A DNA stretch of 64,000 nucleotides from Chloroflexota bacterium (GTDB lineage: Bacteria; Chloroflexota; UBA11872; VXOZ01): assembly GCA_965220015.1 (NCBI GenBank), contig OZ244798.1:1377790-1441789 (forward strand), written 5' to 3'. Below the pieces are notes generated by a model. The model was given only the letters and a program-made list of their open reading frames with translations. It was not told the origin of the DNA and searched no databases. Both the position numbers and the translations under genes were made by a program. Shown one piece after another: positions 1 through 64,000 of this stretch (position 1 is its first letter; the number at the start of each line of letters is the position of its first letter).

Positions 1-2
1 GT

Positions 3-230
3 ATCAGTCCCAACACTCTGGTTGAACGCCTCCGTACGCTTGAGGAAGAGGAAATTATCACGCGCCGGGCCTACGCCGAAATTCCACCGCGTGTGGAATA
101 TACGCTCACTGAAAAAGGCAGCGCCTTGGTGCCGGTGCTGGATATGATGCGAGACTACGGCGAACGCTGGCTCAATCCCAGCGAGGAAGAGCCCGTGGCA
201 GCAGAGCCGGTTGGAGTTGCCCTGACATAG
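3..230 (+). CDS. HxlR-family (MarR-like wHTH) transcriptional regulator, C-terminal fragment; 5' end lies outside the window
   Basis: Frame-3 translation ISPNTLVERLRTLEEEEIITRRAYAEIPPRVEYTLTEKGSALVPVLDMMRDYGERWL... carries the HxlR-type PPRVEY(S/T)LTxKG wing motif. Stop TAG at 228-230. The ORF is open to the window edge, so it is not in the ORF track. Confidence 0.6.
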   Translation: MSPNTLVERLRTLEEEEIITRRAYAEIPPRVEYTLTEKGSALVPVLDMMRDYGERWLNPSEEEPVAAEPVGVALT

Positions 231-343
231 ACACTGACTGCGCGCGTTTGCAGCCAATGTGACTGCGCCAGATATCCCGCTTGAATAATAAGGCCTCCGC
301 TGCCAATATGGCCAGGGGAGGTTTCTTGAATTAATTAACTAGT

Positions 344-376
344 GATGGGCTCAGCAGGAATTCCGCTGAGCCCATC
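344..376. terminator. Candidate bidirectional intrinsic terminator between convergent hxlR-like gene (+) and acs (-)
   Basis: Perfect 12-bp inverted repeat GATGGGCTCAGC / GCTGAGCCCATC around the loop AGGAATTCC. The + strand is T-rich after the stem (GCTTTAGC). The - strand reads through the AT-rich TTAATTAA tract after the stem. It lies between two converging stop codons. Confidence 0.4.
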
Positions 377-430
377 GCTTTAGCTACTGTACAAGCCCCA
401 GTTGTATGTGGAAGACAGAATTGAGTTCTC

Positions 431-2392
431 TCAACCTTCTGAATCCTCGTACTGCCCGCGCAGATTTTCAACTATATTCGCGTCGAGCAGCGTCGTGGTG
501 TCGCCGAGGGCGCGGCCTTCCGCCACGTCGCGCAGCAGGCGGCGCATAATCTTGCCGCTGCGGGTCTTGGGCAAGTCCGCGGTGAAGAAGATGTCGTCCG
601 GCCGCGCGATGGGGCCGATCTTCCTCGCAACGTGCTTCTTCAGCTCATCGAGCAGGGTATCGCCCGGATCAACCCCATCTTTGAGAAGCACGAATGCGGA
701 GACCGCTTGGCCTTTGAGTTCGTGGGTCTTGCCGATGACGGCGGCCTCAGCCACCGACTGGTGGTCTACCAGCGCGCTTTCGATTTCCATCGTCGAGAGA
801 CGGTGACCCGCCACGTTCATGACATCGTCCACGCGGCCGAGTACCCAGAAGTAGCCATCGGAGTCTATCTTGGCGCCGTCACCGGTGAAGTAGATGCCAG
901 GATAGCGGCTCCAATACTGTTCCTTGAAGCGTTCGGGATCACCATAGATCGTCCGCAGCATTGCCGGCCAGGGTCGCTGAATTACAAGGTAGCCGCCGCC
1001 CTCCGGTACCTCATTTCCGGCCTCATCCAGAATAGCTGCAGAGATGCCGGGGAAGGGCTTCGTCGCCGAGCCTGGCTTTGTTGCGGTGTAGCCAGGCAGC
1101 GGCGTGATGAGGATCGCGCCGGTCTCTGTCTGCCACCAGGTGTCCACGATGGGACACCGTTCGCCGCCGATGTTCTTTTGGTACCACATCCAGGCTTCGG
1201 GGTTGATCGGTTCGCCTACAGAGCCAAGTAGGCGCAGGCTCGACATGTCGTGCATTGCCGGATACTCATCTCCCCAGCGCATGAAGGCACGGATGGCGGT
1301 TGGCGCCGTGTAGAGAATGGTGATGCCGTACTTTTCCACGATATCCCAGAAGCGGTCGCGGCCCGGAAAGTCCGGCGCTCCCTCATACATAACCGTCGTG
1401 GCCCCGTTTTGCAGCGGGCCGTAGATGATATACGAGTGACCGGTCACCCAGCCAATGTCGGCCGTGCACCAGTAGACGTCCTCATCTTTCATGTCGAAGA
1501 CCCACTTCGTGGTGAGGTAGGTCTGGGTGGAGTAGCCGCCGGTGGTGTGCACGATGCCCTTGGGCTTGCCGGTGGTGCCGCTGGTGTAGAGGATGTAGAG
1601 CATGTCCTCGGCGTCCATCTCCTCCGGCTCGCAGCGAAGCGCGGCGGAGTCCATCAACTCGTGCCACCAGTGGTCGCGGCCCTCTTTCATCTCGATACCG
1701 GCTTCGTCACCAATGCGCTTGACAACGACCACGTTCTCGATTGTGGGGCTGCGTTCCACTGCTTCGTCGGCCATCTGCTTTAGCGGCACGATGCCGCCGC
1801 GCCGCCAGCCGCCGTCGCACGTGACGAGCACGTTCCCTTGGGCATCATTGATGCGGTCGGCAAGGGCCTCGGCGCTAAAGCCGCCGAACACGATGCTATG
1901 CGGGGCGCCTATGCGGGCGCACGCCAACATGGCGATTGCAAGCTCCGGCACCATGCCCATATAGAGCGTCACACGGTCGCCCTTCTTGACGCCCAGACCC
2001 TTGAGGGCATTGGCGAATTTGCTCACCTCGCGCCACAGATCGTAGTACGTGAGCACGACTTGGTCGCCGGGCTCACCTTCCCAGATGATGGCGGCTTTGT
2101 TGCGCCGCCACGAGGTCAAATGGCGATCAAGGCAATTATGGGTAATGTTGAGTTTGCCGCCGACGAACCACTTGAAGAAAGGGGGATCGGATTCGTCCAG
2201 CACCTGGTCCCATTTCTTGAACCAGTGCAACTCTTCCGCGACGGAAGCCCAGAATGCTTCCGGATCGGCCGCGGCCTGCGCAAAGACGTCATCGGCATTG
2301 ACATGGGCGTTCTTTGCGAATTCTTCTGGCGAAGGAAAGACCCGTTGTTCTTCCAACAGGGCTTCGATTGTGTTACCGGACTCTGTTGCCAT
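431..2392 (-). CDS. acs: Acetyl-coenzyme A synthetase (AMP-forming)
   Basis: The translation has the full Acs architecture: [14 protein letters not shown]-binding motif, WWQTETG, and C-terminal [11 protein letters not shown]. The ORF track extends it to 2752, but the conserved N-terminus [19 protein letters not shown] starts at the ATG at 2390-2392. That ATG is preceded by AGGAGG at a 5-nt spacing. 653 aa. Confidence 0.93.
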
Positions 2393-2489
2393 CGTGTCCT
2401 CCTGCAATTGGCACAGCACATCTGAGATGCCAAGGTAGGTGCGTGTTTGGGTGCCATGATAGCATAGCGTTTCGGGCGCTTCAATCGCG

Positions 2490-2615
2490 CCTGCGCTTAC
2501 TACTGCGGCTATTGCCGCAGTTGCTTCTACGTTTACTAGCGCAACTGCTGCTGCGCCTGCTAGCGCAGTTGCTGGTGCGTTTACTATCGCAATAGCAACT
2601 GCGTTTACGCCTACA
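2490..2615. repeat. Imperfect direct repeats (GCGYTTACKA core, 4 copies) with embedded short inverted repeats in the acs upstream region
   Basis: Copies at about 2495 (GCTTACTACTG), 2529 (CGTTTACTAGC), 2577 (GCGTTTACTATCGC) and 2601 (GCGTTTACGCC). They are interspersed with GCAACTGC / GCAGTTGC inverted pairs. The region is non-coding, sitting between the acs start (2392) and the next + gene (2795). Confidence 0.5.
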
Positions 2616-2794
2616 CGCTTCTCAGGTAAGATTGAGTCAGCAAGCAGAGCGGGCCGGGGCAGGCTGCAACTCTGCGCTGCGCTGGTTGTGCGGGGCGCAT
2701 TGCGCGCTTGCGGATGTGGTGCGCCGGGGGTGATCCGCTGCTGCAGCCACACTTTTCTTGAGAACGCAGACGGCTGTACCTCAATTGCAGTCGC

Positions 2795-4536
2795 TTGCCA
2801 AAGGAAGCAGCAATCAACGTGGCGACCTCGTCGAAGACAGCCTCAGCAACTGCTGAATTCTCCGGGAAGGGAGTTGCCTCGGCGGCGAGCTACGTCAACC
2901 GGATTTCGCAGTTTGGCCGGCGCTTGCGGCTGTTGGCGGTGCTATTGCGGCTAGTCCGGGCCTTGTGGGTGGCGGCACTGCTTTACGTGGGTCTCTCGCT
3001 TATCGGGTCGCTGCTTGTGCCGCAGTTTCCGGTCTTTGCCGTCTGCTTTCTCCTTGCAATCGGCGTGTTCCTCGCCTTGGTCGTCCCTGCGGTGATGCGC
3101 CGTCTCAACACGCTCGACGTCGCCAAGGCCTACGATGAGCGTCTGTCGCTGTCCGAACGTCTTGCCACGGCGGTAGAAATGCTGGGGCGTACAGATGAGA
3201 ATCCGTTTCGCCCATTGCTCCTCGACGATGCCAGCCGTCACGCGGCAGAAATCCAACCGAGACAGGTATTTCCTCTTGCGATCCCGCAGCGAGACGTGCT
3301 TCTCCTGGCATTGGCATTGGTGGCGCTCTTTCTCTGGGAGGTGTTTCCCTATATGGCCGGTCAACTCGCTCCGCTTGCCCCCTTGGCGCACCAGGTAGCG
3401 GCAGTGCGTGAAGGCACGCTCATCGAGCAGACCTCACCGGATGCGTTCGTGGTCGGCGAAGATTCCGATACTCCCGTGGCGGCAAAGGACCTTGCGGAAC
3501 CGGTTGCGGCGCAGGAAGGGGCCCAGCAGGGCCAGAACCAGCCGTTACTCACGCAGGCTGAACTGAACCAGCAACAGAATTCCGCCCAGCAGGCTCAGGC
3601 CGCTGAGGAGGGGGAGGTGGGGGAGAACAAGGAAGGTGGGTCAGACCTCACAGATCTTGCGCAACAGCTTCAGGAAAGTCGCAATCCCCAGATCGATCAG
3701 CAAGCCACGTCTCTCGCCGAGATAGGCAGAGAGCTTACGCAGGCCCGGCCCTCACGCCAAGCCGGCCAGAACTTGGAGCGCGGCAACTACGAGCAGGCGG
3801 CGCAAGCGCTCGAAGAGTTGGCGCGGCAGGTGCGAGACCTCTCGCGAGAGGACCGCAATGACATGACCGATGCGTTTGCCAAGGCGGCCGAACGCGCGCA
3901 ACAGGCCGATCCGCGCCTGGCCCAGGAGTTAGCGGACGTGAGCAGGGAAGTCGCATCGTACAACGACCCCGCGACGGAGCGTGAACTGCAGGAACTAAGC
4001 GATGCCATTCAGGAGCGCGGACAGCGTATCCGGGCGCAGCAACAGTTGGAGCAGCAGGCTGAACAGTTGCGCGCCGGCGCGAGCGGCGAAGAATCAGGGG
4101 CGCAACAGAGCGATGCGCAGCAGCAGAGAAACCAGGCACAGCAGGCGTTCAACACAGCCGGCGTGGCGGAACAGCCGGGGCAGGCGCAGCAGCAAGATTC
4201 CTGGCAACTGCAGTCCGCGCCGGGCGGCCCAAGCCAAGGCGGCGGCAACCGCGGCGAGCAGTCCTTCGATCCGGGACCGGAAGCGCCCCGCCTGCAAATT
4301 CAACAGAAGCCATCGGTAGTCTTGGCGGACAGGGGGATTGGCCCGTCGCTCTGGTCGCCGCAACGTGCGCCGGTGGTTGTGCCCGGGCCAGGTTCAGCCC
4401 CGGCCCAGTATGGTGTTACCGACGCAGGTAACGCCATAATCTCCACGGGCGGCGCGAGTCACTTTGTGCCGTGGATGGTAGCCGACTATGTCCAACAATA
4501 CTTTAACGCCTTATCGAACGCGCTGGAGCAGTCACA

Positions 4537-4540
<4 letters not shown>
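2795..4540 (+). CDS. Hypothetical membrane protein with a long Gln/Ala/Glu-rich low-complexity (coiled-coil-like) region; first gene of the MoxR-DUF58-VWA operon
   Basis: 581-aa ORF. The N-terminal third has 3-4 predicted TM helices ([67 protein letters not shown]). Next comes ~250 aa of Q/A/E-rich sequence ([35 protein letters not shown]). The stop overlaps the moxR start (ATGA). The start is uncertain: 2795 is TTG, an alternative is GTG at 2819, and no strong RBS is present. Confidence 0.6.
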
Positions 4541-5534
<994 letters not shown>

Positions 5535-5538
<4 letters not shown>

Positions 5539-6422
5539 AGCCGAGTCCTTCGGCATTGATCGACCATGCGTTCTTGCGGCGGTTGGACCGGCTGCAACTG
5601 ATCAGTCGACGCGGCTATGGCATGGTGAGCGGCGGCGGCAGGCGCAGCCGACAGTTCGGTTCGTCAATCGAGTTCGCCGACTACCGCAACTACAGCCCCG
5701 GCGATGACTTTCGCCACATAGACTGGAACGTCTTCGGTCGCTCGAATCGCCTCTACATCAAGCTGCGCGAAGCGGAAGAGCATCTTGCCGTTCACGTCCT
5801 CGTGGACGGCAGCCGCTCCATGGACTGGGGCCGGCAGAATAAGTTTGCGTATGCCAAGTCGCTGGCGGGCAGTTTGGGATACATTGCGCTGAATCGCGAC
5901 GACGTGCTGGCTGCCGCCGTGTTCAGCGATTCGGTCGAGCAGTACTTTGCGCCCGCCCAGGGCAGGGCCTTTGCCCTGCGCTTCTTCGACTTTCTCGAGC
6001 AGGCGGGCCCCGTTGGCGGCGCCACCTCGTTGGTAGCGGCGATACGCAATTACGTGGCCCGCAACGCGCAGCGCGGCCTGGTGATCTTGATCTCGGACAT
6101 GATGACGGAGGATGCCTATCGCGGCATCACGGCCATACAGGAAGCGGGGAATGAGCTTGTCCTCCTGCACGTGCTCGATTGGGCGGAAATCGATCCCGAA
6201 CTGAGCGGCGAGCTAAGTCTGGTCGATCGTGAAACCGGTCGATCCATCAATGTGGCGGCGGATGCGGAAACGCTCAACCAATACCGCGAGCACGTGCTCG
6301 ACTGGGCCGATCAGCTAGAAAAATTCTGCGGGCGGCGGAACGCGCGCTACGTGCGGCTCGAAACTTCATGGCCGCTGGAGGAAGTCATGTTTCAGCGGCT
6401 CTTGCGGAGAGTCGTTTTATGA
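5535..6422 (+). CDS. DUF58 domain protein (MoxR-associated, vWA-like fold)
   Basis: FGSSIEFADYRNYSPGDDFRHIDWNVFGRSNRLYIKL... followed by VLVDGSRSMDWG, which is typical of DUF58. ATGA overlap with moxR upstream and with the next gene downstream. Confidence 0.85.
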
Positions 6423-8266
6423 GCTTGCTGGTCCCATTGGCTCTCGCGTGGGGAGCGCTCGCGGGGCTGGTCTTGCTCTTCTACATACTGCGGCCGCGCA
6501 GCCTGCGCATTGAAGTGCCAAGCATCTTCCTTTGGCGCGACTTGGTGCAACGCGAGCAGGCGCTCACCTTGTGGCAGCGGCTGCGCAGACACCTCCTGCT
6601 GTTCCTCCAACTCCTCGCCATTCTCTTGCTGGCCCTTGTGCTGGCGCGTCCGGAGCGCACGGCAGACTCCCTCCCTCAACGGCACGTGGTGCACGTCATC
6701 GATGCCTCCGCCAGCATGAGCGTGGCCTTCGGGAACACCACGCGGCTGGAAGAAGCGAAGGCCGCCGCGCTTGCGCAGGTAGAGATCGTCGAACCGGGCG
6801 ATCTGCTCACAGTGATGTCATTTGGCAGCCAGCCAGCGGTCCTCTCGTACCAGAATCGAGAGTTGCAAGCCGCGCGCGCTGCTGTCGAGAGCATAACGCA
6901 GACTGCCACGGTGGGGGATACGGAACGCGCATTGCAGTTAGCTATTTCTCTCGCAGATTCTCTGCCCGGTAGTGAGGTCTTTCTCTACACTGACGGTAGT
7001 TTCCCCGCGCCCGCCGTGCCTGAGACTGTGAACACGACTGTGAATTTCGTCCGCGTGGGTACACCGGCCGACAATCAGGGAATCAGCGCCTTTGCCATTC
7101 GCCGTCACCTGGAGAGTCTCCAGGCCTTCGTACAGGTGCAGAACTACAGCGGACAATCAGTCACCGTGCCGCTGGTTATGTTGGCAGACGGGCAGCCGCT
7201 GGAACGACGCGAAATCACACTGGCTCCGTACCCGGAGCCCGGCTCGTCGCTTGACCTGCTCTTTGGTGACTTTCCTGCCGGCACGTCACGTGTGGACGTG
7301 GTGCTGGACCACGAGGATGCGCTGGCGGCGGACGACCGCACCGCGTCGATCCTCATGCCGCCGCCGGTGCTGCGGGCGCTGTTGGTCTCAGATTCACCCT
7401 TCTTTCTCAGCACCGTCTTCGCGCCGCTGCCAAACCTTGCGCTTGACCATGTGCGTCCCGTGGAGTTTCGCCCGGCGGACGTCTATGATCTTTACATCTT
7501 CGACGGCTGGCTGCCAGCGGAGCTCCCGCCGGGCAATTGGCTAATCATCAATCCTCCCCCAGGGTCGCCGATCTTGCCGGTGAGCGGCGAAATGTTTGAA
7601 CCGCCGCTGGAATATGTGGCGCAGGGCCACCGCCTTTTGCAGTTTGTGGATATTCGCGATTTGCGCGTGTCGCGGGCGCAACGCATGGAGTTGCCTGCCT
7701 GGGCGGACGAGCTCATAGGGAGCAATCGCGGGCCGCTGGTGTTCAGCGGGACGATTGACGGCCGGCGCATGGTAGTCTTTTCGTTTTCGATTGTGCAGAG
7801 CAACTTGCCGTTGCGCACGGCGTTTCCCGTGTTGATGGGAAACATCTATCAGTGGCTCAATCCGTACCGCATTCAAGAGACAGTTTCTCACTTTCAGCCT
7901 CAGGATGTGATAGAGCTGGGACTGCATCCGCATGCCGACCGCTTGGTGGTTGAGAGGCCTGACGGCGGGCGCATTTCCTTCGGCGGCAGGCAGCGCATTC
8001 CATTCTCCGCCACGGAGGAACTTGGCGTCTATCGCGTGGTGCACTATGCGGGAGAGCAGGAAGTTTACCGTGAAGTCTTCATCGTTAGTCTCCAGGACAT
8101 AACGGAAACCAACGTCGGCGCCCAGGTGCCGGCGCTCGCGAGCGGCGGAGCTGCGGTACCGCCCATTGAACTGCCGGTCTTCCAAGAGATGTGGCGGTTC
8201 TTGGCGCTCGCAGCGCTCTTACTCTTGCTCTGCGAATGGGTGTGGTATCACCGGGTGCGCACGTAG
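6419..8266 (+). CDS. BatA-like N-terminal membrane domain + von Willebrand factor A domain protein
   Basis: N-terminus MSLLVPLALAWGALAGLVLLFYILRPRSLRIEVPSIFLW matches the aerotolerance BatA N-terminal domain. The VWA MIDAS-like block is HVVHVIDASASMSV. A C-terminal TM helix is present. The start was moved to the ATG at 6419, which overlaps the DUF58 stop; the ORF track starts at 6368. Confidence 0.8.
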   Translation: MSLLVPLALAWGALAGLVLLFYILRPRSLRIEVPSIFLWRDLVQREQALTLWQRLRRHLLLFLQLLAILLLALVLARPERTADSLPQRHVVHVIDASASMSVAFGNTTRLEEAKAAALAQVEIVEPGDLLTVMSFGSQPAVLSYQNRELQAARAAVESITQTATVGDTERALQLAISLADSLPGSEVFLYTDGSFPAPAVPETVNTTVNFVRVGTPADNQGISAFAIRRHLESLQAFVQVQNYSGQSVTVPLVMLADGQPLERREITLAPYPEPGSSLDLLFGDFPAGTSRVDVVLDHEDALAADDRTASILMPPPVLRALLVSDSPFFLSTVFAPLPNLALDHVRPVEFRPADVYDLYIFDGWLPAELPPGNWLIINPPPGSPILPVSGEMFEPPLEYVAQGHRLLQFVDIRDLRVSRAQRMELPAWADELIGSNRGPLVFSGTIDGRRMVVFSFSIVQSNLPLRTAFPVLMGNIYQWLNPYRIQETVSHFQPQDVIELGLHPHADRLVVERPDGGRISFGGRQRIPFSATEELGVYRVVHYAGEQEVYREVFIVSLQDITETNVGAQVPALASGGAAVPPIELPVFQEMWRFLALAALLLLLCEWVWYHRVRT

Positions 8267-8268
8267 CA

Positions 8269-11001
8269 ATGCTTGCTTACTTTTCACAGCCATGGCTGCT
8301 CCTCCTGATCCCGCTGGCATGGATCGTAGTCATCTTGGTTGCCCGGCGTGGCGTGATGCAGCTTTCGCGGCGCACTCTCGTCTTGGCCACGACCCTGCGG
8401 CTGATAGCGATTGCCCTGCTTGTCTTGGCATTGGCCGGACTACGACTGCCGTTGTCAGGCGGACCGGTCAACACGATCTTCTTGCTGGACACCTCTGCGA
8501 GCATCCTGCCCGGGACTCAGGCCGCAGCCCGGCAGTGGATTGAAAGGGCGGCCGCACAGCGCGCGCCCGATGACAGCGTGGCGCTCTTGACATTTGGCGC
8601 GGGCACGCGCATCGACCAACCCTTTAGCCGTGGCGGCATTGGTGAGAGTGAAACCGCGGCCATTGTCGAAGAACGCACGAACATTGCGGACGCGTTGCGA
8701 ATGGCCGCGTCGCTGTTCCCACCCGACGCGCCGAAGCGAATCGTCTTGCTCTCTGACGGCAACCAAACCGCGGGTGACGTCATGCGCGCGGCGGAAGTCA
8801 TCGCGGCCCAGGGTGTGCAAGTGGACGTGGTGCCGCTCCTCGCGGAACCGGGGATCGATGCCGCCGTCACCGAGGTCGCGCCTCCGAATGCCCTACGGGA
8901 AGATGAAAACTTCGAAGTGCGGGTTACGGTGGCTGCCACGACCCAGGGCGAGGCGGTGCTGCGGCTGTTCATGAACGAAACGCTCGTGAGCGAGGGACCG
9001 GTTAGGCTGGAGTACGGCCAGAATTACTTTACAATCCAACAGCCTGGTATCGAAGAAGGGTTCTACTCATTTCGCGCCCAGGTGGTCGCGTCGGATGACC
9101 AGCGCCCGCAGAACAACGATGCGTATGGCTATTCACAAGTGGGGCCCAAGGGTCTCGTGCTGGTGGTAGAAAACATCGTTGGTGACGCAATCATACTTAC
9201 CCAGGCCCTCCAAGCAGCCGGAATCCAGGCGCAGAATGTCACGCCGGCCCAGTTGCCGACTCGCCCGGAAGATCTTGACGGCGTGTCCAGCGTGGTGCTC
9301 GTCAACGTCCCTGCCTCCCAGCTTACCGAACAGCAAATGCAGGCGCTCCAGGACTTTGTGAAGAGCTTTGGCGGCGGTCTCGTAGCGCTCGGCGGCGCTG
9401 CGTCATTCGGCATGGGCGATTATGGCGGCACGCCTTTGGAACATGCGCTGCCCGTCATCTCGCAGCCGCCGGACCATGAGGAATTGCCGACTCTCGCGCT
9501 GGCGCTCCTCATCGATAAATCAGGCAGCATGAACGAGGGCGCTCCGGTCTCCAAGATTGCCATGGCACGTGAAGCGGCGGCGCAGGCAGTTGAGATTCTG
9601 GAGAGCGGCGACGTGCTGGGCGTGCTGGCATTCGAATACTCGCCGCAGTGGGTGGTACGGCCCGCGCCGGTAAATGACGCCGAAGACGCGCAGAATGTTG
9701 TGCGGCGGGTTTCAACCATCGAGGCCGGGGGCGGCACCGACATCTACAACGCCTTGCAGCTTGCTTACGATACGCTCCGCCGTACGCCCGCGCAGGTGAA
9801 GCACATCATTCTCGTAACAGATGGGCAGTCCACTTCCGCGCCCGGCCTATGGGATGTCTTGATGACCCGCATGCGCCGCGACCACATTACGCTTTCAGCA
9901 GTGGCGATAGGGGCGGACGCCGATCAAATTCTGTTGCAGCGGCTGGTGCGGCTGGGTGACGGCAGGTACTACTATGCCGACGTGCCGGAGAACATTCCTC
10001 AGGTCGTGACAAAAGAGAGTCAGCGCGCGAGCCGCTCGCTGGTCATGAGCCGGCTCTTCCAGCCCCGGGTGGTAACGGCCAGCCCGATTTTGCGCGCAAT
10101 CTTGCCCGATTCCTTGCCCAATCTCTCCGCTTTCGTGCGTACAGAGCCAAAACCGGCCGCGGAGACACCGCTACTTTCTGACACTAGTGATGTGATATTG
10201 GCGCAATGGCAGTATGGTCTGGGCCGGGCGGTGGCGTGGACAAGCGATGCCGGCCAAGATTGGGCGGCAGACTGGGGTGAATGGCCCCAGAACCAGCAAT
10301 TCTGGGCGCAAATGGTGCGGTGGACAATGCCGAGTCCGCTCAATCCGCAACTGGCGACACAGGTACAGGTTGACGGTAGCGAGGTGACGGTGGCGGTGGA
10401 TTCGGTGGATGAGCAGGGCAACATTCGCAACTTGCTCAACACGCAAGTAGAGGTGGCAGGCCCGGAACAACGCGCCTTCTCACTCAACTTGCCGCAGACG
10501 GCGCCGGGGCGTTACGCAGGCACGCTGAATGTGGATAAAGCCGGTGTGTATGCCCTGCGCATAACGCAGTACGATGGCGATACGCCGGTGGTGGAGCAGA
10601 TTACGGGCGCCGTCGTGCCGGTTGCAGCCGAGTTCTTGAGCTTTGAGACCGACTATCGGCTCTTGCGGCGTTTGGCTACGGTCACAGGCGGGAAAGCACT
10701 GACGAGCGCGGCGGAGGCATTCCGACATGACCGGCCGCCGCCGGAGGGCTACAACCGGCCCTTCTGGCAGCCACTTGTAGTAATCGCGTTGATCCTGTTC
10801 GTTGCCGATATCGGTGTGCGCCGCCTGCGGTTTACCTGGTATGAGCTTGGGATATTTGGGTCAGTCGTGCGGTCGTTGCGCTTGCCGCGGCTAGGCGCTC
10901 CCTTGCAACGCGAGTTGCAACAGCAACTGCGGCAAGTGTCGCGCATGCGTTGGTTCGCGGGGCTGCAGTCCTGGTGGCAGCGCGTACCTAAGCGGTCCTA
11001 G
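8269..11001 (+). CDS. Large VWA-domain membrane protein (two vWFA domains with a GATase1-like middle domain)
   Basis: N-terminal TM helices and two VWA blocks (TIFLLDTSASILPG and ALLIDKSGSMNEG), then TVSTIEAGGGTDIYNAL, and a C-terminal TM helix. The ATG at 8269 lies 3 nt after the upstream stop; the ORF track start 8191 overlaps the previous gene. Confidence 0.8.
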   Translation: MLAYFSQPWLLLLIPLAWIVVILVARRGVMQLSRRTLVLATTLRLIAIALLVLALAGLRLPLSGGPVNTIFLLDTSASILPGTQAAARQWIERAAAQRAPDDSVALLTFGAGTRIDQPFSRGGIGESETAAIVEERTNIADALRMAASLFPPDAPKRIVLLSDGNQTAGDVMRAAEVIAAQGVQVDVVPLLAEPGIDAAVTEVAPPNALREDENFEVRVTVAATTQGEAVLRLFMNETLVSEGPVRLEYGQNYFTIQQPGIEEGFYSFRAQVVASDDQRPQNNDAYGYSQVGPKGLVLVVENIVGDAIILTQALQAAGIQAQNVTPAQLPTRPEDLDGVSSVVLVNVPASQLTEQQMQALQDFVKSFGGGLVALGGAASFGMGDYGGTPLEHALPVISQPPDHEELPTLALALLIDKSGSMNEGAPVSKIAMAREAAAQAVEILESGDVLGVLAFEYSPQWVVRPAPVNDAEDAQNVVRRVSTIEAGGGTDIYNALQLAYDTLRRTPAQVKHIILVTDGQSTSAPGLWDVLMTRMRRDHITLSAVAIGADADQILLQRLVRLGDGRYYYADVPENIPQVVTKESQRASRSLVMSRLFQPRVVTASPILRAILPDSLPNLSAFVRTEPKPAAETPLLSDTSDVILAQWQYGLGRAVAWTSDAGQDWAADWGEWPQNQQFWAQMVRWTMPSPLNPQLATQVQVDGSEVTVAVDSVDEQGNIRNLLNTQVEVAGPEQRAFSLNLPQTAPGRYAGTLNVDKAGVYALRITQYDGDTPVVEQITGAVVPVAAEFLSFETDYRLLRRLATVTGGKALTSAAEAFRHDRPPPEGYNRPFWQPLVVIALILFVADIGVRRLRFTWYELGIFGSVVRSLRLPRLGAPLQRELQQQLRQVSRMRWFAGLQSWWQRVPKRS

Positions 11002-11003
11002 CG

Positions 11004-11402
11004 ATGGGTCGAAGCGCGCCGAATGAACCTCACATACTAGTTGCTCTTGCCAATCCGCACTTGCGCACGAAGCTGACTTCTGTTTTGCAGGCGCACGGAC
11101 TAGGAATTCACATTCCGCACGACTTGGATGACCTGAAGAGACTTCTCGTGGGTGAGGGCGGTTGCGTGTCGCCAAAGGGGAGTGTGTTGGTTCTTGATGA
11201 AGCCTTCATCTTTCCCCACGTATACGAGGAGTGCGAGCGCTTCAAGGTTGCGGCGCAAACGCCACTCACGATAGTGCTGCTCGTGGAGCGACGGACGCGC
11301 ACACGCTCGGATTGGAACGGCGCCGACCGCATTCTAAGGCTTCCAGTAACAGGTGAAGAAGTTGGCTCGCATGTGTTGGCAGCTCTGGCAAAGCATCAGT
11401 GA
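11004..11402 (+). CDS. Hypothetical protein with a degenerate CheY-like receiver fold (last gene of the operon)
   Basis: Alternating beta/alpha pattern (HILVALANPHL ... VLVLDEAF ... TIVLLVER ... ADRILRLPV) resembles a receiver domain. It lacks the N-terminal acidic pair and the conserved Lys. It starts 3 nt after the upstream stop. Confidence 0.45.
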   Translation: MGRSAPNEPHILVALANPHLRTKLTSVLQAHGLGIHIPHDLDDLKRLLVGEGGCVSPKGSVLVLDEAFIFPHVYEECERFKVAAQTPLTIVLLVERRTRTRSDWNGADRILRLPVTGEEVGSHVLAALAKHQ

Positions 11403-11542
11403 GCGAGGTCGCCTGGATCTTGAACTCTTTGACTAAACGGCTAGAGCCCGTGAGCGGGTCTACCAAACCAGCAAGAATTGGGTTAGGACGTATCTGGTTG
11501 ACGCAGTAGAATAAAGCGAGATCGATCCGATAGTTGAAAGGT

Positions 11543-12580
11543 ATGGAAACCATGGCAAACAAGGGCGCGGCAGAGATCGCAGATGCATCGTCGTCGTTTC
11601 CTTTGACCAGTATCGAGGCGCACCTGGCCCTTGAGTTTGTGCGTGTCACTGAAGAAGGCGCCATTGCCGCGGCGCGCACAATGGGTCAGGGAAGTCCCGA
11701 TGGCTCTGACGACGCCGCGGTGAAAGCCATGCGGGCCGCTCTCCAAGAAATTGTGATGGATGGCACTGTCGTCATTGGTGAAGGGGAACGGGACGAAGCG
11801 CCAATGCTCTACATTGGCGAACGACTGGGCAGTAACGGCGGTCCGGCCGTGGATATCGCCGTAGACCCCCTGGAGGGCACCAATCTCGTTGCCAGAGGGT
11901 TGAACAATGCCATTGCCGTAATCGCTGCGAGTGAGCGCGGGGGACTGCTGCACGCGCCGGACATTTATATGGAGAAGCTCATTGTCGGCCCCCCGGCGGC
12001 GGGTAAAGTAAACTTGGACTTCCCGGTGCTGGCTAATCTTCAGATTATCGCCGAGGCCCTGCAACGCCGGGTGCAAGATCTTACCGTTGTGATTCTTGAT
12101 CGCGACCGGCACAAAGAGCTTATTGAAGAGGTCCGGGGCGCCGGGGCACGCATTCGCCTCATTGCCGACGGCGACGTGACGGCGGCGGTGGCCTGCGCCA
12201 TCTCGGGTACCGGCGTGCATGCGGTCATGGGCATCGGCGGCGCGCCGGAAGGGGTCCTGGCCGCGGCGGCGCTGCGTTGTCTCGGCGGCGGTATGGTCGG
12301 CCGCTTTTGGTACCGCAACGACGAGGAACGCGAGCGCGTGCGGTCCATGGGCATAACAGACGCGGACCGTGTATTCAGCATCGAAGAGTTGGCGAGCGGC
12401 GAGCAGGTCGTATTCGTCGCAACTGCGGTCACCGACGGCGACATGCTGCGCGGCGTGCGCTTCTTTGGCGGCGGCGTCCGCACCCACACGCTTGTAATGA
12501 CCGGCCAGCGTCTCCTTGTGCGTTTTGTGGATAGCACGCACATCTTCGATAGTCAGCAGGTCGGTCGAATCCGCATCTAA
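11543..12580 (+). CDS. glpX: Fructose-1,6-bisphosphatase class II (GlpX)
   Basis: LALEFVRVTEEGAIAAAR...DDAAVKAMR...AVDIAVDPLEGTN...IADGDV matches the GlpX family throughout. The track start 11534 is TTG. ATG codons occur at 11543 and 11552, with an AAAGG RBS 9 nt before 11552; the choice between them is uncertain. Confidence 0.9.
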   Translation: METMANKGAAEIADASSSFPLTSIEAHLALEFVRVTEEGAIAAARTMGQGSPDGSDDAAVKAMRAALQEIVMDGTVVIGEGERDEAPMLYIGERLGSNGGPAVDIAVDPLEGTNLVARGLNNAIAVIAASERGGLLHAPDIYMEKLIVGPPAAGKVNLDFPVLANLQIIAEALQRRVQDLTVVILDRDRHKELIEEVRGAGARIRLIADGDVTAAVACAISGTGVHAVMGIGGAPEGVLAAAALRCLGGGMVGRFWYRNDEERERVRSMGITDADRVFSIEELASGEQVVFVATAVTDGDMLRGVRFFGGGVRTHTLVMTGQRLLVRFVDSTHIFDSQQVGRIRI

Positions 12581-12718
12581 GAGGATGTTTGCAAGAGGGT
12601 GGAGGTTAAACGTCATCCGTTCGCCCTGAGCTTGTCGAAGGGGCCGTTCATGGCTCGACAGGGGCTTGACGTCGGCCCCTCACCACGAACGGCTCTTGCA
12701 AGTTCAAGAACATCCTCC
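12581..12718 (+). ncRNA. Candidate structured RNA element (long-range closed stem with internal GC hairpins) immediately 3' of glpX
   Basis: 5' arm GAGGATGTTTGCAAGAG (12581-12597) pairs with 3' arm CTCTTGCAAGTTCAAGAACATCCTC (12694-12718). Internal stems GGGGCCG/CGGCCCC and GCCGTTC/GAACGGC. No ORF. It sits in a 440-bp gap between convergent genes. Confidence 0.3.
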
Positions 12719-12815
12719 AAGACAATACGGAGACTCTGCAGAAATCCTCTTAGTACCTAGTCGCGGTTGAAGCGCGCTTGCGATGTAAGATCGAGCCGCA
12801 CTTACAAGCCGTAGC

Positions 12816-12841
12816 GCGGGGGCTTGTCCCCCGCCTTTTGG
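12816..12841 (+). terminator. Rho-independent terminator (+ strand)
   Basis: GCGGGGG-CTTGT-CCCCCGC perfect 7-bp GC stem followed by CTTTTGG. It is ~260 nt downstream of the glpX stop. Confidence 0.6.
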
Positions 12842-13024
12842 CGCCAAGAGTAGACACGAACTTGGGAAAGGTGCTTCGCAAGGATGCCGATGGCAGATTC
12901 CGGGGCGGCCAAGAACGCACAGTATCGCTAGAGCGCACTTTGCCCGCGTTTGGGAATCCTGCTGCCTTTCAACACTCCTCATGCGCTTGCTGAATTGAAT
13001 GCAGCACCAGCCGGGCCTGACGCT

Positions 13025-13720
13025 CTAGCCGCCGCGTGCCAACACCGCCCCCCAGACCCAGGGGGCGCCGCCCTCTTGCGTGATTTGGCGGGCGCACGTA
13101 ACCAAAGTTGCGCCGGTCGTTGCAACGTCGTCGATGAGCAGCACACCCCCACGGCTGTATGCGCCGGGCCGGGCTGAGAATGCCCCGGCAACATTGCGCA
13201 AACGTTGCGGGCGCGAGAGTCCTACTTGGGGTGGCGTGTCCACTACGCGCGCAATGCCGTCTTTCATAGCAGGCACATGCAACGTTCCACTGACTTCTTG
13301 CGCCAGCAACGTGGCTTGATTGAAGCCGCGGACGGCTTCTCGCTTGGGATGAAGCGGCACCGGTACGACGGCAGCGCAGGGAGGCACTTCTGCTGCGATG
13401 ATGCTCGCGCAGAGCAACTTGCCTAAGTCTTGGGCTAAACTGGTGCGGCTCTGATACTTGAAACCATGGATCGCTTTACGGAGAGGGCCGGCATATGAAC
13501 CAACCACCACGATGCCGCGGAGCCTTGGATACTTTATGCGGCACTGACGGCAAAGCGTGTATGGCTTGGCCAGGGCGGCGTCGCAGAGCGGACAACGGAG
13601 GCTCGGTAGGATAGTGAACCCATTGATGCACGAACCACATAGGTTTTCGCCTAGCGCGCGACAGCTTACACAGCGCTGCGGGAGCACGAGGTCGAGCACA
13701 TGGTGCAGCAGTTTCTGCAC
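13025..13720 (-). CDS. comFC: ComF-family protein (phosphoribosyltransferase-domain, ComFC-like)
   Basis: N-terminal Cys-rich zinc-finger-like region (PQRCVSC...CGSC...CPLC...CRQC) and C-terminal PRTase motif VLLIDDVATTGATL. GTG start 3 nt downstream of the clpC stop. Confidence 0.75.
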   Translation of the reverse strand: MQKLLHHVLDLVLPQRCVSCRALGENLCGSCINGFTILPSLRCPLCDAALAKPYTLCRQCRIKYPRLRGIVVVGSYAGPLRKAIHGFKYQSRTSLAQDLGKLLCASIIAAEVPPCAAVVPVPLHPKREAVRGFNQATLLAQEVSGTLHVPAMKDGIARVVDTPPQVGLSRPQRLRNVAGAFSARPGAYSRGGVLLIDDVATTGATLVTCARQITQEGGAPWVWGAVLARGG

Positions 13721-13723
13721 AGG

Positions 13724-16177
13724 TCAACCGATCGGTACCTCAGCCGGTTGAATTTCAACCGAGTCCCCGTCCGCGTTGAGGGTGACGAGCCAGTGGGTTT
13801 GGGGCCCATCCTGTAGGCGGAGGTCCGTGAGAGGATCTTCGAGCAGTGTCGTGATGAGGCGGCGCAGCGGCCGCGCGCCCTGCGCGGCGCCGCAGCGCTT
13901 GGCCAGATGCTCGATCACGGATCCGTCAACTGCTACGGTCACACCTTCACTGGCTAGATGCGACACACACTTTTCGACGAGGCGTTTGGCAATATTGTGA
14001 ATATCCTCCTCGTTCAGGGGATGAAATGCGCAAACGGTGTCCAGTCGGTTAAGAAACTCCGGTCGGAGATTGCGTTCCAGCGCCTTCAGCGCAGCTCTCT
14101 TTATGCGCGCGTAGTCGACTACCTCACTCTCCGCAGTGAAGCCGATTCCCGCTCGATTAGGATCATCCTCGAAGAAGTTGCAAGTGAAAATCAAAATGGT
14201 GTTGCGGAAACTCACCACGCGGCCTTGGCCGTCCGTGAGTTGACCGTGGTCGAGAATCTGCAAGAGGGCATCGAGGACAGCGGGATGGGCTTTATCGATG
14301 TCATCGAGCAGAATGACCGCATAGGCACGGCGCCGCACTGCCTCTGTGAGCTGCCCTGCTTCATCGTAGCCCACAAAGCCGGGCGGCGATCCGATCAGGC
14401 GCGAAACCGTGTGGTACTCATCGTACTCAGACATATCAATGCGCACCATCTGCTGCTCGTCGCCCAGCATGAATTCCGCTATGGCCTTTGCCAGTTCGGT
14501 CTTGCCTACGCCCGTGCTGCCGATGAAGAAGAATGAGCCAATGGGGCGCAAGGGGTCCTTGACGCCAGCCAGCGCACGGCGCAGGGCCTGGGCAACTTCG
14601 CGGGCGGGCTCCGGCTGGCCGACGATGCGCCGCGCTACCTCTGATTCCATCTTGAGCAGTCGCTGGGCCTCGTTCGTGTCGACTGTGCTGCTGGGAATGC
14701 CAGTCCACTGCGCGATGATGGCTGCAATGTCTCTTTCTACGATCTCAGCATCTTGCTCTGCGAGCCTCTGGCGCCAGCCGGTCTCCAACTCGCGCAATTG
14801 CATGTGAATGTCTTCTATCTCGCTGTTAACGCGCGTGATCCAGTCATAATTTCCTTCTTCCCGGGCCTCTTTCGCCTCTTTCTGGAGCAATTCCAACCTA
14901 TGCTTGAGCTTGCGCATTTCGGCTGGCGCCGTGAGGCGCGACACCTTGGTGCGCGCAGCGGCTTCATCTATCAGGTCGATCGACTTATCGGGGAAGAACC
15001 GGCCGGGAAGATAGCGTTGGGCGAGTCGCACCGAACTCACCAGCGCTTCATCAGTGATGGTCACCCCGTGAAATGTCTCGTAGACACTCCGTATTCCCGC
15101 TAGGATCGCAATGGTCTCCTCGAAGGCGGGCTCTTCAACGGGAATTGGTTGAAAGCGGCGCACGAGTGTACCGTCTCGCTCGATGTAGCGGCGGTATTCA
15201 TCCCAAGTTGTCGCGCCGATCAAGCGCAATTCGCCGCGCGCAAGCGGCGGCTTGAGCATATTGGCCGCGTCCATCGCGCCGGCGGCGGCGCCGGCGCCCA
15301 GGATCATGTGCACTTCATCGACAAAGAGGATTAGATTGTCGATTCCCTTTACTTCCTCGAGGAGTCGCTTGATTCGCTCCTCAAACTCGCCGCGGAACTT
15401 GGTGCCCGCGATAAGTCCGGCGAGGTCAAGTTGCACGACCCGCAAGTCGTGCATCACTGACGCGGCTTCCTTGGAAACAATGCGCTCTGCGAGGCCCTCG
15501 ACTACGGCGGTCTTGCCGACACCGGCCGGGCCCACGAGCACCGGGTTGTTCTTGCGGCGGCGCAAGAGGACCTCGCACATCCGCTCGGTTTCTTTTTCAC
15601 GCCCTATTACGGGGTCCAGCTCATCTTCGCGCGCCAGTTTGGTGAGGTCGCGGCCATACTGCTCCAAGAGAGAGGTCTTTTCTTCGCGCCGCGAACGCTC
15701 ACGAGTGCGCTGCCGCCCGACCTCCGGGCTCTTCCGCGACCAGCGATTGGCCATACGGCGCATCACGTCTGTCTGCACGCCGAGCCGGTTGGTGAGCACG
15801 TGGGAGGCAAGACCCTCTTCTTCGCGGAGGAGACCGAGCAGTAGATGCTCGGTGCCGATGTATTCAGTCGAGAGTTCGCGGGACTCTTGATCGGCAAGTT
15901 CCAGCACGCGCAGACCGCCTGCCGAAAGCCGGGGACTGGCGAAAGATTCGCGGTTTTGGCCGAAGTCAATAGCCGCGACAATTTCACGCACAATTACGTG
16001 AAGGTCGAGGCCAAGCTCACGCAGGAGACGCGCTGCCAGGCACTCAGGCAATGCAACGAGCGCAAGAAGAATGTGTTCCGGCCGGATTTGCTCGTGCTGA
16101 AAGAACAGCGCCTCGTTGCGCGCAAGGGTAATGGCCTGCTTGCCCTTGTCGGTGAGACGGTCGACAATATCCGCCAC
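13724..16177 (-). CDS. clpC: ATP-dependent Clp protease ATP-binding subunit ClpC
   Basis: Two Clp_N repeats at the N-terminus, then AAA-1 ([12 protein letters not shown]) and AAA-2 ([16 protein letters not shown]) with [11 protein letters not shown]; 817 aa. GTG start preceded by GGAG. Confidence 0.93.
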
Positions 16178-16281
16178 GGGGCCGCATCTCCAGGAAGGAA
16201 GAGTCCGTGTCTTGCTCTGGTGGCATTATACCATGCGGCTTGCAGTGCCACGCTGGCGGCGCACCACGTGATGCAGCTTGG

Positions 16282-16752
16282 CTATGTGCCGTTCTGTGGG
16301 CCGTTAATCGTGTTCTCACGGATCCGATCTTCGACCATGCGGCGCACTTCTCTTAACTGTACGCCGAAGCGTTTCGCAAGCACTTCGGACGCCAAACTCC
16401 TCTCCCCAAGCAGGCCGAGGAGTAGGTGCTCAGTACCTACCTGCTTGGCGGAGAGTGCTCGTGCATCTGCTTCGGCAATTTCAATTACGCGTATGCTTGC
16501 AGCAGAGAGCGATGGATTGGTAGAGCTCTTTCTACGTGGGCCAAACCCGCTGGCAGCAACGATCTCTCGAACAACCAGGTGCAGGTTAAGTCCATAATCC
16601 AGAAGCAGGTGGAAGGCGCCGCACTGGCGAATGCCAACAAGTGCGAGCAGTATATGCTCAGGCAGCACCTGCTCCCGGTCAAAGAAGCGCGCCTCATTGC
16701 GTGAGAGGGCGAGCGCCAGCTTGCCCATGTCGGTTAGGCGAGTGCTGTCCAC
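16282..16752 (-). CDS. Stand-alone Clp N-terminal (Clp_N repeat) domain protein
   Basis: 156 aa. [38 protein letters not shown]... and ...[17 protein letters not shown] are the two Clp_N repeats, paralogous to the ClpC N-terminus ([23 protein letters not shown]...). No ATPase domain. It lies directly upstream of clpC on the same strand. Confidence 0.75.
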   Translation of the reverse strand: MDSTRLTDMGKLALALSRNEARFFDREQVLPEHILLALVGIRQCGAFHLLLDYGLNLHLVVREIVAASGFGPRRKSSTNPSLSAASIRVIEIAEADARALSAKQVGTEHLLLGLLGERSLASEVLAKRFGVQLREVRRMVEDRIRENTINGPQNGT

Positions 16753-16831
16753 GGTCGGAACACACTTGCGACCTGTCAGTATTGGTTCTTACCCTCGGTG
16801 CGGATCGCGACAGGACATTGCGCCGCAACTG

Positions 16832-18349
16832 CTATGCGGAATCGAGACCATCTTCCCAATCGCGCACGACCTGGAAGAGGAGTCGCGCGCCGAATCCGCT
16901 GCTTCCCTTCGGTATATAGGGACGGTCCATGTCGGTGTAGTCCACGCCCGCGATGTCCAGGTGCACCCAGGGCTTTTCGTCGACGAACTTCTTGAGCAGC
17001 GCTGCGCCGGTTATGCTGCCCCCGGCGCGACCGCCGGTGTTCTTTACGTCGGCAATGTCACTTTTGACTTGCTCTTCGAACTCAGGCCACAGCGGCAATT
17101 CCCAGACACGCTCGCCGGTTAGCTCTCCCGCTGACGCAACCTTGGCCGCGAGTCCGGCATGATTCGTCATCATTCCCGCCGCATGCTGACCCAGAGCAAT
17201 AATCACGGCGCCGGTTAGGGTCGCCATGTCTATGATGGCCGAGGGGTTGTAGCGCTGCGCGTAGGACAACGCGTCCGCAAGGACGAGCCTGCCCTCGGCG
17301 TCGGTATTGTCTATCTCGATAGTCTTCCCATTGGCGGCGCGCAGGACGTCGCCGGGCTTGAACGCATTGGCGCCAGGCATGTTTTCCGAGGCAGGCACCA
17401 GCCCGATGACGCGAACGCCAGGCTTGAAGTGGCCGACCAGGCGCATCGCGCCGATGACGCCGGCGCCGCCGGCCATGTCAGATTCCATATGGCGCATAGA
17501 ATCTCCGGGTTTGAGATTCAAGCCGCCGGTGTCAAACGTGATGCCTTTGCCGACGAGAACGATGGTTTGATCGGAGGTCTCGGCGGGCGTGTAGTCGAGG
17601 ACGATGAAGCGGCAGGGCTGGGCGCTGCCGCGTGAAACTCCCAAAATGACGTTCATGTTCTCGGCAGCAATCTCTTCCGGCCCCAGTATGGTGCAGTGCA
17701 GGCCGAATTCTTGCGCCATCGCGCTGGCGGCTTCGGCGAGGGCAGCCGGTGGGAGGTCGCTCCCAGGGGTAGTGGAAAGGTCGCGTACGAGATTTTGACT
17801 CTCGCCAATTACGCTGCCTTCGCTGACGCCCGTGGCTACCGCGGCGAATTTGGCGGCGTCGGCTTCAACGAAGGCGACTGAGTCAAGCTCTTTCCCACTG
17901 TCGTCGGACGAGTAGCGCAGGTAGCGGTAAAGACCCAAGACCGTGCCTTCAGCGGCAGCGCGGGCAGCGTCGGTCGGATCAAGCCCGCCAATACCGCCGC
18001 CGTGCACGATACTGGCCATGCATTTCGCCCCTAGGTCGCGCGCGGTGCGCGCTGCCTTGGCAGCTACTTGCCGGACGCGTTCCAGCGTGAACTCGTCCTG
18101 CTTGCCTAAGCCAATGAGGAGAACGCGCCGCGCAGGAATTGCCCCATGTGTATAGAGATAGAGGGTCTCATGCAGCTTGCCCTCGAAATCGCCGGCGGCA
18201 ATGACTGCGCTGATCTGACCGTCCAGCGCACGGTCTACGGCGCCGGTGGCGCCGTCCGGTGCGGTCACACCCTCAAAGAGGTTTGCGACCACGAGGTCTA
18301 CATCCTGCTCCAGAATATTACCTTGGGCTGCCAAGACGTTCACAGACAT
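16832..18349 (-). CDS. pepA: Leucyl aminopeptidase (M17 family)
   Basis: NTDAEGRLVLADAL signature plus the VGKGITFDTGG and MKGDMAGGA-like motifs. The start may be the GTG 6 nt downstream of the annotated ATG, because GGAG abuts the ATG. Confidence 0.9.
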   Translation of the reverse strand: MSVNVLAAQGNILEQDVDLVVANLFEGVTAPDGATGAVDRALDGQISAVIAAGDFEGKLHETLYLYTHGAIPARRVLLIGLGKQDEFTLERVRQVAAKAARTARDLGAKCMASIVHGGGIGGLDPTDAARAAAEGTVLGLYRYLRYSSDDSGKELDSVAFVEADAAKFAAVATGVSEGSVIGESQNLVRDLSTTPGSDLPPAALAEAASAMAQEFGLHCTILGPEEIAAENMNVILGVSRGSAQPCRFIVLDYTPAETSDQTIVLVGKGITFDTGGLNLKPGDSMRHMESDMAGGAGVIGAMRLVGHFKPGVRVIGLVPASENMPGANAFKPGDVLRAANGKTIEIDNTDAEGRLVLADALSYAQRYNPSAIIDMATLTGAVIIALGQHAAGMMTNHAGLAAKVASAGELTGERVWELPLWPEFEEQVKSDIADVKNTGGRAGGSITGAALLKKFVDEKPWVHLDIAGVDYTDMDRPYIPKGSSGFGARLLFQVVRDWEDGLDSA

Positions 18350-18470
18350 CTCCTGTTCTGGTTAGGTGTGGCTGTCGCTTGAAAGAACATAATTGTGTGT
18401 TTCGCTTGCGGAGGCTCCCCGTGGATGCAGGCGAATTCCGAAATAGTGTGAGTGCTTTCCTGGTGTGCCG

Positions 18471-19634
18471 CTACGGGTTGAAGCGCAGCAGAATGCGGCT
18501 CACGTGCCCCTCGCGGCCAAAGCTGTTCACGCCTTTTGCCATGATCTGATTCTTGCCCGGGCGCAAGCGCCAGATGAATTCCGCCGGAGTCTCCCGCCAC
18601 TCTTCACCGTCGAGACGCACAAGCAGCTTGTCGAGGTTGGGCATGCTGTCTTCAAGCGCAACCTTTAACATAGCTTTGCCCCGTTCCCAAGCTGCCGGGT
18701 CCGCCTTGAGGTTGATCTGCACTTGATCGACGGACCAGTAGAGATCATGGACATCGCTGGTGAAATGACTGCCATTCACCCGGTTGTAGGCGATGAGGCG
18801 CGGCGGTGTCCAGGCGTCGACCCACTCCAAGGAACCTGCGCCCCGGTTCGAGGAGTGCTGGGTGTTGTGCAAAGGGAGTACGACGTGGGTGTAGTAGTCG
18901 CCGACATTATGCCAGCCAAAAATCTGAAACTCGGCATCCTGGTTGTCCTGGTTCAAGAATGTGGTGGCTGCACCCGAATCCGCCTTTTCCGTCACGCGGA
19001 AAGGAGTAGGCCCTGTGACCATGTTCACATCATCCCAGCGCCGCGTGACCCATGCCTTGTGAATCTCTAGGACGCTGAGCGGGATACTTTCGCGCTCGTA
19101 ATGCACGTTCAGGTCGGGATCGAGCAGGATCCATTTGTGATACTCGTGCGACCAGAACTCGATGATGGAGTGACCGATGTTGCCCTCGTCAGCAGACATC
19201 CACTCGCTTTCCGATTTGCAGATGCTAAAACTGCGCGCAACAAACCCTAGCGACAAGAGGCATTGCATCAGGGTTATCGCAAAGTAGCCGCAGTTGAAGT
19301 CCTTGCCCTGTTCCACGGCGGCCAGAATCTCCAGCGCATTGCGTGGCTCGGGCACGCGGGTCCAACCGTGCTTCCAGCGTGTGTGCACCCATTCGCGCAG
19401 CAGGAGCACCTGGTCGAACTCCGACTGCCCGGAGGCGATCACGTCATCGAGTCGATAGCGCTGGCGCAGTTCCGTCAGCATAGCGTCAGGCGCTTGGTAG
19501 CGGTATGGAAACGCACTGCGCACGATGCGTTCGTTCTGGCATTCGATGATACGCAACTCCGGCGCTATCGCCTCTTCTCGCGCTGAGTCGGCTTGTAGCT
19601 CTTCAAGTGTCAACGAGTCTATGGTAGTTGCCAT
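18471..19634 (-). CDS. Transglutaminase-like superfamily protein (Cys-His-Asp)
   Basis: GKDFNCGYFAITLMQCLLSLGFVARS (catalytic Cys) and GHSIIEFWSHEYHKWILLDPD (His/Asp) match the transglutaminase-like core. Confidence 0.65.
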   Translation of the reverse strand: MATTIDSLTLEELQADSAREEAIAPELRIIECQNERIVRSAFPYRYQAPDAMLTELRQRYRLDDVIASGQSEFDQVLLLREWVHTRWKHGWTRVPEPRNALEILAAVEQGKDFNCGYFAITLMQCLLSLGFVARSFSICKSESEWMSADEGNIGHSIIEFWSHEYHKWILLDPDLNVHYERESIPLSVLEIHKAWVTRRWDDVNMVTGPTPFRVTEKADSGAATTFLNQDNQDAEFQIFGWHNVGDYYTHVVLPLHNTQHSSNRGAGSLEWVDAWTPPRLIAYNRVNGSHFTSDVHDLYWSVDQVQINLKADPAAWERGKAMLKVALEDSMPNLDKLLVRLDGEEWRETPAEFIWRLRPGKNQIMAKGVNSFGREGHVSRILLRFNP

Positions 19635-19661
19635 AGGAATTGCCTCCCCTATAGAACTCTT

Positions 19662-20576
19662 CTACGCAGGCAGCGTTGCATTGGCTAGTGGCAGCGCCTC
19701 TTCAAGCGCTCCGCGAATCGTGGGGAACGAGGCCGGTACGAGCTCCAGGCCCTCGCGCTCGGTGGCCTTTTGAATGTACTCCAGCACGTAATCGAGGTTT
19801 GGAATATTGACTTTCTCAGAGTTGTGCGTAGCGCCGATAATGGCCCGCACCGGTGTTTGGATGAGACCGGAAAGCTCGATATTCCAATCGATGATCGTGC
19901 GGTAGAGCTCTCTTGACTCCTCACTGACCGGCTCTTCCGAGCGGAGGTCACGCGGGCGCGCCCAGCGGCCGCCGGTCATTTCGCCGCTGCACGAAATGAC
20001 GCAGATCGGCAGCGCGCCGCCCAGAACATGATGTTGCGAGCTGCCCCAATGGGGATAGGGGTAGTCGCCTTCCGTGCAGCGGTCCGGCCGGTCCGGGAAG
20101 TAGCGCCCCGGCGCTGGGGCAATATACTGCCGGTAGCCCGCTTCATACAGCAGGCGCAGCGTTACAGGGCTCTTTGACCCGCAGCAGGCACAGTATGTGT
20201 CAGTCCTAAAGCCCAACGCGGTCTCGAAGTCCTCAGTAGCCTCGGCAATGATTTGGCGCTGCGTGGCTTCGTCGTATTCTCCGAGGTCATTCTCGTACTT
20301 GGGAAAGCGAAAGCCGGGGACATTGGGCTGGATGCCCATGTTCACGCCTTCGCCGGCCCACTCTCGCATCATGCCGGCGTGGGCCTTGGCTGCTTCAGGA
20401 GTGAGGTTGAAGGTGACGGCAGGCAGCAGACCATGCGACTCGAAGGATTGCCGGATGTTGCGCACGGTTCGCTCGCTCACTTCCCATGACCCCGGCCCGC
20501 CACAGCGAGGAGACTTAGCCGCCAGCGGCTCGCAGTCCACAAAGTAGGCAAAGTAGATATTATTCGAATCACCCAT
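19662..20576 (-). CDS. Hypothetical protein (no family recognised)
   Basis: 304-aa ORF with coding-like composition, 27 nt upstream of the transglutaminase-like gene on the same strand. Confidence 0.5.
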   Translation of the reverse strand: MGDSNNIYFAYFVDCEPLAAKSPRCGGPGSWEVSERTVRNIRQSFESHGLLPAVTFNLTPEAAKAHAGMMREWAGEGVNMGIQPNVPGFRFPKYENDLGEYDEATQRQIIAEATEDFETALGFRTDTYCACCGSKSPVTLRLLYEAGYRQYIAPAPGRYFPDRPDRCTEGDYPYPHWGSSQHHVLGGALPICVISCSGEMTGGRWARPRDLRSEEPVSEESRELYRTIIDWNIELSGLIQTPVRAIIGATHNSEKVNIPNLDYVLEYIQKATEREGLELVPASFPTIRGALEEALPLANATLPA

Positions 20577-20968
20577 AACGTGCTCCTTAATCGGAAATGA
20601 TAAGCCCTCTGGCGCGCTAGTCTCAGGCTAAGTGCCTCTTCTACTGGCTTGGTTTGCCAATGCGATTATATACCGATGCGAGTCTATTGAAAATGATGGC
20701 GGATGTGCGACGGCCGAGCTGCGCTGTCGCACATGCTGATTCGCTCTCTTGGAGTCCTTGACGACGAAGCAGGGGGATCGGGGGCCAGGTTGAACTATCT
20801 GGGGTCATTGTTCTCGTTGTGATGAGGGCAGGTACATTGGCGGCGTAGAAAGCACAGAGTCTTTGAATCTCAGAAATGAGTAGCGATGCAAGTGTGAAAA
20901 GTCGGCTTGGCGCTGACGGCATGTGCCCTGCCGGGGTGTTAGCGTCTCACACCAATTCTATAAACAGA

Positions 20969-20996
20969 GTAGGGGCACGACATGTCGTGCCCCTAC
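20969..20996. repeat. Perfect 28-bp palindrome GTAGGGGCACGACATGTCGTGCCCCTAC (copy 1); hairpin/terminator-like repeat element
   Basis: Exact reverse-complement symmetry. An identical copy lies at 26887-26914, and both are followed by the CTCATT flank. Copy 1 lies 3' of the minus-strand SBP gene. Confidence 0.7.
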
Positions 20997-21044
20997 TCAT
21001 TCTCCAATCAAGGAGATCAGATTCGCCAAAGCGAAGGTTCGGGC

Positions 21045-22454
21045 TTATCCCTCCCGATACTCTTCGGGGCGGCGATCGATGATCTCGTTGAGGATGTCGG
21101 CGGAGGTGCGCAGTGCTTCGGGCACCGTAATCTCGCCCTTCAGCGCTTCATACCAGGGCGCGTTGGACGGGCCGTAGGCTTCGCTGAATTCCAGCACGCG
21201 CGGGAACGGGCGGCCGCCGGCGGCCCAGCCGGCCACGACCTGATCCACCTGCGTGCCTTCGTAACGAGCTGCCCACTTCGGGAACAGGCCGTGCCGAATA
21301 ATCGGCGGCCAGGCAATGAAGCCGAAGTAGTCGGTTTCCTCAGCGCCCTCGTCGCTGTGGATGTACTTGAGGAAGCTCCAAGCAGTTTCCTGGTTCGGCG
21401 AGAGGGTCATGAGAGAATAGCCATTCCCGACGAGGGTGGCCGTTTGGTCCTCACCCTTCGGCGGCATGGCGATGTCCAACCTCTCCTCCAAGTGCGTCTT
21501 GGCGGCGTTATAACGGAACATGCCGTTGAACTCAAGAGCCAGTGCCCCCGCCTCGAGGATGCCGATACCGGACCGACCGGCAGTAACTTTCTGGATGTCC
21601 TCGCTGGACGGCGTGTACTGGTGCTTGATGTGGAGGTCCACGTTGAACTGGCCACCACGCGCCGATAGCGGGTCCTCGCCGTAGAGCGCCCTGGTGTCGT
21701 TCTCGTTCATGATGGACCCGCCAAAGTTGAGCATGAAGGTGCCGCCCATGTACCAGAGGTTGTTCTGGCCCACTTGCAGCGCCCAGCGGCCGTCGTCAGG
21801 CTTATGGAGCCGTTCGGCCATGGCGAGCAGGTCGTCATATGTCCAGTCACCGCCGGGATAGTTCAGGCCGGCATCGTCGAAGTACTCTTTGTTGAAGAGC
21901 ACCACTTCGCCGCCGGACTGCATGGGCACGGCGTAGAGCTTATTCTGCCAGGTCCAAGAACGAATGTCGGCGTTGAAGTAGTCTTCCAACGGAAGCTTGT
22001 CGCGCTGGAAGAAGGGGATGTGATCGGGGAAAATCCCGTTCAAACCGCCGTAGCCGTACCAGTTGATCTGGTTGATGGATAGGTCCACGTCGGCTTGTCC
22101 GGCCGCGTGGTTCGTCTGCCGTCGTTCCCAAATCGTGCTGTACTCGCCGGGGACAACCTCTGTCTTGATGCCCAGCGCTTCTTCGGCTTGCGCCAACGTG
22201 TTGCGGAACGCCTGGTAACGACCATCGGATTCGACGAAGGTCTCGTCAATCCGCATGATCTTCTCTTCCATCACCGCTTCTTCTTTGGCCTCAGGCTCCG
22301 GCTCTTTGTCGTCGGCCATCTCACCAGTCTGCGCAACCGGCACTGCGCCGCAAGCCGCCAAGAAGACCACGCCACCGAGACCACCTGCTCCCGCCAGAAA
22401 ACCGCGGCGGGAAAAAGCGTATTGCTTCTCTTGCATTTTCTCAATTCTCCTCAA
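21045..22454 (-). CDS. ABC transporter substrate-binding lipoprotein (sugar-type, family 1)
   Basis: Tat/lipoprotein-like N-terminus SRRGFLAGAGGLGGVVFLAACG, acidic linker, and an SBP_bac_1-like body. The start may be the ATG at 22436. Confidence 0.85.
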   Translation of the reverse strand: MRRIEKMQEKQYAFSRRGFLAGAGGLGGVVFLAACGAVPVAQTGEMADDKEPEPEAKEEAVMEEKIMRIDETFVESDGRYQAFRNTLAQAEEALGIKTEVVPGEYSTIWERRQTNHAAGQADVDLSINQINWYGYGGLNGIFPDHIPFFQRDKLPLEDYFNADIRSWTWQNKLYAVPMQSGGEVVLFNKEYFDDAGLNYPGGDWTYDDLLAMAERLHKPDDGRWALQVGQNNLWYMGGTFMLNFGGSIMNENDTRALYGEDPLSARGGQFNVDLHIKHQYTPSSEDIQKVTAGRSGIGILEAGALALEFNGMFRYNAAKTHLEERLDIAMPPKGEDQTATLVGNGYSLMTLSPNQETAWSFLKYIHSDEGAEETDYFGFIAWPPIIRHGLFPKWAARYEGTQVDQVVAGWAAGGRPFPRVLEFSEAYGPSNAPWYEALKGEITVPEALRTSADILNEIIDRRPEEYREG

Positions 22455-22790
22455 TCAGCCACTCTTTGACTCAAGTGGCACATTGACAGTACTACACTAG
22501 TCAACCACGCACGCCCGTTGGGCGGAATCGCCTCCTTTCCCTCAATCTCCTCCTGATCAGGTAGCCGTAGTATCGCATAAGAAAATTCAGTCGTCAATAC
22601 TACTTGAAAAGGGGTGGAATCCGTGTGCAAGTCTCCAATTGTGCGGTCGCTCGTAGTGGGCAGTCTCACGTTGCTGGCCCTTCTTCATGTCAGAGAGTGC
22701 TAGGCTGAGCCGCCATAGGCCAAAGTCTTGGCGCCTTTTGGAGGTGATCACGGGCCCTGTGGGAAAATTTAGTGTCAGCAACCGGAAAAC

Positions 22791-24401
22791 TTACGTGACT
22801 TCCGTCACCGTGACGCCATCGAACCAGGCGGTGCCCGCGGATCCGACCAGGGCGGAGAGCACGACCCGGCAGCAGTAGACATAAGGCGGCAGAGCGGGTG
22901 TGCTGACTTCAAGACGTGTCCAGTCTCGCGTGCCGGCAACCGGCTGCGACTGCACGCGATCCATAAACCCCATATCGCCGTTCCACTCGAGGGATACCGT
23001 AATTCCGCCTTGCAAGTCTTCTGTTCGGACCCAGGCTTCAAGCGCGAAGCGCTTACCGGCAGTTGCTGCCAGCAGCTTGCCGTCGTCATTGAGGACGCGG
23101 CGAATTGCCGGCAGCACCGGTTCGTGACCCCGATTGCGCCAGCGAATGCTCTGTTCGCTGGTGCGCGCTACCATTGCGTCGCATGCGAATTGCGTACCTG
23201 GCAGCACCCAGCGTGCCGCGCCTTCTGCGATGCCTGCGATGACAGCGCCGGCAGGCGGGAGGTCCGGATACGGCAACTGCGGGCTTGCCGCGGGAAGTGG
23301 GGTGAGAGGGGCTGCCGGCTTGCGTAGGGTCAGCATATCGAACAGGCAGCCACCGGAATCGATAGCGCGTACCCGGCACTCATCCGGCGCCACGCTAGTC
23401 AGCAAGAAGTGGTTGGTGGGCTTGGCCAACGCGGATACGGGATGCAGGTGGTCCCACAGCTCGCTGGGCGATAGGCTCATGTCGTAACCGCCTCCGCCCG
23501 AGACAAAGTACGTCACACCGTTCTCGCTGTCGTACTGTCCCTCTCGCAGCGGATGAAAGCGCTCGTAGATCGTGGCGTGGGCCGTATACACGATGTCAAC
23601 GCCGTAGCGTTCGAATAGCGGACAGAGCGCGCGTGTTGCCGGAATCTCGCAGTTGTTGGAGCAGTACGGTGGATGATGGAAGAATACGAGCTTCCAGCGC
23701 GCGTTCTGAAAACTCTTGAGGTCATTTTCCAGCCAGACCCATTGCTCGGAACCCGGTCGGTAGTCCATGTTGCTGTTGAGCACGGTGAAGTGCGCAGGAC
23801 CGTAATTGAAGGAGTACCAGTAGTGAGGTTCCGGATAGTTGAAATAGCGGAAGTATCCCTCATTGGGTGAATCGTGATTGCCCATAGCAGCAAACCAGGG
23901 CGTGTATGGCAGCAAGTTCTCCGTGCAGGCGAAGAAGTCGCCAAACTTCGCGATCTCGTCTTGGGCGTGGTCACCGGCGCCGACGCAGATGTCGGCGCGG
24001 TACGCGCGGGCGAGGTCGGCATTGCGCCTGTGAACCTCGTGGACGCGCAAACTATCGCCGTAGGTGGCGAACGAAAAGGGGGAATTGTCCCGCACGGCGG
24101 TGCGAAAGCTGGCGCCTTCTGAGGTAACTGTGTCTCCGCCAAGTGAAGAAGAAGAAACTCGATAGAAATAGTCCTGTTCGATTTCCAATCCCGTGAGGCG
24201 AACCGCATGGACTGTGCGCAGGGAGTCGTCTTGGCTGCGGCACGGATACGTCGGCTCCGGTCTGCCGGCGTAGGCGCTCCAGCCAAGTCTGGCACTCTTC
24301 TCGTATTCCAAAAGGGACGTGCCAGGTTCGTCGGTGTGCCACATAACCGTGATGGCATCGCGCGCGACGTTTTGTAGATAGGGGCCGGCGGCGATTCGCA
24401 T
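22791..24401 (-). CDS. Metallophosphoesterase, purple-acid-phosphatase-like (N-terminal FN3-like domain)
   Basis: GD-x-Q / GDxxY ... GNHD ... FFHHPPY ... AHATIYER phosphoesterase motifs follow an N-terminal PAP-type domain (YLQNVARDAITVMWHTDEP...LEYE). The start was set to MRIAAGPYLQNV (Met48 of the track ORF), 5 nt after the Kelch gene stop. The track ORF 24542 reads through the upstream gene. Confidence 0.8.
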   Translation of the reverse strand: MRIAAGPYLQNVARDAITVMWHTDEPGTSLLEYEKSARLGWSAYAGRPEPTYPCRSQDDSLRTVHAVRLTGLEIEQDYFYRVSSSSLGGDTVTSEGASFRTAVRDNSPFSFATYGDSLRVHEVHRRNADLARAYRADICVGAGDHAQDEIAKFGDFFACTENLLPYTPWFAAMGNHDSPNEGYFRYFNYPEPHYWYSFNYGPAHFTVLNSNMDYRPGSEQWVWLENDLKSFQNARWKLVFFHHPPYCSNNCEIPATRALCPLFERYGVDIVYTAHATIYERFHPLREGQYDSENGVTYFVSGGGGYDMSLSPSELWDHLHPVSALAKPTNHFLLTSVAPDECRVRAIDSGGCLFDMLTLRKPAAPLTPLPAASPQLPYPDLPPAGAVIAGIAEGAARWVLPGTQFACDAMVARTSEQSIRWRNRGHEPVLPAIRRVLNDDGKLLAATAGKRFALEAWVRTEDLQGGITVSLEWNGDMGFMDRVQSQPVAGTRDWTRLEVSTPALPPYVYCCRVVLSALVGSAGTAWFDGVTVTEVT

Positions 24402-24406
24402 GCCCG

Positions 24407-25327
24407 CTACCGCCGGTACGACCACACGTCGTTGTAGAGGGTGTCGCCAAAGCCGCCGATCAGCCACAGCTTTTCGCGGTACGTCAGGCAGACCGGCGCG
24501 TGACGAATGGGCCAGATGGGATCGCCGACGGCTTCCACCCAATGCGCGCCGTCGGCAGAAAACCAGACGTCGTTGCGGTTACCGTGGGTGTGGCCGCCGA
24601 TGATCCACAGCTTGTCGTCATACACAGCCGAAGCGTGGAAGCGCCGCTCTTGCCAGGCTGCGGCCACGGCTACCATCTCCCACGACTTGCCGTCGGTCGT
24701 ACACCACACGTCGTTGTGGTTTACTACGGTGTTGTTGGGGTAGTTCGTGTTGTACACGCCGCCGCCCATGAGCCACATCTTTCCGTCGAAAACCACGGAA
24801 GTCTGCATGCTGCGGGCGCTCCACGGCGCATGTTCCTCCACCAAGTCCCAGTGCTTGCCGTCGGTCGAGGTCCAAACGTCCTGGTAGTGGTGGGATTTCT
24901 CGATATCGAAACCGCCGAACAGCCACATTCTGCCATCGTATACGACGGCTGAGGCGGCGCTCCGTTTTCCCCACGGCGCGTCCAATGTAGCGGCTTCCCA
25001 GTGCTTGCCGTCGGTGGAACACCAGACGTCGTTGTACGAGACGTGTGGGTTATCCGCGCCGGCGAAAATCCAGATTTTGTCATTGTAGACGAGCGTACAG
25101 GGGAGATTGCGTGGCGCCCACGGCGCGGACGGCGTAACCTCTTCCCAATTGACGCCGTCGGACGACGACCACACGTCATTGACGCGGGTGGGGATGAAGC
25201 CTCCCAGGAACCACATCTTGTCCTGAAAGACCGCCCAGCCCATCGAGTCGCGTCTCGTCCATGGGGCTTCGGCTGTTTCTTGATTCCAAGCGACCGCAAC
25301 CGCTTGGCCTGCCGATTCTGTTTGCAT
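24407..25327 (-). CDS. Kelch-repeat beta-propeller protein
   Basis: Six repeats of the pattern ...NDVW.S.DG..W..... (for example NDVWSSSDGVNWEEV, NDVWCSTDGKHWEAA, QDVWTSTDGKHWDLV). GAGGAA RBS 4 nt before the ATG. Confidence 0.8.
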   Translation of the reverse strand: MQTESAGQAVAVAWNQETAEAPWTRRDSMGWAVFQDKMWFLGGFIPTRVNDVWSSSDGVNWEEVTPSAPWAPRNLPCTLVYNDKIWIFAGADNPHVSYNDVWCSTDGKHWEAATLDAPWGKRSAASAVVYDGRMWLFGGFDIEKSHHYQDVWTSTDGKHWDLVEEHAPWSARSMQTSVVFDGKMWLMGGGVYNTNYPNNTVVNHNDVWCTTDGKSWEMVAVAAAWQERRFHASAVYDDKLWIIGGHTHGNRNDVWFSADGAHWVEAVGDPIWPIRHAPVCLTYREKLWLIGGFGDTLYNDVWSYRR

Positions 25328-25560
25328 CTGTTTCCTCGCTTCTGCGCGCCTTGGGGCCGCGGCACTCTGGATTCCTATGAATACGATAGCAAATTTAGAG
25401 AGTTTAGGGTGGCTGGAACGATGCCTTGCTGATGAATACTCTAATGACCTCGCGCGGCGTACTCTTACAGTCTTTCGTTATACTGATAGGCATATTCGTG
25501 TTTGGCGAGCAAGTCTACACACTATTTCGTTTGCGCAGCTCTCGAAAAGCGGTCGAGCCC

Positions 25561-26820
25561 ATGATCAACTACACACCTCATGACGAGGAGCGTCTCTATC
25601 CGGAAGAAGAAAAAGTCGCCGATGATCGGGAGGCGTTCGAGCGGGACCGCGGGCGCATCATACACAGTGCCGCCTTTCGTCGCTTGCAGGGCAAGACGCA
25701 GGTATTCGGCGTGCGCTACGGCGACTTCTTTCGCACGCGGCTTACCCACTCCTTGGAGGTGGCGCAGATCGGCAAGGCGCTGGCCCTGCGATTGGGGGCT
25801 GACCCCACCCTGGTTGAGGCGATCTGCCTCGCCCACGACATCGGCCACCCCCCGTTCGGCCACTACGGCGAGCAGGTCTTGCGGACGCGCATGGCGCAAC
25901 ATGGCGACTTTGAAGCGAACGCTCAGAACTTGCGTGTGCTGACCCAACTAGAGGTCAAGTCGGACCGCTATCCGGGGCTCAACCTAACGCGCAGCGTGCT
26001 GGACGGTCTGCTGAAGTATAAGGCGCTCCATGGCTCGCGGCCCGGTATGAGGAAGTTCTGCTACGCCGAGGACGCAACGCTGCTTGAGTGGATTTGCGCG
26101 AATGGCGCATTGGAAGAGCGTTCCTTCGAATGCCAGATCATGGACTGGGCCGATGACGTGGCCTATTCGGCGCACGACCTCGAAGACGGCATTCACGTGG
26201 GCATGATCACAATCCAGCACCTGCGGCGTCCCTCGAACCAGGATGCCGTCATCCAGCGGGTGCGGGAAAGTGCGGAGGAACGCGGGCGAACCTGGTCGGC
26301 CGGCGAGGTGGTCCAGGAGCTCGACTGGCTTGCGGCGCGTTTAATCGAACTGGAAGAGCTGCCCACGCCGCGGCACGTGCGCGCCGCATTGAAGCACCTG
26401 ACCTCGCGCTTGATCAATGAGTTTGTGCGCTGTGCCCAGGTGGCGCCCCGCTTGGGTTGGCGGGAGAGTCTCTCGGAGCGCTACCGGTACGGAATCATGG
26501 TCCCCGATGCGCAGGAACGGCGCTGCGAGGTGCTGAAACAGGTGGCCTTCGTCTTGGTGTTCGCGGAACCACGGGTTACAACCCTCGCCCACCGCGCCCG
26601 CCACATGGTAGACCGTCTCTTCGACGTCTTTCAGGAAGAAGAGAGTGCGGCGATGTACTCTCTGGAATTCCAGGAACACTTTTCAGCAGCGAGGGACGAC
26701 GCCACGCGCCGCCGCGTAGCCTGCGACTACCTAGCGACCATGACGGACTTTCAAGCGGAACGCACGTACCAACGCCTCTTCGTGCCCGGCTACGAGAGTA
26801 TCCTAGAGCCGCTGGTGTGA
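25561..26820 (+). CDS. dgt: Deoxyguanosinetriphosphate triphosphohydrolase-like HD-domain protein
   Basis: RDRGRIIHSAAFRRLQGKTQV...THSLEVAQIGKALA...HDIGHPPFGH matches the dGTPase HD-domain signature. The start was set to the Met at 25561 (MINYTPHDEE); the track start is 25426. Confidence 0.85.
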   Translation: MINYTPHDEERLYPEEEKVADDREAFERDRGRIIHSAAFRRLQGKTQVFGVRYGDFFRTRLTHSLEVAQIGKALALRLGADPTLVEAICLAHDIGHPPFGHYGEQVLRTRMAQHGDFEANAQNLRVLTQLEVKSDRYPGLNLTRSVLDGLLKYKALHGSRPGMRKFCYAEDATLLEWICANGALEERSFECQIMDWADDVAYSAHDLEDGIHVGMITIQHLRRPSNQDAVIQRVRESAEERGRTWSAGEVVQELDWLAARLIELEELPTPRHVRAALKHLTSRLINEFVRCAQVAPRLGWRESLSERYRYGIMVPDAQERRCEVLKQVAFVLVFAEPRVTTLAHRARHMVDRLFDVFQEEESAAMYSLEFQEHFSAARDDATRRRVACDYLATMTDFQAERTYQRLFVPGYESILEPLV

Positions 26821-26886
26821 GCCGCAGTCGCGCAGCCGTGTAGTGAACGGCGCACGAATCATGAATCCATTGATCTAACGAATCGC

Positions 26887-26914
26887 GTAGGGGCACGACA
26901 TGTCGTGCCCCTAC
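26887..26914. repeat. Perfect 28-bp palindrome GTAGGGGCACGACATGTCGTGCCCCTAC (copy 2), between convergent dgt and oxidoreductase genes
   Basis: Identical to copy 1 at 20969-20996. It lies in a convergent intergenic gap, consistent with a bidirectional terminator hairpin. Confidence 0.7.
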
Positions 26915-27003
26915 TTCTCATTGCAATGACGTTCGTTGCTGGGCGGTTCGCGAACCGCCCCTACATTGCCATTCGTCCTACCGCCCCTACCTCACCTTTC
27001 GTC

Positions 27004-28092
27004 CTACCACACCTCTTCCGTCCTGCGCCAAACCATCTGCGGTCGCACATTCTCCAGGGGCAAGTCGGCAATTATGCTGTAGTCCTCACCGTGGTACGCG
27101 GCGATGATGGCCTCCATCGACTTCTTGGATTCGACGCCGTCAGTCAGCGGCGTCTTGTCGTTCACGATGCAGTCTATGAAGTGCTCGCACTCGCCGGCGA
27201 AGTTCTTGCGCGCGCTGAAGGCATCCATCAGGTCGGCCTTGCTGGGATCGTCTTCTATAAGAAGCGTGCCTTCCTTGTCGCCCGCCTGCCAGAGTGTCAA
27301 GCGGCGGACGCCGTCGGGATCGTAGCTCAGGATCAACTCGCCGCCTTCCAGGTAGACCGCGAAGCGTAAATGGCAATCGCTGTGCTTGGTACCCCAGGAA
27401 GCCACGTAGTTGCCCAAGGCGCCGCTGGCAAAACGATAGATTGAGACTGCCGTATCTTCACGGCCGAGGGTCTCCCGGCGGAAGCGGTCGTCGCTGAGGC
27501 AGGTGGATTGCACGACGTCGCCCAAGTTCCAGATCATCTGGTCGACGTAATGGCAGCCGTGGCTGAGCAGGCATCCCATGGGGAAGGTCTTCCACGACTT
27601 GCGCCACCCTGCCGGATTCGCCATGTTATCTTCCGTGCGTACTTGGGCCATGTAGGGCTGGCCGTACGCGCCGCCGGTCACCTGCTCGTTGAGTTTCTGC
27701 CAGATAGGTTGAAAGCGGGTGACGTACGCCACCATGAGCTTGACGTCTTTCTCATCTGCAACGCGGATCATCTCGTCGGCGTCTTCGAGCGTCGTCGCCA
27801 TTACCTTCTCGGTAAGCACGTGCTTGCCGCGATGCATAGCGGCCAGGCTCATCTCCGCGTGCAGATGGGGCGGCGTGCAGATGTCTACGGCGTCTACCTC
27901 ATCGAGAATCGACAGATAGTCTGTCGACCACTTAGAGCCGGTGCGCTCCGCCTCGGCCTTAGCCTTCTCTTCATCCACGTCCACGCAGTAGGCCAGTTCA
28001 CAGGCTTCGCTCATGCGGGCATAGGCATTGATGTGCCCGGTGCTAATGCCACCGCAACCGATGACGGCTATGCGAATCTTGCTTTCGTTCAT
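27004..28092 (-). CDS. Gfo/Idh/MocA-family NAD(P)-dependent oxidoreductase
   Basis: N-terminal Rossmann motif IRIAVIGCGGISTGH, CTPPHLHAEMSLAAMHRGKHVLTEKVMA, and the C-terminal GFO_IDH_MocA_C region. Confidence 0.9.
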   Translation of the reverse strand: MNESKIRIAVIGCGGISTGHINAYARMSEACELAYCVDVDEEKAKAEAERTGSKWSTDYLSILDEVDAVDICTPPHLHAEMSLAAMHRGKHVLTEKVMATTLEDADEMIRVADEKDVKLMVAYVTRFQPIWQKLNEQVTGGAYGQPYMAQVRTEDNMANPAGWRKSWKTFPMGCLLSHGCHYVDQMIWNLGDVVQSTCLSDDRFRRETLGREDTAVSIYRFASGALGNYVASWGTKHSDCHLRFAVYLEGGELILSYDPDGVRRLTLWQAGDKEGTLLIEDDPSKADLMDAFSARKNFAGECEHFIDCIVNDKTPLTDGVESKKSMEAIIAAYHGEDYSIIADLPLENVRPQMVWRRTEEVW

Positions 28093-28281
28093 GCTTGTGC
28101 ACTCCTCTTGGCACTATTGGTACTATCTCTATGTCAATACAATTTCAATCGGCGGACTTGAGTTGACCTGGGCATACGCCTACTGCAAGTAGGTTGCCGC
28201 GCTCCGCCAATGGCAAGCAAGCTTGCCTAGCGGACCCAGGGAGCGGAGTTGCGCGGCTCCGAACACGCGTAAACACCACGG

Positions 28282-29640
28282 CTAGAATAGCCGTCCTAGT
28301 AGCTCAACCGCGCACTCTTCCATCGCAGGCCCGGTGCCGACTCCGCCGAGCGACGAATAGCCGGCCCACGTTTCATAGCCGCCGTGCTCGGTCAGGGCCT
28401 TATCCGTGCACACATAGCCAATGTAACCGTTAGCCAGGCTCACTACGAATTGCGGAGAAGCGGGCGAATGCTGCTTGATGTTCAGGCCAAACTCCACAAA
28501 GATCTCGCCGGGCAAGGCGACAATTGATGCGTCTCCCAGACGCAGGGCTTGCACCGGCGCGGTGTGCGTAATCGGCATTTTGGCCAAGCGTTGGCACTCA
28601 ACTGCGTAAACGTCTGAAAGTTGACTCGGTAATGTTTGACCGACCACCCAGCTAAACGGACCGGAATCGTAATCGGAGTACGTTCCTGCGGGAACCGCCA
28701 GGATCTTCTCAGCCATGGCAAGGTCCTCGTCCGTGATGTCCTTGCGCTTGAAGTCGAAAGTGCCGACTGCGGCCCCAAGCACGAGCTCGTCCTGCATCTC
28801 CATGAGTTGAATCTCAGTGATGAGGTGGCCGGCAAGCACGTTTGCCATCTTAGCGGCTTGCTCGTGGCCGCTCGCGGTCCACTTGCGCTTGCCGCTGTAG
28901 TCATTGTTGTTGATGTCGCCCGAAGTACCGTTCCAGACCATGCCGACACATTGCGGGTCAAGGTAGCGTTGAATGAGCCGGTGGAAGTGCCCAAAGTAGT
29001 CTGCGGAAATGGCGAGGCCGTTGTCCGTGCCTACGTAGTGGAGGACGAAATTTGACACGGCGGCGATGGGCCGTCCGTCCGCCCCTTCGACGTAGAGCAT
29101 GGTGACTTCGGGATCTTTGGGATAGGTTGGCTTAACGAGGTCGGGATTGCCCGCGCCCGGGTTCATGCGCACGGTGCCGTCGCGCATGTGCCAGCGGCGG
29201 TTGAACGAGATGCGGTCCTCGTGAGCAGTGGCAAAGCCGATGCGCGCAGCCTGCAGGCGGTGAGTAGCTATTTCTACGGCATCCGCCATTTTGAGCGGCG
29301 CCCACTCGACATAGGCCTTGTCCTCGCCGGTGCCGAGGAGATCGGCAACGCCGGCGGCCGTATGGGTATGCGTCGCGTTGATCATGACGTTTTCGGGAGG
29401 GATGTCGCAGCGCGCGGCGATGCGCTCTTTGGCCCGGTCCGCCATCCCTTGGGGCATCACGATGAGGTCGCACGTAACAAGCGCAATCCGCATCTCGCCA
29501 TTGTCGATCACCAACGCCTTGGCCAGGAGCTCGTCGTCGACATGTTCGGCGTAGCGCGTACGATGGCTTCCCGGCACCTCTATGCCCAGCCACGGTGTGA
29601 TATTTGCCGTGGCAGCGCCGGCTTGCAGTGATGTACTCAC
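28282..29640 (-). CDS. Neutral/alkaline ceramidase N-terminal-domain-like hydrolase (paralog 1)
   Basis: AGAATANITPWLGIEVPG ... ALVIDNGEMRIALVTCDLIVMP ... NATHTHTAAG matches the neutral-ceramidase catalytic-domain pattern (GAAxxDITP ... HTHSGP). The start was set to the GTG at 29640, preceded by AAAGGAG at an 8-nt spacing. This parallels the paralog N-terminus MSGQLRAGAATANLTPW. Confidence 0.7.
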   Translation of the reverse strand: MSTSLQAGAATANITPWLGIEVPGSHRTRYAEHVDDELLAKALVIDNGEMRIALVTCDLIVMPQGMADRAKERIAARCDIPPENVMINATHTHTAAGVADLLGTGEDKAYVEWAPLKMADAVEIATHRLQAARIGFATAHEDRISFNRRWHMRDGTVRMNPGAGNPDLVKPTYPKDPEVTMLYVEGADGRPIAAVSNFVLHYVGTDNGLAISADYFGHFHRLIQRYLDPQCVGMVWNGTSGDINNNDYSGKRKWTASGHEQAAKMANVLAGHLITEIQLMEMQDELVLGAAVGTFDFKRKDITDEDLAMAEKILAVPAGTYSDYDSGPFSWVVGQTLPSQLSDVYAVECQRLAKMPITHTAPVQALRLGDASIVALPGEIFVEFGLNIKQHSPASPQFVVSLANGYIGYVCTDKALTEHGGYETWAGYSSLGGVGTGPAMEECAVELLGRLF

Positions 29641-29895
29641 GAGCGTCACTCCTTTTGTTCGCTTGCCCGGACTTGTCCACTGTAGACGCAAGTATAGCGT
29701 AGAATGATGTCAAACGGAATGGCAGAGATTCCTGATCTGGCCCACCGACAGCATGTAAGTCTGCCATGACTTGGGATGGAGAATCACTAGGCTCGAAGCT
29801 CAGTACATCCGGTCGCGCCAGCGCACCATTGACAGCCGCAGCGCCAACGTCTTACGATGTTTGCAGACCCTACAGTGTAGTAAGGATTGCTACCG

Positions 29896-30546
29896 ATGCT
29901 AAGATTTGCTGAAGAAATCATGCTGCTCCTTCTCGATGATGAGAGTGGAGAATTCGCGCATATTCCCGAATGGTCGCTACGGTACGCCCTGGCAGGCGCG
30001 GTGCTGATGGACATTGCGCTGGAAGACCGAATCGACACCGATCCGAAGCAGCTTACCTTGCTGAACCCGACCCCGACCGGGGACGACTTGCTCGATCCGA
30101 CCCTGGAGAGCATCGCGCAAGCAACCGAAGGGCACGACATCTGCCATTGGATCGAACACACGGCTGAGAGTGCGTACTCGATCCGCGACAAAGCGATGAA
30201 GAGACTTATCATGCACGGCATTCTAGAGAGTCGCGATGATCGCTTTCTCTGGGTGTTCCGTTCGCGGCGTTACCCAATCGTTGACGGCAAGGCCGAGCGG
30301 GAAGTGAAGCTGCGGATCATGGAAGTACTCTTTAGCGACGTGATCCCCGACCCGCGCGACATCGTGATTATCTGCCTGGCAGACGCTTGCGGCATCTTTC
30401 GAATGCTACTGTCCAAGCAGGAGTTGAAGCTCGCCGCCGCGCGCATCGAACAGGTACGCAAGCTTGACCTTATCGGCCAGGCGGTCTCGCAGGTGGTGTG
30501 GAACATCGAGGCATCCCTAGCGCTCTCCATGCACCCGATGGCATAG
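29896..30546 (+). CDS. GPP34 / GOLPH3-like family protein
   Basis: MLRFAEEIMLLLLDDESGEF...LRYALAGAVLMDIALEDRI matches the N-terminal signature of bacterial GPP34 (Golgi phosphoprotein 3-like, PF05719) proteins. ATG at 29896 is preceded by TAAGGA 9 nt upstream. Transcribed divergently from ceramidase-like paralog 1. Confidence 0.7.
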   Translation: MLRFAEEIMLLLLDDESGEFAHIPEWSLRYALAGAVLMDIALEDRIDTDPKQLTLLNPTPTGDDLLDPTLESIAQATEGHDICHWIEHTAESAYSIRDKAMKRLIMHGILESRDDRFLWVFRSRRYPIVDGKAEREVKLRIMEVLFSDVIPDPRDIVIICLADACGIFRMLLSKQELKLAAARIEQVRKLDLIGQAVSQVVWNIEASLALSMHPMA

Positions 30547-30595
30547 CCCCTAGGGGCCACGCTCTCGGTTCCCCCAGTGCACATAGCGGCGGTGT

Positions 30596-31972
30596 TTAGC
30601 GGCTTTGCTGCGGAAGCGAGTGGCAAAGGCTAGCTAGTTGCCGACCGGCAACGGCGGCAAGTTGCTCAGCCGTGCCTGATGCGGCGATGGAGTGCGGTGA
30701 GGCCCAGGTCTCATAGCCGCCCTGCTGTTCCAGCGCCTCTTGCGTACATATGTACCCCAAGTAGTCATTGGCAAGTTCAGCGACGAGCGTGGGGTGAAAG
30801 GGGCTCTGCCCCTTGATGGCGAGGCCCGTTGCGGCAAAGATTTCGCCAGGCAGCGCCACCAGGGCAGCGTTCCCAACGCGTAGCGATTGTACGCGCGTAT
30901 CCAAGACCTCCGGCATTGCCGCTAGGTCTATACATGCTTGCGCGTAGACTTCGATGTGCTTTTCCCACACCGGCTGTCCGACTACCCAGCTAAAGGGGCC
31001 GGAATCATAGGTGAATGTGGTGGGGTCTTCTAGGATCCGGCGGGCCGTAACGACGTCTTCAGCCGTGATGCGCTTGCGTGTGTAGGGAACCGTCGCCAGT
31101 ACGGCGTCCAATGGACACGAGTCGTGCAGTTCGATGAGTTGCGTCTCTTTAAGGACATGTCCCGCGAGCACTGCGGCCATCTTGCACGCTTGGGCATGGC
31201 CGCTTTCGCCCCATGTCCGCCGGCCGCTGTAGTCAACATTGTTGATGTCGCCTGACGTGCCGTTTTGGAGAATTGGCAGGCACTGTGGGCCGAGCACACG
31301 CTGCAATTCCGCGGTGAAGTGACCGTAGTAGTCGGCGGAGAGTGCCGTTGGCGAGTCGGCGCCAACGTAGTGGAGCGCAAAAGTGGCAAATAGGGCCAGC
31401 GGCGTCCCTGCCACATCTTCCAAGTACAGGAAGCTCAACGCAGGATCGATTGTGCCGGCGGGACGCACACTGTTGGGATTCCCAACCCCGGGAATCATCT
31501 CTACCGTGCCGTCGCGCATCCACCAGCGCCGGTTAAAGCTGATGCGATCTTCCCGCGCTTCTCCCCAGCCGATACGCGCAGGCCGGAGCCCGTTTACTGC
31601 CAATTGCACCGCGTCCGCGATCTTGGCCGGTACCCACTCAACATACGCCGGGTCTTCGTTCACGCCGAGCGCGGTACGCACTGCGGGTCCGCTGTGGGTA
31701 TGCGTAGCGCAGATAAGCAGGTGGCTGGGCGGGATGCCGCTGTTCTTCGCTACGCGTTCCTTAACCGCATCGGCAATGCCCCTGGGCATGCAGACAAAGT
31801 CACAGACGACGATGCCAATCCTATTCTCGCCGTCATCCAGCACCAACGCCTTCGCATGAATTTCGTCATGAACGTCTGTTGCCTGCCGCTGTCCAAAGCC
31901 TCCGCAAAGGGCAATATCCAGCCAGGGGGTCAAGTTGGCAGTTGCGGCGCCTGCGCGAAGCTGGCCTGACAT
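30596..31972 (-). CDS. Neutral/alkaline ceramidase N-terminal-domain-like hydrolase (paralog 2)
   Basis: RAGAATANLTPWLDIALCGG ... ALVLDDGENRIGIVVCDFVCMP ... CATHTHSGPAV. Collinear with paralog 1 over the full length. The start was set to the ATG at 31972 (MSGQL...), with AAAGG upstream. Confidence 0.7.
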   Translation of the reverse strand: MSGQLRAGAATANLTPWLDIALCGGFGQRQATDVHDEIHAKALVLDDGENRIGIVVCDFVCMPRGIADAVKERVAKNSGIPPSHLLICATHTHSGPAVRTALGVNEDPAYVEWVPAKIADAVQLAVNGLRPARIGWGEAREDRISFNRRWWMRDGTVEMIPGVGNPNSVRPAGTIDPALSFLYLEDVAGTPLALFATFALHYVGADSPTALSADYYGHFTAELQRVLGPQCLPILQNGTSGDINNVDYSGRRTWGESGHAQACKMAAVLAGHVLKETQLIELHDSCPLDAVLATVPYTRKRITAEDVVTARRILEDPTTFTYDSGPFSWVVGQPVWEKHIEVYAQACIDLAAMPEVLDTRVQSLRVGNAALVALPGEIFAATGLAIKGQSPFHPTLVAELANDYLGYICTQEALEQQGGYETWASPHSIAASGTAEQLAAVAGRQLASLCHSLPQQSR

Positions 31973-32111
31973 AATGTATGTGCCTTTTGCTTGCTGCACA
32001 GCAGCGGGGCGCGTGCGAGACCTGCCGTGCCCCTGTGAGCAAGAAACGCCGCGCTAGTGCGACTCTCTCCCAGGATGGCAGGCGGCATCAACTAGAGCAA
32101 ATCCTGCCGAG

Positions 32112-32948
32112 CTACTGCTCGATCCCATAGAATCGCGCGGCATTGCCGCCGAAGACTCGCGCCTTGCCCGACTCGTCCAATTGTGGCGCGAGGACTTGCT
32201 CCAAAGCACCGATCACGTCGGGGTAACTTGCCGCCAAGAGGCTGACCGGCCAGTCGCTGCCAAACATTACGCGCTCCGGCCCAAAGCAGGCAACAGTGTG
32301 TTCTACGTACGGCTTGAGATCGGCAGGCGTCCAGTTGGCGTTGTCGGCTTCGGTTACCATGCCCGAGAGCTTGCAGTATACCTGCTCGTGTTGCGCAATC
32401 GCCGCGAGTTGGGAAGCCCACGGTTCAAACTGCCGGTCCTTGATGAGCGGCTTGGCGATGTGGTCTACTACTGCGCGCAGGTTCGGCGCCTGCGCGAGCA
32501 CCTGCAGCACGTAGGGCAAGTGTTGGGGGCGTACCAGGAAGTCAAATGGAAAGTCGTGCGCCGCCAGCAACCTGAGATGCTCGATGACGCGCGGCTGGGT
32601 CACCCAGGCGTCGTCGGACAGGTCGTGCAGCATCGGGCGAATTCCTACAAGGGCCGGCGCTTGGCGGTACTTTTCAAACAGGCGCGGAAAACTGGAATCG
32701 GCCATGTCGAGCCACCCGACTACGCCGCCGATTGAGTCGTCTTCAGCAGCAAGCGACAACATGAAGTCAGTCTCCGCCACGGTGGGCGCGGCCTGCACGA
32801 GGATCGTCTTGTCGATGCGGTGCTGAGCGAGCGTTGGCTTGAGGTGGGCAGGCAGGTAGTCCCGGTAAAGCACGCCCATGTCCGGCGTAAGCCAGCCATA
32901 GTCCCCGCGGCTGAGTTTCCAGTAGTGTTGATGTGCATCGATGCGCAT
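32112..32948 (-). CDS. Amidohydrolase-2 (PF04909) family metal-dependent hydrolase
   Basis: MRIDAHQHYW N-terminal HxH metal motif; internal VDHIAKP and GSDWPV are typical of Amidohydro_2 (TIM-barrel hydrolases/decarboxylases). Confidence 0.8.
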   Translation of the reverse strand: MRIDAHQHYWKLSRGDYGWLTPDMGVLYRDYLPAHLKPTLAQHRIDKTILVQAAPTVAETDFMLSLAAEDDSIGGVVGWLDMADSSFPRLFEKYRQAPALVGIRPMLHDLSDDAWVTQPRVIEHLRLLAAHDFPFDFLVRPQHLPYVLQVLAQAPNLRAVVDHIAKPLIKDRQFEPWASQLAAIAQHEQVYCKLSGMVTEADNANWTPADLKPYVEHTVACFGPERVMFGSDWPVSLLAASYPDVIGALEQVLAPQLDESGKARVFGGNAARFYGIEQ

Positions 32949-32982
32949 ATGTCCGCTCTTCAATTAGTGCTAAAAATCTTGA

Positions 32983-34011
32983 CTAATAGTAGTCGCCTGC
33001 CCGTCCGGTTCTCTGAAACGGATCGCTGGTGTCCACAACCTCAGCGTCGATGACACCGGCCACGCGCAGGGAAGCTTGGCGGGCGCGGTACACCTGATCG
33101 GGGTCGCGAAATTCCGCGCGAATTTGCGCTATGCCACTTTCCGGGTCAACGCCGACGGACTCGAACCGTATACCAAAGAGGTACGAGTCGTCCTCTAACA
33201 CCTTCGCGAGGGCAATACTCTTTCGGAACCACGCCGCGCGCCCTGTGATCTTGCCCAGAGTGAATTTGTGGGCTAGCTCCCAATACACTGAAAAGAGTAT
33301 GCCCGACATGAACCAGATAGGGAATATCGACAGCGCGAGTTGCCAACCGGCCGTCAGCGTGGCGGTGAGTGCAACCATAATGCCTGTCGGCACTGCGATA
33401 AAGGACAAAATCTGATGCAGACCGAAGAAGCCGGTCACTATAGGGCCGATGGCGATGCGCCAATAGGCGTCACGCAGGGCAGCATGGCGGCGGAGCAGCC
33501 CCATGAACGCTCCCAATACCCCTGCGCCGATCACAATGGGCGAGAGGTTCAAGACCATTGCCACTATGGTGAAAAGGCCCCCGATGAGCGTTCCCAATCC
33601 GATAGTAGGGGTCCCTGGCTCCGCAGTCCAGATCGTCAGGAAGGCGACAACGATCACGATGAGGACGATTAGCCCCGCCGCGATTTCGAGGATCTTGAAC
33701 GTGCGCATGCGCTCCCAAAAGCCGGAAAGGATGACGAGCGGTGTGAGCACGATGGCAAAAAGCAACGCGCCCGCCATGAGCGCCACCATCAAAGAATTGA
33801 GAATCGGCCACAATACGACCGCAAGTCCCACCGGAATGATAAACGCCATGGGAGCGAGCGCACCGGCAATGGTGCCGGACAACAGCGTAACGCGCACACT
33901 GGCGATCATCACGAGGGCATCCGCTACCGTAGCGGAAATGATCTCGCGGCGCGAGAGGAATCGCGCGTCATCAGAAGATCCGCCAAGACTATTCGGCTGT
34001 GCCATGCGCAC
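32983..34011 (-). CDS. Uncharacterised polytopic membrane protein with a C-terminal soluble domain (paralog A)
   Basis: ~7 predicted TM helices followed by WFRKSIALAKVLEDDSYLFGIRFESVGVDPESGIAQIRAEFRDPDQVYRARQASLRVAGV. Paralogous to 34213..35130. Confidence 0.6.
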   Translation of the reverse strand: MRMAQPNSLGGSSDDARFLSRREIISATVADALVMIASVRVTLLSGTIAGALAPMAFIIPVGLAVVLWPILNSLMVALMAGALLFAIVLTPLVILSGFWERMRTFKILEIAAGLIVLIVIVVAFLTIWTAEPGTPTIGLGTLIGGLFTIVAMVLNLSPIVIGAGVLGAFMGLLRRHAALRDAYWRIAIGPIVTGFFGLHQILSFIAVPTGIMVALTATLTAGWQLALSIFPIWFMSGILFSVYWELAHKFTLGKITGRAAWFRKSIALAKVLEDDSYLFGIRFESVGVDPESGIAQIRAEFRDPDQVYRARQASLRVAGVIDAEVVDTSDPFQRTGRAGDYY

Positions 34012-34212
34012 TCCTAAGAGTAGTCACTCTTTGGGAAACTGCGTCCGGAATGATTTTGGCAAGGCACGTAAAATACGTGAAACCGGGAAGAACACACCCT
34101 GCGAAAGACCGGTTGGAGGTTGCGTGTGATTGCCATCACAAGTACCACTCATGCTACCGCAGAAAGCTGCTGTCTCCAGGGGGCAGTGCCCTCGAATCCG
34201 GAACGGCAAGCG

Positions 34213-35130
34213 TTAGATCACCGCGGATCGTTCGGAAGCCGCGGTGTACTCGTCCCAGAATTCATCTTGCAGGTCCCATGAAAGCGGCTCCACTTCTGCC
34301 TCCCGGATGCCGACGACGCGGCGTGCGACTTGCCGCGCCCGTTTGATTTGGTCCGGCGAGCGGAACCAGCCCTGAATCGCTGCATTGCGACCGTCCTCGC
34401 TGACGGCGAGATCGGCAAAGATGCAGCCAAAGAGGTCGCTGTCGTTATGCAGGAGGAACGAGAGGCTCAGGGTCCGGCGGAACCAAATGGCTGATCCCAC
34501 CCACTTCTCAAGCATCCCGGCAAACCACATTTGCCAGTATTGGTCGTACACCAGCCCGGAGAGGAGCCACACGGGCAGGAGATAGATGACCATGATCGGA
34601 AACTCTTTCCAAAACGCGAGTCCCAGAAAGAGCAGCGGCACGCCAATGAGGCTGAGCAGAATGCCGGGCAACGTATCCCAAAGAGAGTGAAACGGCATTG
34701 GCGCCAGACGACGCTCGACGGATCGGAGATTGAGACGTGCTTTTACCATGCCCAAGACGCCGCTTATGAGCAGCGCCGGCCACAGGGCCATGAGGATCGA
34801 GACCCAACCAAAGGTATGGGAAAGCACCAAAGAAAACACACCGACGACATTGAGCGTGAACAGCATGACCATGATCGGCCAGATGGCGATCAAGATCATG
34901 ATCACGGCAAAGAGGCCGGCAAATACTCCCGCACCTGCGATGAATCCGGCGATAAGCGGAATGCGCCGGTCTGAGACGAGCAGCATTGTCTCCAAAGGCG
35001 TGCCCGTGACCCACTCTTCGCGATGGAGCGGTCGCTGGCGCGTCCATCCGCGTGGGTCCCACCACGGCAGTTGTACGGTGCGCATAGCCTGCCCTTCCCA
35101 AACTGCCCGACACTGCGCTTTCAAGCTCAT
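34213..35130 (-). CDS. Uncharacterised polytopic membrane protein with a C-terminal soluble domain (paralog B)
   Basis: Same architecture as paralog A. C-terminus WFRRTLSLSFLLHNDSDLFGCIFADLAVSEDGRNAAIQGWFRSPDQIKRARQVARRVVGI aligns with the paralog A tail. The start is uncertain (the Met at 35085 is an alternative). Confidence 0.6.
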   Translation of the reverse strand: MSLKAQCRAVWEGQAMRTVQLPWWDPRGWTRQRPLHREEWVTGTPLETMLLVSDRRIPLIAGFIAGAGVFAGLFAVIMILIAIWPIMVMLFTLNVVGVFSLVLSHTFGWVSILMALWPALLISGVLGMVKARLNLRSVERRLAPMPFHSLWDTLPGILLSLIGVPLLFLGLAFWKEFPIMVIYLLPVWLLSGLVYDQYWQMWFAGMLEKWVGSAIWFRRTLSLSFLLHNDSDLFGCIFADLAVSEDGRNAAIQGWFRSPDQIKRARQVARRVVGIREAEVEPLSWDLQDEFWDEYTAASERSAVI

Positions 35131-35231
35131 GATACTACGTTGTGGCCTTAAGATGTACTCCTCGGGGAGTTTGGGTCGCCCAATGCCATAAAATAGTCAG
35201 GCGAATTGTTCGATAGGCGAGAGTGTCCGTC

Positions 35232-36044
35232 TTAGACCCGGCGGCGGAACATCCACGTCGCGACCGGCATGGCGAGCGCGAGGATGCCGACACACCATAG
35301 CAATGCCAGCCAACCGTGGTTGCCGATGGGGGTGCCGACCATCCAAGCGCGCATGGCTTCGATAACGTGGGTGATGGGCTGGTTCTGGGCGAAGACGCGC
35401 AGAACGAGGGGCATGCTGTCGGTGGGCACGAAGGCGCTGCTGGCAAAGGTGAGGGGCATCAGCACCATGAAACCGGCCCACTGGGCGGCCTCCAGTGACT
35501 TCACCACCATGCCCAAGATGGCCGAAATCCAGGAGATTGCCAGCGTGAAAAGCAACAGTAAGCCGAAGACCAGCAACCATTCGGTCACGTCTGCCGTGGG
35601 TCGAAAGCCCACGAGAAAACTCGCCGCCAACATGATCAGCGCAGAGAACGTGTTGCGCGCGAGGTCGGCAATGACATGGGCCGCCAGTAAGGCGGAACTA
35701 GCCATTGGCAGCGCGCGAAAGCGGTCCACAATGCCCCGCTGCAGATCGACGAGTACGCTGAACGTGGTGGTGTTTGCGCCAAAGGCGGCCGTTTGCACCA
35801 AGATACCGGCGACGAGAAAATTTACATAGCTTGTCTCACCCGTATTGATTGCTCCGCCAAAGACGTAACGGAAGAGGAGCAAGAACATCACGGGCATGAG
35901 GAAGGCGGAAAGTAACTGATCGACATTGCGAATGATGTGTTTGAGACTGCGCTTTGTCAGCACCCAAGAGTTGTCGAGGGTCCAAAAGATCTCCGGACGG
36001 ACTTCAGGTTGTATGTCGGCTACCAACGAGACCGGTGTCTTCAT
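35232..36044 (-). CDS. ABC-2 type transporter permease
   Basis: 270 aa with six TM helices; typical ABC-2 exporter membrane subunit. 4-nt overlap with the upstream ATPase gene. Confidence 0.85.
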   Translation of the reverse strand: MKTPVSLVADIQPEVRPEIFWTLDNSWVLTKRSLKHIIRNVDQLLSAFLMPVMFLLLFRYVFGGAINTGETSYVNFLVAGILVQTAAFGANTTTFSVLVDLQRGIVDRFRALPMASSALLAAHVIADLARNTFSALIMLAASFLVGFRPTADVTEWLLVFGLLLLFTLAISWISAILGMVVKSLEAAQWAGFMVLMPLTFASSAFVPTDSMPLVLRVFAQNQPITHVIEAMRAWMVGTPIGNHGWLALLWCVGILALAMPVATWMFRRRV

Positions 36045-37069
36045 GCGGTAATGCTCTCCTGTTCAGCTTTGGCGCCCTCGTCGGCTTGCGGCGTCGCAGC
36101 GGCCCCTGTGAGCGTAAGAAAGACATCGTCCAGGGTTGGACGGTGCAGCGAGACGCTCTCCACGGCAACGTCGGCGGCTTCCAGCCGTTGCAGCAGTTCC
36201 CTTAACTCATGCACACCGCTCTGACTGGCGATGCTGATGAGGCGCCGCTTGCTATCAAGGTGCAGGTCTTGGCCGTCCAGTATCTGTTCCGCTCTGGCGA
36301 AGCTGCTGCCCGCGGCGATCGTCAGTTCCAAGCGGGCGCTGCCGATGCGCTCCTTGAGTTCATCTGCGGTGCCGGCGGCAATGACGCTGCCATGATCGAT
36401 GACGACGATTTTGTCGGCCAGTTGGTCGGCTTCCTCCATATACTGCGTGGTGAGCAGGATGCTGACGCCGCTGGCTGAGAGTCGCTTGATCATCTCCCAC
36501 AGCGTCAGACGACTGCGAGGATCGAGTCCGGTGGTGGGCTCATCCAGAAAGAGCACCGGCGGGGAGGCAATGAGGCTCATCGCCAGGTCCAGGCGGCGGC
36601 GCATGCCTCCAGAATAAGTCTTAACCTTACGCTTGGCCGCGTCGGTAAGCTCGAACAACTCCAACAGGTCATGCGTGCGGCGTTTCGTATCGGCCTTGCT
36701 GAGACGGTAGAGCCGGCCCAGCATCAAGAGGTTTTCTTCGCCGGTGAGGTATTCATCCACCGCGGCAAATTGGCCGGTCAACCCGATGCTCTTGCGCACC
36801 TGTTTCGCCTCACGGACCACATCGCAGCCGTCAACGAACGCTTGCCCGCCATCAGGCGGTAGGAGCGTGCTCAAAATGCGTATGATGGTGGTCTTACCGG
36901 CGCCGTTCGGTCCAAGCAGCGCCAAAATGCTCCCCCGCGCGACCGCAAAGTCAATGCCCTTGAGCACCTCCAGCTCTTTGAACGACTTCCTAAGCCCGGC
37001 GACGACTATCGCGCTCCTGTCGCTAGCGTGTTCCTTCATTTCTGCAGAAGTAGTCAGGGTATCCGCCAT
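36041..37069 (-). CDS. ABC transporter ATP-binding protein (DrrA-like exporter ATPase)
   Basis: Walker A GPNGAGKTT, signature YSGGMRRRLDLA, Walker B VLFLDEPTTGLD, plus the C-terminal extension typical of DrrA-like proteins. Confidence 0.9.
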   Translation of the reverse strand: MADTLTTSAEMKEHASDRSAIVVAGLRKSFKELEVLKGIDFAVARGSILALLGPNGAGKTTIIRILSTLLPPDGGQAFVDGCDVVREAKQVRKSIGLTGQFAAVDEYLTGEENLLMLGRLYRLSKADTKRRTHDLLELFELTDAAKRKVKTYSGGMRRRLDLAMSLIASPPVLFLDEPTTGLDPRSRLTLWEMIKRLSASGVSILLTTQYMEEADQLADKIVVIDHGSVIAAGTADELKERIGSARLELTIAAGSSFARAEQILDGQDLHLDSKRRLISIASQSGVHELRELLQRLEAADVAVESVSLHRPTLDDVFLTLTGAAATPQADEGAKAEQESITA

Positions 37070-37138
37070 TGCTTCTCCTTGGGTGCGAGAGGTTTGAGCT
37101 CACTTGTAGGCATGCAGTACTAATTCAATTCGATCGGG

Positions 37139-37162
37139 TTTACGCAACCGGTGTTGCGTAAA
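37139..37162. promoter_or_regulatory. Candidate operator: 10-bp perfect inverted repeat TTTACGCAAC-N4-GTTGCGTAAA upstream of the ABC-2 exporter operon
   Basis: Exact dyad symmetry 70-93 nt upstream of the ABC ATPase start codon (37069, - strand). Confidence 0.4.
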
Positions 37163-37172
37163 TGCAGCGGGA

Positions 37173-37205
37173 GTTGCCGGTGTGAAGTCTCCTCACACCG
37201 GCAAC
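37173..37205. terminator. Hairpin GTTGCCGGTGTGA-AGTCTCC-TCACACCGGCAAC (13-bp stem) between the YdeI-like gene 3' end and the ABC operon promoter region
   Basis: Perfect 13-bp inverted repeat with a 7-nt loop, ~77 nt beyond the stop of the minus-strand gene that ends at 37282. No clear U-tract follows. Confidence 0.35.
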
Positions 37206-37281
37206 TTGCGATTCTTGCTGTGCGAGCGTGGAAACTCCGTAGTGTGCATCTGTTGGCATGGTTTGGCTGGGACTTAGTGGT

Positions 37282-37842
37282 CTACGCTCTGTCAGTCAGC
37301 TCTTTCACGTAACCGAAGGTCTTGTTCTTTGCCGTCATTCTGACAAGATTGTCCAGACGTTTCTTGAATTCCGCCGGCCGGTTGCGCGCGGATTCTACGA
37401 ACGCCACGCGAATGCGGCGATAGTCTTCCGGAAAACTCTGAAAGTGCTGCCACGTTTGGGCGTCCTGCTGCAGGGCAGTCTCGATATCCGGCGAAATCGT
37501 AAACGGTTCATCGAGGATGACGCCCCGCGCTACGGCGAGCCCGGCAGGCATCATTTTCCCCTCAGCGATGAGATTGCGCAGGCGCACCCTATTCGATTCC
37601 GACCAGTTGCTCCCCGGCTTGCGGGGCGAGAACCGCTGGGCGAAGCGCTCTTCATCGATGCCCTTTTGCTGACTGTCTATCCAACCGAAACAGAGCGCCT
37701 CTTCCACGGCGGCGTTATATGCGACCCGGGGCTTGCCGGTGGCTTTGCGGTAGTAGACGAGCCAGACTTCCTTGGCAGCGGCGTGATGTTCCTGCAGCCA
37801 CGCTCGCCACTCTTCTCTGTCCTTGGCATAGAAGGTATCCAT
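37282..37842 (-). CDS. YdeI/OmpD-associated (DUF1801-like) family protein
   Basis: MDTFYAKDREEWRAWLQEHHAAAKEVWLVYYRK...AVEEALCFGWIDSQ matches the YdeI-like family pattern. The start was set to the Met at 37842. Confidence 0.7.
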   Translation of the reverse strand: MDTFYAKDREEWRAWLQEHHAAAKEVWLVYYRKATGKPRVAYNAAVEEALCFGWIDSQQKGIDEERFAQRFSPRKPGSNWSESNRVRLRNLIAEGKMMPAGLAVARGVILDEPFTISPDIETALQQDAQTWQHFQSFPEDYRRIRVAFVESARNRPAEFKKRLDNLVRMTAKNKTFGYVKELTDRA

Positions 37843-38072
37843 GAAGCGCAATCCTGCTCGCGGAAAAAAGGTCTACATAAGGAAGATTCTATTCTTGCTT
37901 GATGCTCTTGTCGCCAGCCAAGCGAAGCTGCGCTAAGGGAGAGGATTGGTTGCTGGTTAATTCAGGTCGCTGGTGCGTGTCTGCGATGGAACTCTTGTGG
38001 CGCCTGTTGTCTGCCAAAGCCCAAATAGATTGGGCGGCAAGGTCAGCAACCGGGCCGGCGGTTACCTGGAGG

Positions 38073-38570
38073 CTACTCCACATCGTCCATTGGCGGCTCC
38101 GGGGCGGGTTCGATCAGGGCGAGCGGCTGGCCGTATTCCACGGGCTGTTTGGCATCCACCAGAAACCGTTCTAGAGTACCGGCATAGGGCGCGTGGACTT
38201 CATTGAGGACATTGAGCACCTCGATGTAGCCGAGCAACTGCCCTTCCTTTACCGTTGCGCCCTCATCGATGACGGGAAGCTGGTCCTGGCTGCGGCTGCG
38301 GGCAAACACTCCTACCCTACCCGCATGCACCACGTGCAACTGTGGCTCGGTTTCCTCCACTGCAGGGGCCGGGGGCGTTGCAGCCGCAGAAAAAACCTGG
38401 GCCGTACGCTTGATCGCCACGCGTATGCCGCCTTGCTCGAGGGACAGTTCTTCTACGTCAGAATTTGAGATGAGGTCAAGCAGCGGCTTCAGGCGCTCAT
38501 GCACGACTTGCGAGAGCGCAGGCGCCGGTCCGGAGGAGCCCTCTTCTGACTTTCCGTCTTTATCACTCAC
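38073..38570 (-). CDS. Biotin carboxyl carrier protein (AccB)-like protein lacking the biotinyl-lysine
   Basis: N-terminal LKPLLDLISNSDVEELSLEQGGIRVAIKR and an Ala/Pro-rich linker. The C-terminal biotinyl/lipoyl hammerhead reads GRVGVF...PVIDEGATVKEGQLLGYIEVLNVLNEVHAPYAGTL, which aligns with E. coli BCCP IVEAMKMMNQIEADKSGTV. The EAMKM motif is replaced by EVLNV, so no Lys is present. ATGA overlap with efp. Confidence 0.7.
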   Translation of the reverse strand: MSDKDGKSEEGSSGPAPALSQVVHERLKPLLDLISNSDVEELSLEQGGIRVAIKRTAQVFSAAATPPAPAVEETEPQLHVVHAGRVGVFARSRSQDQLPVIDEGATVKEGQLLGYIEVLNVLNEVHAPYAGTLERFLVDAKQPVEYGQPLALIEPAPEPPMDDVE

Positions 38571-39133
38571 GACAAACGTACCCGTTCAATGTAACCGTTC
38601 GTGCGCGTATCCACGCGAATCGTGTCGCCCACATTGACGAAGAGCGGCACGTTGACGACCAATCCTGTCTCCACCGTTGCGGGTTTCGTACCGCCGGCGG
38701 CAGTGTCGCCTTTGACGCCAGGGGCGGTGTCGGCTACCTCAAGTTCGATTGAGGGAGGCAAGGCCGCGTCGAGGACACGCTCGCCGTGCATCTCGAGCTC
38801 AATCGTTGCGCCATCCTTGAGGAAATTAACCGCGTTCGCCAAGAGGGATGCGTCTACGAGAATCTCGTCGTAGGATTCCGTATCCATGAAATGAAAGACG
38901 TCATCGTCGCGGTAGAGGAATTGTGCGGGGCGTTGCTCAAGCCGAATCTGGCGAAAGCGCGCACCGGCATCGCAAGTACGATCGATGATGTGGCCGTCCT
39001 GCACGTGCCGGAGCTTTAGGCGCACCACTGCGCCGCCACGGCCCATCTTGATGTGTTTCACCTCTTCCAGACGGAAGATAGCGTCTTCATATTCGATTAC
39101 GACTCCTCGTCGTAGGTTGCCGGTCTCGATCAA
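38567..39133 (-). CDS. efp: Translation elongation factor P
   Basis: MIETGNLRRGVVIEYEDAIFRLEEVKHIKMGRGGAVVRLKLRHV... spans the three OB-domain EF-P architecture, 188 aa. The loop residue is Arg (KMGRGGA) rather than the E. coli Lys34. Confidence 0.92.
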   Translation of the reverse strand: MIETGNLRRGVVIEYEDAIFRLEEVKHIKMGRGGAVVRLKLRHVQDGHIIDRTCDAGARFRQIRLEQRPAQFLYRDDDVFHFMDTESYDEILVDASLLANAVNFLKDGATIELEMHGERVLDAALPPSIELEVADTAPGVKGDTAAGGTKPATVETGLVVNVPLFVNVGDTIRVDTRTNGYIERVRLS

Positions 39134-39162
39134 CGCGCAATGCCTCCTACAGTCTCTCTAGT

Positions 39163-40257
39163 CTAGAATTTCATCTTTAGCGAACCGGTAAGAATGTCGG
39201 CGCCGTCGTCGCGGAGCAACACCAGGTCCTCGATGCGTACGCCGCCGACACCGGGCAAGTATACGCCGGGCTCGATGGACACAACGGCGCCGGCAGGCAG
39301 CGGTGTATCCCCCGCAAGCGGGGAAAGGCGTGGCGCTTCGTGAATCTCAAGACCTACGCCGTGCCCCAGACCATGGCCGAAGTGGTCGCCGTGCCCGGCC
39401 GCCACGATGACCTCGCGGGCCAACGCGTCTGCCTCAACGCCGGTCATTCCCGCACGCACGTGTGCTTCTGCCGCTTCCTGAGCCTTAAATACAAGGCGGT
39501 AAATTGCTTGCATTTCCGCGGACGGAGTGCCGAGTACTACGGTCCTCGTCATATCCGAGCAGTAGCCGTCGGCGATGCAGCCAAAATCCATCACAATGAA
39601 CGAGTCTGCAGGGATGACATCGTCCCCCGGGCGGTGATGCGGCATAGCGCCGTTAGGACCGGCCGCAACAATTGATGGGAAGGACAGTCCCTCGGCGCCA
39701 CCCTCGCGCATCAGCACCTCCAAGCGCCACGCGACTGCCTTCTCGCTTATGCCGGGACGAAGCCACTTAACCAGCTCGCCAAAGGCGTTGTCGGCGATGA
39801 TTATGGCGCGCTGCAACGCAGCCACTTCATCCGGCTCCTTCGCCACCCGGAAGTTTTCTACAACCCCTTGCGCTCCTTCAAGCTTGATTTCACCGTCCAA
39901 GCTCTCGCGGTAGGTTTCGTAGGCGGCCACGCTCACGTGTTCGGATTCGAATGCCAGCCGCTCAACGTCATGATCTTTGCAGAGTCCCAAGAGCAATGGA
40001 GCGAATGGCCCTGCCTGCGGCACTATCGTGAAAACCGGGGCTTGCTTCTCCGCTTGTTCGGTGTAGCGTGAATCCGTGATCAGAAGGGCGGCGCCGGAGC
40101 TGATAAGCAGCCAGCCGGAACTGCCTGTAAAGCCGGAGAGATAGCGGCGGTTGTAGTCGTTGCTCACCAGCAAGGCGTCTGACTCAGTTTCCTGAAGCCA
40201 GTCCCGCACTTTCTGCAGACGAGGGGCGGTTGGGGGTGGTGTTGGGCTCATGCTCAC
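39163..40257 (-). CDS. Xaa-Pro aminopeptidase / M24B family peptidase
   Basis: N-terminal creatinase-like domain, then the M24 pita-bread domain with the metal ligands (HGLGHGVGLEIHE). Adjacency to efp mirrors the yqhT-efp arrangement in Bacillus. Confidence 0.88.
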   Translation of the reverse strand: MSMSPTPPPTAPRLQKVRDWLQETESDALLVSNDYNRRYLSGFTGSSGWLLISSGAALLITDSRYTEQAEKQAPVFTIVPQAGPFAPLLLGLCKDHDVERLAFESEHVSVAAYETYRESLDGEIKLEGAQGVVENFRVAKEPDEVAALQRAIIIADNAFGELVKWLRPGISEKAVAWRLEVLMREGGAEGLSFPSIVAAGPNGAMPHHRPGDDVIPADSFIVMDFGCIADGYCSDMTRTVVLGTPSAEMQAIYRLVFKAQEAAEAHVRAGMTGVEADALAREVIVAAGHGDHFGHGLGHGVGLEIHEAPRLSPLAGDTPLPAGAVVSIEPGVYLPGVGGVRIEDLVLLRDDGADILTGSLKMKF

Positions 40258-40324
40258 GATGCTAGTGGCTGCTGCTCAGTCCGTGTCACTACAATTGTAG
40301 CATGCTGCCCTGGCCGGAGTTTTT

Positions 40325-41053
40325 CTAAGGCTGGGGTACGGCGAGGATCGCATTGAGACCGATAAGCCAGCGGGCAATGCGGCCGGTCACGTTCACTTCT
40401 ACCCAAGCGGCAGTAACGAGTAAGGGGATTACAAGAAACACGTACCCCTTTACAACATTCGCCGCGGCCCAGACGACATTCTCAGTAGTACTGAGAGAGG
40501 TCACGGGCCGAAAGAGCGACCAGGCGAGGCGCATTGAAAGCGCGCTGCCGAACAGGATGGCGGGGATTTCAAACACGCCGTGGGGCGCCACGAGCAACAA
40601 GCCGATAAGCACCTTGAGCGGCGCCATGGCTTCGATCTGTACGGCGAGCATACCCAGGAGGATACCGGGAAGCGTCGCGACAATTAGAGGATACAAGCCG
40701 ACCGTAAACACGGCGAGCACGGGGCTAAGGAGCATAATACGCAAATTATTACGCATGATAGCCGTGGTAGAGATGGATTCCGCCCCGCCAAGATGCTCGA
40801 TCTGGGCGGCGTACGCGCGCAGAAGTGTCTCAGTTTCGCTCGGGAAGAGTTCAGCGAGGGCAACACCCCCGGCCACGCCAACAAAAAACAAACCGGCGAT
40901 GAATAACATCAATCGCCGGTTGAAACTCAAGAGGGCCGGGATGTCTTGGGCGTAGACGCGAACGAGGGAGAAGCGAGCTTGCGATGTGCAGGGCGCGCCT
41001 GCAGCGTCACAGACTGCCGTGCCTAGCCAGCGGAGCAGTTGCCGCGACGGCAC
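40325..41053 (-). CDS. DUF95 / stage II sporulation protein M-like membrane protein
   Basis: NRRLMLFIAGLFFVGVAGGVALAE... plus four further TM helices fit the SpoIIM/DUF95 topology. The start is uncertain: a GTG near 40963 or a downstream Met are alternatives. Confidence 0.55.
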   Translation of the reverse strand: MPSRQLLRWLGTAVCDAAGAPCTSQARFSLVRVYAQDIPALLSFNRRLMLFIAGLFFVGVAGGVALAELFPSETETLLRAYAAQIEHLGGAESISTTAIMRNNLRIMLLSPVLAVFTVGLYPLIVATLPGILLGMLAVQIEAMAPLKVLIGLLLVAPHGVFEIPAILFGSALSMRLAWSLFRPVTSLSTTENVVWAAANVVKGYVFLVIPLLVTAAWVEVNVTGRIARWLIGLNAILAVPQP

Positions 41054-41059
41054 AACTCG

Positions 41060-41329
41060 CTAACTCTTCTTGGCCGCGTCCTCGGTGCTTGCCGCTGGTT
41101 CAGACGCCTCCTGCTTCACATCAGAGCTTTCGCTGGCTGGTGCGGCTGCTTCCTCTTTCTTCTCTCCATCCGACTCGGGATCCTGATCCTCTTCTTTCAT
41201 CGCCGTGCGGAACTCTTTGATGCTCTTACCGAGCGATCCGCCGAGGCCGGCAATCCGGCTTCCGCCAAAGAGAATAACGATGATTACAAGGATGATGAGG
41301 AGCTCTGTCCACCCGAATGTGCCAAGCAT
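41060..41329 (-). CDS. tatA: Twin-arginine translocase subunit TatA/E
   Basis: MLGTFGWTELLIILVIIVILFGGSRIAGLGGSLGKSIKEFR is the canonical TatA TM and amphipathic helix, followed by an acidic tail. Confidence 0.88.
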   Translation of the reverse strand: MLGTFGWTELLIILVIIVILFGGSRIAGLGGSLGKSIKEFRTAMKEEDQDPESDGEKKEEAAAPASESSDVKQEASEPAASTEDAAKKS

Positions 41330-41742
41330 TCCCGTTTAACCTTTCATACGCAGTAGTCATTCTTAGCCTGAATTCCATAATACGCGCCTAGGAACCGAGA
41401 ATCAAATTGAGTCAAATCACACAGTGACGAGGCGGTTTCGATGGTTGCTGCTTAAATGCAACAGTACTCAGAATGCTATTAGAGAAATCCTCAGGACAAA
41501 GTTGCCTGCATCCTCAGAGAAAGTCGCCGAATACGAAGTGAAAGCTAGGCGCAGAATCTCAAAGGGTTTCCCGGTTACCCGTTGCAAATCTAGAGTTTAG
41601 TCCGGTGTTCTTGCAGGGCTTTGGCCGGTGTGCCAACGGTTGTTTCTCCCAAAGTGCTGTGCTATCGTGAGAGTAACATCATGGTGCCGCAAGACGTTAG
41701 CTACCATGTGAGCGGTTGCCACCCAAATGCGAGGCTTGACCC

Positions 41743-42993
41743 ATGAAGCGCAAGCACTTCCTGGCCGTAGTTCTGACGGTGACGGTTGTTCTCACGGTGA
41801 GTACGGGCGCCTTTGCAGCGGGGTACTCGACGGCAGCCAAAGGGACACCGATGCAGCCATTGGCTGCGGTTCTTGCCGGTGTCTTTCCCGGCCTTAACTC
41901 TGCCGGTCCTCCCATCGGACAGGAAGAAAAATGGGAACTCTTCCTGCAAGTCTGGGAAATCGTATCCAAAGAGTTCTACAAGCAGCCGATGGACCAGGAT
42001 GCCATGATGCGCGGCGCTATCAACGGCATGTTGGATACGCTTGGCGATCCCCACACAACTCTGCTAGACCCTTCGGTCAGTCAACGCGCGCGGGAGCAGA
42101 CGAGGCAGAAGTTCCAAGGCATCGGCGCGCGCATTGACGAGCAGGATGGCGAGATTGTAATTCTTTCGGTATTTCCTGATTCTCCGGCTGAAGGCGCAGG
42201 ACTGCAATCAGGTGATGTGATCACGGCGGTGGACGGCACGCCCATTGACGGCGAGACGCCGCACCAGACAGCGTTGCGCATCCGGGGAGAAGCGGGTACC
42301 GATGTGGTGCTCACCATCAGGCGGGGAGCAGACGAGCCATTCGACTTGACCTTGACTCGCGCGGAAGTTTCGGTTCCTTCGCTTGATTCACAGACACTGA
42401 CAGGAAACGTAGGCTACATACGGCTCTGGAGCTTCGGCGCGCTGACCGCTACCGAGTTGCGTGGCGCACTCGAATCTTATGTTGACTCCGAGGCGCCAGG
42501 ACTCATTCTCGATTTGCGAGACAATCCCGGAGGTCTGCTGGGATCGGCGATCAGGGTGAGTGGCGAGTTCTTAAGCCCGGGTACGGTGGTGCTGTATGAG
42601 CAGCATGCACAGCAGCAGTTGCGGCCGTATACGGTGCGCAACCAGGGAGTTGCGCTGGATATCCCCCTCGTGGTCCTGGTAAATGAGCGCAGCGCGAGCG
42701 CATCGGAGATCGTCGCGGGCGCCCTAAAGTACCATGATCGCGCAATCATTATCGGCCAACGCACGTACGGCAAGGGTACCGTACAGTTGCCTCATGATAT
42801 GAAAGACGGCTCTCAGCTTCGCGTAACGATTTCGCGCTGGCTTACGCCGGGCAGGGAATCTATCTCCGATGTCGGCATCTCCCCGGCTATCGAAGTGGAA
42901 GCTGAAGTTACGGAGCCGTTGGAAGATGATATTGCAGTGCAACGCGCGCTGCAAGAGCTCACGCAGTTAGCCTCTTTGCCTGACGCTGCCTGA
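41743..42993 (+). CDS. ctpA: Carboxyl-terminal processing protease (S41 family, PDZ domain)
   Basis: Signal peptide, PDZ domain (GIGARIDEQDGEIVILSVFPDSPAEGAGLQSGDVITAVDG), and S41 catalytic region (LILDLRDNPGG...ASASEIVAGAL...TYGKGTVQ). Confidence 0.88.
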   Translation: MKRKHFLAVVLTVTVVLTVSTGAFAAGYSTAAKGTPMQPLAAVLAGVFPGLNSAGPPIGQEEKWELFLQVWEIVSKEFYKQPMDQDAMMRGAINGMLDTLGDPHTTLLDPSVSQRAREQTRQKFQGIGARIDEQDGEIVILSVFPDSPAEGAGLQSGDVITAVDGTPIDGETPHQTALRIRGEAGTDVVLTIRRGADEPFDLTLTRAEVSVPSLDSQTLTGNVGYIRLWSFGALTATELRGALESYVDSEAPGLILDLRDNPGGLLGSAIRVSGEFLSPGTVVLYEQHAQQQLRPYTVRNQGVALDIPLVVLVNERSASASEIVAGALKYHDRAIIIGQRTYGKGTVQLPHDMKDGSQLRVTISRWLTPGRESISDVGISPAIEVEAEVTEPLEDDIAVQRALQELTQLASLPDAA

Positions 42994-43005
42994 TGGGTGC
43001 TATCT

Positions 43006-44289
43006 ATGAGTGAGCAAACGCTGCGTAGGCACACCTTGCCAAACGGGCTGCGTGTGCTCATACTTCCCATGCCGCATACGCGCGCCGCGACCGTAAGCTT
43101 GTTTTGCGGCGCCGGATCGCGGTACGAACCGTTCGACTTGATGGGGCTTTCTCACTTTCTTGAGCACATGCTCTTCAAGGGTACGGTGCAACGCCCCGAT
43201 CCCCAGGAAATTGCAGAGGCTATCGAACGGACCGGCGGGCTGCTGAATGCAAGCACGGGTCGCGAAGCCACGGTCTTCTGGGCAAAAGTGGCGTCGCAGC
43301 ATCTCGCTATTGCCTTCGACATTCTCTCCGACATTGTGCTCAACCCTGCTCTAAGCGCTGACGATGTGGAACGTGAACGCGGAATTATCCTGGAGGAGCT
43401 AGAACTCTATCAAGAGACACCCCCCGATTGGGTGCATGTGCTCATCTCCCGACTGTTGTGGCCTAACCACCCGTTGGGAGAGGACATTGGCGGGCGTGCC
43501 GAGACGATCATGCACATCACGCGGGATGACCTGGTAAAGCACGTGGAAGACTTCTATCGCGCCAATAACATGGTGCTCGTCGTGGCAGGGGGCGTGGACC
43601 CGGATGACACTTTGTCCTATGCGGAAGATGCCTTTGGCGGTCTGCGCAAGGGGACCGGCCCGGCCTGGCTGCCGGCGGTTGCAACGCAACCCGTCGACCG
43701 TGTGTTTACGCAACCTGAGGACCACATTCAAGTGCAGCTCTGCATCGGCGGCAAAGGTCTTTCCCATGCTGACCCCGATCGCCACGCTCTCGAACTCCTC
43801 AATACCGCGTTAGGCGACGGCATGAGTTCGCGCTTGGCGGTGGAGGTGCGCGAGCGCTTGGGCTTGGCGTACGACATTTACTCCTATGCGGAGCAGTATT
43901 TCGATACAGGCGCATTTATCATCTCCGCCGGCGTGGAAGATTCACACCTGGGAAGCGCTCTGGCAGCTATTTGGGAGCAGGTTGATCGGATTCGGCAGGA
44001 TAAGCTCCCTCCAGAGGAATTGGATAAGGTGCGAGAGTTTACGAAGGGTCGGCTACTGCTGAGTATGGAAGATAGTTGGAATGTCGCGAGCTGGTACGGC
44101 AGCCAGGAAGTCCTCATGCACTCCACTATTACGTTGGACGAAATGCTCGCTACCATCGATGCTATTACTGCCGACGACGTTCTGCGGGTGGCGCAACGCA
44201 TCTTTGTTCCCGGCTGGGCGCACATGGCGCTCGTGGGGCCGGGCCTCGATCGCGCTGCAATGGAAGACCTCGTAAGCATGTGGAACTAG
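43006..44289 (+). CDS. M16-family zinc peptidase (pitrilysin-like)
   Basis: Inverted zinc-binding motif HFLEHMLFKGT and a downstream Glu (EE) typical of M16. The start was set to the ATG at 43006 (MSEQTLRR); the track gives GTG at 42997. Confidence 0.85.
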   Translation: MSEQTLRRHTLPNGLRVLILPMPHTRAATVSLFCGAGSRYEPFDLMGLSHFLEHMLFKGTVQRPDPQEIAEAIERTGGLLNASTGREATVFWAKVASQHLAIAFDILSDIVLNPALSADDVERERGIILEELELYQETPPDWVHVLISRLLWPNHPLGEDIGGRAETIMHITRDDLVKHVEDFYRANNMVLVVAGGVDPDDTLSYAEDAFGGLRKGTGPAWLPAVATQPVDRVFTQPEDHIQVQLCIGGKGLSHADPDRHALELLNTALGDGMSSRLAVEVRERLGLAYDIYSYAEQYFDTGAFIISAGVEDSHLGSALAAIWEQVDRIRQDKLPPEELDKVREFTKGRLLLSMEDSWNVASWYGSQEVLMHSTITLDEMLATIDAITADDVLRVAQRIFVPGWAHMALVGPGLDRAAMEDLVSMWN

Positions 44290-44419
44290 GAAGCGCTTGG
44301 GGTGCGCCTGTGGCAGCGGGCGTCGCACGGACGTTGATAGAGATTGCACTTTTCTGAGGGCTTTCTGACGGCGCGCACGCGCGAAACCTGCGCAGCACAC
44401 ACTTGGATTTCAAGGAAAC

Positions 44420-45652
44420 ATGAAGCTTAGAGATTTCTTGCAGTGGGGAGAGCAGGCACTTGCCCAGCATGACTATGAGCTCTCAGAGGAGATTGCCCGC
44501 CACCTACTGAGGCAGTCCCCAAGCAACTTGGCAGCACGCGCGCTGTTGGGCCGAATTTACCTCAAGTCAGGGCAGCTAGAGCAGGCGGAGGAGCAACTGC
44601 TTCAGGCCCTCGATATGGACCCGGAGAATGTTGAAATTCTCACGAGTCTTGCCGATCTGCTGGAAACGCTTGGAAAAGATGCGGCAAGGCTGGGCATTCT
44701 GCGTCGGGCGTTCGAGTGCGACCCGACGCTCACGGACGTAAAGCAGCAGATGATAGCAATAGAAAGAGAATCTGGCGGCGGTGGCAGAGGCAATGGATTC
44801 CTTACGCGTACCGGCCTCGCGCGCACTCACCTGCGGAGTGGGTTGCTGGAGCATGCAATTGCTGAATTTCGCCAGTTGCTTGAAGAATCGCAAGTTCACT
44901 GGAGCGCGCAAGTGGCCTTGATGGAGGCGTATTGGCTCAATGGCAACAGGCAGGGGACCAGTAGACTTGCCGACGAGATTGTACGGGAGCACCCAAACTG
45001 CTTGAAGGCCATACTGCTGTCCGCAGACGTGCGGGCGCACATGGGCCTCATCGATCAGGCGCGGCAGCTCTTTGAGCGCGCCCGACAGGTGGACCCGGAT
45101 TTCACGCTCGCCCGCGTCCTCTATCCCGCCAACGGCCCTTCTCGTTTGCCCTTGCCCAGTGATGATGCCGAGATAGATGTGCCGATAGACTTGCTGCAGA
45201 AGATCGAGGCCGCACTCGCTGCCATGAATGAGACGAGAACAACTGGTGCGCAGCGGCGCGCAACTGCCCGCGTCAACGCGCGCTCTAGAGCAGACAGCCG
45301 AGATGACGAGACGCGGGTCCTCGTGACACCGGCCCCGCGCGGCAGTTCGTCGCGAAGGGGAAGAGAAGCAGCGCCATCACCCACAGCGCCGCAGACGGAA
45401 TCCGATGTTGGCGAAGATAAACAGGACGCTGAGTCTTGGGATTCCCTGCTGCTGAAGCTCGAACGGGAAGGCAGCCAACTGGATGAGGCAGCGCTTGATG
45501 CCATGGCTAGGCAACTAGAGGCAATGGCGGAGAATGCGGGCAATAAGCTACAGGCGTGGCAGCAGCTTGGCGACGTCTACCAGCGCATCGAGCAGACGGA
45601 TCGCGCAATGCGCGCCTACATGCGGGCTTTGGAGAGCAACCGACCGCAGTGA
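44420..45652 (+). CDS. Tetratricopeptide-repeat protein
   Basis: Multiple TPR-like helical repeats (ARALLGRIYLKSGQLEQAEEQLLQALDMDPEN...). The C-terminal half is low-complexity and charged. Confidence 0.7.
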   Translation: MKLRDFLQWGEQALAQHDYELSEEIARHLLRQSPSNLAARALLGRIYLKSGQLEQAEEQLLQALDMDPENVEILTSLADLLETLGKDAARLGILRRAFECDPTLTDVKQQMIAIERESGGGGRGNGFLTRTGLARTHLRSGLLEHAIAEFRQLLEESQVHWSAQVALMEAYWLNGNRQGTSRLADEIVREHPNCLKAILLSADVRAHMGLIDQARQLFERARQVDPDFTLARVLYPANGPSRLPLPSDDAEIDVPIDLLQKIEAALAAMNETRTTGAQRRATARVNARSRADSRDDETRVLVTPAPRGSSSRRGREAAPSPTAPQTESDVGEDKQDAESWDSLLLKLEREGSQLDEAALDAMARQLEAMAENAGNKLQAWQQLGDVYQRIEQTDRAMRAYMRALESNRPQ

Positions 45653-45810
45653 CGCTGCTCCGGACTGTTCGACGCTTAGGCACGTTATGTGAGCATTACG
45701 CTCGGGGGACGCGGCTGGAACGTACAGGCTGGAACCATGAATAGCCGCCGCGAAAGGTCGCTGTAGTCCCAGAAGACTGTTTCGCTATAGAGTCAGGGTC
45801 AGGCGGGCAA

Positions 45811-47487
45811 ATGGGAAGAATCCTTGTGGTGTTGGGCGGGCTACTCCTCGCGCTTGGAGGAGCAGTTGTTGTCGTCGTCTTGTTTTTCACATTCGCCGGC
45901 ATTTCTCAGGAGTCAGGCTATTTTGGCTACGCTGCCCTCTCTCGCACTACGGCCGCGGCCGACTCTGAAGCTGCAATGCAAGAGGAGTCGCTGGCAGCGG
46001 CGGAAGCGCCCGCTGCGCAAGTAGCCCAACCACGGGTTGCAAGCAGCGAACCGAAAGCGGCCGCGCCGTTGCCAAACGCAAGCTTCGCGAGCGATGCCAG
46101 GGTGATTCGCAATGGGATTCTAACTCTTGTTGTGCAGGATCCCGCCGTGGCAGTTCACGACATCGAGCAGATCATTGCCGGCATACCTGGGGCGTTCGTT
46201 GCCTCCGGCGCGGTGCGCCAAGCCGGTGACCCGCAGCCCTCCTCCTTGACACTACGGGTGCCGGTGGAAGCCTTCGACCAAGCTATGGCTGCATTGCGGG
46301 CGCTCGCGGAAGAGGTGCTGGCGGAGCAAACTACTGCCCGCGACGTAACCGAAGAATACACTGACTTGGATGCGCGCCTGCGCAACCTGCAGGCTGCGGA
46401 AACACAACTGCTGACGTTGTTGGAGCGGGCCGACACGGTCGAGGACTTGCTCAAGATCGAGAATCGCTTGGCGGAAGTCCGCCAGGAGATCGAGCAACTC
46501 CAAGGACGCTTGAACGTCCTCATAAATCGAATTGCCCTGGCAACGATACACGTGCTCTTGCATGCGCCGCCGGACCTTTCCGTGGTGGTTGCTGCCGAGA
46601 GCTTGCCTAGCGCCCATACCGTAACCGCGTTTGCCGTATCCTACCGCAATGACGGCAGCGTTAGCGCGCGGGATGCCCGTCTGAAGCTCTATGTGCCGGA
46701 ACGGCTCAGCGTACTCGACATGAGCCAGGGCGGAGTCTACGATCCAATCTCCCGCGAGATTTCGTGGGCGTTGTCCGATATTCCTGCCGGGGAGGCTGAC
46801 ACCGTGTACGTCCATCTGCGGGTAGAGTCGGCTGAGGCGGATATCCAGCTTAGCGCCGAAATCCAATCCGCAAGCGCAGAAGCGGACATAGCGAACAATG
46901 CTGCCGGCATCACGCTCTCGTTCGCGCCGGACCTGGCCCTGGAAGTTGACAGTCGGGCCGCCGCCGCGCAAGGGAGTGAAGTGCCTGTGTGGATCTTGTA
47001 CTCCAACGTGGGTACGGCAGATGCTACCGATGTAACGCTGCAGGCCGCGCTCCCGGCGGAGGTAACTTTCGTTCGTGCCGATTTTGGCGGCAGCTATGAC
47101 CGCGAGACCGGCGCCGTGGTATGGAAGCTGGGACGCTTGCAGGCAGGTGAGACTAGACAGGTTCGCATGTACGTGAGAGTAGACGTAGCTGAAGGCCGTC
47201 TGCAGATTCCCGTCGCCGTTTCTGCCGAGCAAGCTGATGCTGTCGCGTTCAACGATCGCACCGACGTATTTCTTACGGCGTTGCGGGAAGATGTTTCCGC
47301 ACGTTCATTGTGGCAGCCCGGCCGGACGGTTGCGGCAAGTATCGCGGCACTCATCGTCGTGGCGCAGGGCGCCGTGAACGTGCTCATTTGGGCGCTTACG
47401 TTCGGGATCCCGTTGGCCGTAATAGGATTGCTGGCGCTGGGTGTGCGGGCGGGTGTTCGCCGCCTGCGGCGAAGTGAAGATCCCTAG
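45811..47487 (+). CDS. DUF4349-like domain + DUF11/CARDB-like repeat membrane-anchored protein
   Basis: N-terminal TM helix, a coiled-coil segment (DLDARLRNLQAAETQLLTLLERADTVEDLLKIENRLAEVRQEIEQLQGRLN, typical of DUF4349), two DUF11-like beta repeats (ADTVYVHLRVES..., TRQVRMYVRV), and a C-terminal TM helix. Confidence 0.6.
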   Translation: MGRILVVLGGLLLALGGAVVVVVLFFTFAGISQESGYFGYAALSRTTAAADSEAAMQEESLAAAEAPAAQVAQPRVASSEPKAAAPLPNASFASDARVIRNGILTLVVQDPAVAVHDIEQIIAGIPGAFVASGAVRQAGDPQPSSLTLRVPVEAFDQAMAALRALAEEVLAEQTTARDVTEEYTDLDARLRNLQAAETQLLTLLERADTVEDLLKIENRLAEVRQEIEQLQGRLNVLINRIALATIHVLLHAPPDLSVVVAAESLPSAHTVTAFAVSYRNDGSVSARDARLKLYVPERLSVLDMSQGGVYDPISREISWALSDIPAGEADTVYVHLRVESAEADIQLSAEIQSASAEADIANNAAGITLSFAPDLALEVDSRAAAAQGSEVPVWILYSNVGTADATDVTLQAALPAEVTFVRADFGGSYDRETGAVVWKLGRLQAGETRQVRMYVRVDVAEGRLQIPVAVSAEQADAVAFNDRTDVFLTALREDVSARSLWQPGRTVAASIAALIVVAQGAVNVLIWALTFGIPLAVIGLLALGVRAGVRRLRRSEDP

Positions 47488-47779
47488 TCACGCCGGAATC
47501 GGCATTTCGCGGAATCTGCACGTCTTGTGCCGAGATTCTTGCGCTGCATCGCTGTCCACTTAGCGAACGATCCGTGAGCAGGAATACGTGGTTAGACCTC
47601 TGGACACTTTGGCAGACTTCATTTCAATCTATCGTTCAAATCAGACGCCTGCTGCCGGCCTGAAACTGCATGCGGTTGCGCTCGTCGCCGACACTGGTCC
47701 TGACAGCACGCACTTGGCACTGCACGCGTACGGTTTTGGCATGCTTCGCCATCAGACTGTGCGAAGCGCTAGTCAGTAG

Positions 47780-49363
47780 TTGACTGTGTCCGCTTCCACC
47801 GACACAATTCTTGCGCGCGCGGCGTTTGTGCTGCTGCTCGGCAACGTGCTGAGCCGCGTGCTTGGGCTAGTGCGCGAGCAGACCATTGCCTATCTCTTTG
47901 GCGCCAGTGCCGCGACCGACTCATTCGTGGCGGCGACCCAAGTGCCGACGATGGTCTACGATCTGCTGCTGGGCGGTGCGGTGACGGCGGCGTTGGTTCC
48001 AGTCTTTGCCGACTATGCGCGGAATGACCGTGAATTCTCCGCTTTGTTGGGCGCTATGTTTGCCATGGCGGGTGTGGTGCTTGGCGGCGCGGTGATACTG
48101 CTCTTGCTGCTGGCGGAACCGTTAGTCCGCATTCTTGTCCCCGGGTTTTCGCCCGATGTCCTCGATCAGACCGTCAAGTTGACCCGCCTCGCCGTGCCCG
48201 CGGTCGCCTTTCTCGGTTTTTCAGGCGTGGTCAACGCGGCGCTCTACGCCGGACACCGACCCTACTATCCGGCCTTTTGTGCCGCGGTTTACAACCTCGG
48301 CATCATTCTCACCGCCGTGTTCTTTGTGAATCGTCTTGGCGTAACCAGCCTCGTCATCGGCGTGCTCGTAGGCTCGGCAGGGCAGCTCGTATTCCAGGCG
48401 CCGGGGCTGTGGCGGATGGGAATTCGCCCGCGCGCGGTCTTGTCTCATCCGGGTGTGAAACAGATCCTGGGACTGTACGCGCCTGTGCTTGCCGGGCTCA
48501 TTATCACGCAACTCGCCATCGTGCTGGACCGCAACCTGGCATCACGCACCGGCGACGGCAGTATCGCTGCGATGAACTATGCAACCCGGCTGGTACAGCT
48601 TCCGCTCGGACTTGTGGGCTCCGCGATTGCTCTGGCCGTGCTGCCGCTGCTGGCTGCTGAAGGCGGCAACCTCGATACGGCGAACTTCCGGCGCATTCTC
48701 AGCCAGGGGGTGCGGCTCATTCTGCTGTTGATGTTGCCCATCTTTGCGCTGATGCTAATTTGGCACCGGCCCATTGTTGAGCTTGTCTACCTACGCGGCG
48801 CGTTCGATGCTGCCGATGCGAGCGTTACCGGCCTGGCCCTCTTGCTTTACAGCCTGCAACTGCCGCTCACGGGCCTGGACCAACTCTTTATCTTTGCCTA
48901 CTATGCGCGCAAGAATACGCGTACTCCGGTCTTGGTTGGCGTTCTCGGCATCGGCTTTTATCTGGCCGTTGCGTTACCGCTGTTGCAACCGCTCGGCATG
49001 CCGGGGCTTGTGCTGGCAAATACGGTGCAGAATGGCGGCCATGCGCTCGTGATGCTCTGGCTGCTCCATCGTCTCCTTGGCGGTGTAGGCGGCGCTGGCT
49101 TTGGACGATTCTTTGCCACGATTGGCGCCGGCACATTGCTCGTTGCGCTGGCAGCGGGCGGCATGCTCTATGTGCTGCGTGTGCTTACAGAGGGGGCCGG
49201 CACGATTGGCTTGTTGGCAGTGGTTGTGGGCGGTGGCGGCGTGTTGCTGCTTGCGTACTTTGGAGTCTTGCGCCTGTGCAGACTGCCGGAGCTGACGCTC
49301 TTGGCCGAAATGGCGCCCGCTCGGATGCGGGCCGCGGTGCAGCGCTCCCACGAACGGGCTTAG
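47780..49363 (+). CDS. murJ: Lipid II flippase MurJ (MviN)
   Basis: LLLGNVLSRVLGLVREQTIAYLFGASAATDSFVAATQVPTMVYDLLLGG and 14 TM segments. The TTG start at 47780 is uncertain; GTG at 47786 is an alternative. Confidence 0.88.
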   Translation: MTVSASTDTILARAAFVLLLGNVLSRVLGLVREQTIAYLFGASAATDSFVAATQVPTMVYDLLLGGAVTAALVPVFADYARNDREFSALLGAMFAMAGVVLGGAVILLLLLAEPLVRILVPGFSPDVLDQTVKLTRLAVPAVAFLGFSGVVNAALYAGHRPYYPAFCAAVYNLGIILTAVFFVNRLGVTSLVIGVLVGSAGQLVFQAPGLWRMGIRPRAVLSHPGVKQILGLYAPVLAGLIITQLAIVLDRNLASRTGDGSIAAMNYATRLVQLPLGLVGSAIALAVLPLLAAEGGNLDTANFRRILSQGVRLILLLMLPIFALMLIWHRPIVELVYLRGAFDAADASVTGLALLLYSLQLPLTGLDQLFIFAYYARKNTRTPVLVGVLGIGFYLAVALPLLQPLGMPGLVLANTVQNGGHALVMLWLLHRLLGGVGGAGFGRFFATIGAGTLLVALAAGGMLYVLRVLTEGAGTIGLLAVVVGGGGVLLLAYFGVLRLCRLPELTLLAEMAPARMRAAVQRSHERA

Positions 49364-49614
49364 TCTCGATGCCGCACGCCCAGTTGGACAGTCTAGGCGA
49401 CCTTAGAAGGGCGTATCTAACCGCTTCGGCAGCGCAGTATTTCCCTGCAAGAGCTAGTAGGCTAAGGGGCTTGCAATTGTGGCATCATAGGAATGGATTG
49501 CTGTCTTTCGCCACCTGGTTTTTCCGTTAGGCGTGCCGGCGAGGCTACGATTTAACTATAGGCGCGCGCATTTATCCTCGCTGTGGGCAATTGAACGACG
49601 ACGGTGCAAATGGG

Positions 49615-52452
49615 ATGAATTCTGAGCTAAAACAGACCGGTTTACGGCGAGTGCCCATTGAGCAACTCCGCGACGACGTGCACTTTCTCGGGAGTGTGCT
49701 TGGCAGCGTGCTGAGCGAGCAGCACGGCGAGGCCCTATTGGAATTGGTTGAGGACATTCGTCTGAGCGCGATTTTCCAGCGCACGACCACCGCCACCGTG
49801 GCGCTGCAGCCCCTCGCTGACTCTGTGGCGGGGCTGCAGCACGATGAAATGTTTGCCGTCGCCCGCGCGTTCTCGCTGTACTTCTACTTGATAAACGCCG
49901 CTGAAGAGCAACATCGCCTGCGCCGCATCCGTGAGAATGAGCGCAAGGGCCATCCCAAGCCGCGCTACGAGTCCATCGCCGCCGCGACGGCACGTCTGCG
50001 GAGCGAAGGCGTCCCCCCTGAGGAACTCTCGCCAATTCTCGCGTTGCTTTCCATTCGACCGGTCTTCACGCGCCACCCCACGGAAGTTCGGCGGCGCACG
50101 TTGCTCGTATTCCTTGAAATGCTGCGGGCCTGCCTGGCCGAACGCGAAGGCGTGGGCCAGGACCTTTCGATTGAGCAACGTACGAGCGAGAAGATCCGCG
50201 AAATCGTGACGATATTGGCCCAGACCGACATTACGCCTTGGGAGCGGCCCACCGTTCTTGGTGAGGTCGACGACGGCCTCTACTACTTCGATCACGTCCT
50301 TCTCGACGTGATTCCTATGCTCTACCACGAACTTGAAGACGCACTGAGGGAGAACTACGCCGATCACAGGTTTTCGTTGCCTCGATTCTTGACTTTTGGC
50401 TCCTGGATGGGTGGCGACCGGGACGGCAATCCGTTTGTCACGCCCGCAGTCACGGAAGAGACCTTGCGCATGCATCGGTCGTTGATCCTCGATCGCTACA
50501 CGCGAGACCTGGACGAGCTCTGGCGTGTCCTTAGTCCTTCGGTCCATTACGCTTCGGTCTCACAGGAGCTAATGGACTCCATCGCTCGCGATCGCGCTTC
50601 GCTGCCCGGCGCGGGTGTTGGCGCGAAGACCGAAATCAACGAGCCATACCGGGCGAAGATTCTCATGATGCAGAAGCGCTTGGCGCGCACCAGAAGACGC
50701 TACGCCGGCGGAAGCGCGGCGGCTTCCGGCGCGTACCACGACCCCACCGACCTGCTCGCGGACCTCGTGCGCATACGCGAGAGCCTCATCCAAAACGGCG
50801 GCGAACGCATTGCCCGCGGCCAACTGCGCGACGTGATTCGACGGGTTCAGGTCTTTGGTTTTCATCTGGTGGACTTGGACGTGCGCGAACATAGCGCGGT
50901 CCACGCCGCTGCGCTCGATGAGTATCTCAACGCCGCCGGCGTCGTTACCAGGTACAGCGATCTTGACGAAGCAGACAGAGTCTCCGTGCTTTCCCGGTTG
51001 CTCGCTGATCCGGCGGCAATTGGCTTTCAGGAACTCTCTGTTTCTGCCGCTGCCCAACAAGCATTTCAAACGTTGACGAGTGTTGCCCGCATGCAGGCGG
51101 AGGTGGGCGTCGCGGCCTGCAATACGTACATCATAAGCTTCACGGAGACCGTGAGTGACGTCTTAGAAGTGGCTGTGCTGGCGAAAGAGGCCGGTTTGTG
51201 GCAGATAGATGCTGCAGGCCAAGTGAGTGAAAGTCGCCTCAAGATCGTACCGTTGCTCGAAGCCATTGCGGACTTGCGCGGCAGTCACGACCTCATTCAC
51301 GCGCTGCTTTCAATTCCCATCTTCCGCTCTCACGTTGCCTGCTGGGACGACCGCATCGAGGTCATGCTGGGGTACTCCGACAGCAACAAGGACGGTGGCT
51401 TTCTTACGGCTACCTGGGAACTCTACTGCGCGCAGAAGCGGGTCGTCGCGGCATGCCGCGCTCACGATGTAATCGTCCAGCTCTTTCATGGACGCGGAGG
51501 CGCACTGGGTCGGGGCGGTGGACCGACGAACCGGGCGATCATGGCGCAACCGCCGGACTCGTTGGCCGGCGGCATGAAACTGACGGAGCAAGGTGAGGTC
51601 ATATTCTCGCGGTACGGTCGTCAGGCCGTTGCCCACCGCAATCTCGAACAGGTCATTTACGCCATGCTCTTGGCGCGGCTCAGTCCGAGCGTGCTGGAGT
51701 CCCGCGCTTCTCTCGAGCCCGATTGGGAGAGCACCATGGCAACGCTCTCGGAAACGGCATTTCGCGCCTATCGGTCATTGATTTACGAGACGCCGGAACT
51801 GCGTGCGTATTACCAGCAAGCAACGCCGATCGAACACATCAGCCGCATGAACGTTGGCTCGCGGCCGGCGTCGCGCAAGGGCGGCGACCGCGTGGAAGAC
51901 CTGCGGGCAATTCCGTGGGTATTCGCTTGGACACAGAGTCGACATAACGTACCCGGGTGGTATGGAGTTGGCAGCGCGTTGCACGCATTCATCAACGCGC
52001 ATGAGCGCAATTTGGAGCGTTTGCAGGCGATGTACAATCGTTGGGTATTCTTCCGCTCTGTGATCGACAATGCCCAACTGAGCATTGGCACGAGCGATAT
52101 GTCGGTTGCGCGCCTCTATGCCGAATTGGTTGAAGATGCAGCCGTGCGCGATAAGGTCTATGCCGCCATCGCGGAGGAATATGAGCGTACGCGGGAAGCG
52201 CTACGTCAAATTACGGCCCAGGAGCAGCTACTGGATTCTTCGCCGGTGCTCCAGCGTTCGATCTTGCTCCGTAATCCTTACGTTGATCCCTTGCACTGCC
52301 TGCAGGTGCGCATGATGAGTGAATGGCGCACGAAGTTCGCTTTGGAGTCGGAGACACCTCTGGATGAACTTTCGACGGAAGCGCGCCGGTTGTTGGAGGG
52401 CATCTTCCAGACGATCAACGGCATTGCCGCAGGTGTGCAATCGACTGGATAG
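49615..52452 (+). CDS. ppc: Phosphoenolpyruvate carboxylase
   Basis: FHGRGGALGRGGGP motif, VMLGYSDSNKDGG, and the C-terminal ...INGIAAGVQSTG (ppc-type xNTG end). The start was set to the ATG at 49615; the track start 49591 is TTG. Confidence 0.92.
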   Translation: MNSELKQTGLRRVPIEQLRDDVHFLGSVLGSVLSEQHGEALLELVEDIRLSAIFQRTTTATVALQPLADSVAGLQHDEMFAVARAFSLYFYLINAAEEQHRLRRIRENERKGHPKPRYESIAAATARLRSEGVPPEELSPILALLSIRPVFTRHPTEVRRRTLLVFLEMLRACLAEREGVGQDLSIEQRTSEKIREIVTILAQTDITPWERPTVLGEVDDGLYYFDHVLLDVIPMLYHELEDALRENYADHRFSLPRFLTFGSWMGGDRDGNPFVTPAVTEETLRMHRSLILDRYTRDLDELWRVLSPSVHYASVSQELMDSIARDRASLPGAGVGAKTEINEPYRAKILMMQKRLARTRRRYAGGSAAASGAYHDPTDLLADLVRIRESLIQNGGERIARGQLRDVIRRVQVFGFHLVDLDVREHSAVHAAALDEYLNAAGVVTRYSDLDEADRVSVLSRLLADPAAIGFQELSVSAAAQQAFQTLTSVARMQAEVGVAACNTYIISFTETVSDVLEVAVLAKEAGLWQIDAAGQVSESRLKIVPLLEAIADLRGSHDLIHALLSIPIFRSHVACWDDRIEVMLGYSDSNKDGGFLTATWELYCAQKRVVAACRAHDVIVQLFHGRGGALGRGGGPTNRAIMAQPPDSLAGGMKLTEQGEVIFSRYGRQAVAHRNLEQVIYAMLLARLSPSVLESRASLEPDWESTMATLSETAFRAYRSLIYETPELRAYYQQATPIEHISRMNVGSRPASRKGGDRVEDLRAIPWVFAWTQSRHNVPGWYGVGSALHAFINAHERNLERLQAMYNRWVFFRSVIDNAQLSIGTSDMSVARLYAELVEDAAVRDKVYAAIAEEYERTREALRQITAQEQLLDSSPVLQRSILLRNPYVDPLHCLQVRMMSEWRTKFALESETPLDELSTEARRLLEGIFQTINGIAAGVQSTG

Positions 52453-52686
52453 GCGCCTTGTCCGATTCCCTACCGGCCAAGCCACAGGCAGTCATTTCAA
52501 GGTTTTGAGCGGCATACTCTTGCGGGAGGAGGCCGGTGGGAGCGACTCCCAAGTCCGGTTTTGTGTCCGGCTACCATAGGAAACACGTGGTAAGATGCCA
52601 GTACGTCAGCGCTCAACGCGTTTGAGCACATAGGGACGCAACTACGCTGCCGCCTCGTCCATCAGTTCAGAAAGAGGGAGTTCACC

Positions 52687-53583
52687 GTGGCGATGAAGAC
52701 GACCGTCCTACCGGAAACCTTGACGTCGAACGGAAATGCCTTTGACCTATCCAATGAGACGTTCGGAGAGTTGAGGGACGCCAATGGCTTGCTCGGAAAC
52801 ATGCCGGCGATTCACGAACGCTTCGCCGAGGATGGTTACCTGCTTTTCCGCAGCTATTTGGACAAGGAAAAGGTGATGGCGGCACGCCGCGAGCTAATTG
52901 AGAAGCTCGATTCAATCGGGCTTATAAACCGCTCTAAGCCGCTGGTGGACGCTATCTTTTCGGGTGATACCAGCGGCATCAGCGCGACGGACCGCAAGGA
53001 ATTTGCCAGAAGTCTCCGCTCCGGCCCAGCGTTAAAGGAGATTTGTTTCTCCGGTCGGATCATGTCGTTCTTCGAGGAATTCTTTGGAGACGAAATCATG
53101 CACCTCAATTACATCTGGGTGCGGAACAGACGGCGCGGGGCTGCCGCGCCCTGCCACTTTGACTGGGTGTATATGGGTCGCGGTACGCGGAATGTGATGA
53201 CGGCGTGGATACCGCAGGGAGCGGCGCCGCTTGTCGATGGCCCACTGGCGATCTTGCACGGTTCCCATAAGTGGCAGGAGCTCCAGCAGACCTACGGCAG
53301 CATAGATGTCGATAAGGACAAAGAAAAGAATCCCTACGGCGGCGGCTCGCTCACGAAGGACCCGAATCAGCCCCAGCAGCTTTATGGCGGGCGCTGGCTC
53401 ACGACGGAGTTCGAGCCGGGCGACGTGCTCATGTTCGGCATGTTCACATTGCACTGCTCGCTTGACAACGAAAGCCCGGAAAACCGCATTCGCCTTTCAA
53501 CCGATACCCGCTACCAACTCGCCAGCGAACCCGCGGACGAGCGCTGGATTGGCGACGATCCGTTCGGCCACGGCATGATGTAG
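52687..53583 (+). CDS. Phytanoyl-CoA dioxygenase (PhyH) family Fe(II)/2-oxoglutarate oxygenase, copy 1
   Basis: HFDWVYMGRG (HxD iron ligands) and the distal His in FTLHCS. GTG start preceded by GAGGGAG at a 6-nt spacing. ~85% identical to copy 2. Confidence 0.8.
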   Translation: MAMKTTVLPETLTSNGNAFDLSNETFGELRDANGLLGNMPAIHERFAEDGYLLFRSYLDKEKVMAARRELIEKLDSIGLINRSKPLVDAIFSGDTSGISATDRKEFARSLRSGPALKEICFSGRIMSFFEEFFGDEIMHLNYIWVRNRRRGAAAPCHFDWVYMGRGTRNVMTAWIPQGAAPLVDGPLAILHGSHKWQELQQTYGSIDVDKDKEKNPYGGGSLTKDPNQPQQLYGGRWLTTEFEPGDVLMFGMFTLHCSLDNESPENRIRLSTDTRYQLASEPADERWIGDDPFGHGMM

Positions 53584-53818
53584 GCCTTACGCCCTTAGGA
53601 CAGACCACGCGAGAAAACCTGGGCTCTCTAGGGGGCGTGGCCGGTTCGTTGTAGCGTGGATCTCTTGGTCATAGCGTGAGCGGTGGCACGGCTCTTTACA
53701 TGTGGGGTTTTGGGAAGTATGCGCCAGAATAGACGAATGTCCGACCGAAGCTGTTCCCGCCGGGCGTTTTACTAAATTCGCGTAGGGGAAGAAATATCTT
53801 TACTCCTTAGGTAGCGAA

Positions 53819-54289
53819 ATGACGACAGCGCGCTTGGAGCACTTCGTATTTGCCCTCTTTTTCCTACTTGTCTTTATCGCCCTGCTGTGGAGACGTGGTG
53901 GGACCAAGGGATTAGACCGCGCTGTTCTACTTGCTCTAATGTTTCCCGTGCTCTATCTCGGAAGCGCCTTGTCCGATTTGGATATTGCGCTACTCGGCAT
54001 CGGCGGACACCGCAATATATTCTTTCACAGCGCGCTGCCATACGCGATCTTTGCACTTATATGCAGGCACGTTCCTTTGCGAACAGATGTTCTAAGCGCT
54101 GCCAAACTTGCCTTTGCACTAGGGTTGTCGAGCCATCTAGTGCTAGACGTGATTCAGTACGGCAATGTTGTTGGTATACCAGGAGCTTTCTTAGATCGGC
54201 TATGGCTGGCCGGCAACGCGGGCGCTCTGCTCTTGGTCATGCGGCCAGGGCGCCTGCCCATGTCTAAGGCTGGAGCAGGAGGGAGCTAA
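53819..54289 (+). CDS. YdjM-family (DUF457) inner-membrane metal-dependent hydrolase-like protein
   Basis: SDLDIALLGIGGHRNIFFHSALP parallels E. coli YdjM PDIDH...GHRGFTHS. N-terminal His (LEHF) and SSHLVLD. Four TM helices. Confidence 0.6.
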   Translation: MTTARLEHFVFALFFLLVFIALLWRRGGTKGLDRAVLLALMFPVLYLGSALSDLDIALLGIGGHRNIFFHSALPYAIFALICRHVPLRTDVLSAAKLAFALGLSSHLVLDVIQYGNVVGIPGAFLDRLWLAGNAGALLLVMRPGRLPMSKAGAGGS

Positions 54290-54290
54290 C

Positions 54291-54551
54291 ATGACGATCA
54301 CAGACCTCGCCCGCATTTTGAGAAACGCACATGCTGACGGCGAAGGGGATATGACACAAGCCTTGAACATTCACATATTTGGCATTGAATATGCTGACAG
54401 CCTTAGTGGGGTTAGCCTCGCGGAGCTTGTGAAACTTGCAGGAATTCCGCCAAGTTACAACAGAGAATTAGCCAAGGGAAAGAGGCTAAGCGCGTACGTG
54501 CGCCTCACCGACGCTGCGATTCACATGATGAAAAAGGCCGACCGCCCGTAG
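54291..54551 (+). CDS. Small hypothetical protein with a possible C-terminal XRE-like helix-turn-helix
   Basis: 86 aa. VSLAELVKLAGIPPSYNRELAKGKR resembles an HTH_3 motif. It starts 2 nt after the YdjM-like stop. Confidence 0.4.
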   Translation: MTITDLARILRNAHADGEGDMTQALNIHIFGIEYADSLSGVSLAELVKLAGIPPSYNRELAKGKRLSAYVRLTDAAIHMMKKADRP

Positions 54552-54928
54552 CTAAGCGCCTGCCCGGATCACCCTTTGTAATGTGCTTGTCCAACGCGCG
54601 AGATGTACTCCTAAGTTCGTAACCCTACGGTGCTCTCCATCTATGTCTTGGCCGTTAGCTCGGAAGCCGTACTAGATTTCCCAATTCACGCTTTGGGTAT
54701 CTACGGTTCTCGGCCCCAAGATGCGGTCGTTTTGCGGAATCTTGCCCTTCAGTCCATCGAAATGCTCGACTGTAATAACTATGAGGCGGAACGTACCGCC
54801 AGATTGCGGTACATGAGTGTAAAATGTAGTATTGATTCGGCGGCAGCATGCGCTGATACGGCCAGGCGGCCAAGAATGGCTCTGTTATCTACTTAGAGGC
54901 AGTCACGTAATCAGGGAGGGTTGGCAAA

Positions 54929-55825
54929 GTGGCGATGAAGACAACGGTCCTACCGGATACTTTGACATCGAACGGCAATGCCTTCGACCTCTCCAACGAG
55001 ACGTTTGGGGAGTTGCGAGACTCCAAGAGCCTGCTGGGCAACACGGCGGCGCTGCACGAGCGGTTTGCCGAAGACGGCTATTTGCTCCTGCGCGGTTACT
55101 TGGACAAGGAAAAGGTGCTCGCGGCGCGCCGAGAGCTGATTGGCAAGCTCGATGAAATCGGCCTGATCGATCGCGCGCGTCCCTTTATGGATGCCGTCTT
55201 CTCAGGTGATACCAGCGGCATCAGCGCGAGCGACCGGCAGGAATTTGCCCGCCATCTCCGCTCAGGTCCGGCGCTAAAGGAGGTCTGCTTCTCCGGCAGG
55301 ATAATTTCCTTCTTCGAGGAGTTTCTCGGTGATGAAGTGCTGCATCTCGATTACATTTGGGTGCGCAACGTGCGGCGCGGCGCGGCCACCGGCTGCCACT
55401 TCGATTGGGTCTACATGGGACGCGGGACGCCAAAACTAATGACGGCGTGGATCCCGCAGGGTGAGGTGCCTCTCGGCGACGGTCCGCTGGCGATTCTGCA
55501 AGGTTCGCACAAGTGGCATGAGTTACAGAATACTTACGGCAAGATTGACGTGGACAGGGACAAGGATAAGAACCCCTACGGCGGCGGTTGGCTGACGAAG
55601 AATCCGAATCAGCCCCAGCAGCGCTACGGCGGGCGCTGGCTCACCACGGAGTTCGAGCCGGGCGACCTGCTCGTCTTCGGTATGTTCACGCTCCACTGCG
55701 CAATTGATAACGAAAGCGCGAAGAACTGCATCCGCCTCTCAACCGATACGCGCTACCAACTCGCCAGCGAACCCGCCGACGAGCGTTGGATCGGCGACGA
55801 CCCCTTCGGCCACGGCATGATGTGA
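54929..55825 (+). CDS. Phytanoyl-CoA dioxygenase (PhyH) family Fe(II)/2-oxoglutarate oxygenase, copy 2
   Basis: Collinear with copy 1 (MAMKTTVLPDTLTSNGNAFDLSNETFGELRD...HFDWVYMGRG...FTLHCA...GDDPFGHGMM). GTG start with GGGAGGG upstream. Confidence 0.8.
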   Translation: MAMKTTVLPDTLTSNGNAFDLSNETFGELRDSKSLLGNTAALHERFAEDGYLLLRGYLDKEKVLAARRELIGKLDEIGLIDRARPFMDAVFSGDTSGISASDRQEFARHLRSGPALKEVCFSGRIISFFEEFLGDEVLHLDYIWVRNVRRGAATGCHFDWVYMGRGTPKLMTAWIPQGEVPLGDGPLAILQGSHKWHELQNTYGKIDVDRDKDKNPYGGGWLTKNPNQPQQRYGGRWLTTEFEPGDLLVFGMFTLHCAIDNESAKNCIRLSTDTRYQLASEPADERWIGDDPFGHGMM

Positions 55826-55865
55826 GGCAGTATCCGCAATGAGGCGCGTTGTGGTTTTAAGCCTC

Positions 55866-56042
55866 TCATGGAATAAGTTCCAGCACGGCAAGCACGACAG
55901 CCGCAGCCATGACAAGCGCCCCCAAGCGCAGCGTCATGCGCAGTTCCACGGATTGCAACCGCGTATCTAAGCGCATTTCCAGCGCTTGCAGGTCTGCCTT
56001 GGTTGCGAGCGCTTCGTGCCCCTCGCCCACTGCGTTGATCAT
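55866..56042 (-). CDS. Small DUF1640-like protein (coiled coil + C-terminal TM helix), 58 aa, below the ORF-track cut-off
   Basis: Minus-strand translation MINAVGEGHEALATKADLQALEMRLDTRLQSVELRMTLRLGALVMAAAVVLAVLELIP* gives a heptad-like helix and then a hydrophobic tail, as in DUF1640 proteins. Confidence 0.35.
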   Translation of the reverse strand: MINAVGEGHEALATKADLQALEMRLDTRLQSVELRMTLRLGALVMAAAVVLAVLELIP

Positions 56043-56196
56043 CGCTTACGCTTGGGTTTCCGTGAAGCCCGCGCCGGTGAGTGTTTTTACCGCTTTGTAG
56101 GTGTCAAACATTGCCATAGATTCAAAACTTTCCGATCCCCGCTAGCAGACACGAATTTTCCCCGCCTACCAGCGACCGCTTGAGTTTCCACTGTCG

Positions 56197-56871
56197 TTAG
56201 GAACGTTGATTCCGGAATCGCTGTAATGACTCTTCAAATTCTTGTTTTAATTCCAGAGTTCGAGCGCGAATGAAGTCTCTTTCGGCTCCTGCTGCTAGCT
56301 GTTCTTTGGCTATGCTTAGATGCTTGTAGGAATCGGAGTCCTTTGGATTTAGTCTGATGACCATATCAAAGTCCGCTATGGCTTTAGGGTACTCTCTTAA
56401 CATTCCGTGTGCAATCCCACGGTTGAAGTAGGCGTTGGCATCTGTTGGATTGAACTCAATACTCTTGTCAAAGTCTGCAATAGCTCTAGCAAACTCCTCC
56501 AAATCCGCAAGGGCACTGCCGCGATTGAAGTAGGTATCAGCATGCTCCGGGTTGAGTGTAATGGCCTTACCGTAGTCTGTTATAGCCTTTCCGTGCTCCC
56601 CTAGTCTTTCGTAGGCAACCCCACGGAAGTAGTAGGAATCAGCATTGCGTGGGTTCAGTCCAATGGCTTGGCCAAAGTCCGCTATAGCTTTGTCGTACTT
56701 CCCTAGTCTTCCGTAGGCAAGCCCGCGGAATTAGTGGGCAATACTATTCGCGGCATCAAGCGCTATTGCTGCACTGCATTCCGCTATCGCTTTATGCATC
56801 CGGCCTTGACGGAAGAATGCCTTGCCAGCTTTGCAACGCTCCTCGGCCCCAGATAGGAGTCTTTGCCGCAT
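56197..56871 (-). pseudogene. TPR-repeat protein gene interrupted by an in-frame TAA (Tyr codon TAC->TAA) at 56731-56733
   Basis: Continuous minus-strand frame: MRQRLLSGAEERCKAGKAFFRQGRMHKAIAECSAAIALDAANSIAH*FRGLAYGRLGKYDKAIADFGQAIGLNPRNADSYYFRGVAYERLGEHGKAITDYGKAITLNPEHADTYFNRGSALADLEEFARAIADFDKSIEFNP.... The stop sits exactly where the sibling repeats have the conserved Tyr (compare ADSYYFRGVAY). Confidence 0.6.
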
Positions 56872-56914
56872 AGGGTCTCGGCTGTCTCCAGGTGCTGCTC
56901 CATGTCGAGTAGTG

Positions 56915-56990
56915 TGGTACCCCGTGAGCGACTCGAACGCTCGACCCCTGGCTCCGCAAGCCAGTGCTCTATCCACTGAGCTAACGGGGC
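56915..56990 (-). tRNA. tRNA-Arg (anticodon read as GCG)
   Basis: Minus-strand sequence GCCCCGTTAGCTCAGTGGATAGAGCACTGGCTTGCGGAGCCAGGGGTCGAGCGTTCGAGTCGCTCACGGGGTACCA folds as a cloverleaf. Acceptor 7 bp with G1-U72. D arm GCTC/GAGC. Anticodon stem CTGGC/GCCAG with loop TTGCGGA. T arm GAGCG/CGCTC with TTCGAGT. Encoded CCA. Confidence 0.8.
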
Positions 56991-57192
56991 ATACCTATTT
57001 CCTGCTACTAGTATAGCATTTCGGGCGGCGTCGCCGAAGAATGACAGAAGGGCTGTGGACATTTACGTCCGCAGCCCTTCTGTCATGTTCAGCCGCGTGT
57101 CTACTGCAAGCCGGTTACTAGTGTTGCACTCTCGGCCCGGCATGTTGGAGGCAGCGCCGGTTCCGGGGAATGCCCACAATTTGCGGCATTGG

Positions 57193-58101
57193 CTACTCTG
57201 ACACCGGAGCGGGTATCGGTGGCACATTCCCGACGCCGCGTTGCGGCGAGGGATCGATCAGGTACTTGAAGAACTCGCTTTCCGGTGAGATTACCAAAAT
57301 GTCGCCTTGCTTCAAGACCTTGACATACGCTTCAAGACGGCGACGGAATGCGAAGAATTCAGGGTCCTGGTTGAGCGCGTTGGCGTAGATGGCGATGGCT
57401 TCGGCGTCGCCATCACCCCGAATTTGCGCCGCTTCTTCCTCGGCTGTCGCGACAATCACGATGCGCTCGCGGTCGGCTGAGGCCATGATTTCAGCGCCTT
57501 GCTCCTCGCCCTCGGCGCGGTAGCGGTTTGCCTCACGCGCACGCTCGGCCTTCATGCGCTCAAACACGCTGTCCTCGACTTCCTCGGGGAGGTCGGCGCG
57601 CTTGAAGCGCACGTCAACCACCTGGATACCGAAGTCTAAGGCGCGCACGCGGCTGGCAATCGTGACAGCCTCCATGATGTTCTCGCGCTCGCCGGCAATC
57701 ATCACGTCGAAATTGAACGTTGCCAGCGTGCGGCGCAATTCAGAGAACACGACGTCGTCCAAACGCGCCCGTGCTCCGTTCTCATTCTGCACACTCACAA
57801 AGAACTTGAGCGGGTCGATGATGCGCCAGCGCGTAACGTGGTCTACCCGGACGCGTTTCTTGTCAAGAGTAAGATACTCCTGCGGGGCGGCGTCACTAGA
57901 AAGCAGGCGGCGATCGAAATAGACCGCATCCTGAATGAAAGGCAGCTTGAAGTAGAGACCGGGATCTCTCGCGGTGTACTGATACTCACCAAGCTGCAAA
58001 ACGATAGCCTGATTAGTCTCGGTAATGACAAAGGTTACTTGTGAGAACACGAACAGGGCCAGTGCTCCAAGGGCAACAATTACGGTTAGGGTACGTCCCA
58101 T
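57193..58101 (-). CDS. hflC: Protease modulator HflC (SPFH/band-7)
   Basis: N-terminal TM helix and SPFH domain. AAAGGAGGTG RBS 4 nt before the ATG. Downstream of hflK on the same strand. Confidence 0.88.
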   Translation of the reverse strand: MGRTLTVIVALGALALFVFSQVTFVITETNQAIVLQLGEYQYTARDPGLYFKLPFIQDAVYFDRRLLSSDAAPQEYLTLDKKRVRVDHVTRWRIIDPLKFFVSVQNENGARARLDDVVFSELRRTLATFNFDVMIAGERENIMEAVTIASRVRALDFGIQVVDVRFKRADLPEEVEDSVFERMKAERAREANRYRAEGEEQGAEIMASADRERIVIVATAEEEAAQIRGDGDAEAIAIYANALNQDPEFFAFRRRLEAYVKVLKQGDILVISPESEFFKYLIDPSPQRGVGNVPPIPAPVSE

Positions 58102-58113
58102 GCGACACCTCCT

Positions 58114-59169
58114 TTATTGACTACTACCTGATGATTGGTTTCCGGTCGATCCAGTTTCTAAGCTCCGCAGTGGGAGGAAGGGCAGCACGCTGCTGCCAGA
58201 TTGCGAAATCAACACTTTCTCCACGTCTGCCATGGCCTGCTCGACTGCTTCGATGTACATACGCTCACGAGTCACTTCGGGAGCAAGGCGGTACTCTGCG
58301 AGAATCGAGAGGAAGCGCTCGCTCTCGCCACGTGCGCTGCGCACGCGTTCTTCTCTATACGCTTGCGCTTCTTGCAGAATGCGTTGCGCTGCACCGCGTG
58401 CTCTTGGCACGACATCTTCGCGATATGCCTCGGCCTCGTTCACCTTGCGCTCGCGGTCTTCACGGGCGCGCACCACTTCGTGGAACGCATCTCGCACCTG
58501 ATCGGGCGCGTCGGCAACTTGCAAGCGCACGTCAGTGATCGTGATGCCCGCATTGTATTCATTCATGAGTTCTTGCAGGTAGGTGCGGGTGTTTTCCTGG
58601 ACCTCGGCGCGCCGTTCGGTAATCACACCGTCAATCGGCAACTTGCCAACCGCGCTCCGGAGCGCGACCTCCGTGGTCGTATGCAGCACGGCTTCCGGGT
58701 TGTTCACGTTGAAGACGAACGCGGCGGCATCCGTTACGCGATACTGCACGAGTAAACCTACTTCAACGATGTTCTCATCGGCCGTGAGCATCAGCGCCTC
58801 TTCAAGAATGCGCCGGGTTTCCTGCCCACCTTGTACGCTCACCGTTCGCTGTCCGATTTCGGCGCGGCGCACGTTGGCAATGTCGACAATTATGACATTC
58901 TGGATCGGCCATGGCAGGTGGTAGTTCACGCCGGGAGACGTAGTATTCACGTGCCGTCCGAATTGAAGGACAACGCCCTGTTCAGCAGGCGCCACAATAT
59001 AAATTCCCGATCCCACCCAGAGAATAACCGCGATCAAAGCGCCGAGAACGATGAAGCGCTGTAACCGTCGGGCCCGATCCCGGGTCTGGCGGAGCATTTC
59101 GCTAAAGTTTTCGTTGTCCTCGTCATCCGGCGGACCTCCTTGAGGCCCACCACGATCGTAGACGGACAT
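58114..59169 (-). CDS. hflK: Protease modulator HflK (SPFH/band-7)
   Basis: N-terminal cytoplasmic region, TM helix, and SPFH domain with the HflK-type C-terminal extension. AAGGAGG RBS 7 nt before the ATG. Confidence 0.88.
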   Translation of the reverse strand: MSVYDRGGPQGGPPDDEDNENFSEMLRQTRDRARRLQRFIVLGALIAVILWVGSGIYIVAPAEQGVVLQFGRHVNTTSPGVNYHLPWPIQNVIIVDIANVRRAEIGQRTVSVQGGQETRRILEEALMLTADENIVEVGLLVQYRVTDAAAFVFNVNNPEAVLHTTTEVALRSAVGKLPIDGVITERRAEVQENTRTYLQELMNEYNAGITITDVRLQVADAPDQVRDAFHEVVRAREDRERKVNEAEAYREDVVPRARGAAQRILQEAQAYREERVRSARGESERFLSILAEYRLAPEVTRERMYIEAVEQAMADVEKVLISQSGSSVLPFLPLRSLETGSTGNQSSGSSQ

Positions 59170-59752
59170 GCCATTGCCTCCTTCTGGCCTTAAGTGCGTG
59201 TCTCAACTCTAGTTTGCAACGCTGCACAAGAGTCGACACCCAAGATGCGCGCTGCGTTTCTGTACACTACTACCGTACCATTCTCTGTCCGATTTGTAGA
59301 GTTTGAAGCTCTTACAAGACAATTCTCCCGCTCAATTGCCGGCGGCATGCAATTAGGAAGCGCGAGAGGCGCTTTCCAGCAACCGGGCCTGCCGGACGAT
59401 GGCACGTGCAGGCCATGCCCTTCGTCATTTCATCGAACTATGTCCCTCATAGCGAGTTGCGTGTTTTGATACTGAATTGTCATCCCGTCTCGGGTACTCA
59501 CGGAGCGCAGAAGACTGGCAAAGTGACAATAGAAAACAGGTGCGAGCCAGATTGAATGCGAATGCTTGTGTCTTCTACTGCAGTTTTCCGACCGAGTAGA
59601 AAGGATGTGTCACTGTCCGGAGGAGCGTACAGTCCCCCAAGCTACGAGCGGAGCGTTGCCGGAACATGCGAAAGAATTGGCTAATAGCGTGATACAATGT
59701 GTGCAAACGTGCATGAAAACTAGCTTGTAGGTCTCTGGAATGGGAGACTGGA

Positions 59753-60274
59753 ATGATTTCTGAAAAGATAGAGGCAGCATTTAACAAACAGATCACGGTC
59801 GAACTGCACGCTTCAAATCTCTACTTGGCGATGGGAGCATACTTTGACGCGCTCGCCTATCGCGGTTTCGGGCACTGGCTGCGCCTACAGAGCGATGAAG
59901 AGCGTCAGCATGCGCAGCGCATAATTGATATTGTGGTGGACCGGGGCGGCGCGGTAGAGATACAAGGCATTGAGGCGCCCGACTCATTCGAGTCCCCATT
60001 GGCAGTGTTTGAGCAGGTAGTGGCGCAAGAACAAAAGGTGACGCGCATGTTCCATGTGCTCTCAGACTTGGCCGAGGAAGAGAGCGATCACACGACGCTA
60101 GTTGAACTCGAGTGGTTTCTCCTCGAACAAGTGGAAGAAGAGCGCGTTTCCAGTGACATTCTAAAGAAAGTCAAGCGCCTGCATAATTCGCCGAGCGGAA
60201 TGCTTGAACTCGACCGCGATCTAGGGGGGCGCCCGGCGGGAGAAGACCCAGCCCAGGACGACCCGCAGCCATAG
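59753..60274 (+). CDS. ftn: Ferritin-like non-haem iron storage protein
   Basis: EAAFNKQITVELHASNLYLAMGAYFD...EERQHAQRIID... carries the ferroxidase-centre Glu/His pattern of Ftn/Bfr. GGGAG RBS. Confidence 0.85.
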   Translation: MISEKIEAAFNKQITVELHASNLYLAMGAYFDALAYRGFGHWLRLQSDEERQHAQRIIDIVVDRGGAVEIQGIEAPDSFESPLAVFEQVVAQEQKVTRMFHVLSDLAEEESDHTTLVELEWFLLEQVEEERVSSDILKKVKRLHNSPSGMLELDRDLGGRPAGEDPAQDDPQP

Positions 60275-60319
60275 CCCTTTGGCCAGTTCGACATTGGGCC
60301 CCCCGCCGTTCAGCCAAAT

Positions 60320-60394
60320 TGGAGCGGGCAATGGGATTCGAACCCACGATCTCAACCTTGGGAAGGTCGCATGTTACCACTACACCATGCCCGC
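60320..60394 (-). tRNA. tRNA-Gly (anticodon CCC)
   Basis: Minus-strand sequence GCGGGCATGGTGTAGTGGTAACATGCGACCTTCCCAAGGTTGAGATCGTGGGTTCGAATCCCATTGCCCGCTCCA. Acceptor GCGGGCA/TGCCCGC. Anticodon loop TTCCCAA. T loop TTCGAAT. Encoded CCA. Confidence 0.85.
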
Positions 60395-60610
60395 ATAGCT
60401 ATGCTTCACTCTAGGCACTAAGCCCTACTCTGTCAAGCACTCCCGGCGCCTACTCAGCTCGCCCTACAACGGCGTCTTCGCAAGTAATTCTGGGTAAATT
60501 TTCCTCTTCTACAGGGAACCTCCCTGAAGTGAGAATTCGGTAGCAAATGGGCTACACTGGTCCCGGCGATGCGACATTTGAAGTGAGACATATTTGAAGG
60601 AGAGGGCGAA

Positions 60611-61357
60611 ATGCCGCAGAAGCTTGCCGGCCGCCGGGTACTTGTCACAGGCGGGGGGCGCGGGATCGGCCGCTCGATTGCCCTGTCCTGCGCGCGAGAG
60701 GAAGCGCGTGTTGCCATCACGGCGCGGTCTGAAGATCAACTTGCCGCCGTTGCCGCTGAGATCGAGGCTGCGGGCGGTTCCGCGACTTCGTTAGTTTGCG
60801 ACGTAGGTGACGTGAGACAGGTTGAGCGGATGGTCCATGGTGCGATAGAGGCTCTGGGCGGCATCGACATCCTGGTCAACAACGCGGGCGGAGGCACGGA
60901 GCACGCTGCCGTAGCCGAGAGTACGCCGGACCTGTGGGTGGCGTGCATCAATGCCAATCTCGTCGGCACGTATGCCTGTACGCGCTACGTCTTGCCGCAG
61001 ATGATTGCCGGCGGCGGCGGCAAGATCATCAATATCGGGTCCGGCATGGGCCACGAGGCCCGCGCCAACAGCACATCGTACAACACGGCGAAGGCTGCCG
61101 TATGGATGTTTACGAAATGCCTTGCGCTGGAAGTGTGGGAGCACGGCATAGACGTCAATGAGATCGTGCCCGGGCCGGTGCTCACGCCGCTCACTGCCGA
61201 TCGCTTCACCCTGGACGGACCTCCCCCATTCGCGCCCAGCGAGCGTGTGAAACTGCCTGAAGAGGTTGCCGACCTCACCGTGTGGCTTGCCAGCCAGCCG
61301 CCGGGTGGGCCCACCGGCCAAAGTTTCAGCCTGGCGCGTCGACCGCCCGGTGGTTGA
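60611..61357 (+). CDS. SDR-family short-chain dehydrogenase/reductase
   Basis: TGGGRGIGRSIA cofactor motif, NNAG, and the YxxxK active site (YNTAKAAV). GGAGAGGG RBS. Confidence 0.88.
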   Translation: MPQKLAGRRVLVTGGGRGIGRSIALSCAREEARVAITARSEDQLAAVAAEIEAAGGSATSLVCDVGDVRQVERMVHGAIEALGGIDILVNNAGGGTEHAAVAESTPDLWVACINANLVGTYACTRYVLPQMIAGGGGKIINIGSGMGHEARANSTSYNTAKAAVWMFTKCLALEVWEHGIDVNEIVPGPVLTPLTADRFTLDGPPPFAPSERVKLPEEVADLTVWLASQPPGGPTGQSFSLARRPPGG

Positions 61358-61530
61358 AACAGGGCCAATTAGGGCCACAACGATCACAGCCACTTGGGTG
61401 GAGTTCTTGGGAGCCAGTCGATTCTCGTAGTCCCCGACAGCGCACATCTGATCGTTAGAAGAGAGGGGTCAGCAAGTGCACCCGGCCTTCACTCAGGATG
61501 CGGTCATGCACCCGTCACCAAGGTGGGCGG

Positions 61531-64000
61531 CTACCGTTGCGCTGGGGGGATTTGCAGGCGCTGCCCGACTGAGATCACATTCGGATCTTCGATCTGGTTG
61601 AGTTCCGCGAGCGCATTCACTGTGACGCCAAACTGTTGAGCAATCGACGTGAGCGTGTCTCCGGCCTGCACGACGTATTCAGTAGTTGGCGGAGTCGCAG
61701 GCGGCGTAGGCGCTGCAGAGGGAGGGACGCCCGGTGTTGGTGAGGGCGCGGATGGCGGCTGCGCCGTTGGCGAAGGCTGCGCCGCGGGAGATGATTGCGC
61801 CGCGGGCGAAGTTGGCGCCACGAGCAACTGTGGCGTTGGGGACGGCGACGAAGGCGCCTGCATTTCCGCTTCAACCGATACTTCGCCCGATGCACTGGTG
61901 GTCTCGGGATACCAGAGGCCCCGCGTCGCGAATGTGACGCCGATGATCACCGCAACAGCCAAGAAAACTACACCTCTCGCAAGTCCCTGTTCGCCTACGA
62001 GCGGGGTTCTCGTACCGGCAGGGAGAAGCGGCCACCAGTTAGCTTTTATGGAAGCCGGCCACCAGTTCGCTCTGCCGACCAACGTTACAATCCCCGGCAC
62101 GAGGAGCGAGCGGACAACTAACGCATCTATGAGGATGCCCAGCGCGACAGCCGCACCCATTTGGAAGAGCATCTGCAGCGGCGATGCCGTAAGCGCGGCA
62201 AAGGTTCCGGCGAGGATGACACCGGCGGCCGTAATGATCGCCCCGGTGCGCGCCGAAGCTACGCGTACACCTTCCCGCAGCGGCAACGACGCACTTTCTT
62301 CCCGAATGCGGTGCACCAAGAAGACATTGTAGTCCGCCCCGAGCGCGATGAGCATGACCATGACCGTCAAGGGCAAGAGGTAGTACACACCCTCGTGCCC
62401 GAGGATGCCTTGGAAGAACAGGGTAGAGAGTCCCAAGCTGCTGCCGTACGAGAATACGACGGTGCCAACTAGATAAAGGGGGGCGACCAGGCTGCGGAGC
62501 AGGATGGCGAGGACAGCAAAGATGCCCACCACGGTAACAATGCCCACTGTCTGCAGGTCTTGACGGACCACCCGCTGAATGTCGGTGATCTCTGCAGTGG
62601 ATCCACCTACGAAAACCCTTGCCGAGCCCAAAGGCCCGTCGCGATTTTGCTCCACAGTTTCTCGGACTGCGTCTAACGCGTTGATTGCCCTTGCGCTAAG
62701 TGGGTCTTCCTTAAGAATGACAAAGAAGCGGATTGTCTTTGTATCTTCAGAGAAGAAGAGGGGCATGATGGCGCTCGAGGCCTGCTCCACGCCGGGGAGT
62801 TCGGTGGGAATGAAGTAGGGGTGGGGATACGCCGCGAAAACTTCACGCAATGCGGTGAGCGCATCCGCCACGCTGCGCATAGCCTCAGGAATTGGAGCCT
62901 CCGTCGTCTGCTGCAAGGCTGCCCCGCTTGGAAAGAAAACCGCCCCCGGCTTATCGGCAAAGAAGCCGGCCAGCAGCTCTAGCTGGGCTGCAACTCCACT
63001 AAGAGATGCTTGAATTTGGGCTTGCTGCGCCGCTCGTTGCTGCGCTGAGAGATTGGAAGACGTAGACGCATTCTGTGCCGCCTGCTGAATCGTATTCAGA
63101 ATTCTCGTTGATTCCACATACGAGGGGTGTGCGGCAACGTCCGGAAAAGCTTCGGATAATTCCGCGAGGTAGCTGCTCAGCGAAGCCAGCACCGTTGCGG
63201 GATCAGCCGGACTTTGAGAGGGTGCGGGTCGGCGTAGCTGGTCGGCCATTTGCCGTAGCTGCGTGGCAGGATGCGCTTGGGTGCGAAGAGCGGCAGTGGT
63301 CCCTGACAAGTTCGTAAGCGCTTCCCTCGTTTGAAGAAATTCGGGGGCTTGCGCAACTTCAGGGAAAGAGTCTGCAAGTTCATCCACGTACCGTTGTAAT
63401 GTGCTTACTTGGGCCGTAGCTTCTTCGATCAGGCGCGCGGCCGGTGCGTCTTCACCCACAACGGGAGCACGCAATGAATCAGCAATTTGGTCAAGCTGCG
63501 CAGGGACCGTGAAGGCAGTAACGGCGCCATCGCCAATGGGGTCTATGATGCTGCGCATCTGATTCACAGATTCCAATGCCAAGAGGTCTTCCTGCAGCGA
63601 GGCGATCGCGCGCAGATACGGCGTAGATGTAAGGTCGCTGCTTTCGGGTAACTCGAGCAGCACGGCAGCGGGCGCGAACTCTCCCTGCGGAAAATGCTTG
63701 GCAATGGCATCGAATCCCTGACGTGAATCGGTGCTCTTTGGCAGCGACGCCAGCATCGCCAAATTCTCGCGATACTGCAGGAGACCCAGGTACGGAATGG
63801 CAAGGGCCACGGTGATGACAAGCACTAGCACGAACGGGCGTCTGGCCACCAGGTTGCTAATACCCACCCAAAAGGCAGTCGGTTGTGTGTTTTCAACGCT
63901 CGTCTTGCGGGGCCAGAAGAGATGACGGCCAAAGAGAGAAAGCAAGGCTGGCGTAAGCGTAAGCCCGGCGAGAAGCGTGATGCCTACGGCTAAGGCCAGA
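61531..64000 (-). CDS. MMPL-family (RND-superfamily) transporter with a C-terminal Pro/Ala/Thr-rich linker and LysM domain; N-terminus lies beyond the window edge
   Basis: The minus-strand frame is open to position 64000 (...LALAVGITLLAGLTLTPALLSLFGRHLFWPRKT is the MMPL TM6/GRxxFWP junction). A large extracytoplasmic domain follows. The second TM bundle is (ITAAGVILAGTFAALTASPLQMLFQMGAAVALGILIDALVVRSLLVPGIVTLVGRANWWP). Then comes a P/A/S/T linker and LysM (EYVVQAGDTLTSIAQQFGVTVNALAELNQIEDPNVISVGQRLQIP). Confidence 0.8.
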   Translation of the reverse strand, partial: LALAVGITLLAGLTLTPALLSLFGRHLFWPRKTSVENTQPTAFWVGISNLVARRPFVLVLVITVALAIPYLGLLQYRENLAMLASLPKSTDSRQGFDAIAKHFPQGEFAPAAVLLELPESSDLTSTPYLRAIASLQEDLLALESVNQMRSIIDPIGDGAVTAFTVPAQLDQIADSLRAPVVGEDAPAARLIEEATAQVSTLQRYVDELADSFPEVAQAPEFLQTREALTNLSGTTAALRTQAHPATQLRQMADQLRRPAPSQSPADPATVLASLSSYLAELSEAFPDVAAHPSYVESTRILNTIQQAAQNASTSSNLSAQQRAAQQAQIQASLSGVAAQLELLAGFFADKPGAVFFPSGAALQQTTEAPIPEAMRSVADALTALREVFAAYPHPYFIPTELPGVEQASSAIMPLFFSEDTKTIRFFVILKEDPLSARAINALDAVRETVEQNRDGPLGSARVFVGGSTAEITDIQRVVRQDLQTVGIVTVVGIFAVLAILLRSLVAPLYLVGTVVFSYGSSLGLSTLFFQGILGHEGVYYLLPLTVMVMLIALGADYNVFLVHRIREESASLPLREGVRVASARTGAIITAAGVILAGTFAALTASPLQMLFQMGAAVALGILIDALVVRSLLVPGIVTLVGRANWWPASIKANWWPLLPAGTRTPLVGEQGLARGVVFLAVAVIIGVTFATRGLWYPETTSASGEVSVEAEMQAPSSPSPTPQLLVAPTSPAAQSSPAAQPSPTAQPPSAPSPTPGVPPSAAPTPPATPPTTEYVVQAGDTLTSIAQQFGVTVNALAELNQIEDPNVISVGQRLQIPPAQR

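What the first reader, a model, noticed from the sequence alone, without database searches (positions are those of the whole stretch)
61531..64000. MMPL-family transporter fused to a C-terminal proline-rich linker and LysM peptidoglycan-binding domain
The minus-strand ORF continues beyond the window edge and shows MMPL/RND hallmarks. After the last TM bundle it carries ~60 aa of P/A/S/T-rich linker (SPSPTPQLLVAPTSPAAQSSPAAQPSPTAQPPSAPSPTPGVPPSAAPTPPATPP) and a canonical LysM (GDTLTSIAQQFGVTVNALAELNQI).

From the standard 12-TM MMPL topology the C-terminus should be cytoplasmic, yet LysM binds peptidoglycan. This implies either an extra TM or unusual topology, or a gene fusion or assembly artefact. 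Either way it is an atypical domain combination for a lipid or siderophore exporter family.
Basis: partly seen in the sequence, partly recalled or inferred. Interest (0 to 1): 0.5.

Follow-up and report, generated by a model that had tools for sequence, protein, structure and literature searches.

The report
Wall-tethered MMPL exporter with 13th helix
A membrane lipid or siderophore exporter of an uncultured Chloroflexota bacterium carries one extra membrane-crossing helix that puts a flexible linker and a cell-wall-binding LysM domain outside the cell, so the odd-looking fusion is real, topologically sensible and conserved, but confined to one small clade.

Summary
The minus-strand ORF 61531..>64000 is open to the window edge. 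It is the C-terminal 822 residues of a 1140-aa protein; database protein P0274 ends with exactly this sequence. It matches Pfam MMPL (E 4e-68 on the fragment, 2e-126 full length) and LysM (E 6e-17).

The topology paradox is resolved by a 13th transmembrane helix (window 61918-61986, GLARGVVFLAVAVIIGVTFATRG). It lies after the TM12 "WWP" motif and before the linker. It is as hydrophobic as the protein's other TM helices, has Arg/Lys on its N-terminal side and acidic residues after it, and is conserved.

The fusion is not an artefact. All 16 genome loci examined, several of them closed 3.3-3.7 Mb chromosomes, and about 37 protein clusters carry one uninterrupted ORF. TM13 and LysM are conserved, while the linker varies in sequence and length, always in frame.

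The core is closest to mycobacterial MmpL4/MmpL5, has a helical insertion at the position of their coiled coil, and keeps both Asp-Tyr proton-relay pairs. The window also encodes MurJ, so the cell makes peptidoglycan.

The most likely reading is a proton-driven exporter tethered to its own cell wall. The substrate is unknown. It is a new variant of a known kind, of moderate interest.

The parts
61531..64000 (-). 3' part (822 codons plus stop) of a 1140-codon MMPL-TM13-linker-LysM gene. The 5' 318 codons lie beyond the window edge.
   Evidence: The frame is open to the window edge. The fragment is an exact suffix of P0274, 1140 aa. Pfam finds MMPL twice plus LysM on the full-length protein.
63916..63999 (-). 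End of TM6 (protein residues 319-346), the last helix of the first six-helix bundle.
   Evidence: Kyte-Doolittle hydropathy is 2.0. AlphaFold2 predicts helix 310-346 with pLDDT above 90.
63775..63837 (-). TM7 (residues 373-393). It follows an Arg/Lys-rich cytoplasmic loop.
   Evidence: Hydropathy is 2.68, and the preceding loop has 5 K+R against 1 D+E. AlphaFold2 predicts helix 373-393.
62584..63774 (-). Second extracytoplasmic porter domain (PC, residues 394-790), including the helical insertion.
   Evidence: The loop is 412 residues and net acidic. AlphaFold2 gives an alpha/beta porter fold flanking a helical insert. The region aligns to the periplasmic domain of MmpL4/5.
62833..63507 (-). 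All-helical insertion of about 225 residues (483-707) inside the PC domain, at the position of the MmpL4/5 coiled coil. It contains a duplicated Y-x-x-E-L-x-x-x-F-P-[DE]-V-A motif.
   Evidence: AlphaFold2 predicts helices 483-707 with pLDDT 50-94. The phmmer alignment to MmpL4 skips query residues 489-682. The MmpL4 coiled coil is S491-Y685 (PMC11850643). This is the least conserved folded region, at 55% mean identity.
62074..62583 (-). TM8-TM12 (residues 791-960), including the TM10 Asp-Tyr proton-relay pair (GADYNVF, D874/Y875).
   Evidence: Hydropathy peaks. pLDDT is above 90. D874 and Y875 are invariant across 78 MMPLs. Identity within the clade is 94%.
61987..62073 (-). Cytoplasmic connector (residues 961-989): RANWWPASIKANWWPLLPAGTRTPLVGEQ. 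Counted through Arg993, the stretch GRANWWP...GEQGLAR has 4 K/R against 1 acidic residue.
   Evidence: Sequence. The WWP motif ends TM12 in MmpL4 as well (alignment). pLDDT is below 50.
61918..61986 (-). 13th transmembrane helix (residues 990-1012): GLARGVVFLAVAVIIGVTFATRG.
   Evidence: Hydropathy is 2.34 over 19 residues, equal to the protein's other TMs. The helix is present in all 37 clade members examined and all 16 genomes. R1011 and W1014 are invariant. AlphaFold2 predicts helix 989-1009, but with pLDDT of only 44-59.
61684..61917 (-). Disordered P/S/A/T-rich linker (residues 1013-1090).
   Evidence: pLDDT is about 35 with no secondary structure. Composition is 22 P, 13 S, 13 A and 10 T in 77 residues. 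Identity within the clade is 34% and length is 61-78 residues.
61760..61819 (.). 18-bp (6-codon) tandem repeat, 3.3 copies, inside the linker. It encodes the (S/P)SPAAQ-type units.
   Evidence: Tandem Repeats Finder. Near-identical proteins differ by in-frame linker indels in this repeat region.
61546..61677 (-). LysM domain (residues 1093-1136).
   Evidence: Pfam PF01476 at E=6e-17, covering model positions 1-43 of 43. AlphaFold2 gives a beta-alpha-alpha-beta fold with pLDDT 94-96. PDB LysM proteins Ecp6 and a cell-wall endopeptidase are hit. Identity within the clade is 77%.

Best explanation
This is a real, single-gene MMPL (RND-superfamily) exporter of the MmpL4/MmpL5 type. The core has 12 TM helices, two outside porter domains and a long helical stalk inserted in the second porter domain. 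A 13th transmembrane helix, a flexible Pro/Ser/Ala/Thr-rich linker of about 77 residues and one LysM domain have been added at the C-terminus. TM13 runs from the cytoplasmic end of TM12 back across the membrane, so the linker and LysM lie outside, on the same side as the porter domains and the stalk. What is shown is the architecture, its conservation, the intact proton-relay residues and peptidoglycan synthesis capacity in the same genome. What is inferred is the following. The pump uses the proton gradient to move an amphiphilic molecule (lipid, glycolipid or siderophore-like; substrate unknown) out of the membrane. LysM binds the cell's own peptidoglycan. The linker could reach about 20 nm if fully extended. 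The exporter and its stalk would then be fixed at, or aligned with, the wall. The tail probably arose by fusion with a gene for a signal-anchored LysM protein. That would explain why the TM helix came with it, but it has not been shown.
For: Domains: MMPL and LysM score far above the Pfam cut-offs.

TM13: hydropathy is 2.34, within the 2.0-2.7 range of the protein's own strongest TM peaks. It has 4 K/R before it and net acidic sequence after it. It is found in every clade member and is 74% identical across the clade, against 34% for the linker. AlphaFold2 predicts a helix there.

Real fusion: 16 genomes have one ORF each, several being closed chromosomes of 3.3-3.7 Mb. About 37 clusters at 62-99% identity have both domains. 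Linker indels are always in frame and track an 18-bp repeat.

Functional pump: D257/Y258 and D874/Y875 are conserved across 78 MMPLs.

MmpL4/5-like: PDB sequence hits are at E about 1e-83, against 1e-28 for MmpL3. The top 17 Foldseek hits are all MmpL4/5, at E down to 8e-45. A helical insert lies at the coiled-coil position.

Peptidoglycan is present: MurJ lipid II flippase is encoded at window 47780-49363, at E=5e-85.

The layout recurs: other MMPLs have a post-TM12 hydrophobic helix, a linker and an unrelated C-terminal domain.
Against: No dedicated topology predictor could be run. TM13 orientation rests on hydropathy, charge bias and homology to 12-TM structures.

AlphaFold2 confidence for TM13 is low (pLDDT 44-59), so its packing is unknown.

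The charge bias is modest, at 4 against 1.

Nothing here shows that LysM binds peptidoglycan rather than another GlcNAc polymer.

Nothing identifies the substrate. The gene is monocistronic with uninformative neighbours.

No MmpS-like partner gene is adjacent, unlike mmpS4/5-mmpL4/5.

One cluster (P0036) has lost LysM through a frame change in the linker, so the tail may be dispensable, or that assembly may contain an error.

The fusion origin from a separate anchored LysM gene was not supported by the two non-fused homologue loci I looked at.
Confidence: 0.72

Rival explanations
1. Assembly or annotation artefact: two neighbouring genes, an MMPL and a small LysM protein, were joined by a sequencing error or a missed stop in the low-complexity linker.
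For: The linker is repetitive, low-complexity DNA containing an 18-bp tandem repeat, which is the kind of sequence where indel errors occur. One related cluster, P0036, does show a frame change in the linker.
Against: The same uninterrupted ORF is found in 16 independently assembled genomes, including several closed chromosomes, and in about 37 protein clusters from ENA, NCBI, JGI and Logan. Linker lengths differ (61-78 residues) but always keep the frame. No start codon context or intergenic gap exists between the two parts.
Confidence: 0.02
2. The hydrophobic segment 990-1012 does not cross the membrane. It would be re-entrant or packed against the bundle, so the linker and LysM stay in the cytoplasm, where LysM is inert or binds something else.
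For: AlphaFold2 confidence for the helix is low. The uninterrupted apolar core between Arg993 and Arg1011 is only 17 residues. No topology predictor was run.
Against: Hydropathy equals that of the bona fide TMs. The charge distribution fits an N-in, C-out orientation. Conserved Arg and Trp residues sit at the predicted outer interface. LysM is conserved at 77% under evident selection, and its known ligands are extracytoplasmic. The same helix-linker-domain layout recurs in other MMPLs with the same charge pattern.
Confidence: 0.06
3. The topology is as in the best explanation, but LysM does not tether the pump to the cell's own wall. It binds foreign GlcNAc polymers, such as host chitin or glycans, or fragments of other bacteria's peptidoglycan. 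It would serve adhesion or sensing, or couple export to contact.
For: LysM domains also bind chitin; the PDB hits include the fungal chitin-binding effector Ecp6 and a plant chitin elicitor-binding protein. MAG names among the relatives (SB0662_bin_44, Plut_88905) suggest sponge and coral hosts, but that reading is from memory. The window encodes eukaryote-like proteins: Kelch repeat, GPP34 and ceramidase-like. LysM (CBM50) modules are abundant in sponge Anaerolineae and Caldilineae (PMC6306507).
Against: The linker of about 77 residues reaches roughly the thickness of a cell wall and not much beyond. The organism's own peptidoglycan (MurJ) is the nearest and most abundant ligand. There is a single LysM copy, whereas high-affinity chitin binding usually uses several.
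Confidence: 0.15
4. The tail is made or released as a separate product, by internal translation start or proteolysis in the linker. The mature pump would then be an ordinary 12- or 13-TM MMPL, and the LysM part would act independently.
For: Pro-rich linkers are common protease targets. The P0036 variant lacks LysM.
Against: No conserved internal start or ribosome-binding context was seen. The frame is conserved through a fast-evolving linker in every genome, which argues for selection on covalent linkage.
Confidence: 0.05

Closest known systems
Mycobacterial MmpL4 / MmpL5 (cluster I MmpL siderophore and drug exporters; e.g. PDB 9mvz, 9syt, 9gi0, 8zkp)
   Same: These are the best sequence and fold matches: E about 1e-83 and Foldseek E down to 8e-45. 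Shared features are the 12-TM pseudo-symmetric core, two porter domains, Asp-Tyr relay pairs in TM4 and TM10, and a long helical insertion in the C-terminal porter domain at the position of the 130-angstrom coiled coil.
   Different: Identity is only about 21-24%. The organism is Chloroflexota, not Mycobacteriales. There is no adjacent mmpS-like gene. The extra TM13, linker and LysM are absent from MmpL4/5, which end in the cytoplasm after TM12 (PMC11850643). The substrate is unknown.
MmpL3 / MmpL11 / MmpL13 (cluster II MmpLs with a C-terminal extension)
   Same: Same family. They also carry an extra C-terminal module after TM12. From general knowledge, in MmpL3 that module influences localisation to growth zones.
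   Different: The MmpL3 C-terminal domain is cytoplasmic, with no extra TM. MmpL3 lacks the helical stalk. It is much more distant, at E about 1e-28.
Other MMPLs with a post-TM12 helix and an outside C-terminal module (P0066, P0067, P0070, P0071, P0074, P0077; P0046)
   Same: The layout is the same: the TM12 'FWP/WWP' motif, an Arg/Lys-rich stretch, a hydrophobic helix, a Thr/Ser/Pro/Ala linker and a C-terminal domain.
   Different: The C-terminal module is not LysM. It is either a beta-rich domain of about 190 aa with only a weak DUF3108-like match (E 1.5e-4, below cut-off) or a long Ala/Thr/Gly-rich repeat tail (P0046). Identity to the query is 30-40%. Whether their TM13 is homologous or convergent is not established.
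Signal-anchored single-LysM wall proteins (N-terminal TM, Pro-rich linker, LysM)
   Same: The last 150 residues of this protein have exactly that layout. NCBIfam hits to DipM, SafA, ActS and NlpD-type LysM regions show a standard peptidoglycan-type LysM.
   Different: Here the module is covalently attached to a transporter instead of an enzyme, or standing alone. There is no catalytic domain.
Eukaryotic 13-TM RND relatives (NPC1, NPC1L1, Patched)
   Same: RND-superfamily fold with an odd number of TM helices. They appear as distant Foldseek hits at E about 1e-13.
   Different: From general knowledge, their extra helix is N-terminal, not C-terminal. There is no LysM. The relationship is very distant.

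Membership tests
MMPL family (Pfam PF03176; RND superfamily) | Significant match to the MMPL profile in both halves of the protein | tested here: met
   The window fragment scores 230 bits at E=4e-68. Full-length P0274 scores 422 bits at E=2e-126 with two stretches. TIGR00833 matches at E=9e-98.
MMPL family (Pfam PF03176; RND superfamily) | 12-TM pseudo-symmetric core with large outside loops between TM1-2 and TM7-8 | tested here: met
   The AlphaFold2 model has pTM 0.74 and core pLDDT above 90. Foldseek TM-scores, normalised to the target, are 0.73-0.90 against MmpL4/5. The hydropathy profile agrees.
MMPL family (Pfam PF03176; RND superfamily) | Asp-Tyr proton-relay pairs in TM4 and TM10 | tested here: met
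   In the GTDYSLF motif, D257 is nearly invariant and Y258 is invariant. In the GADYNVF motif, D874 and Y875 are invariant. These counts are over 78 sequences.
MMPL family (Pfam PF03176; RND superfamily) | Proton-motive-force-dependent export of a lipid or amphiphile | not testable with these tools
   This requires transport assays, and the organism is uncultured.
Cluster I MmpL (MmpL4/5-like) | Closer to MmpL4/5 than to MmpL3, with a helical (coiled-coil) insertion in the C-terminal porter domain | tested here: met
   E is 1e-83 against 1e-28. The top 17 Foldseek hits are MmpL4/5. Residues 483-707 are all helical and lie in the gap of the MmpL4 alignment. The coiled-coil definition is from PMC11850643.
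Cluster I MmpL (MmpL4/5-like) | Partner MmpS gene immediately upstream in an operon | tested here: not met
   The upstream gene is a divergent AP_endonuc_2 family gene in the 15 genome loci that include upstream sequence. The 733-bp upstream spacer of L001 has no ORF longer than 80 aa on either strand. A partner encoded elsewhere in the genome cannot be excluded.
Cluster I MmpL (MmpL4/5-like) | Trimerisation through the coiled coil; siderophore or drug substrate | not testable with these tools
   No multimer modelling or biochemistry was available.
LysM domain (Pfam PF01476, CBM50) | Full-length profile match and beta-alpha-alpha-beta fold | tested here: met
   The match is 61.7 bits against a cut-off of 20.9, covering model positions 1-43 of 43. 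AlphaFold2 gives E1091-1094, H1101-1107, H1112-1118 and E1132-1135 with pLDDT 94-96.
LysM domain (Pfam PF01476, CBM50) | Extracytoplasmic location | tested here: inconclusive
   Location is inferred from TM13 by hydropathy, charge bias and conservation. No dedicated predictor or experiment was used, and the AlphaFold2 confidence for TM13 is low.
LysM domain (Pfam PF01476, CBM50) | Binding of GlcNAc-containing glycan (peptidoglycan or chitin) | not testable with these tools
   Only the presence of a likely ligand is supported: MurJ in the window indicates that peptidoglycan is made.

The most novel reading that the evidence does not exclude
This would be a self-contained, wall-anchored export machine. 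An MmpL4/5-type pump carries a coiled-coil stalk held in register with the peptidoglycan by the pump's own LysM tether. The tether would do the job that separate adaptor or MmpS-type partners do in mycobacteria. Further, 'TM13 plus linker plus outside module' would be a general, so far undescribed way in which MMPL transporters of Chloroflexota and Actinomycetota acquire envelope-interacting domains, with LysM in one lineage and a DUF3108-like beta domain in another.
Probability: 0.3. Interest if true: 0.55.

Novelty: new variant of a known kind. Interest (0 to 1): 0.35.

Why it matters
MmpL transporters are studied almost only in mycobacteria. There, recent structures show a long coiled-coil stalk thought to cross the periplasm, and it is still unclear how the pump is positioned relative to the wall.

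A natural MmpL4/5-like protein with a built-in peptidoglycan anchor shows that evolution has linked such a pump physically to the wall. It also offers a simple construct, the pump with and without TM13-LysM, to test whether wall attachment matters for export.

It also shows that cluster-I-type MmpLs with a stalk exist well outside the Actinomycetota. An odd-numbered TM topology is a recurrent way to add outside modules to RND pumps.

The practical lesson for annotation is that a LysM after a 12-TM transporter is not necessarily an error.

Tried and rejected
(1) I ran an exhaustive phmmer search of 1.84 billion representatives with the last 223 residues (TM11 to LysM), to find other MMPL-LysM lineages. 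The top 150 were swamped by multi-LysM proteins. Only P0011, P0039 (same clade) and a fragment, P0170, contained the MMPL tail. The search is therefore uninformative on how widespread the architecture is.

(2) The first homologue search was probably diluted by low-complexity words from the linker. Only 180 of 8000 candidates were significant.

(3) Foldseek against AFDB50, which might have named other proteins with this layout, was not available.

(4) I looked for a fusion precursor, meaning a separate anchored LysM gene downstream of non-fused homologues. Neither P0055 nor P0049 has one. P0055 instead follows two GT87 glycosyltransferase genes.

(5) I looked for an MmpS-like ORF or a riboswitch in the 733-bp upstream spacer of the near-identical locus L001 and found neither. 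The last 120 nt or so before the start codon are moderately conserved and look promoter-like.

(6) Synteny across 15 related genomes is conserved, but the genomes are too closely related for that to indicate function.

(7) Cluster look-up gave no source names or finer taxonomy.

(8) Literature searches for MMPL+LysM, MmpL+peptidoglycan-binding domain and MmpL+13 transmembrane found nothing relevant. One hit uses 'mmpL' for an unrelated metalloprotease.

(9) No consensus terminator was found in the 173-bp convergent spacer after the gene.
Full report
**Observation**

The minus strand of window 61531-63999 translates into 822 codons followed by a stop. There is no internal stop, and the frame is still open at the window edge. 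The ORF list shows only 804 aa, from an internal TTG, because ORFs running off the window are not listed.

Pfam gives MMPL at E=4.1e-68 and LysM at E=6.1e-17, both far above the curated cut-offs. NCBIfam gives TIGR00833 'MMPL family RND transporter' at E=9e-98, matching the C-terminal two thirds of that model.

The fragment is an exact suffix of database protein P0274, 1140 aa, encoded on a 3.56 Mb contig. That protein has both MMPL halves and LysM. A 99%-identical copy, P0001, supplies the missing upstream context as locus L001.

**The topology question**

Kyte-Doolittle hydropathy with a 19-residue window finds the expected helices, and one more after the last MMPL helix: LARGVVFLAVAVIIGVTFA, score 2.34. 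That lies within the 2.0-2.7 range of the protein's own strongest TM peaks. The segment sits between the 'RANWWP...' motif that ends TM12 and the Pro-rich linker. The same motif ends TM12 in MmpL4 in the alignment.

The stretch from the end of TM12 through Arg993 has 4 Arg/Lys against 1 acidic residue. The 15 residues after the helix have 1 Arg against 2 Glu, and the whole tail has 3 K/R against 9 D/E. By the positive-inside rule this fits a helix running from inside to outside.

MmpL4 has 12 TM helices, with porter domains between TM1-2 and TM7-8 (PMC11850643). The query aligns to it through TM12. A 13th helix therefore places the tail on the porter-domain side.

AlphaFold2 was run on a 78-sequence alignment (mean pLDDT 83.9, pTM 0.74). 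It predicts:
- a helix at residues 989-1009;
- a disordered stretch at 1010-1086, with pLDDT about 35;
- a confident beta-alpha-alpha-beta LysM at 1091-1135, with pLDDT 94-96.

The pLDDT of TM13 itself is only 44-59, so its packing is not known. No dedicated topology predictor was available. The orientation is a well-supported inference, not a demonstration.

**Real fusion or artefact**

The homologue search found about 37 clusters at 62-99% identity with both Pfam domains and lengths of about 1120-1140 aa. A scan of one genome per species found 15 further loci in Chloroflexota MAGs, several of them closed chromosomes of 3.3-3.7 Mb.

Each of the 16 loci, including L001, has one uninterrupted ORF with TM13, linker and LysM.

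Mean identity to the reference, by region within the clade:

| Region | Identity |
|---|---|
| TM8-12 | 94% |
| LysM | 77% |
| TM13 | 74% |
| Helical insert | 55% |
| Linker | 34% |

Linker length ranges from 61 to 78 residues. Proteins more than 90% identical to each other differ by in-frame linker indels, with total lengths of 1122-1140 aa. The indels lie in the region of an 18-bp tandem repeat at 61760-61819.

A fast-evolving linker that never loses the frame, joined to conserved TM13 and LysM, is the signature of selection on the whole fusion. One cluster, P0036, has a frame change in the linker and lacks LysM. That is either a sequencing error or a genuine loss.

**What kind of MMPL**

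The closest solved structures by sequence are MmpL4 and MmpL5, at E about 1e-83. MmpL3 is at about 1e-28. By fold, the top 17 Foldseek hits are all MmpL4/5. MmpL3, HpnN and NPC1/Patched follow.

The phmmer alignment to MmpL4 leaves query residues 489-682 unaligned. AlphaFold2 makes 483-707 entirely helical. In MmpL4 the corresponding S491-Y685 is the 130-angstrom coiled coil, which is essential for export (PMC11850643).

The Asp-Tyr pairs of TM4 (D257/Y258) and TM10 (D874/Y875) are invariant or nearly so across 78 MMPLs. The protein therefore looks like an active proton-driven pump.

Unlike mmpS4/5-mmpL4/5, no MmpS-like gene is adjacent:
- The upstream neighbour is a divergent AP_endonuc_2-family gene in every locus that includes upstream sequence.
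- The gene appears monocistronic.
- The 733-bp spacer has no ORF longer than 80 aa and no Rfam match.

**Context**

The window has 59% GC. It encodes MurJ, the lipid II flippase, at 47780-49363 with E=5e-85. The organism therefore makes peptidoglycan, and a ligand for LysM is at hand.

Neighbours of the gene are an SDR, tRNA-Gly, ferritin and two Band-7 proteins, none of which is informative about substrate. Published work on sponge Chloroflexi reports peptidoglycan genes and abundant LysM (CBM50) modules in Anaerolineae and Caldilineae, but not in SAR202 (PMC6306507).

**Mechanism proposed**

Shown:
- the architecture and its conservation;
- the intact relay residues;
- the MmpL4/5-like stalk;
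- a peptidoglycan-making host.

Inferred:
- the pump exports an amphiphile whose identity is unknown;
- TM13 takes the chain back outside;
- the linker of about 77 residues, roughly 20 nm if extended, lets LysM reach and bind the cell's own peptidoglycan;
- this fixes the pump and its stalk relative to the wall.

A fusion with a signal-anchored LysM gene would explain why a TM helix came with the domain. The two non-fused homologue loci I inspected do not have such a gene downstream, so this remains conjecture.

**Rivals**

- An artefact is effectively excluded.
- A non-spanning helix with a cytoplasmic LysM is unlikely but not formally excluded.
- LysM binding foreign glycans, such as host chitin, is possible given the probable host-associated lifestyle.
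- Separate expression or cleavage of the tail is unsupported.

**Comparison and novelty**

The protein meets the tested defining features of the MMPL family and of LysM. It resembles cluster I MmpLs, except for the missing adjacent MmpS gene.

The C-terminal TM13-linker-LysM addition is not in any solved or described MmpL I could find.

It is, however, one case of a wider pattern. Other MMPL homologues at 30-40% identity also have a hydrophobic helix after TM12, with Arg/Lys before it, followed by a Thr/Ser/Pro/Ala linker. They end in either a beta-rich domain of about 190 aa (weak DUF3108-like match, below cut-off) or a long repeat tail.

How many other lineages combine MMPL with LysM could not be determined. 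The exhaustive tail search was swamped by multi-LysM proteins, and AFDB50 was unavailable.

**Verdict**

This is a real and conserved feature whose topology makes sense. It is a new variant of a known kind. It is of moderate interest to transporter and cell-envelope specialists and is otherwise ordinary.

Noticed in passing
P0066, P0067, P0070, P0071, P0074, P0077 (also P0065, P0076, P0078-P0081); not in the window: More distant MMPL homologues (30-40% identity) also have a hydrophobic helix after TM12, then a Thr/Ser/Pro/Ala linker. They end in a conserved beta-rich C-terminal domain of about 190 aa (GxWRYxxxGxRKxGxAGSxQPFSED...). That domain has only a weak, sub-threshold DUF3108-like Pfam match (E 1.5e-4). 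It may be an undescribed outside module of MMPL pumps.
   Followed up: partly
P0046 (1388 aa, Chloroflexi MAG); not in the window: This is the closest non-LysM relative that has a 13th helix. It is followed by a tail of about 380 aa made of Ala/Thr/Gly-rich repeats (xxGAxxLAxG-type) with no significant Pfam match.
   Followed up: partly
window 47780-49363 (+): MurJ lipid II flippase (Pfam E=4.9e-85). It shows that the genome encodes peptidoglycan synthesis, which matters for the LysM ligand.
   Followed up: yes
window 24407-25327 (-), 28282-29691 (-), 29887-30546 (+), 30596-31999 (-): A cluster of eukaryote-like genes: a Kelch-repeat protein, two neutral/alkaline ceramidase-like proteins and a GPP34 (Golgi phosphoprotein 3) family protein. 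Together with MAG names among the relatives that suggest sponge and coral sources (that reading is from memory), this hints at a host-associated lifestyle.
   Followed up: no
window 4537-11001 (+): A MoxR AAA ATPase, DUF58, BatA and VWA gene row, which is a Bat/aerotolerance-like operon. The last gene encodes a 936-aa protein with two VWA domains and a GATase1-like domain.
   Followed up: no
window 61760-61819: An 18-bp tandem repeat (3.3 copies) inside the linker-coding region. Near-identical strains differ by in-frame indels here, so the linker length is polymorphic at strain level, with total protein lengths of 1122-1140 aa.
   Followed up: yes
L050 2920-7922 (locus of P0055): A non-LysM MMPL paralogue-like gene comes from an assembly accession (ERZ25039480) numerically close to that of L001 (ERZ25067264). 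Its best local match to the query is 58% identical over 23% of it. It lies directly downstream of two GT87 (PimE-like mannosyltransferase family) genes in the same orientation, which suggests glycolipid export for that relative.
   Followed up: no
L001 9268-10000 and the equivalent regions of L002-L016: There is a long non-coding spacer upstream of the MMPL-LysM gene, 733 bp in L001. The last 120 nt or so are moderately conserved and contain a TTGTAG...TAGAAT promoter-like pair. L001 has an insertion of about 300 nt that is absent from the more distant genomes. No Rfam family matches.
   Followed up: partly
P0036 (1105 aa): One clade member has a frame change within the linker. It ends in an unrelated Arg/Ala/His-rich tail and lacks LysM. 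This is either an assembly error or a natural loss.
   Followed up: no
window 56915-56990 (-) and 60320-60394 (-): tRNA-Arg(GCG) and tRNA-Gly(CCC). The tRNA-Gly lies between the ferritin and SDR genes, just downstream of the finding.
   Followed up: yes
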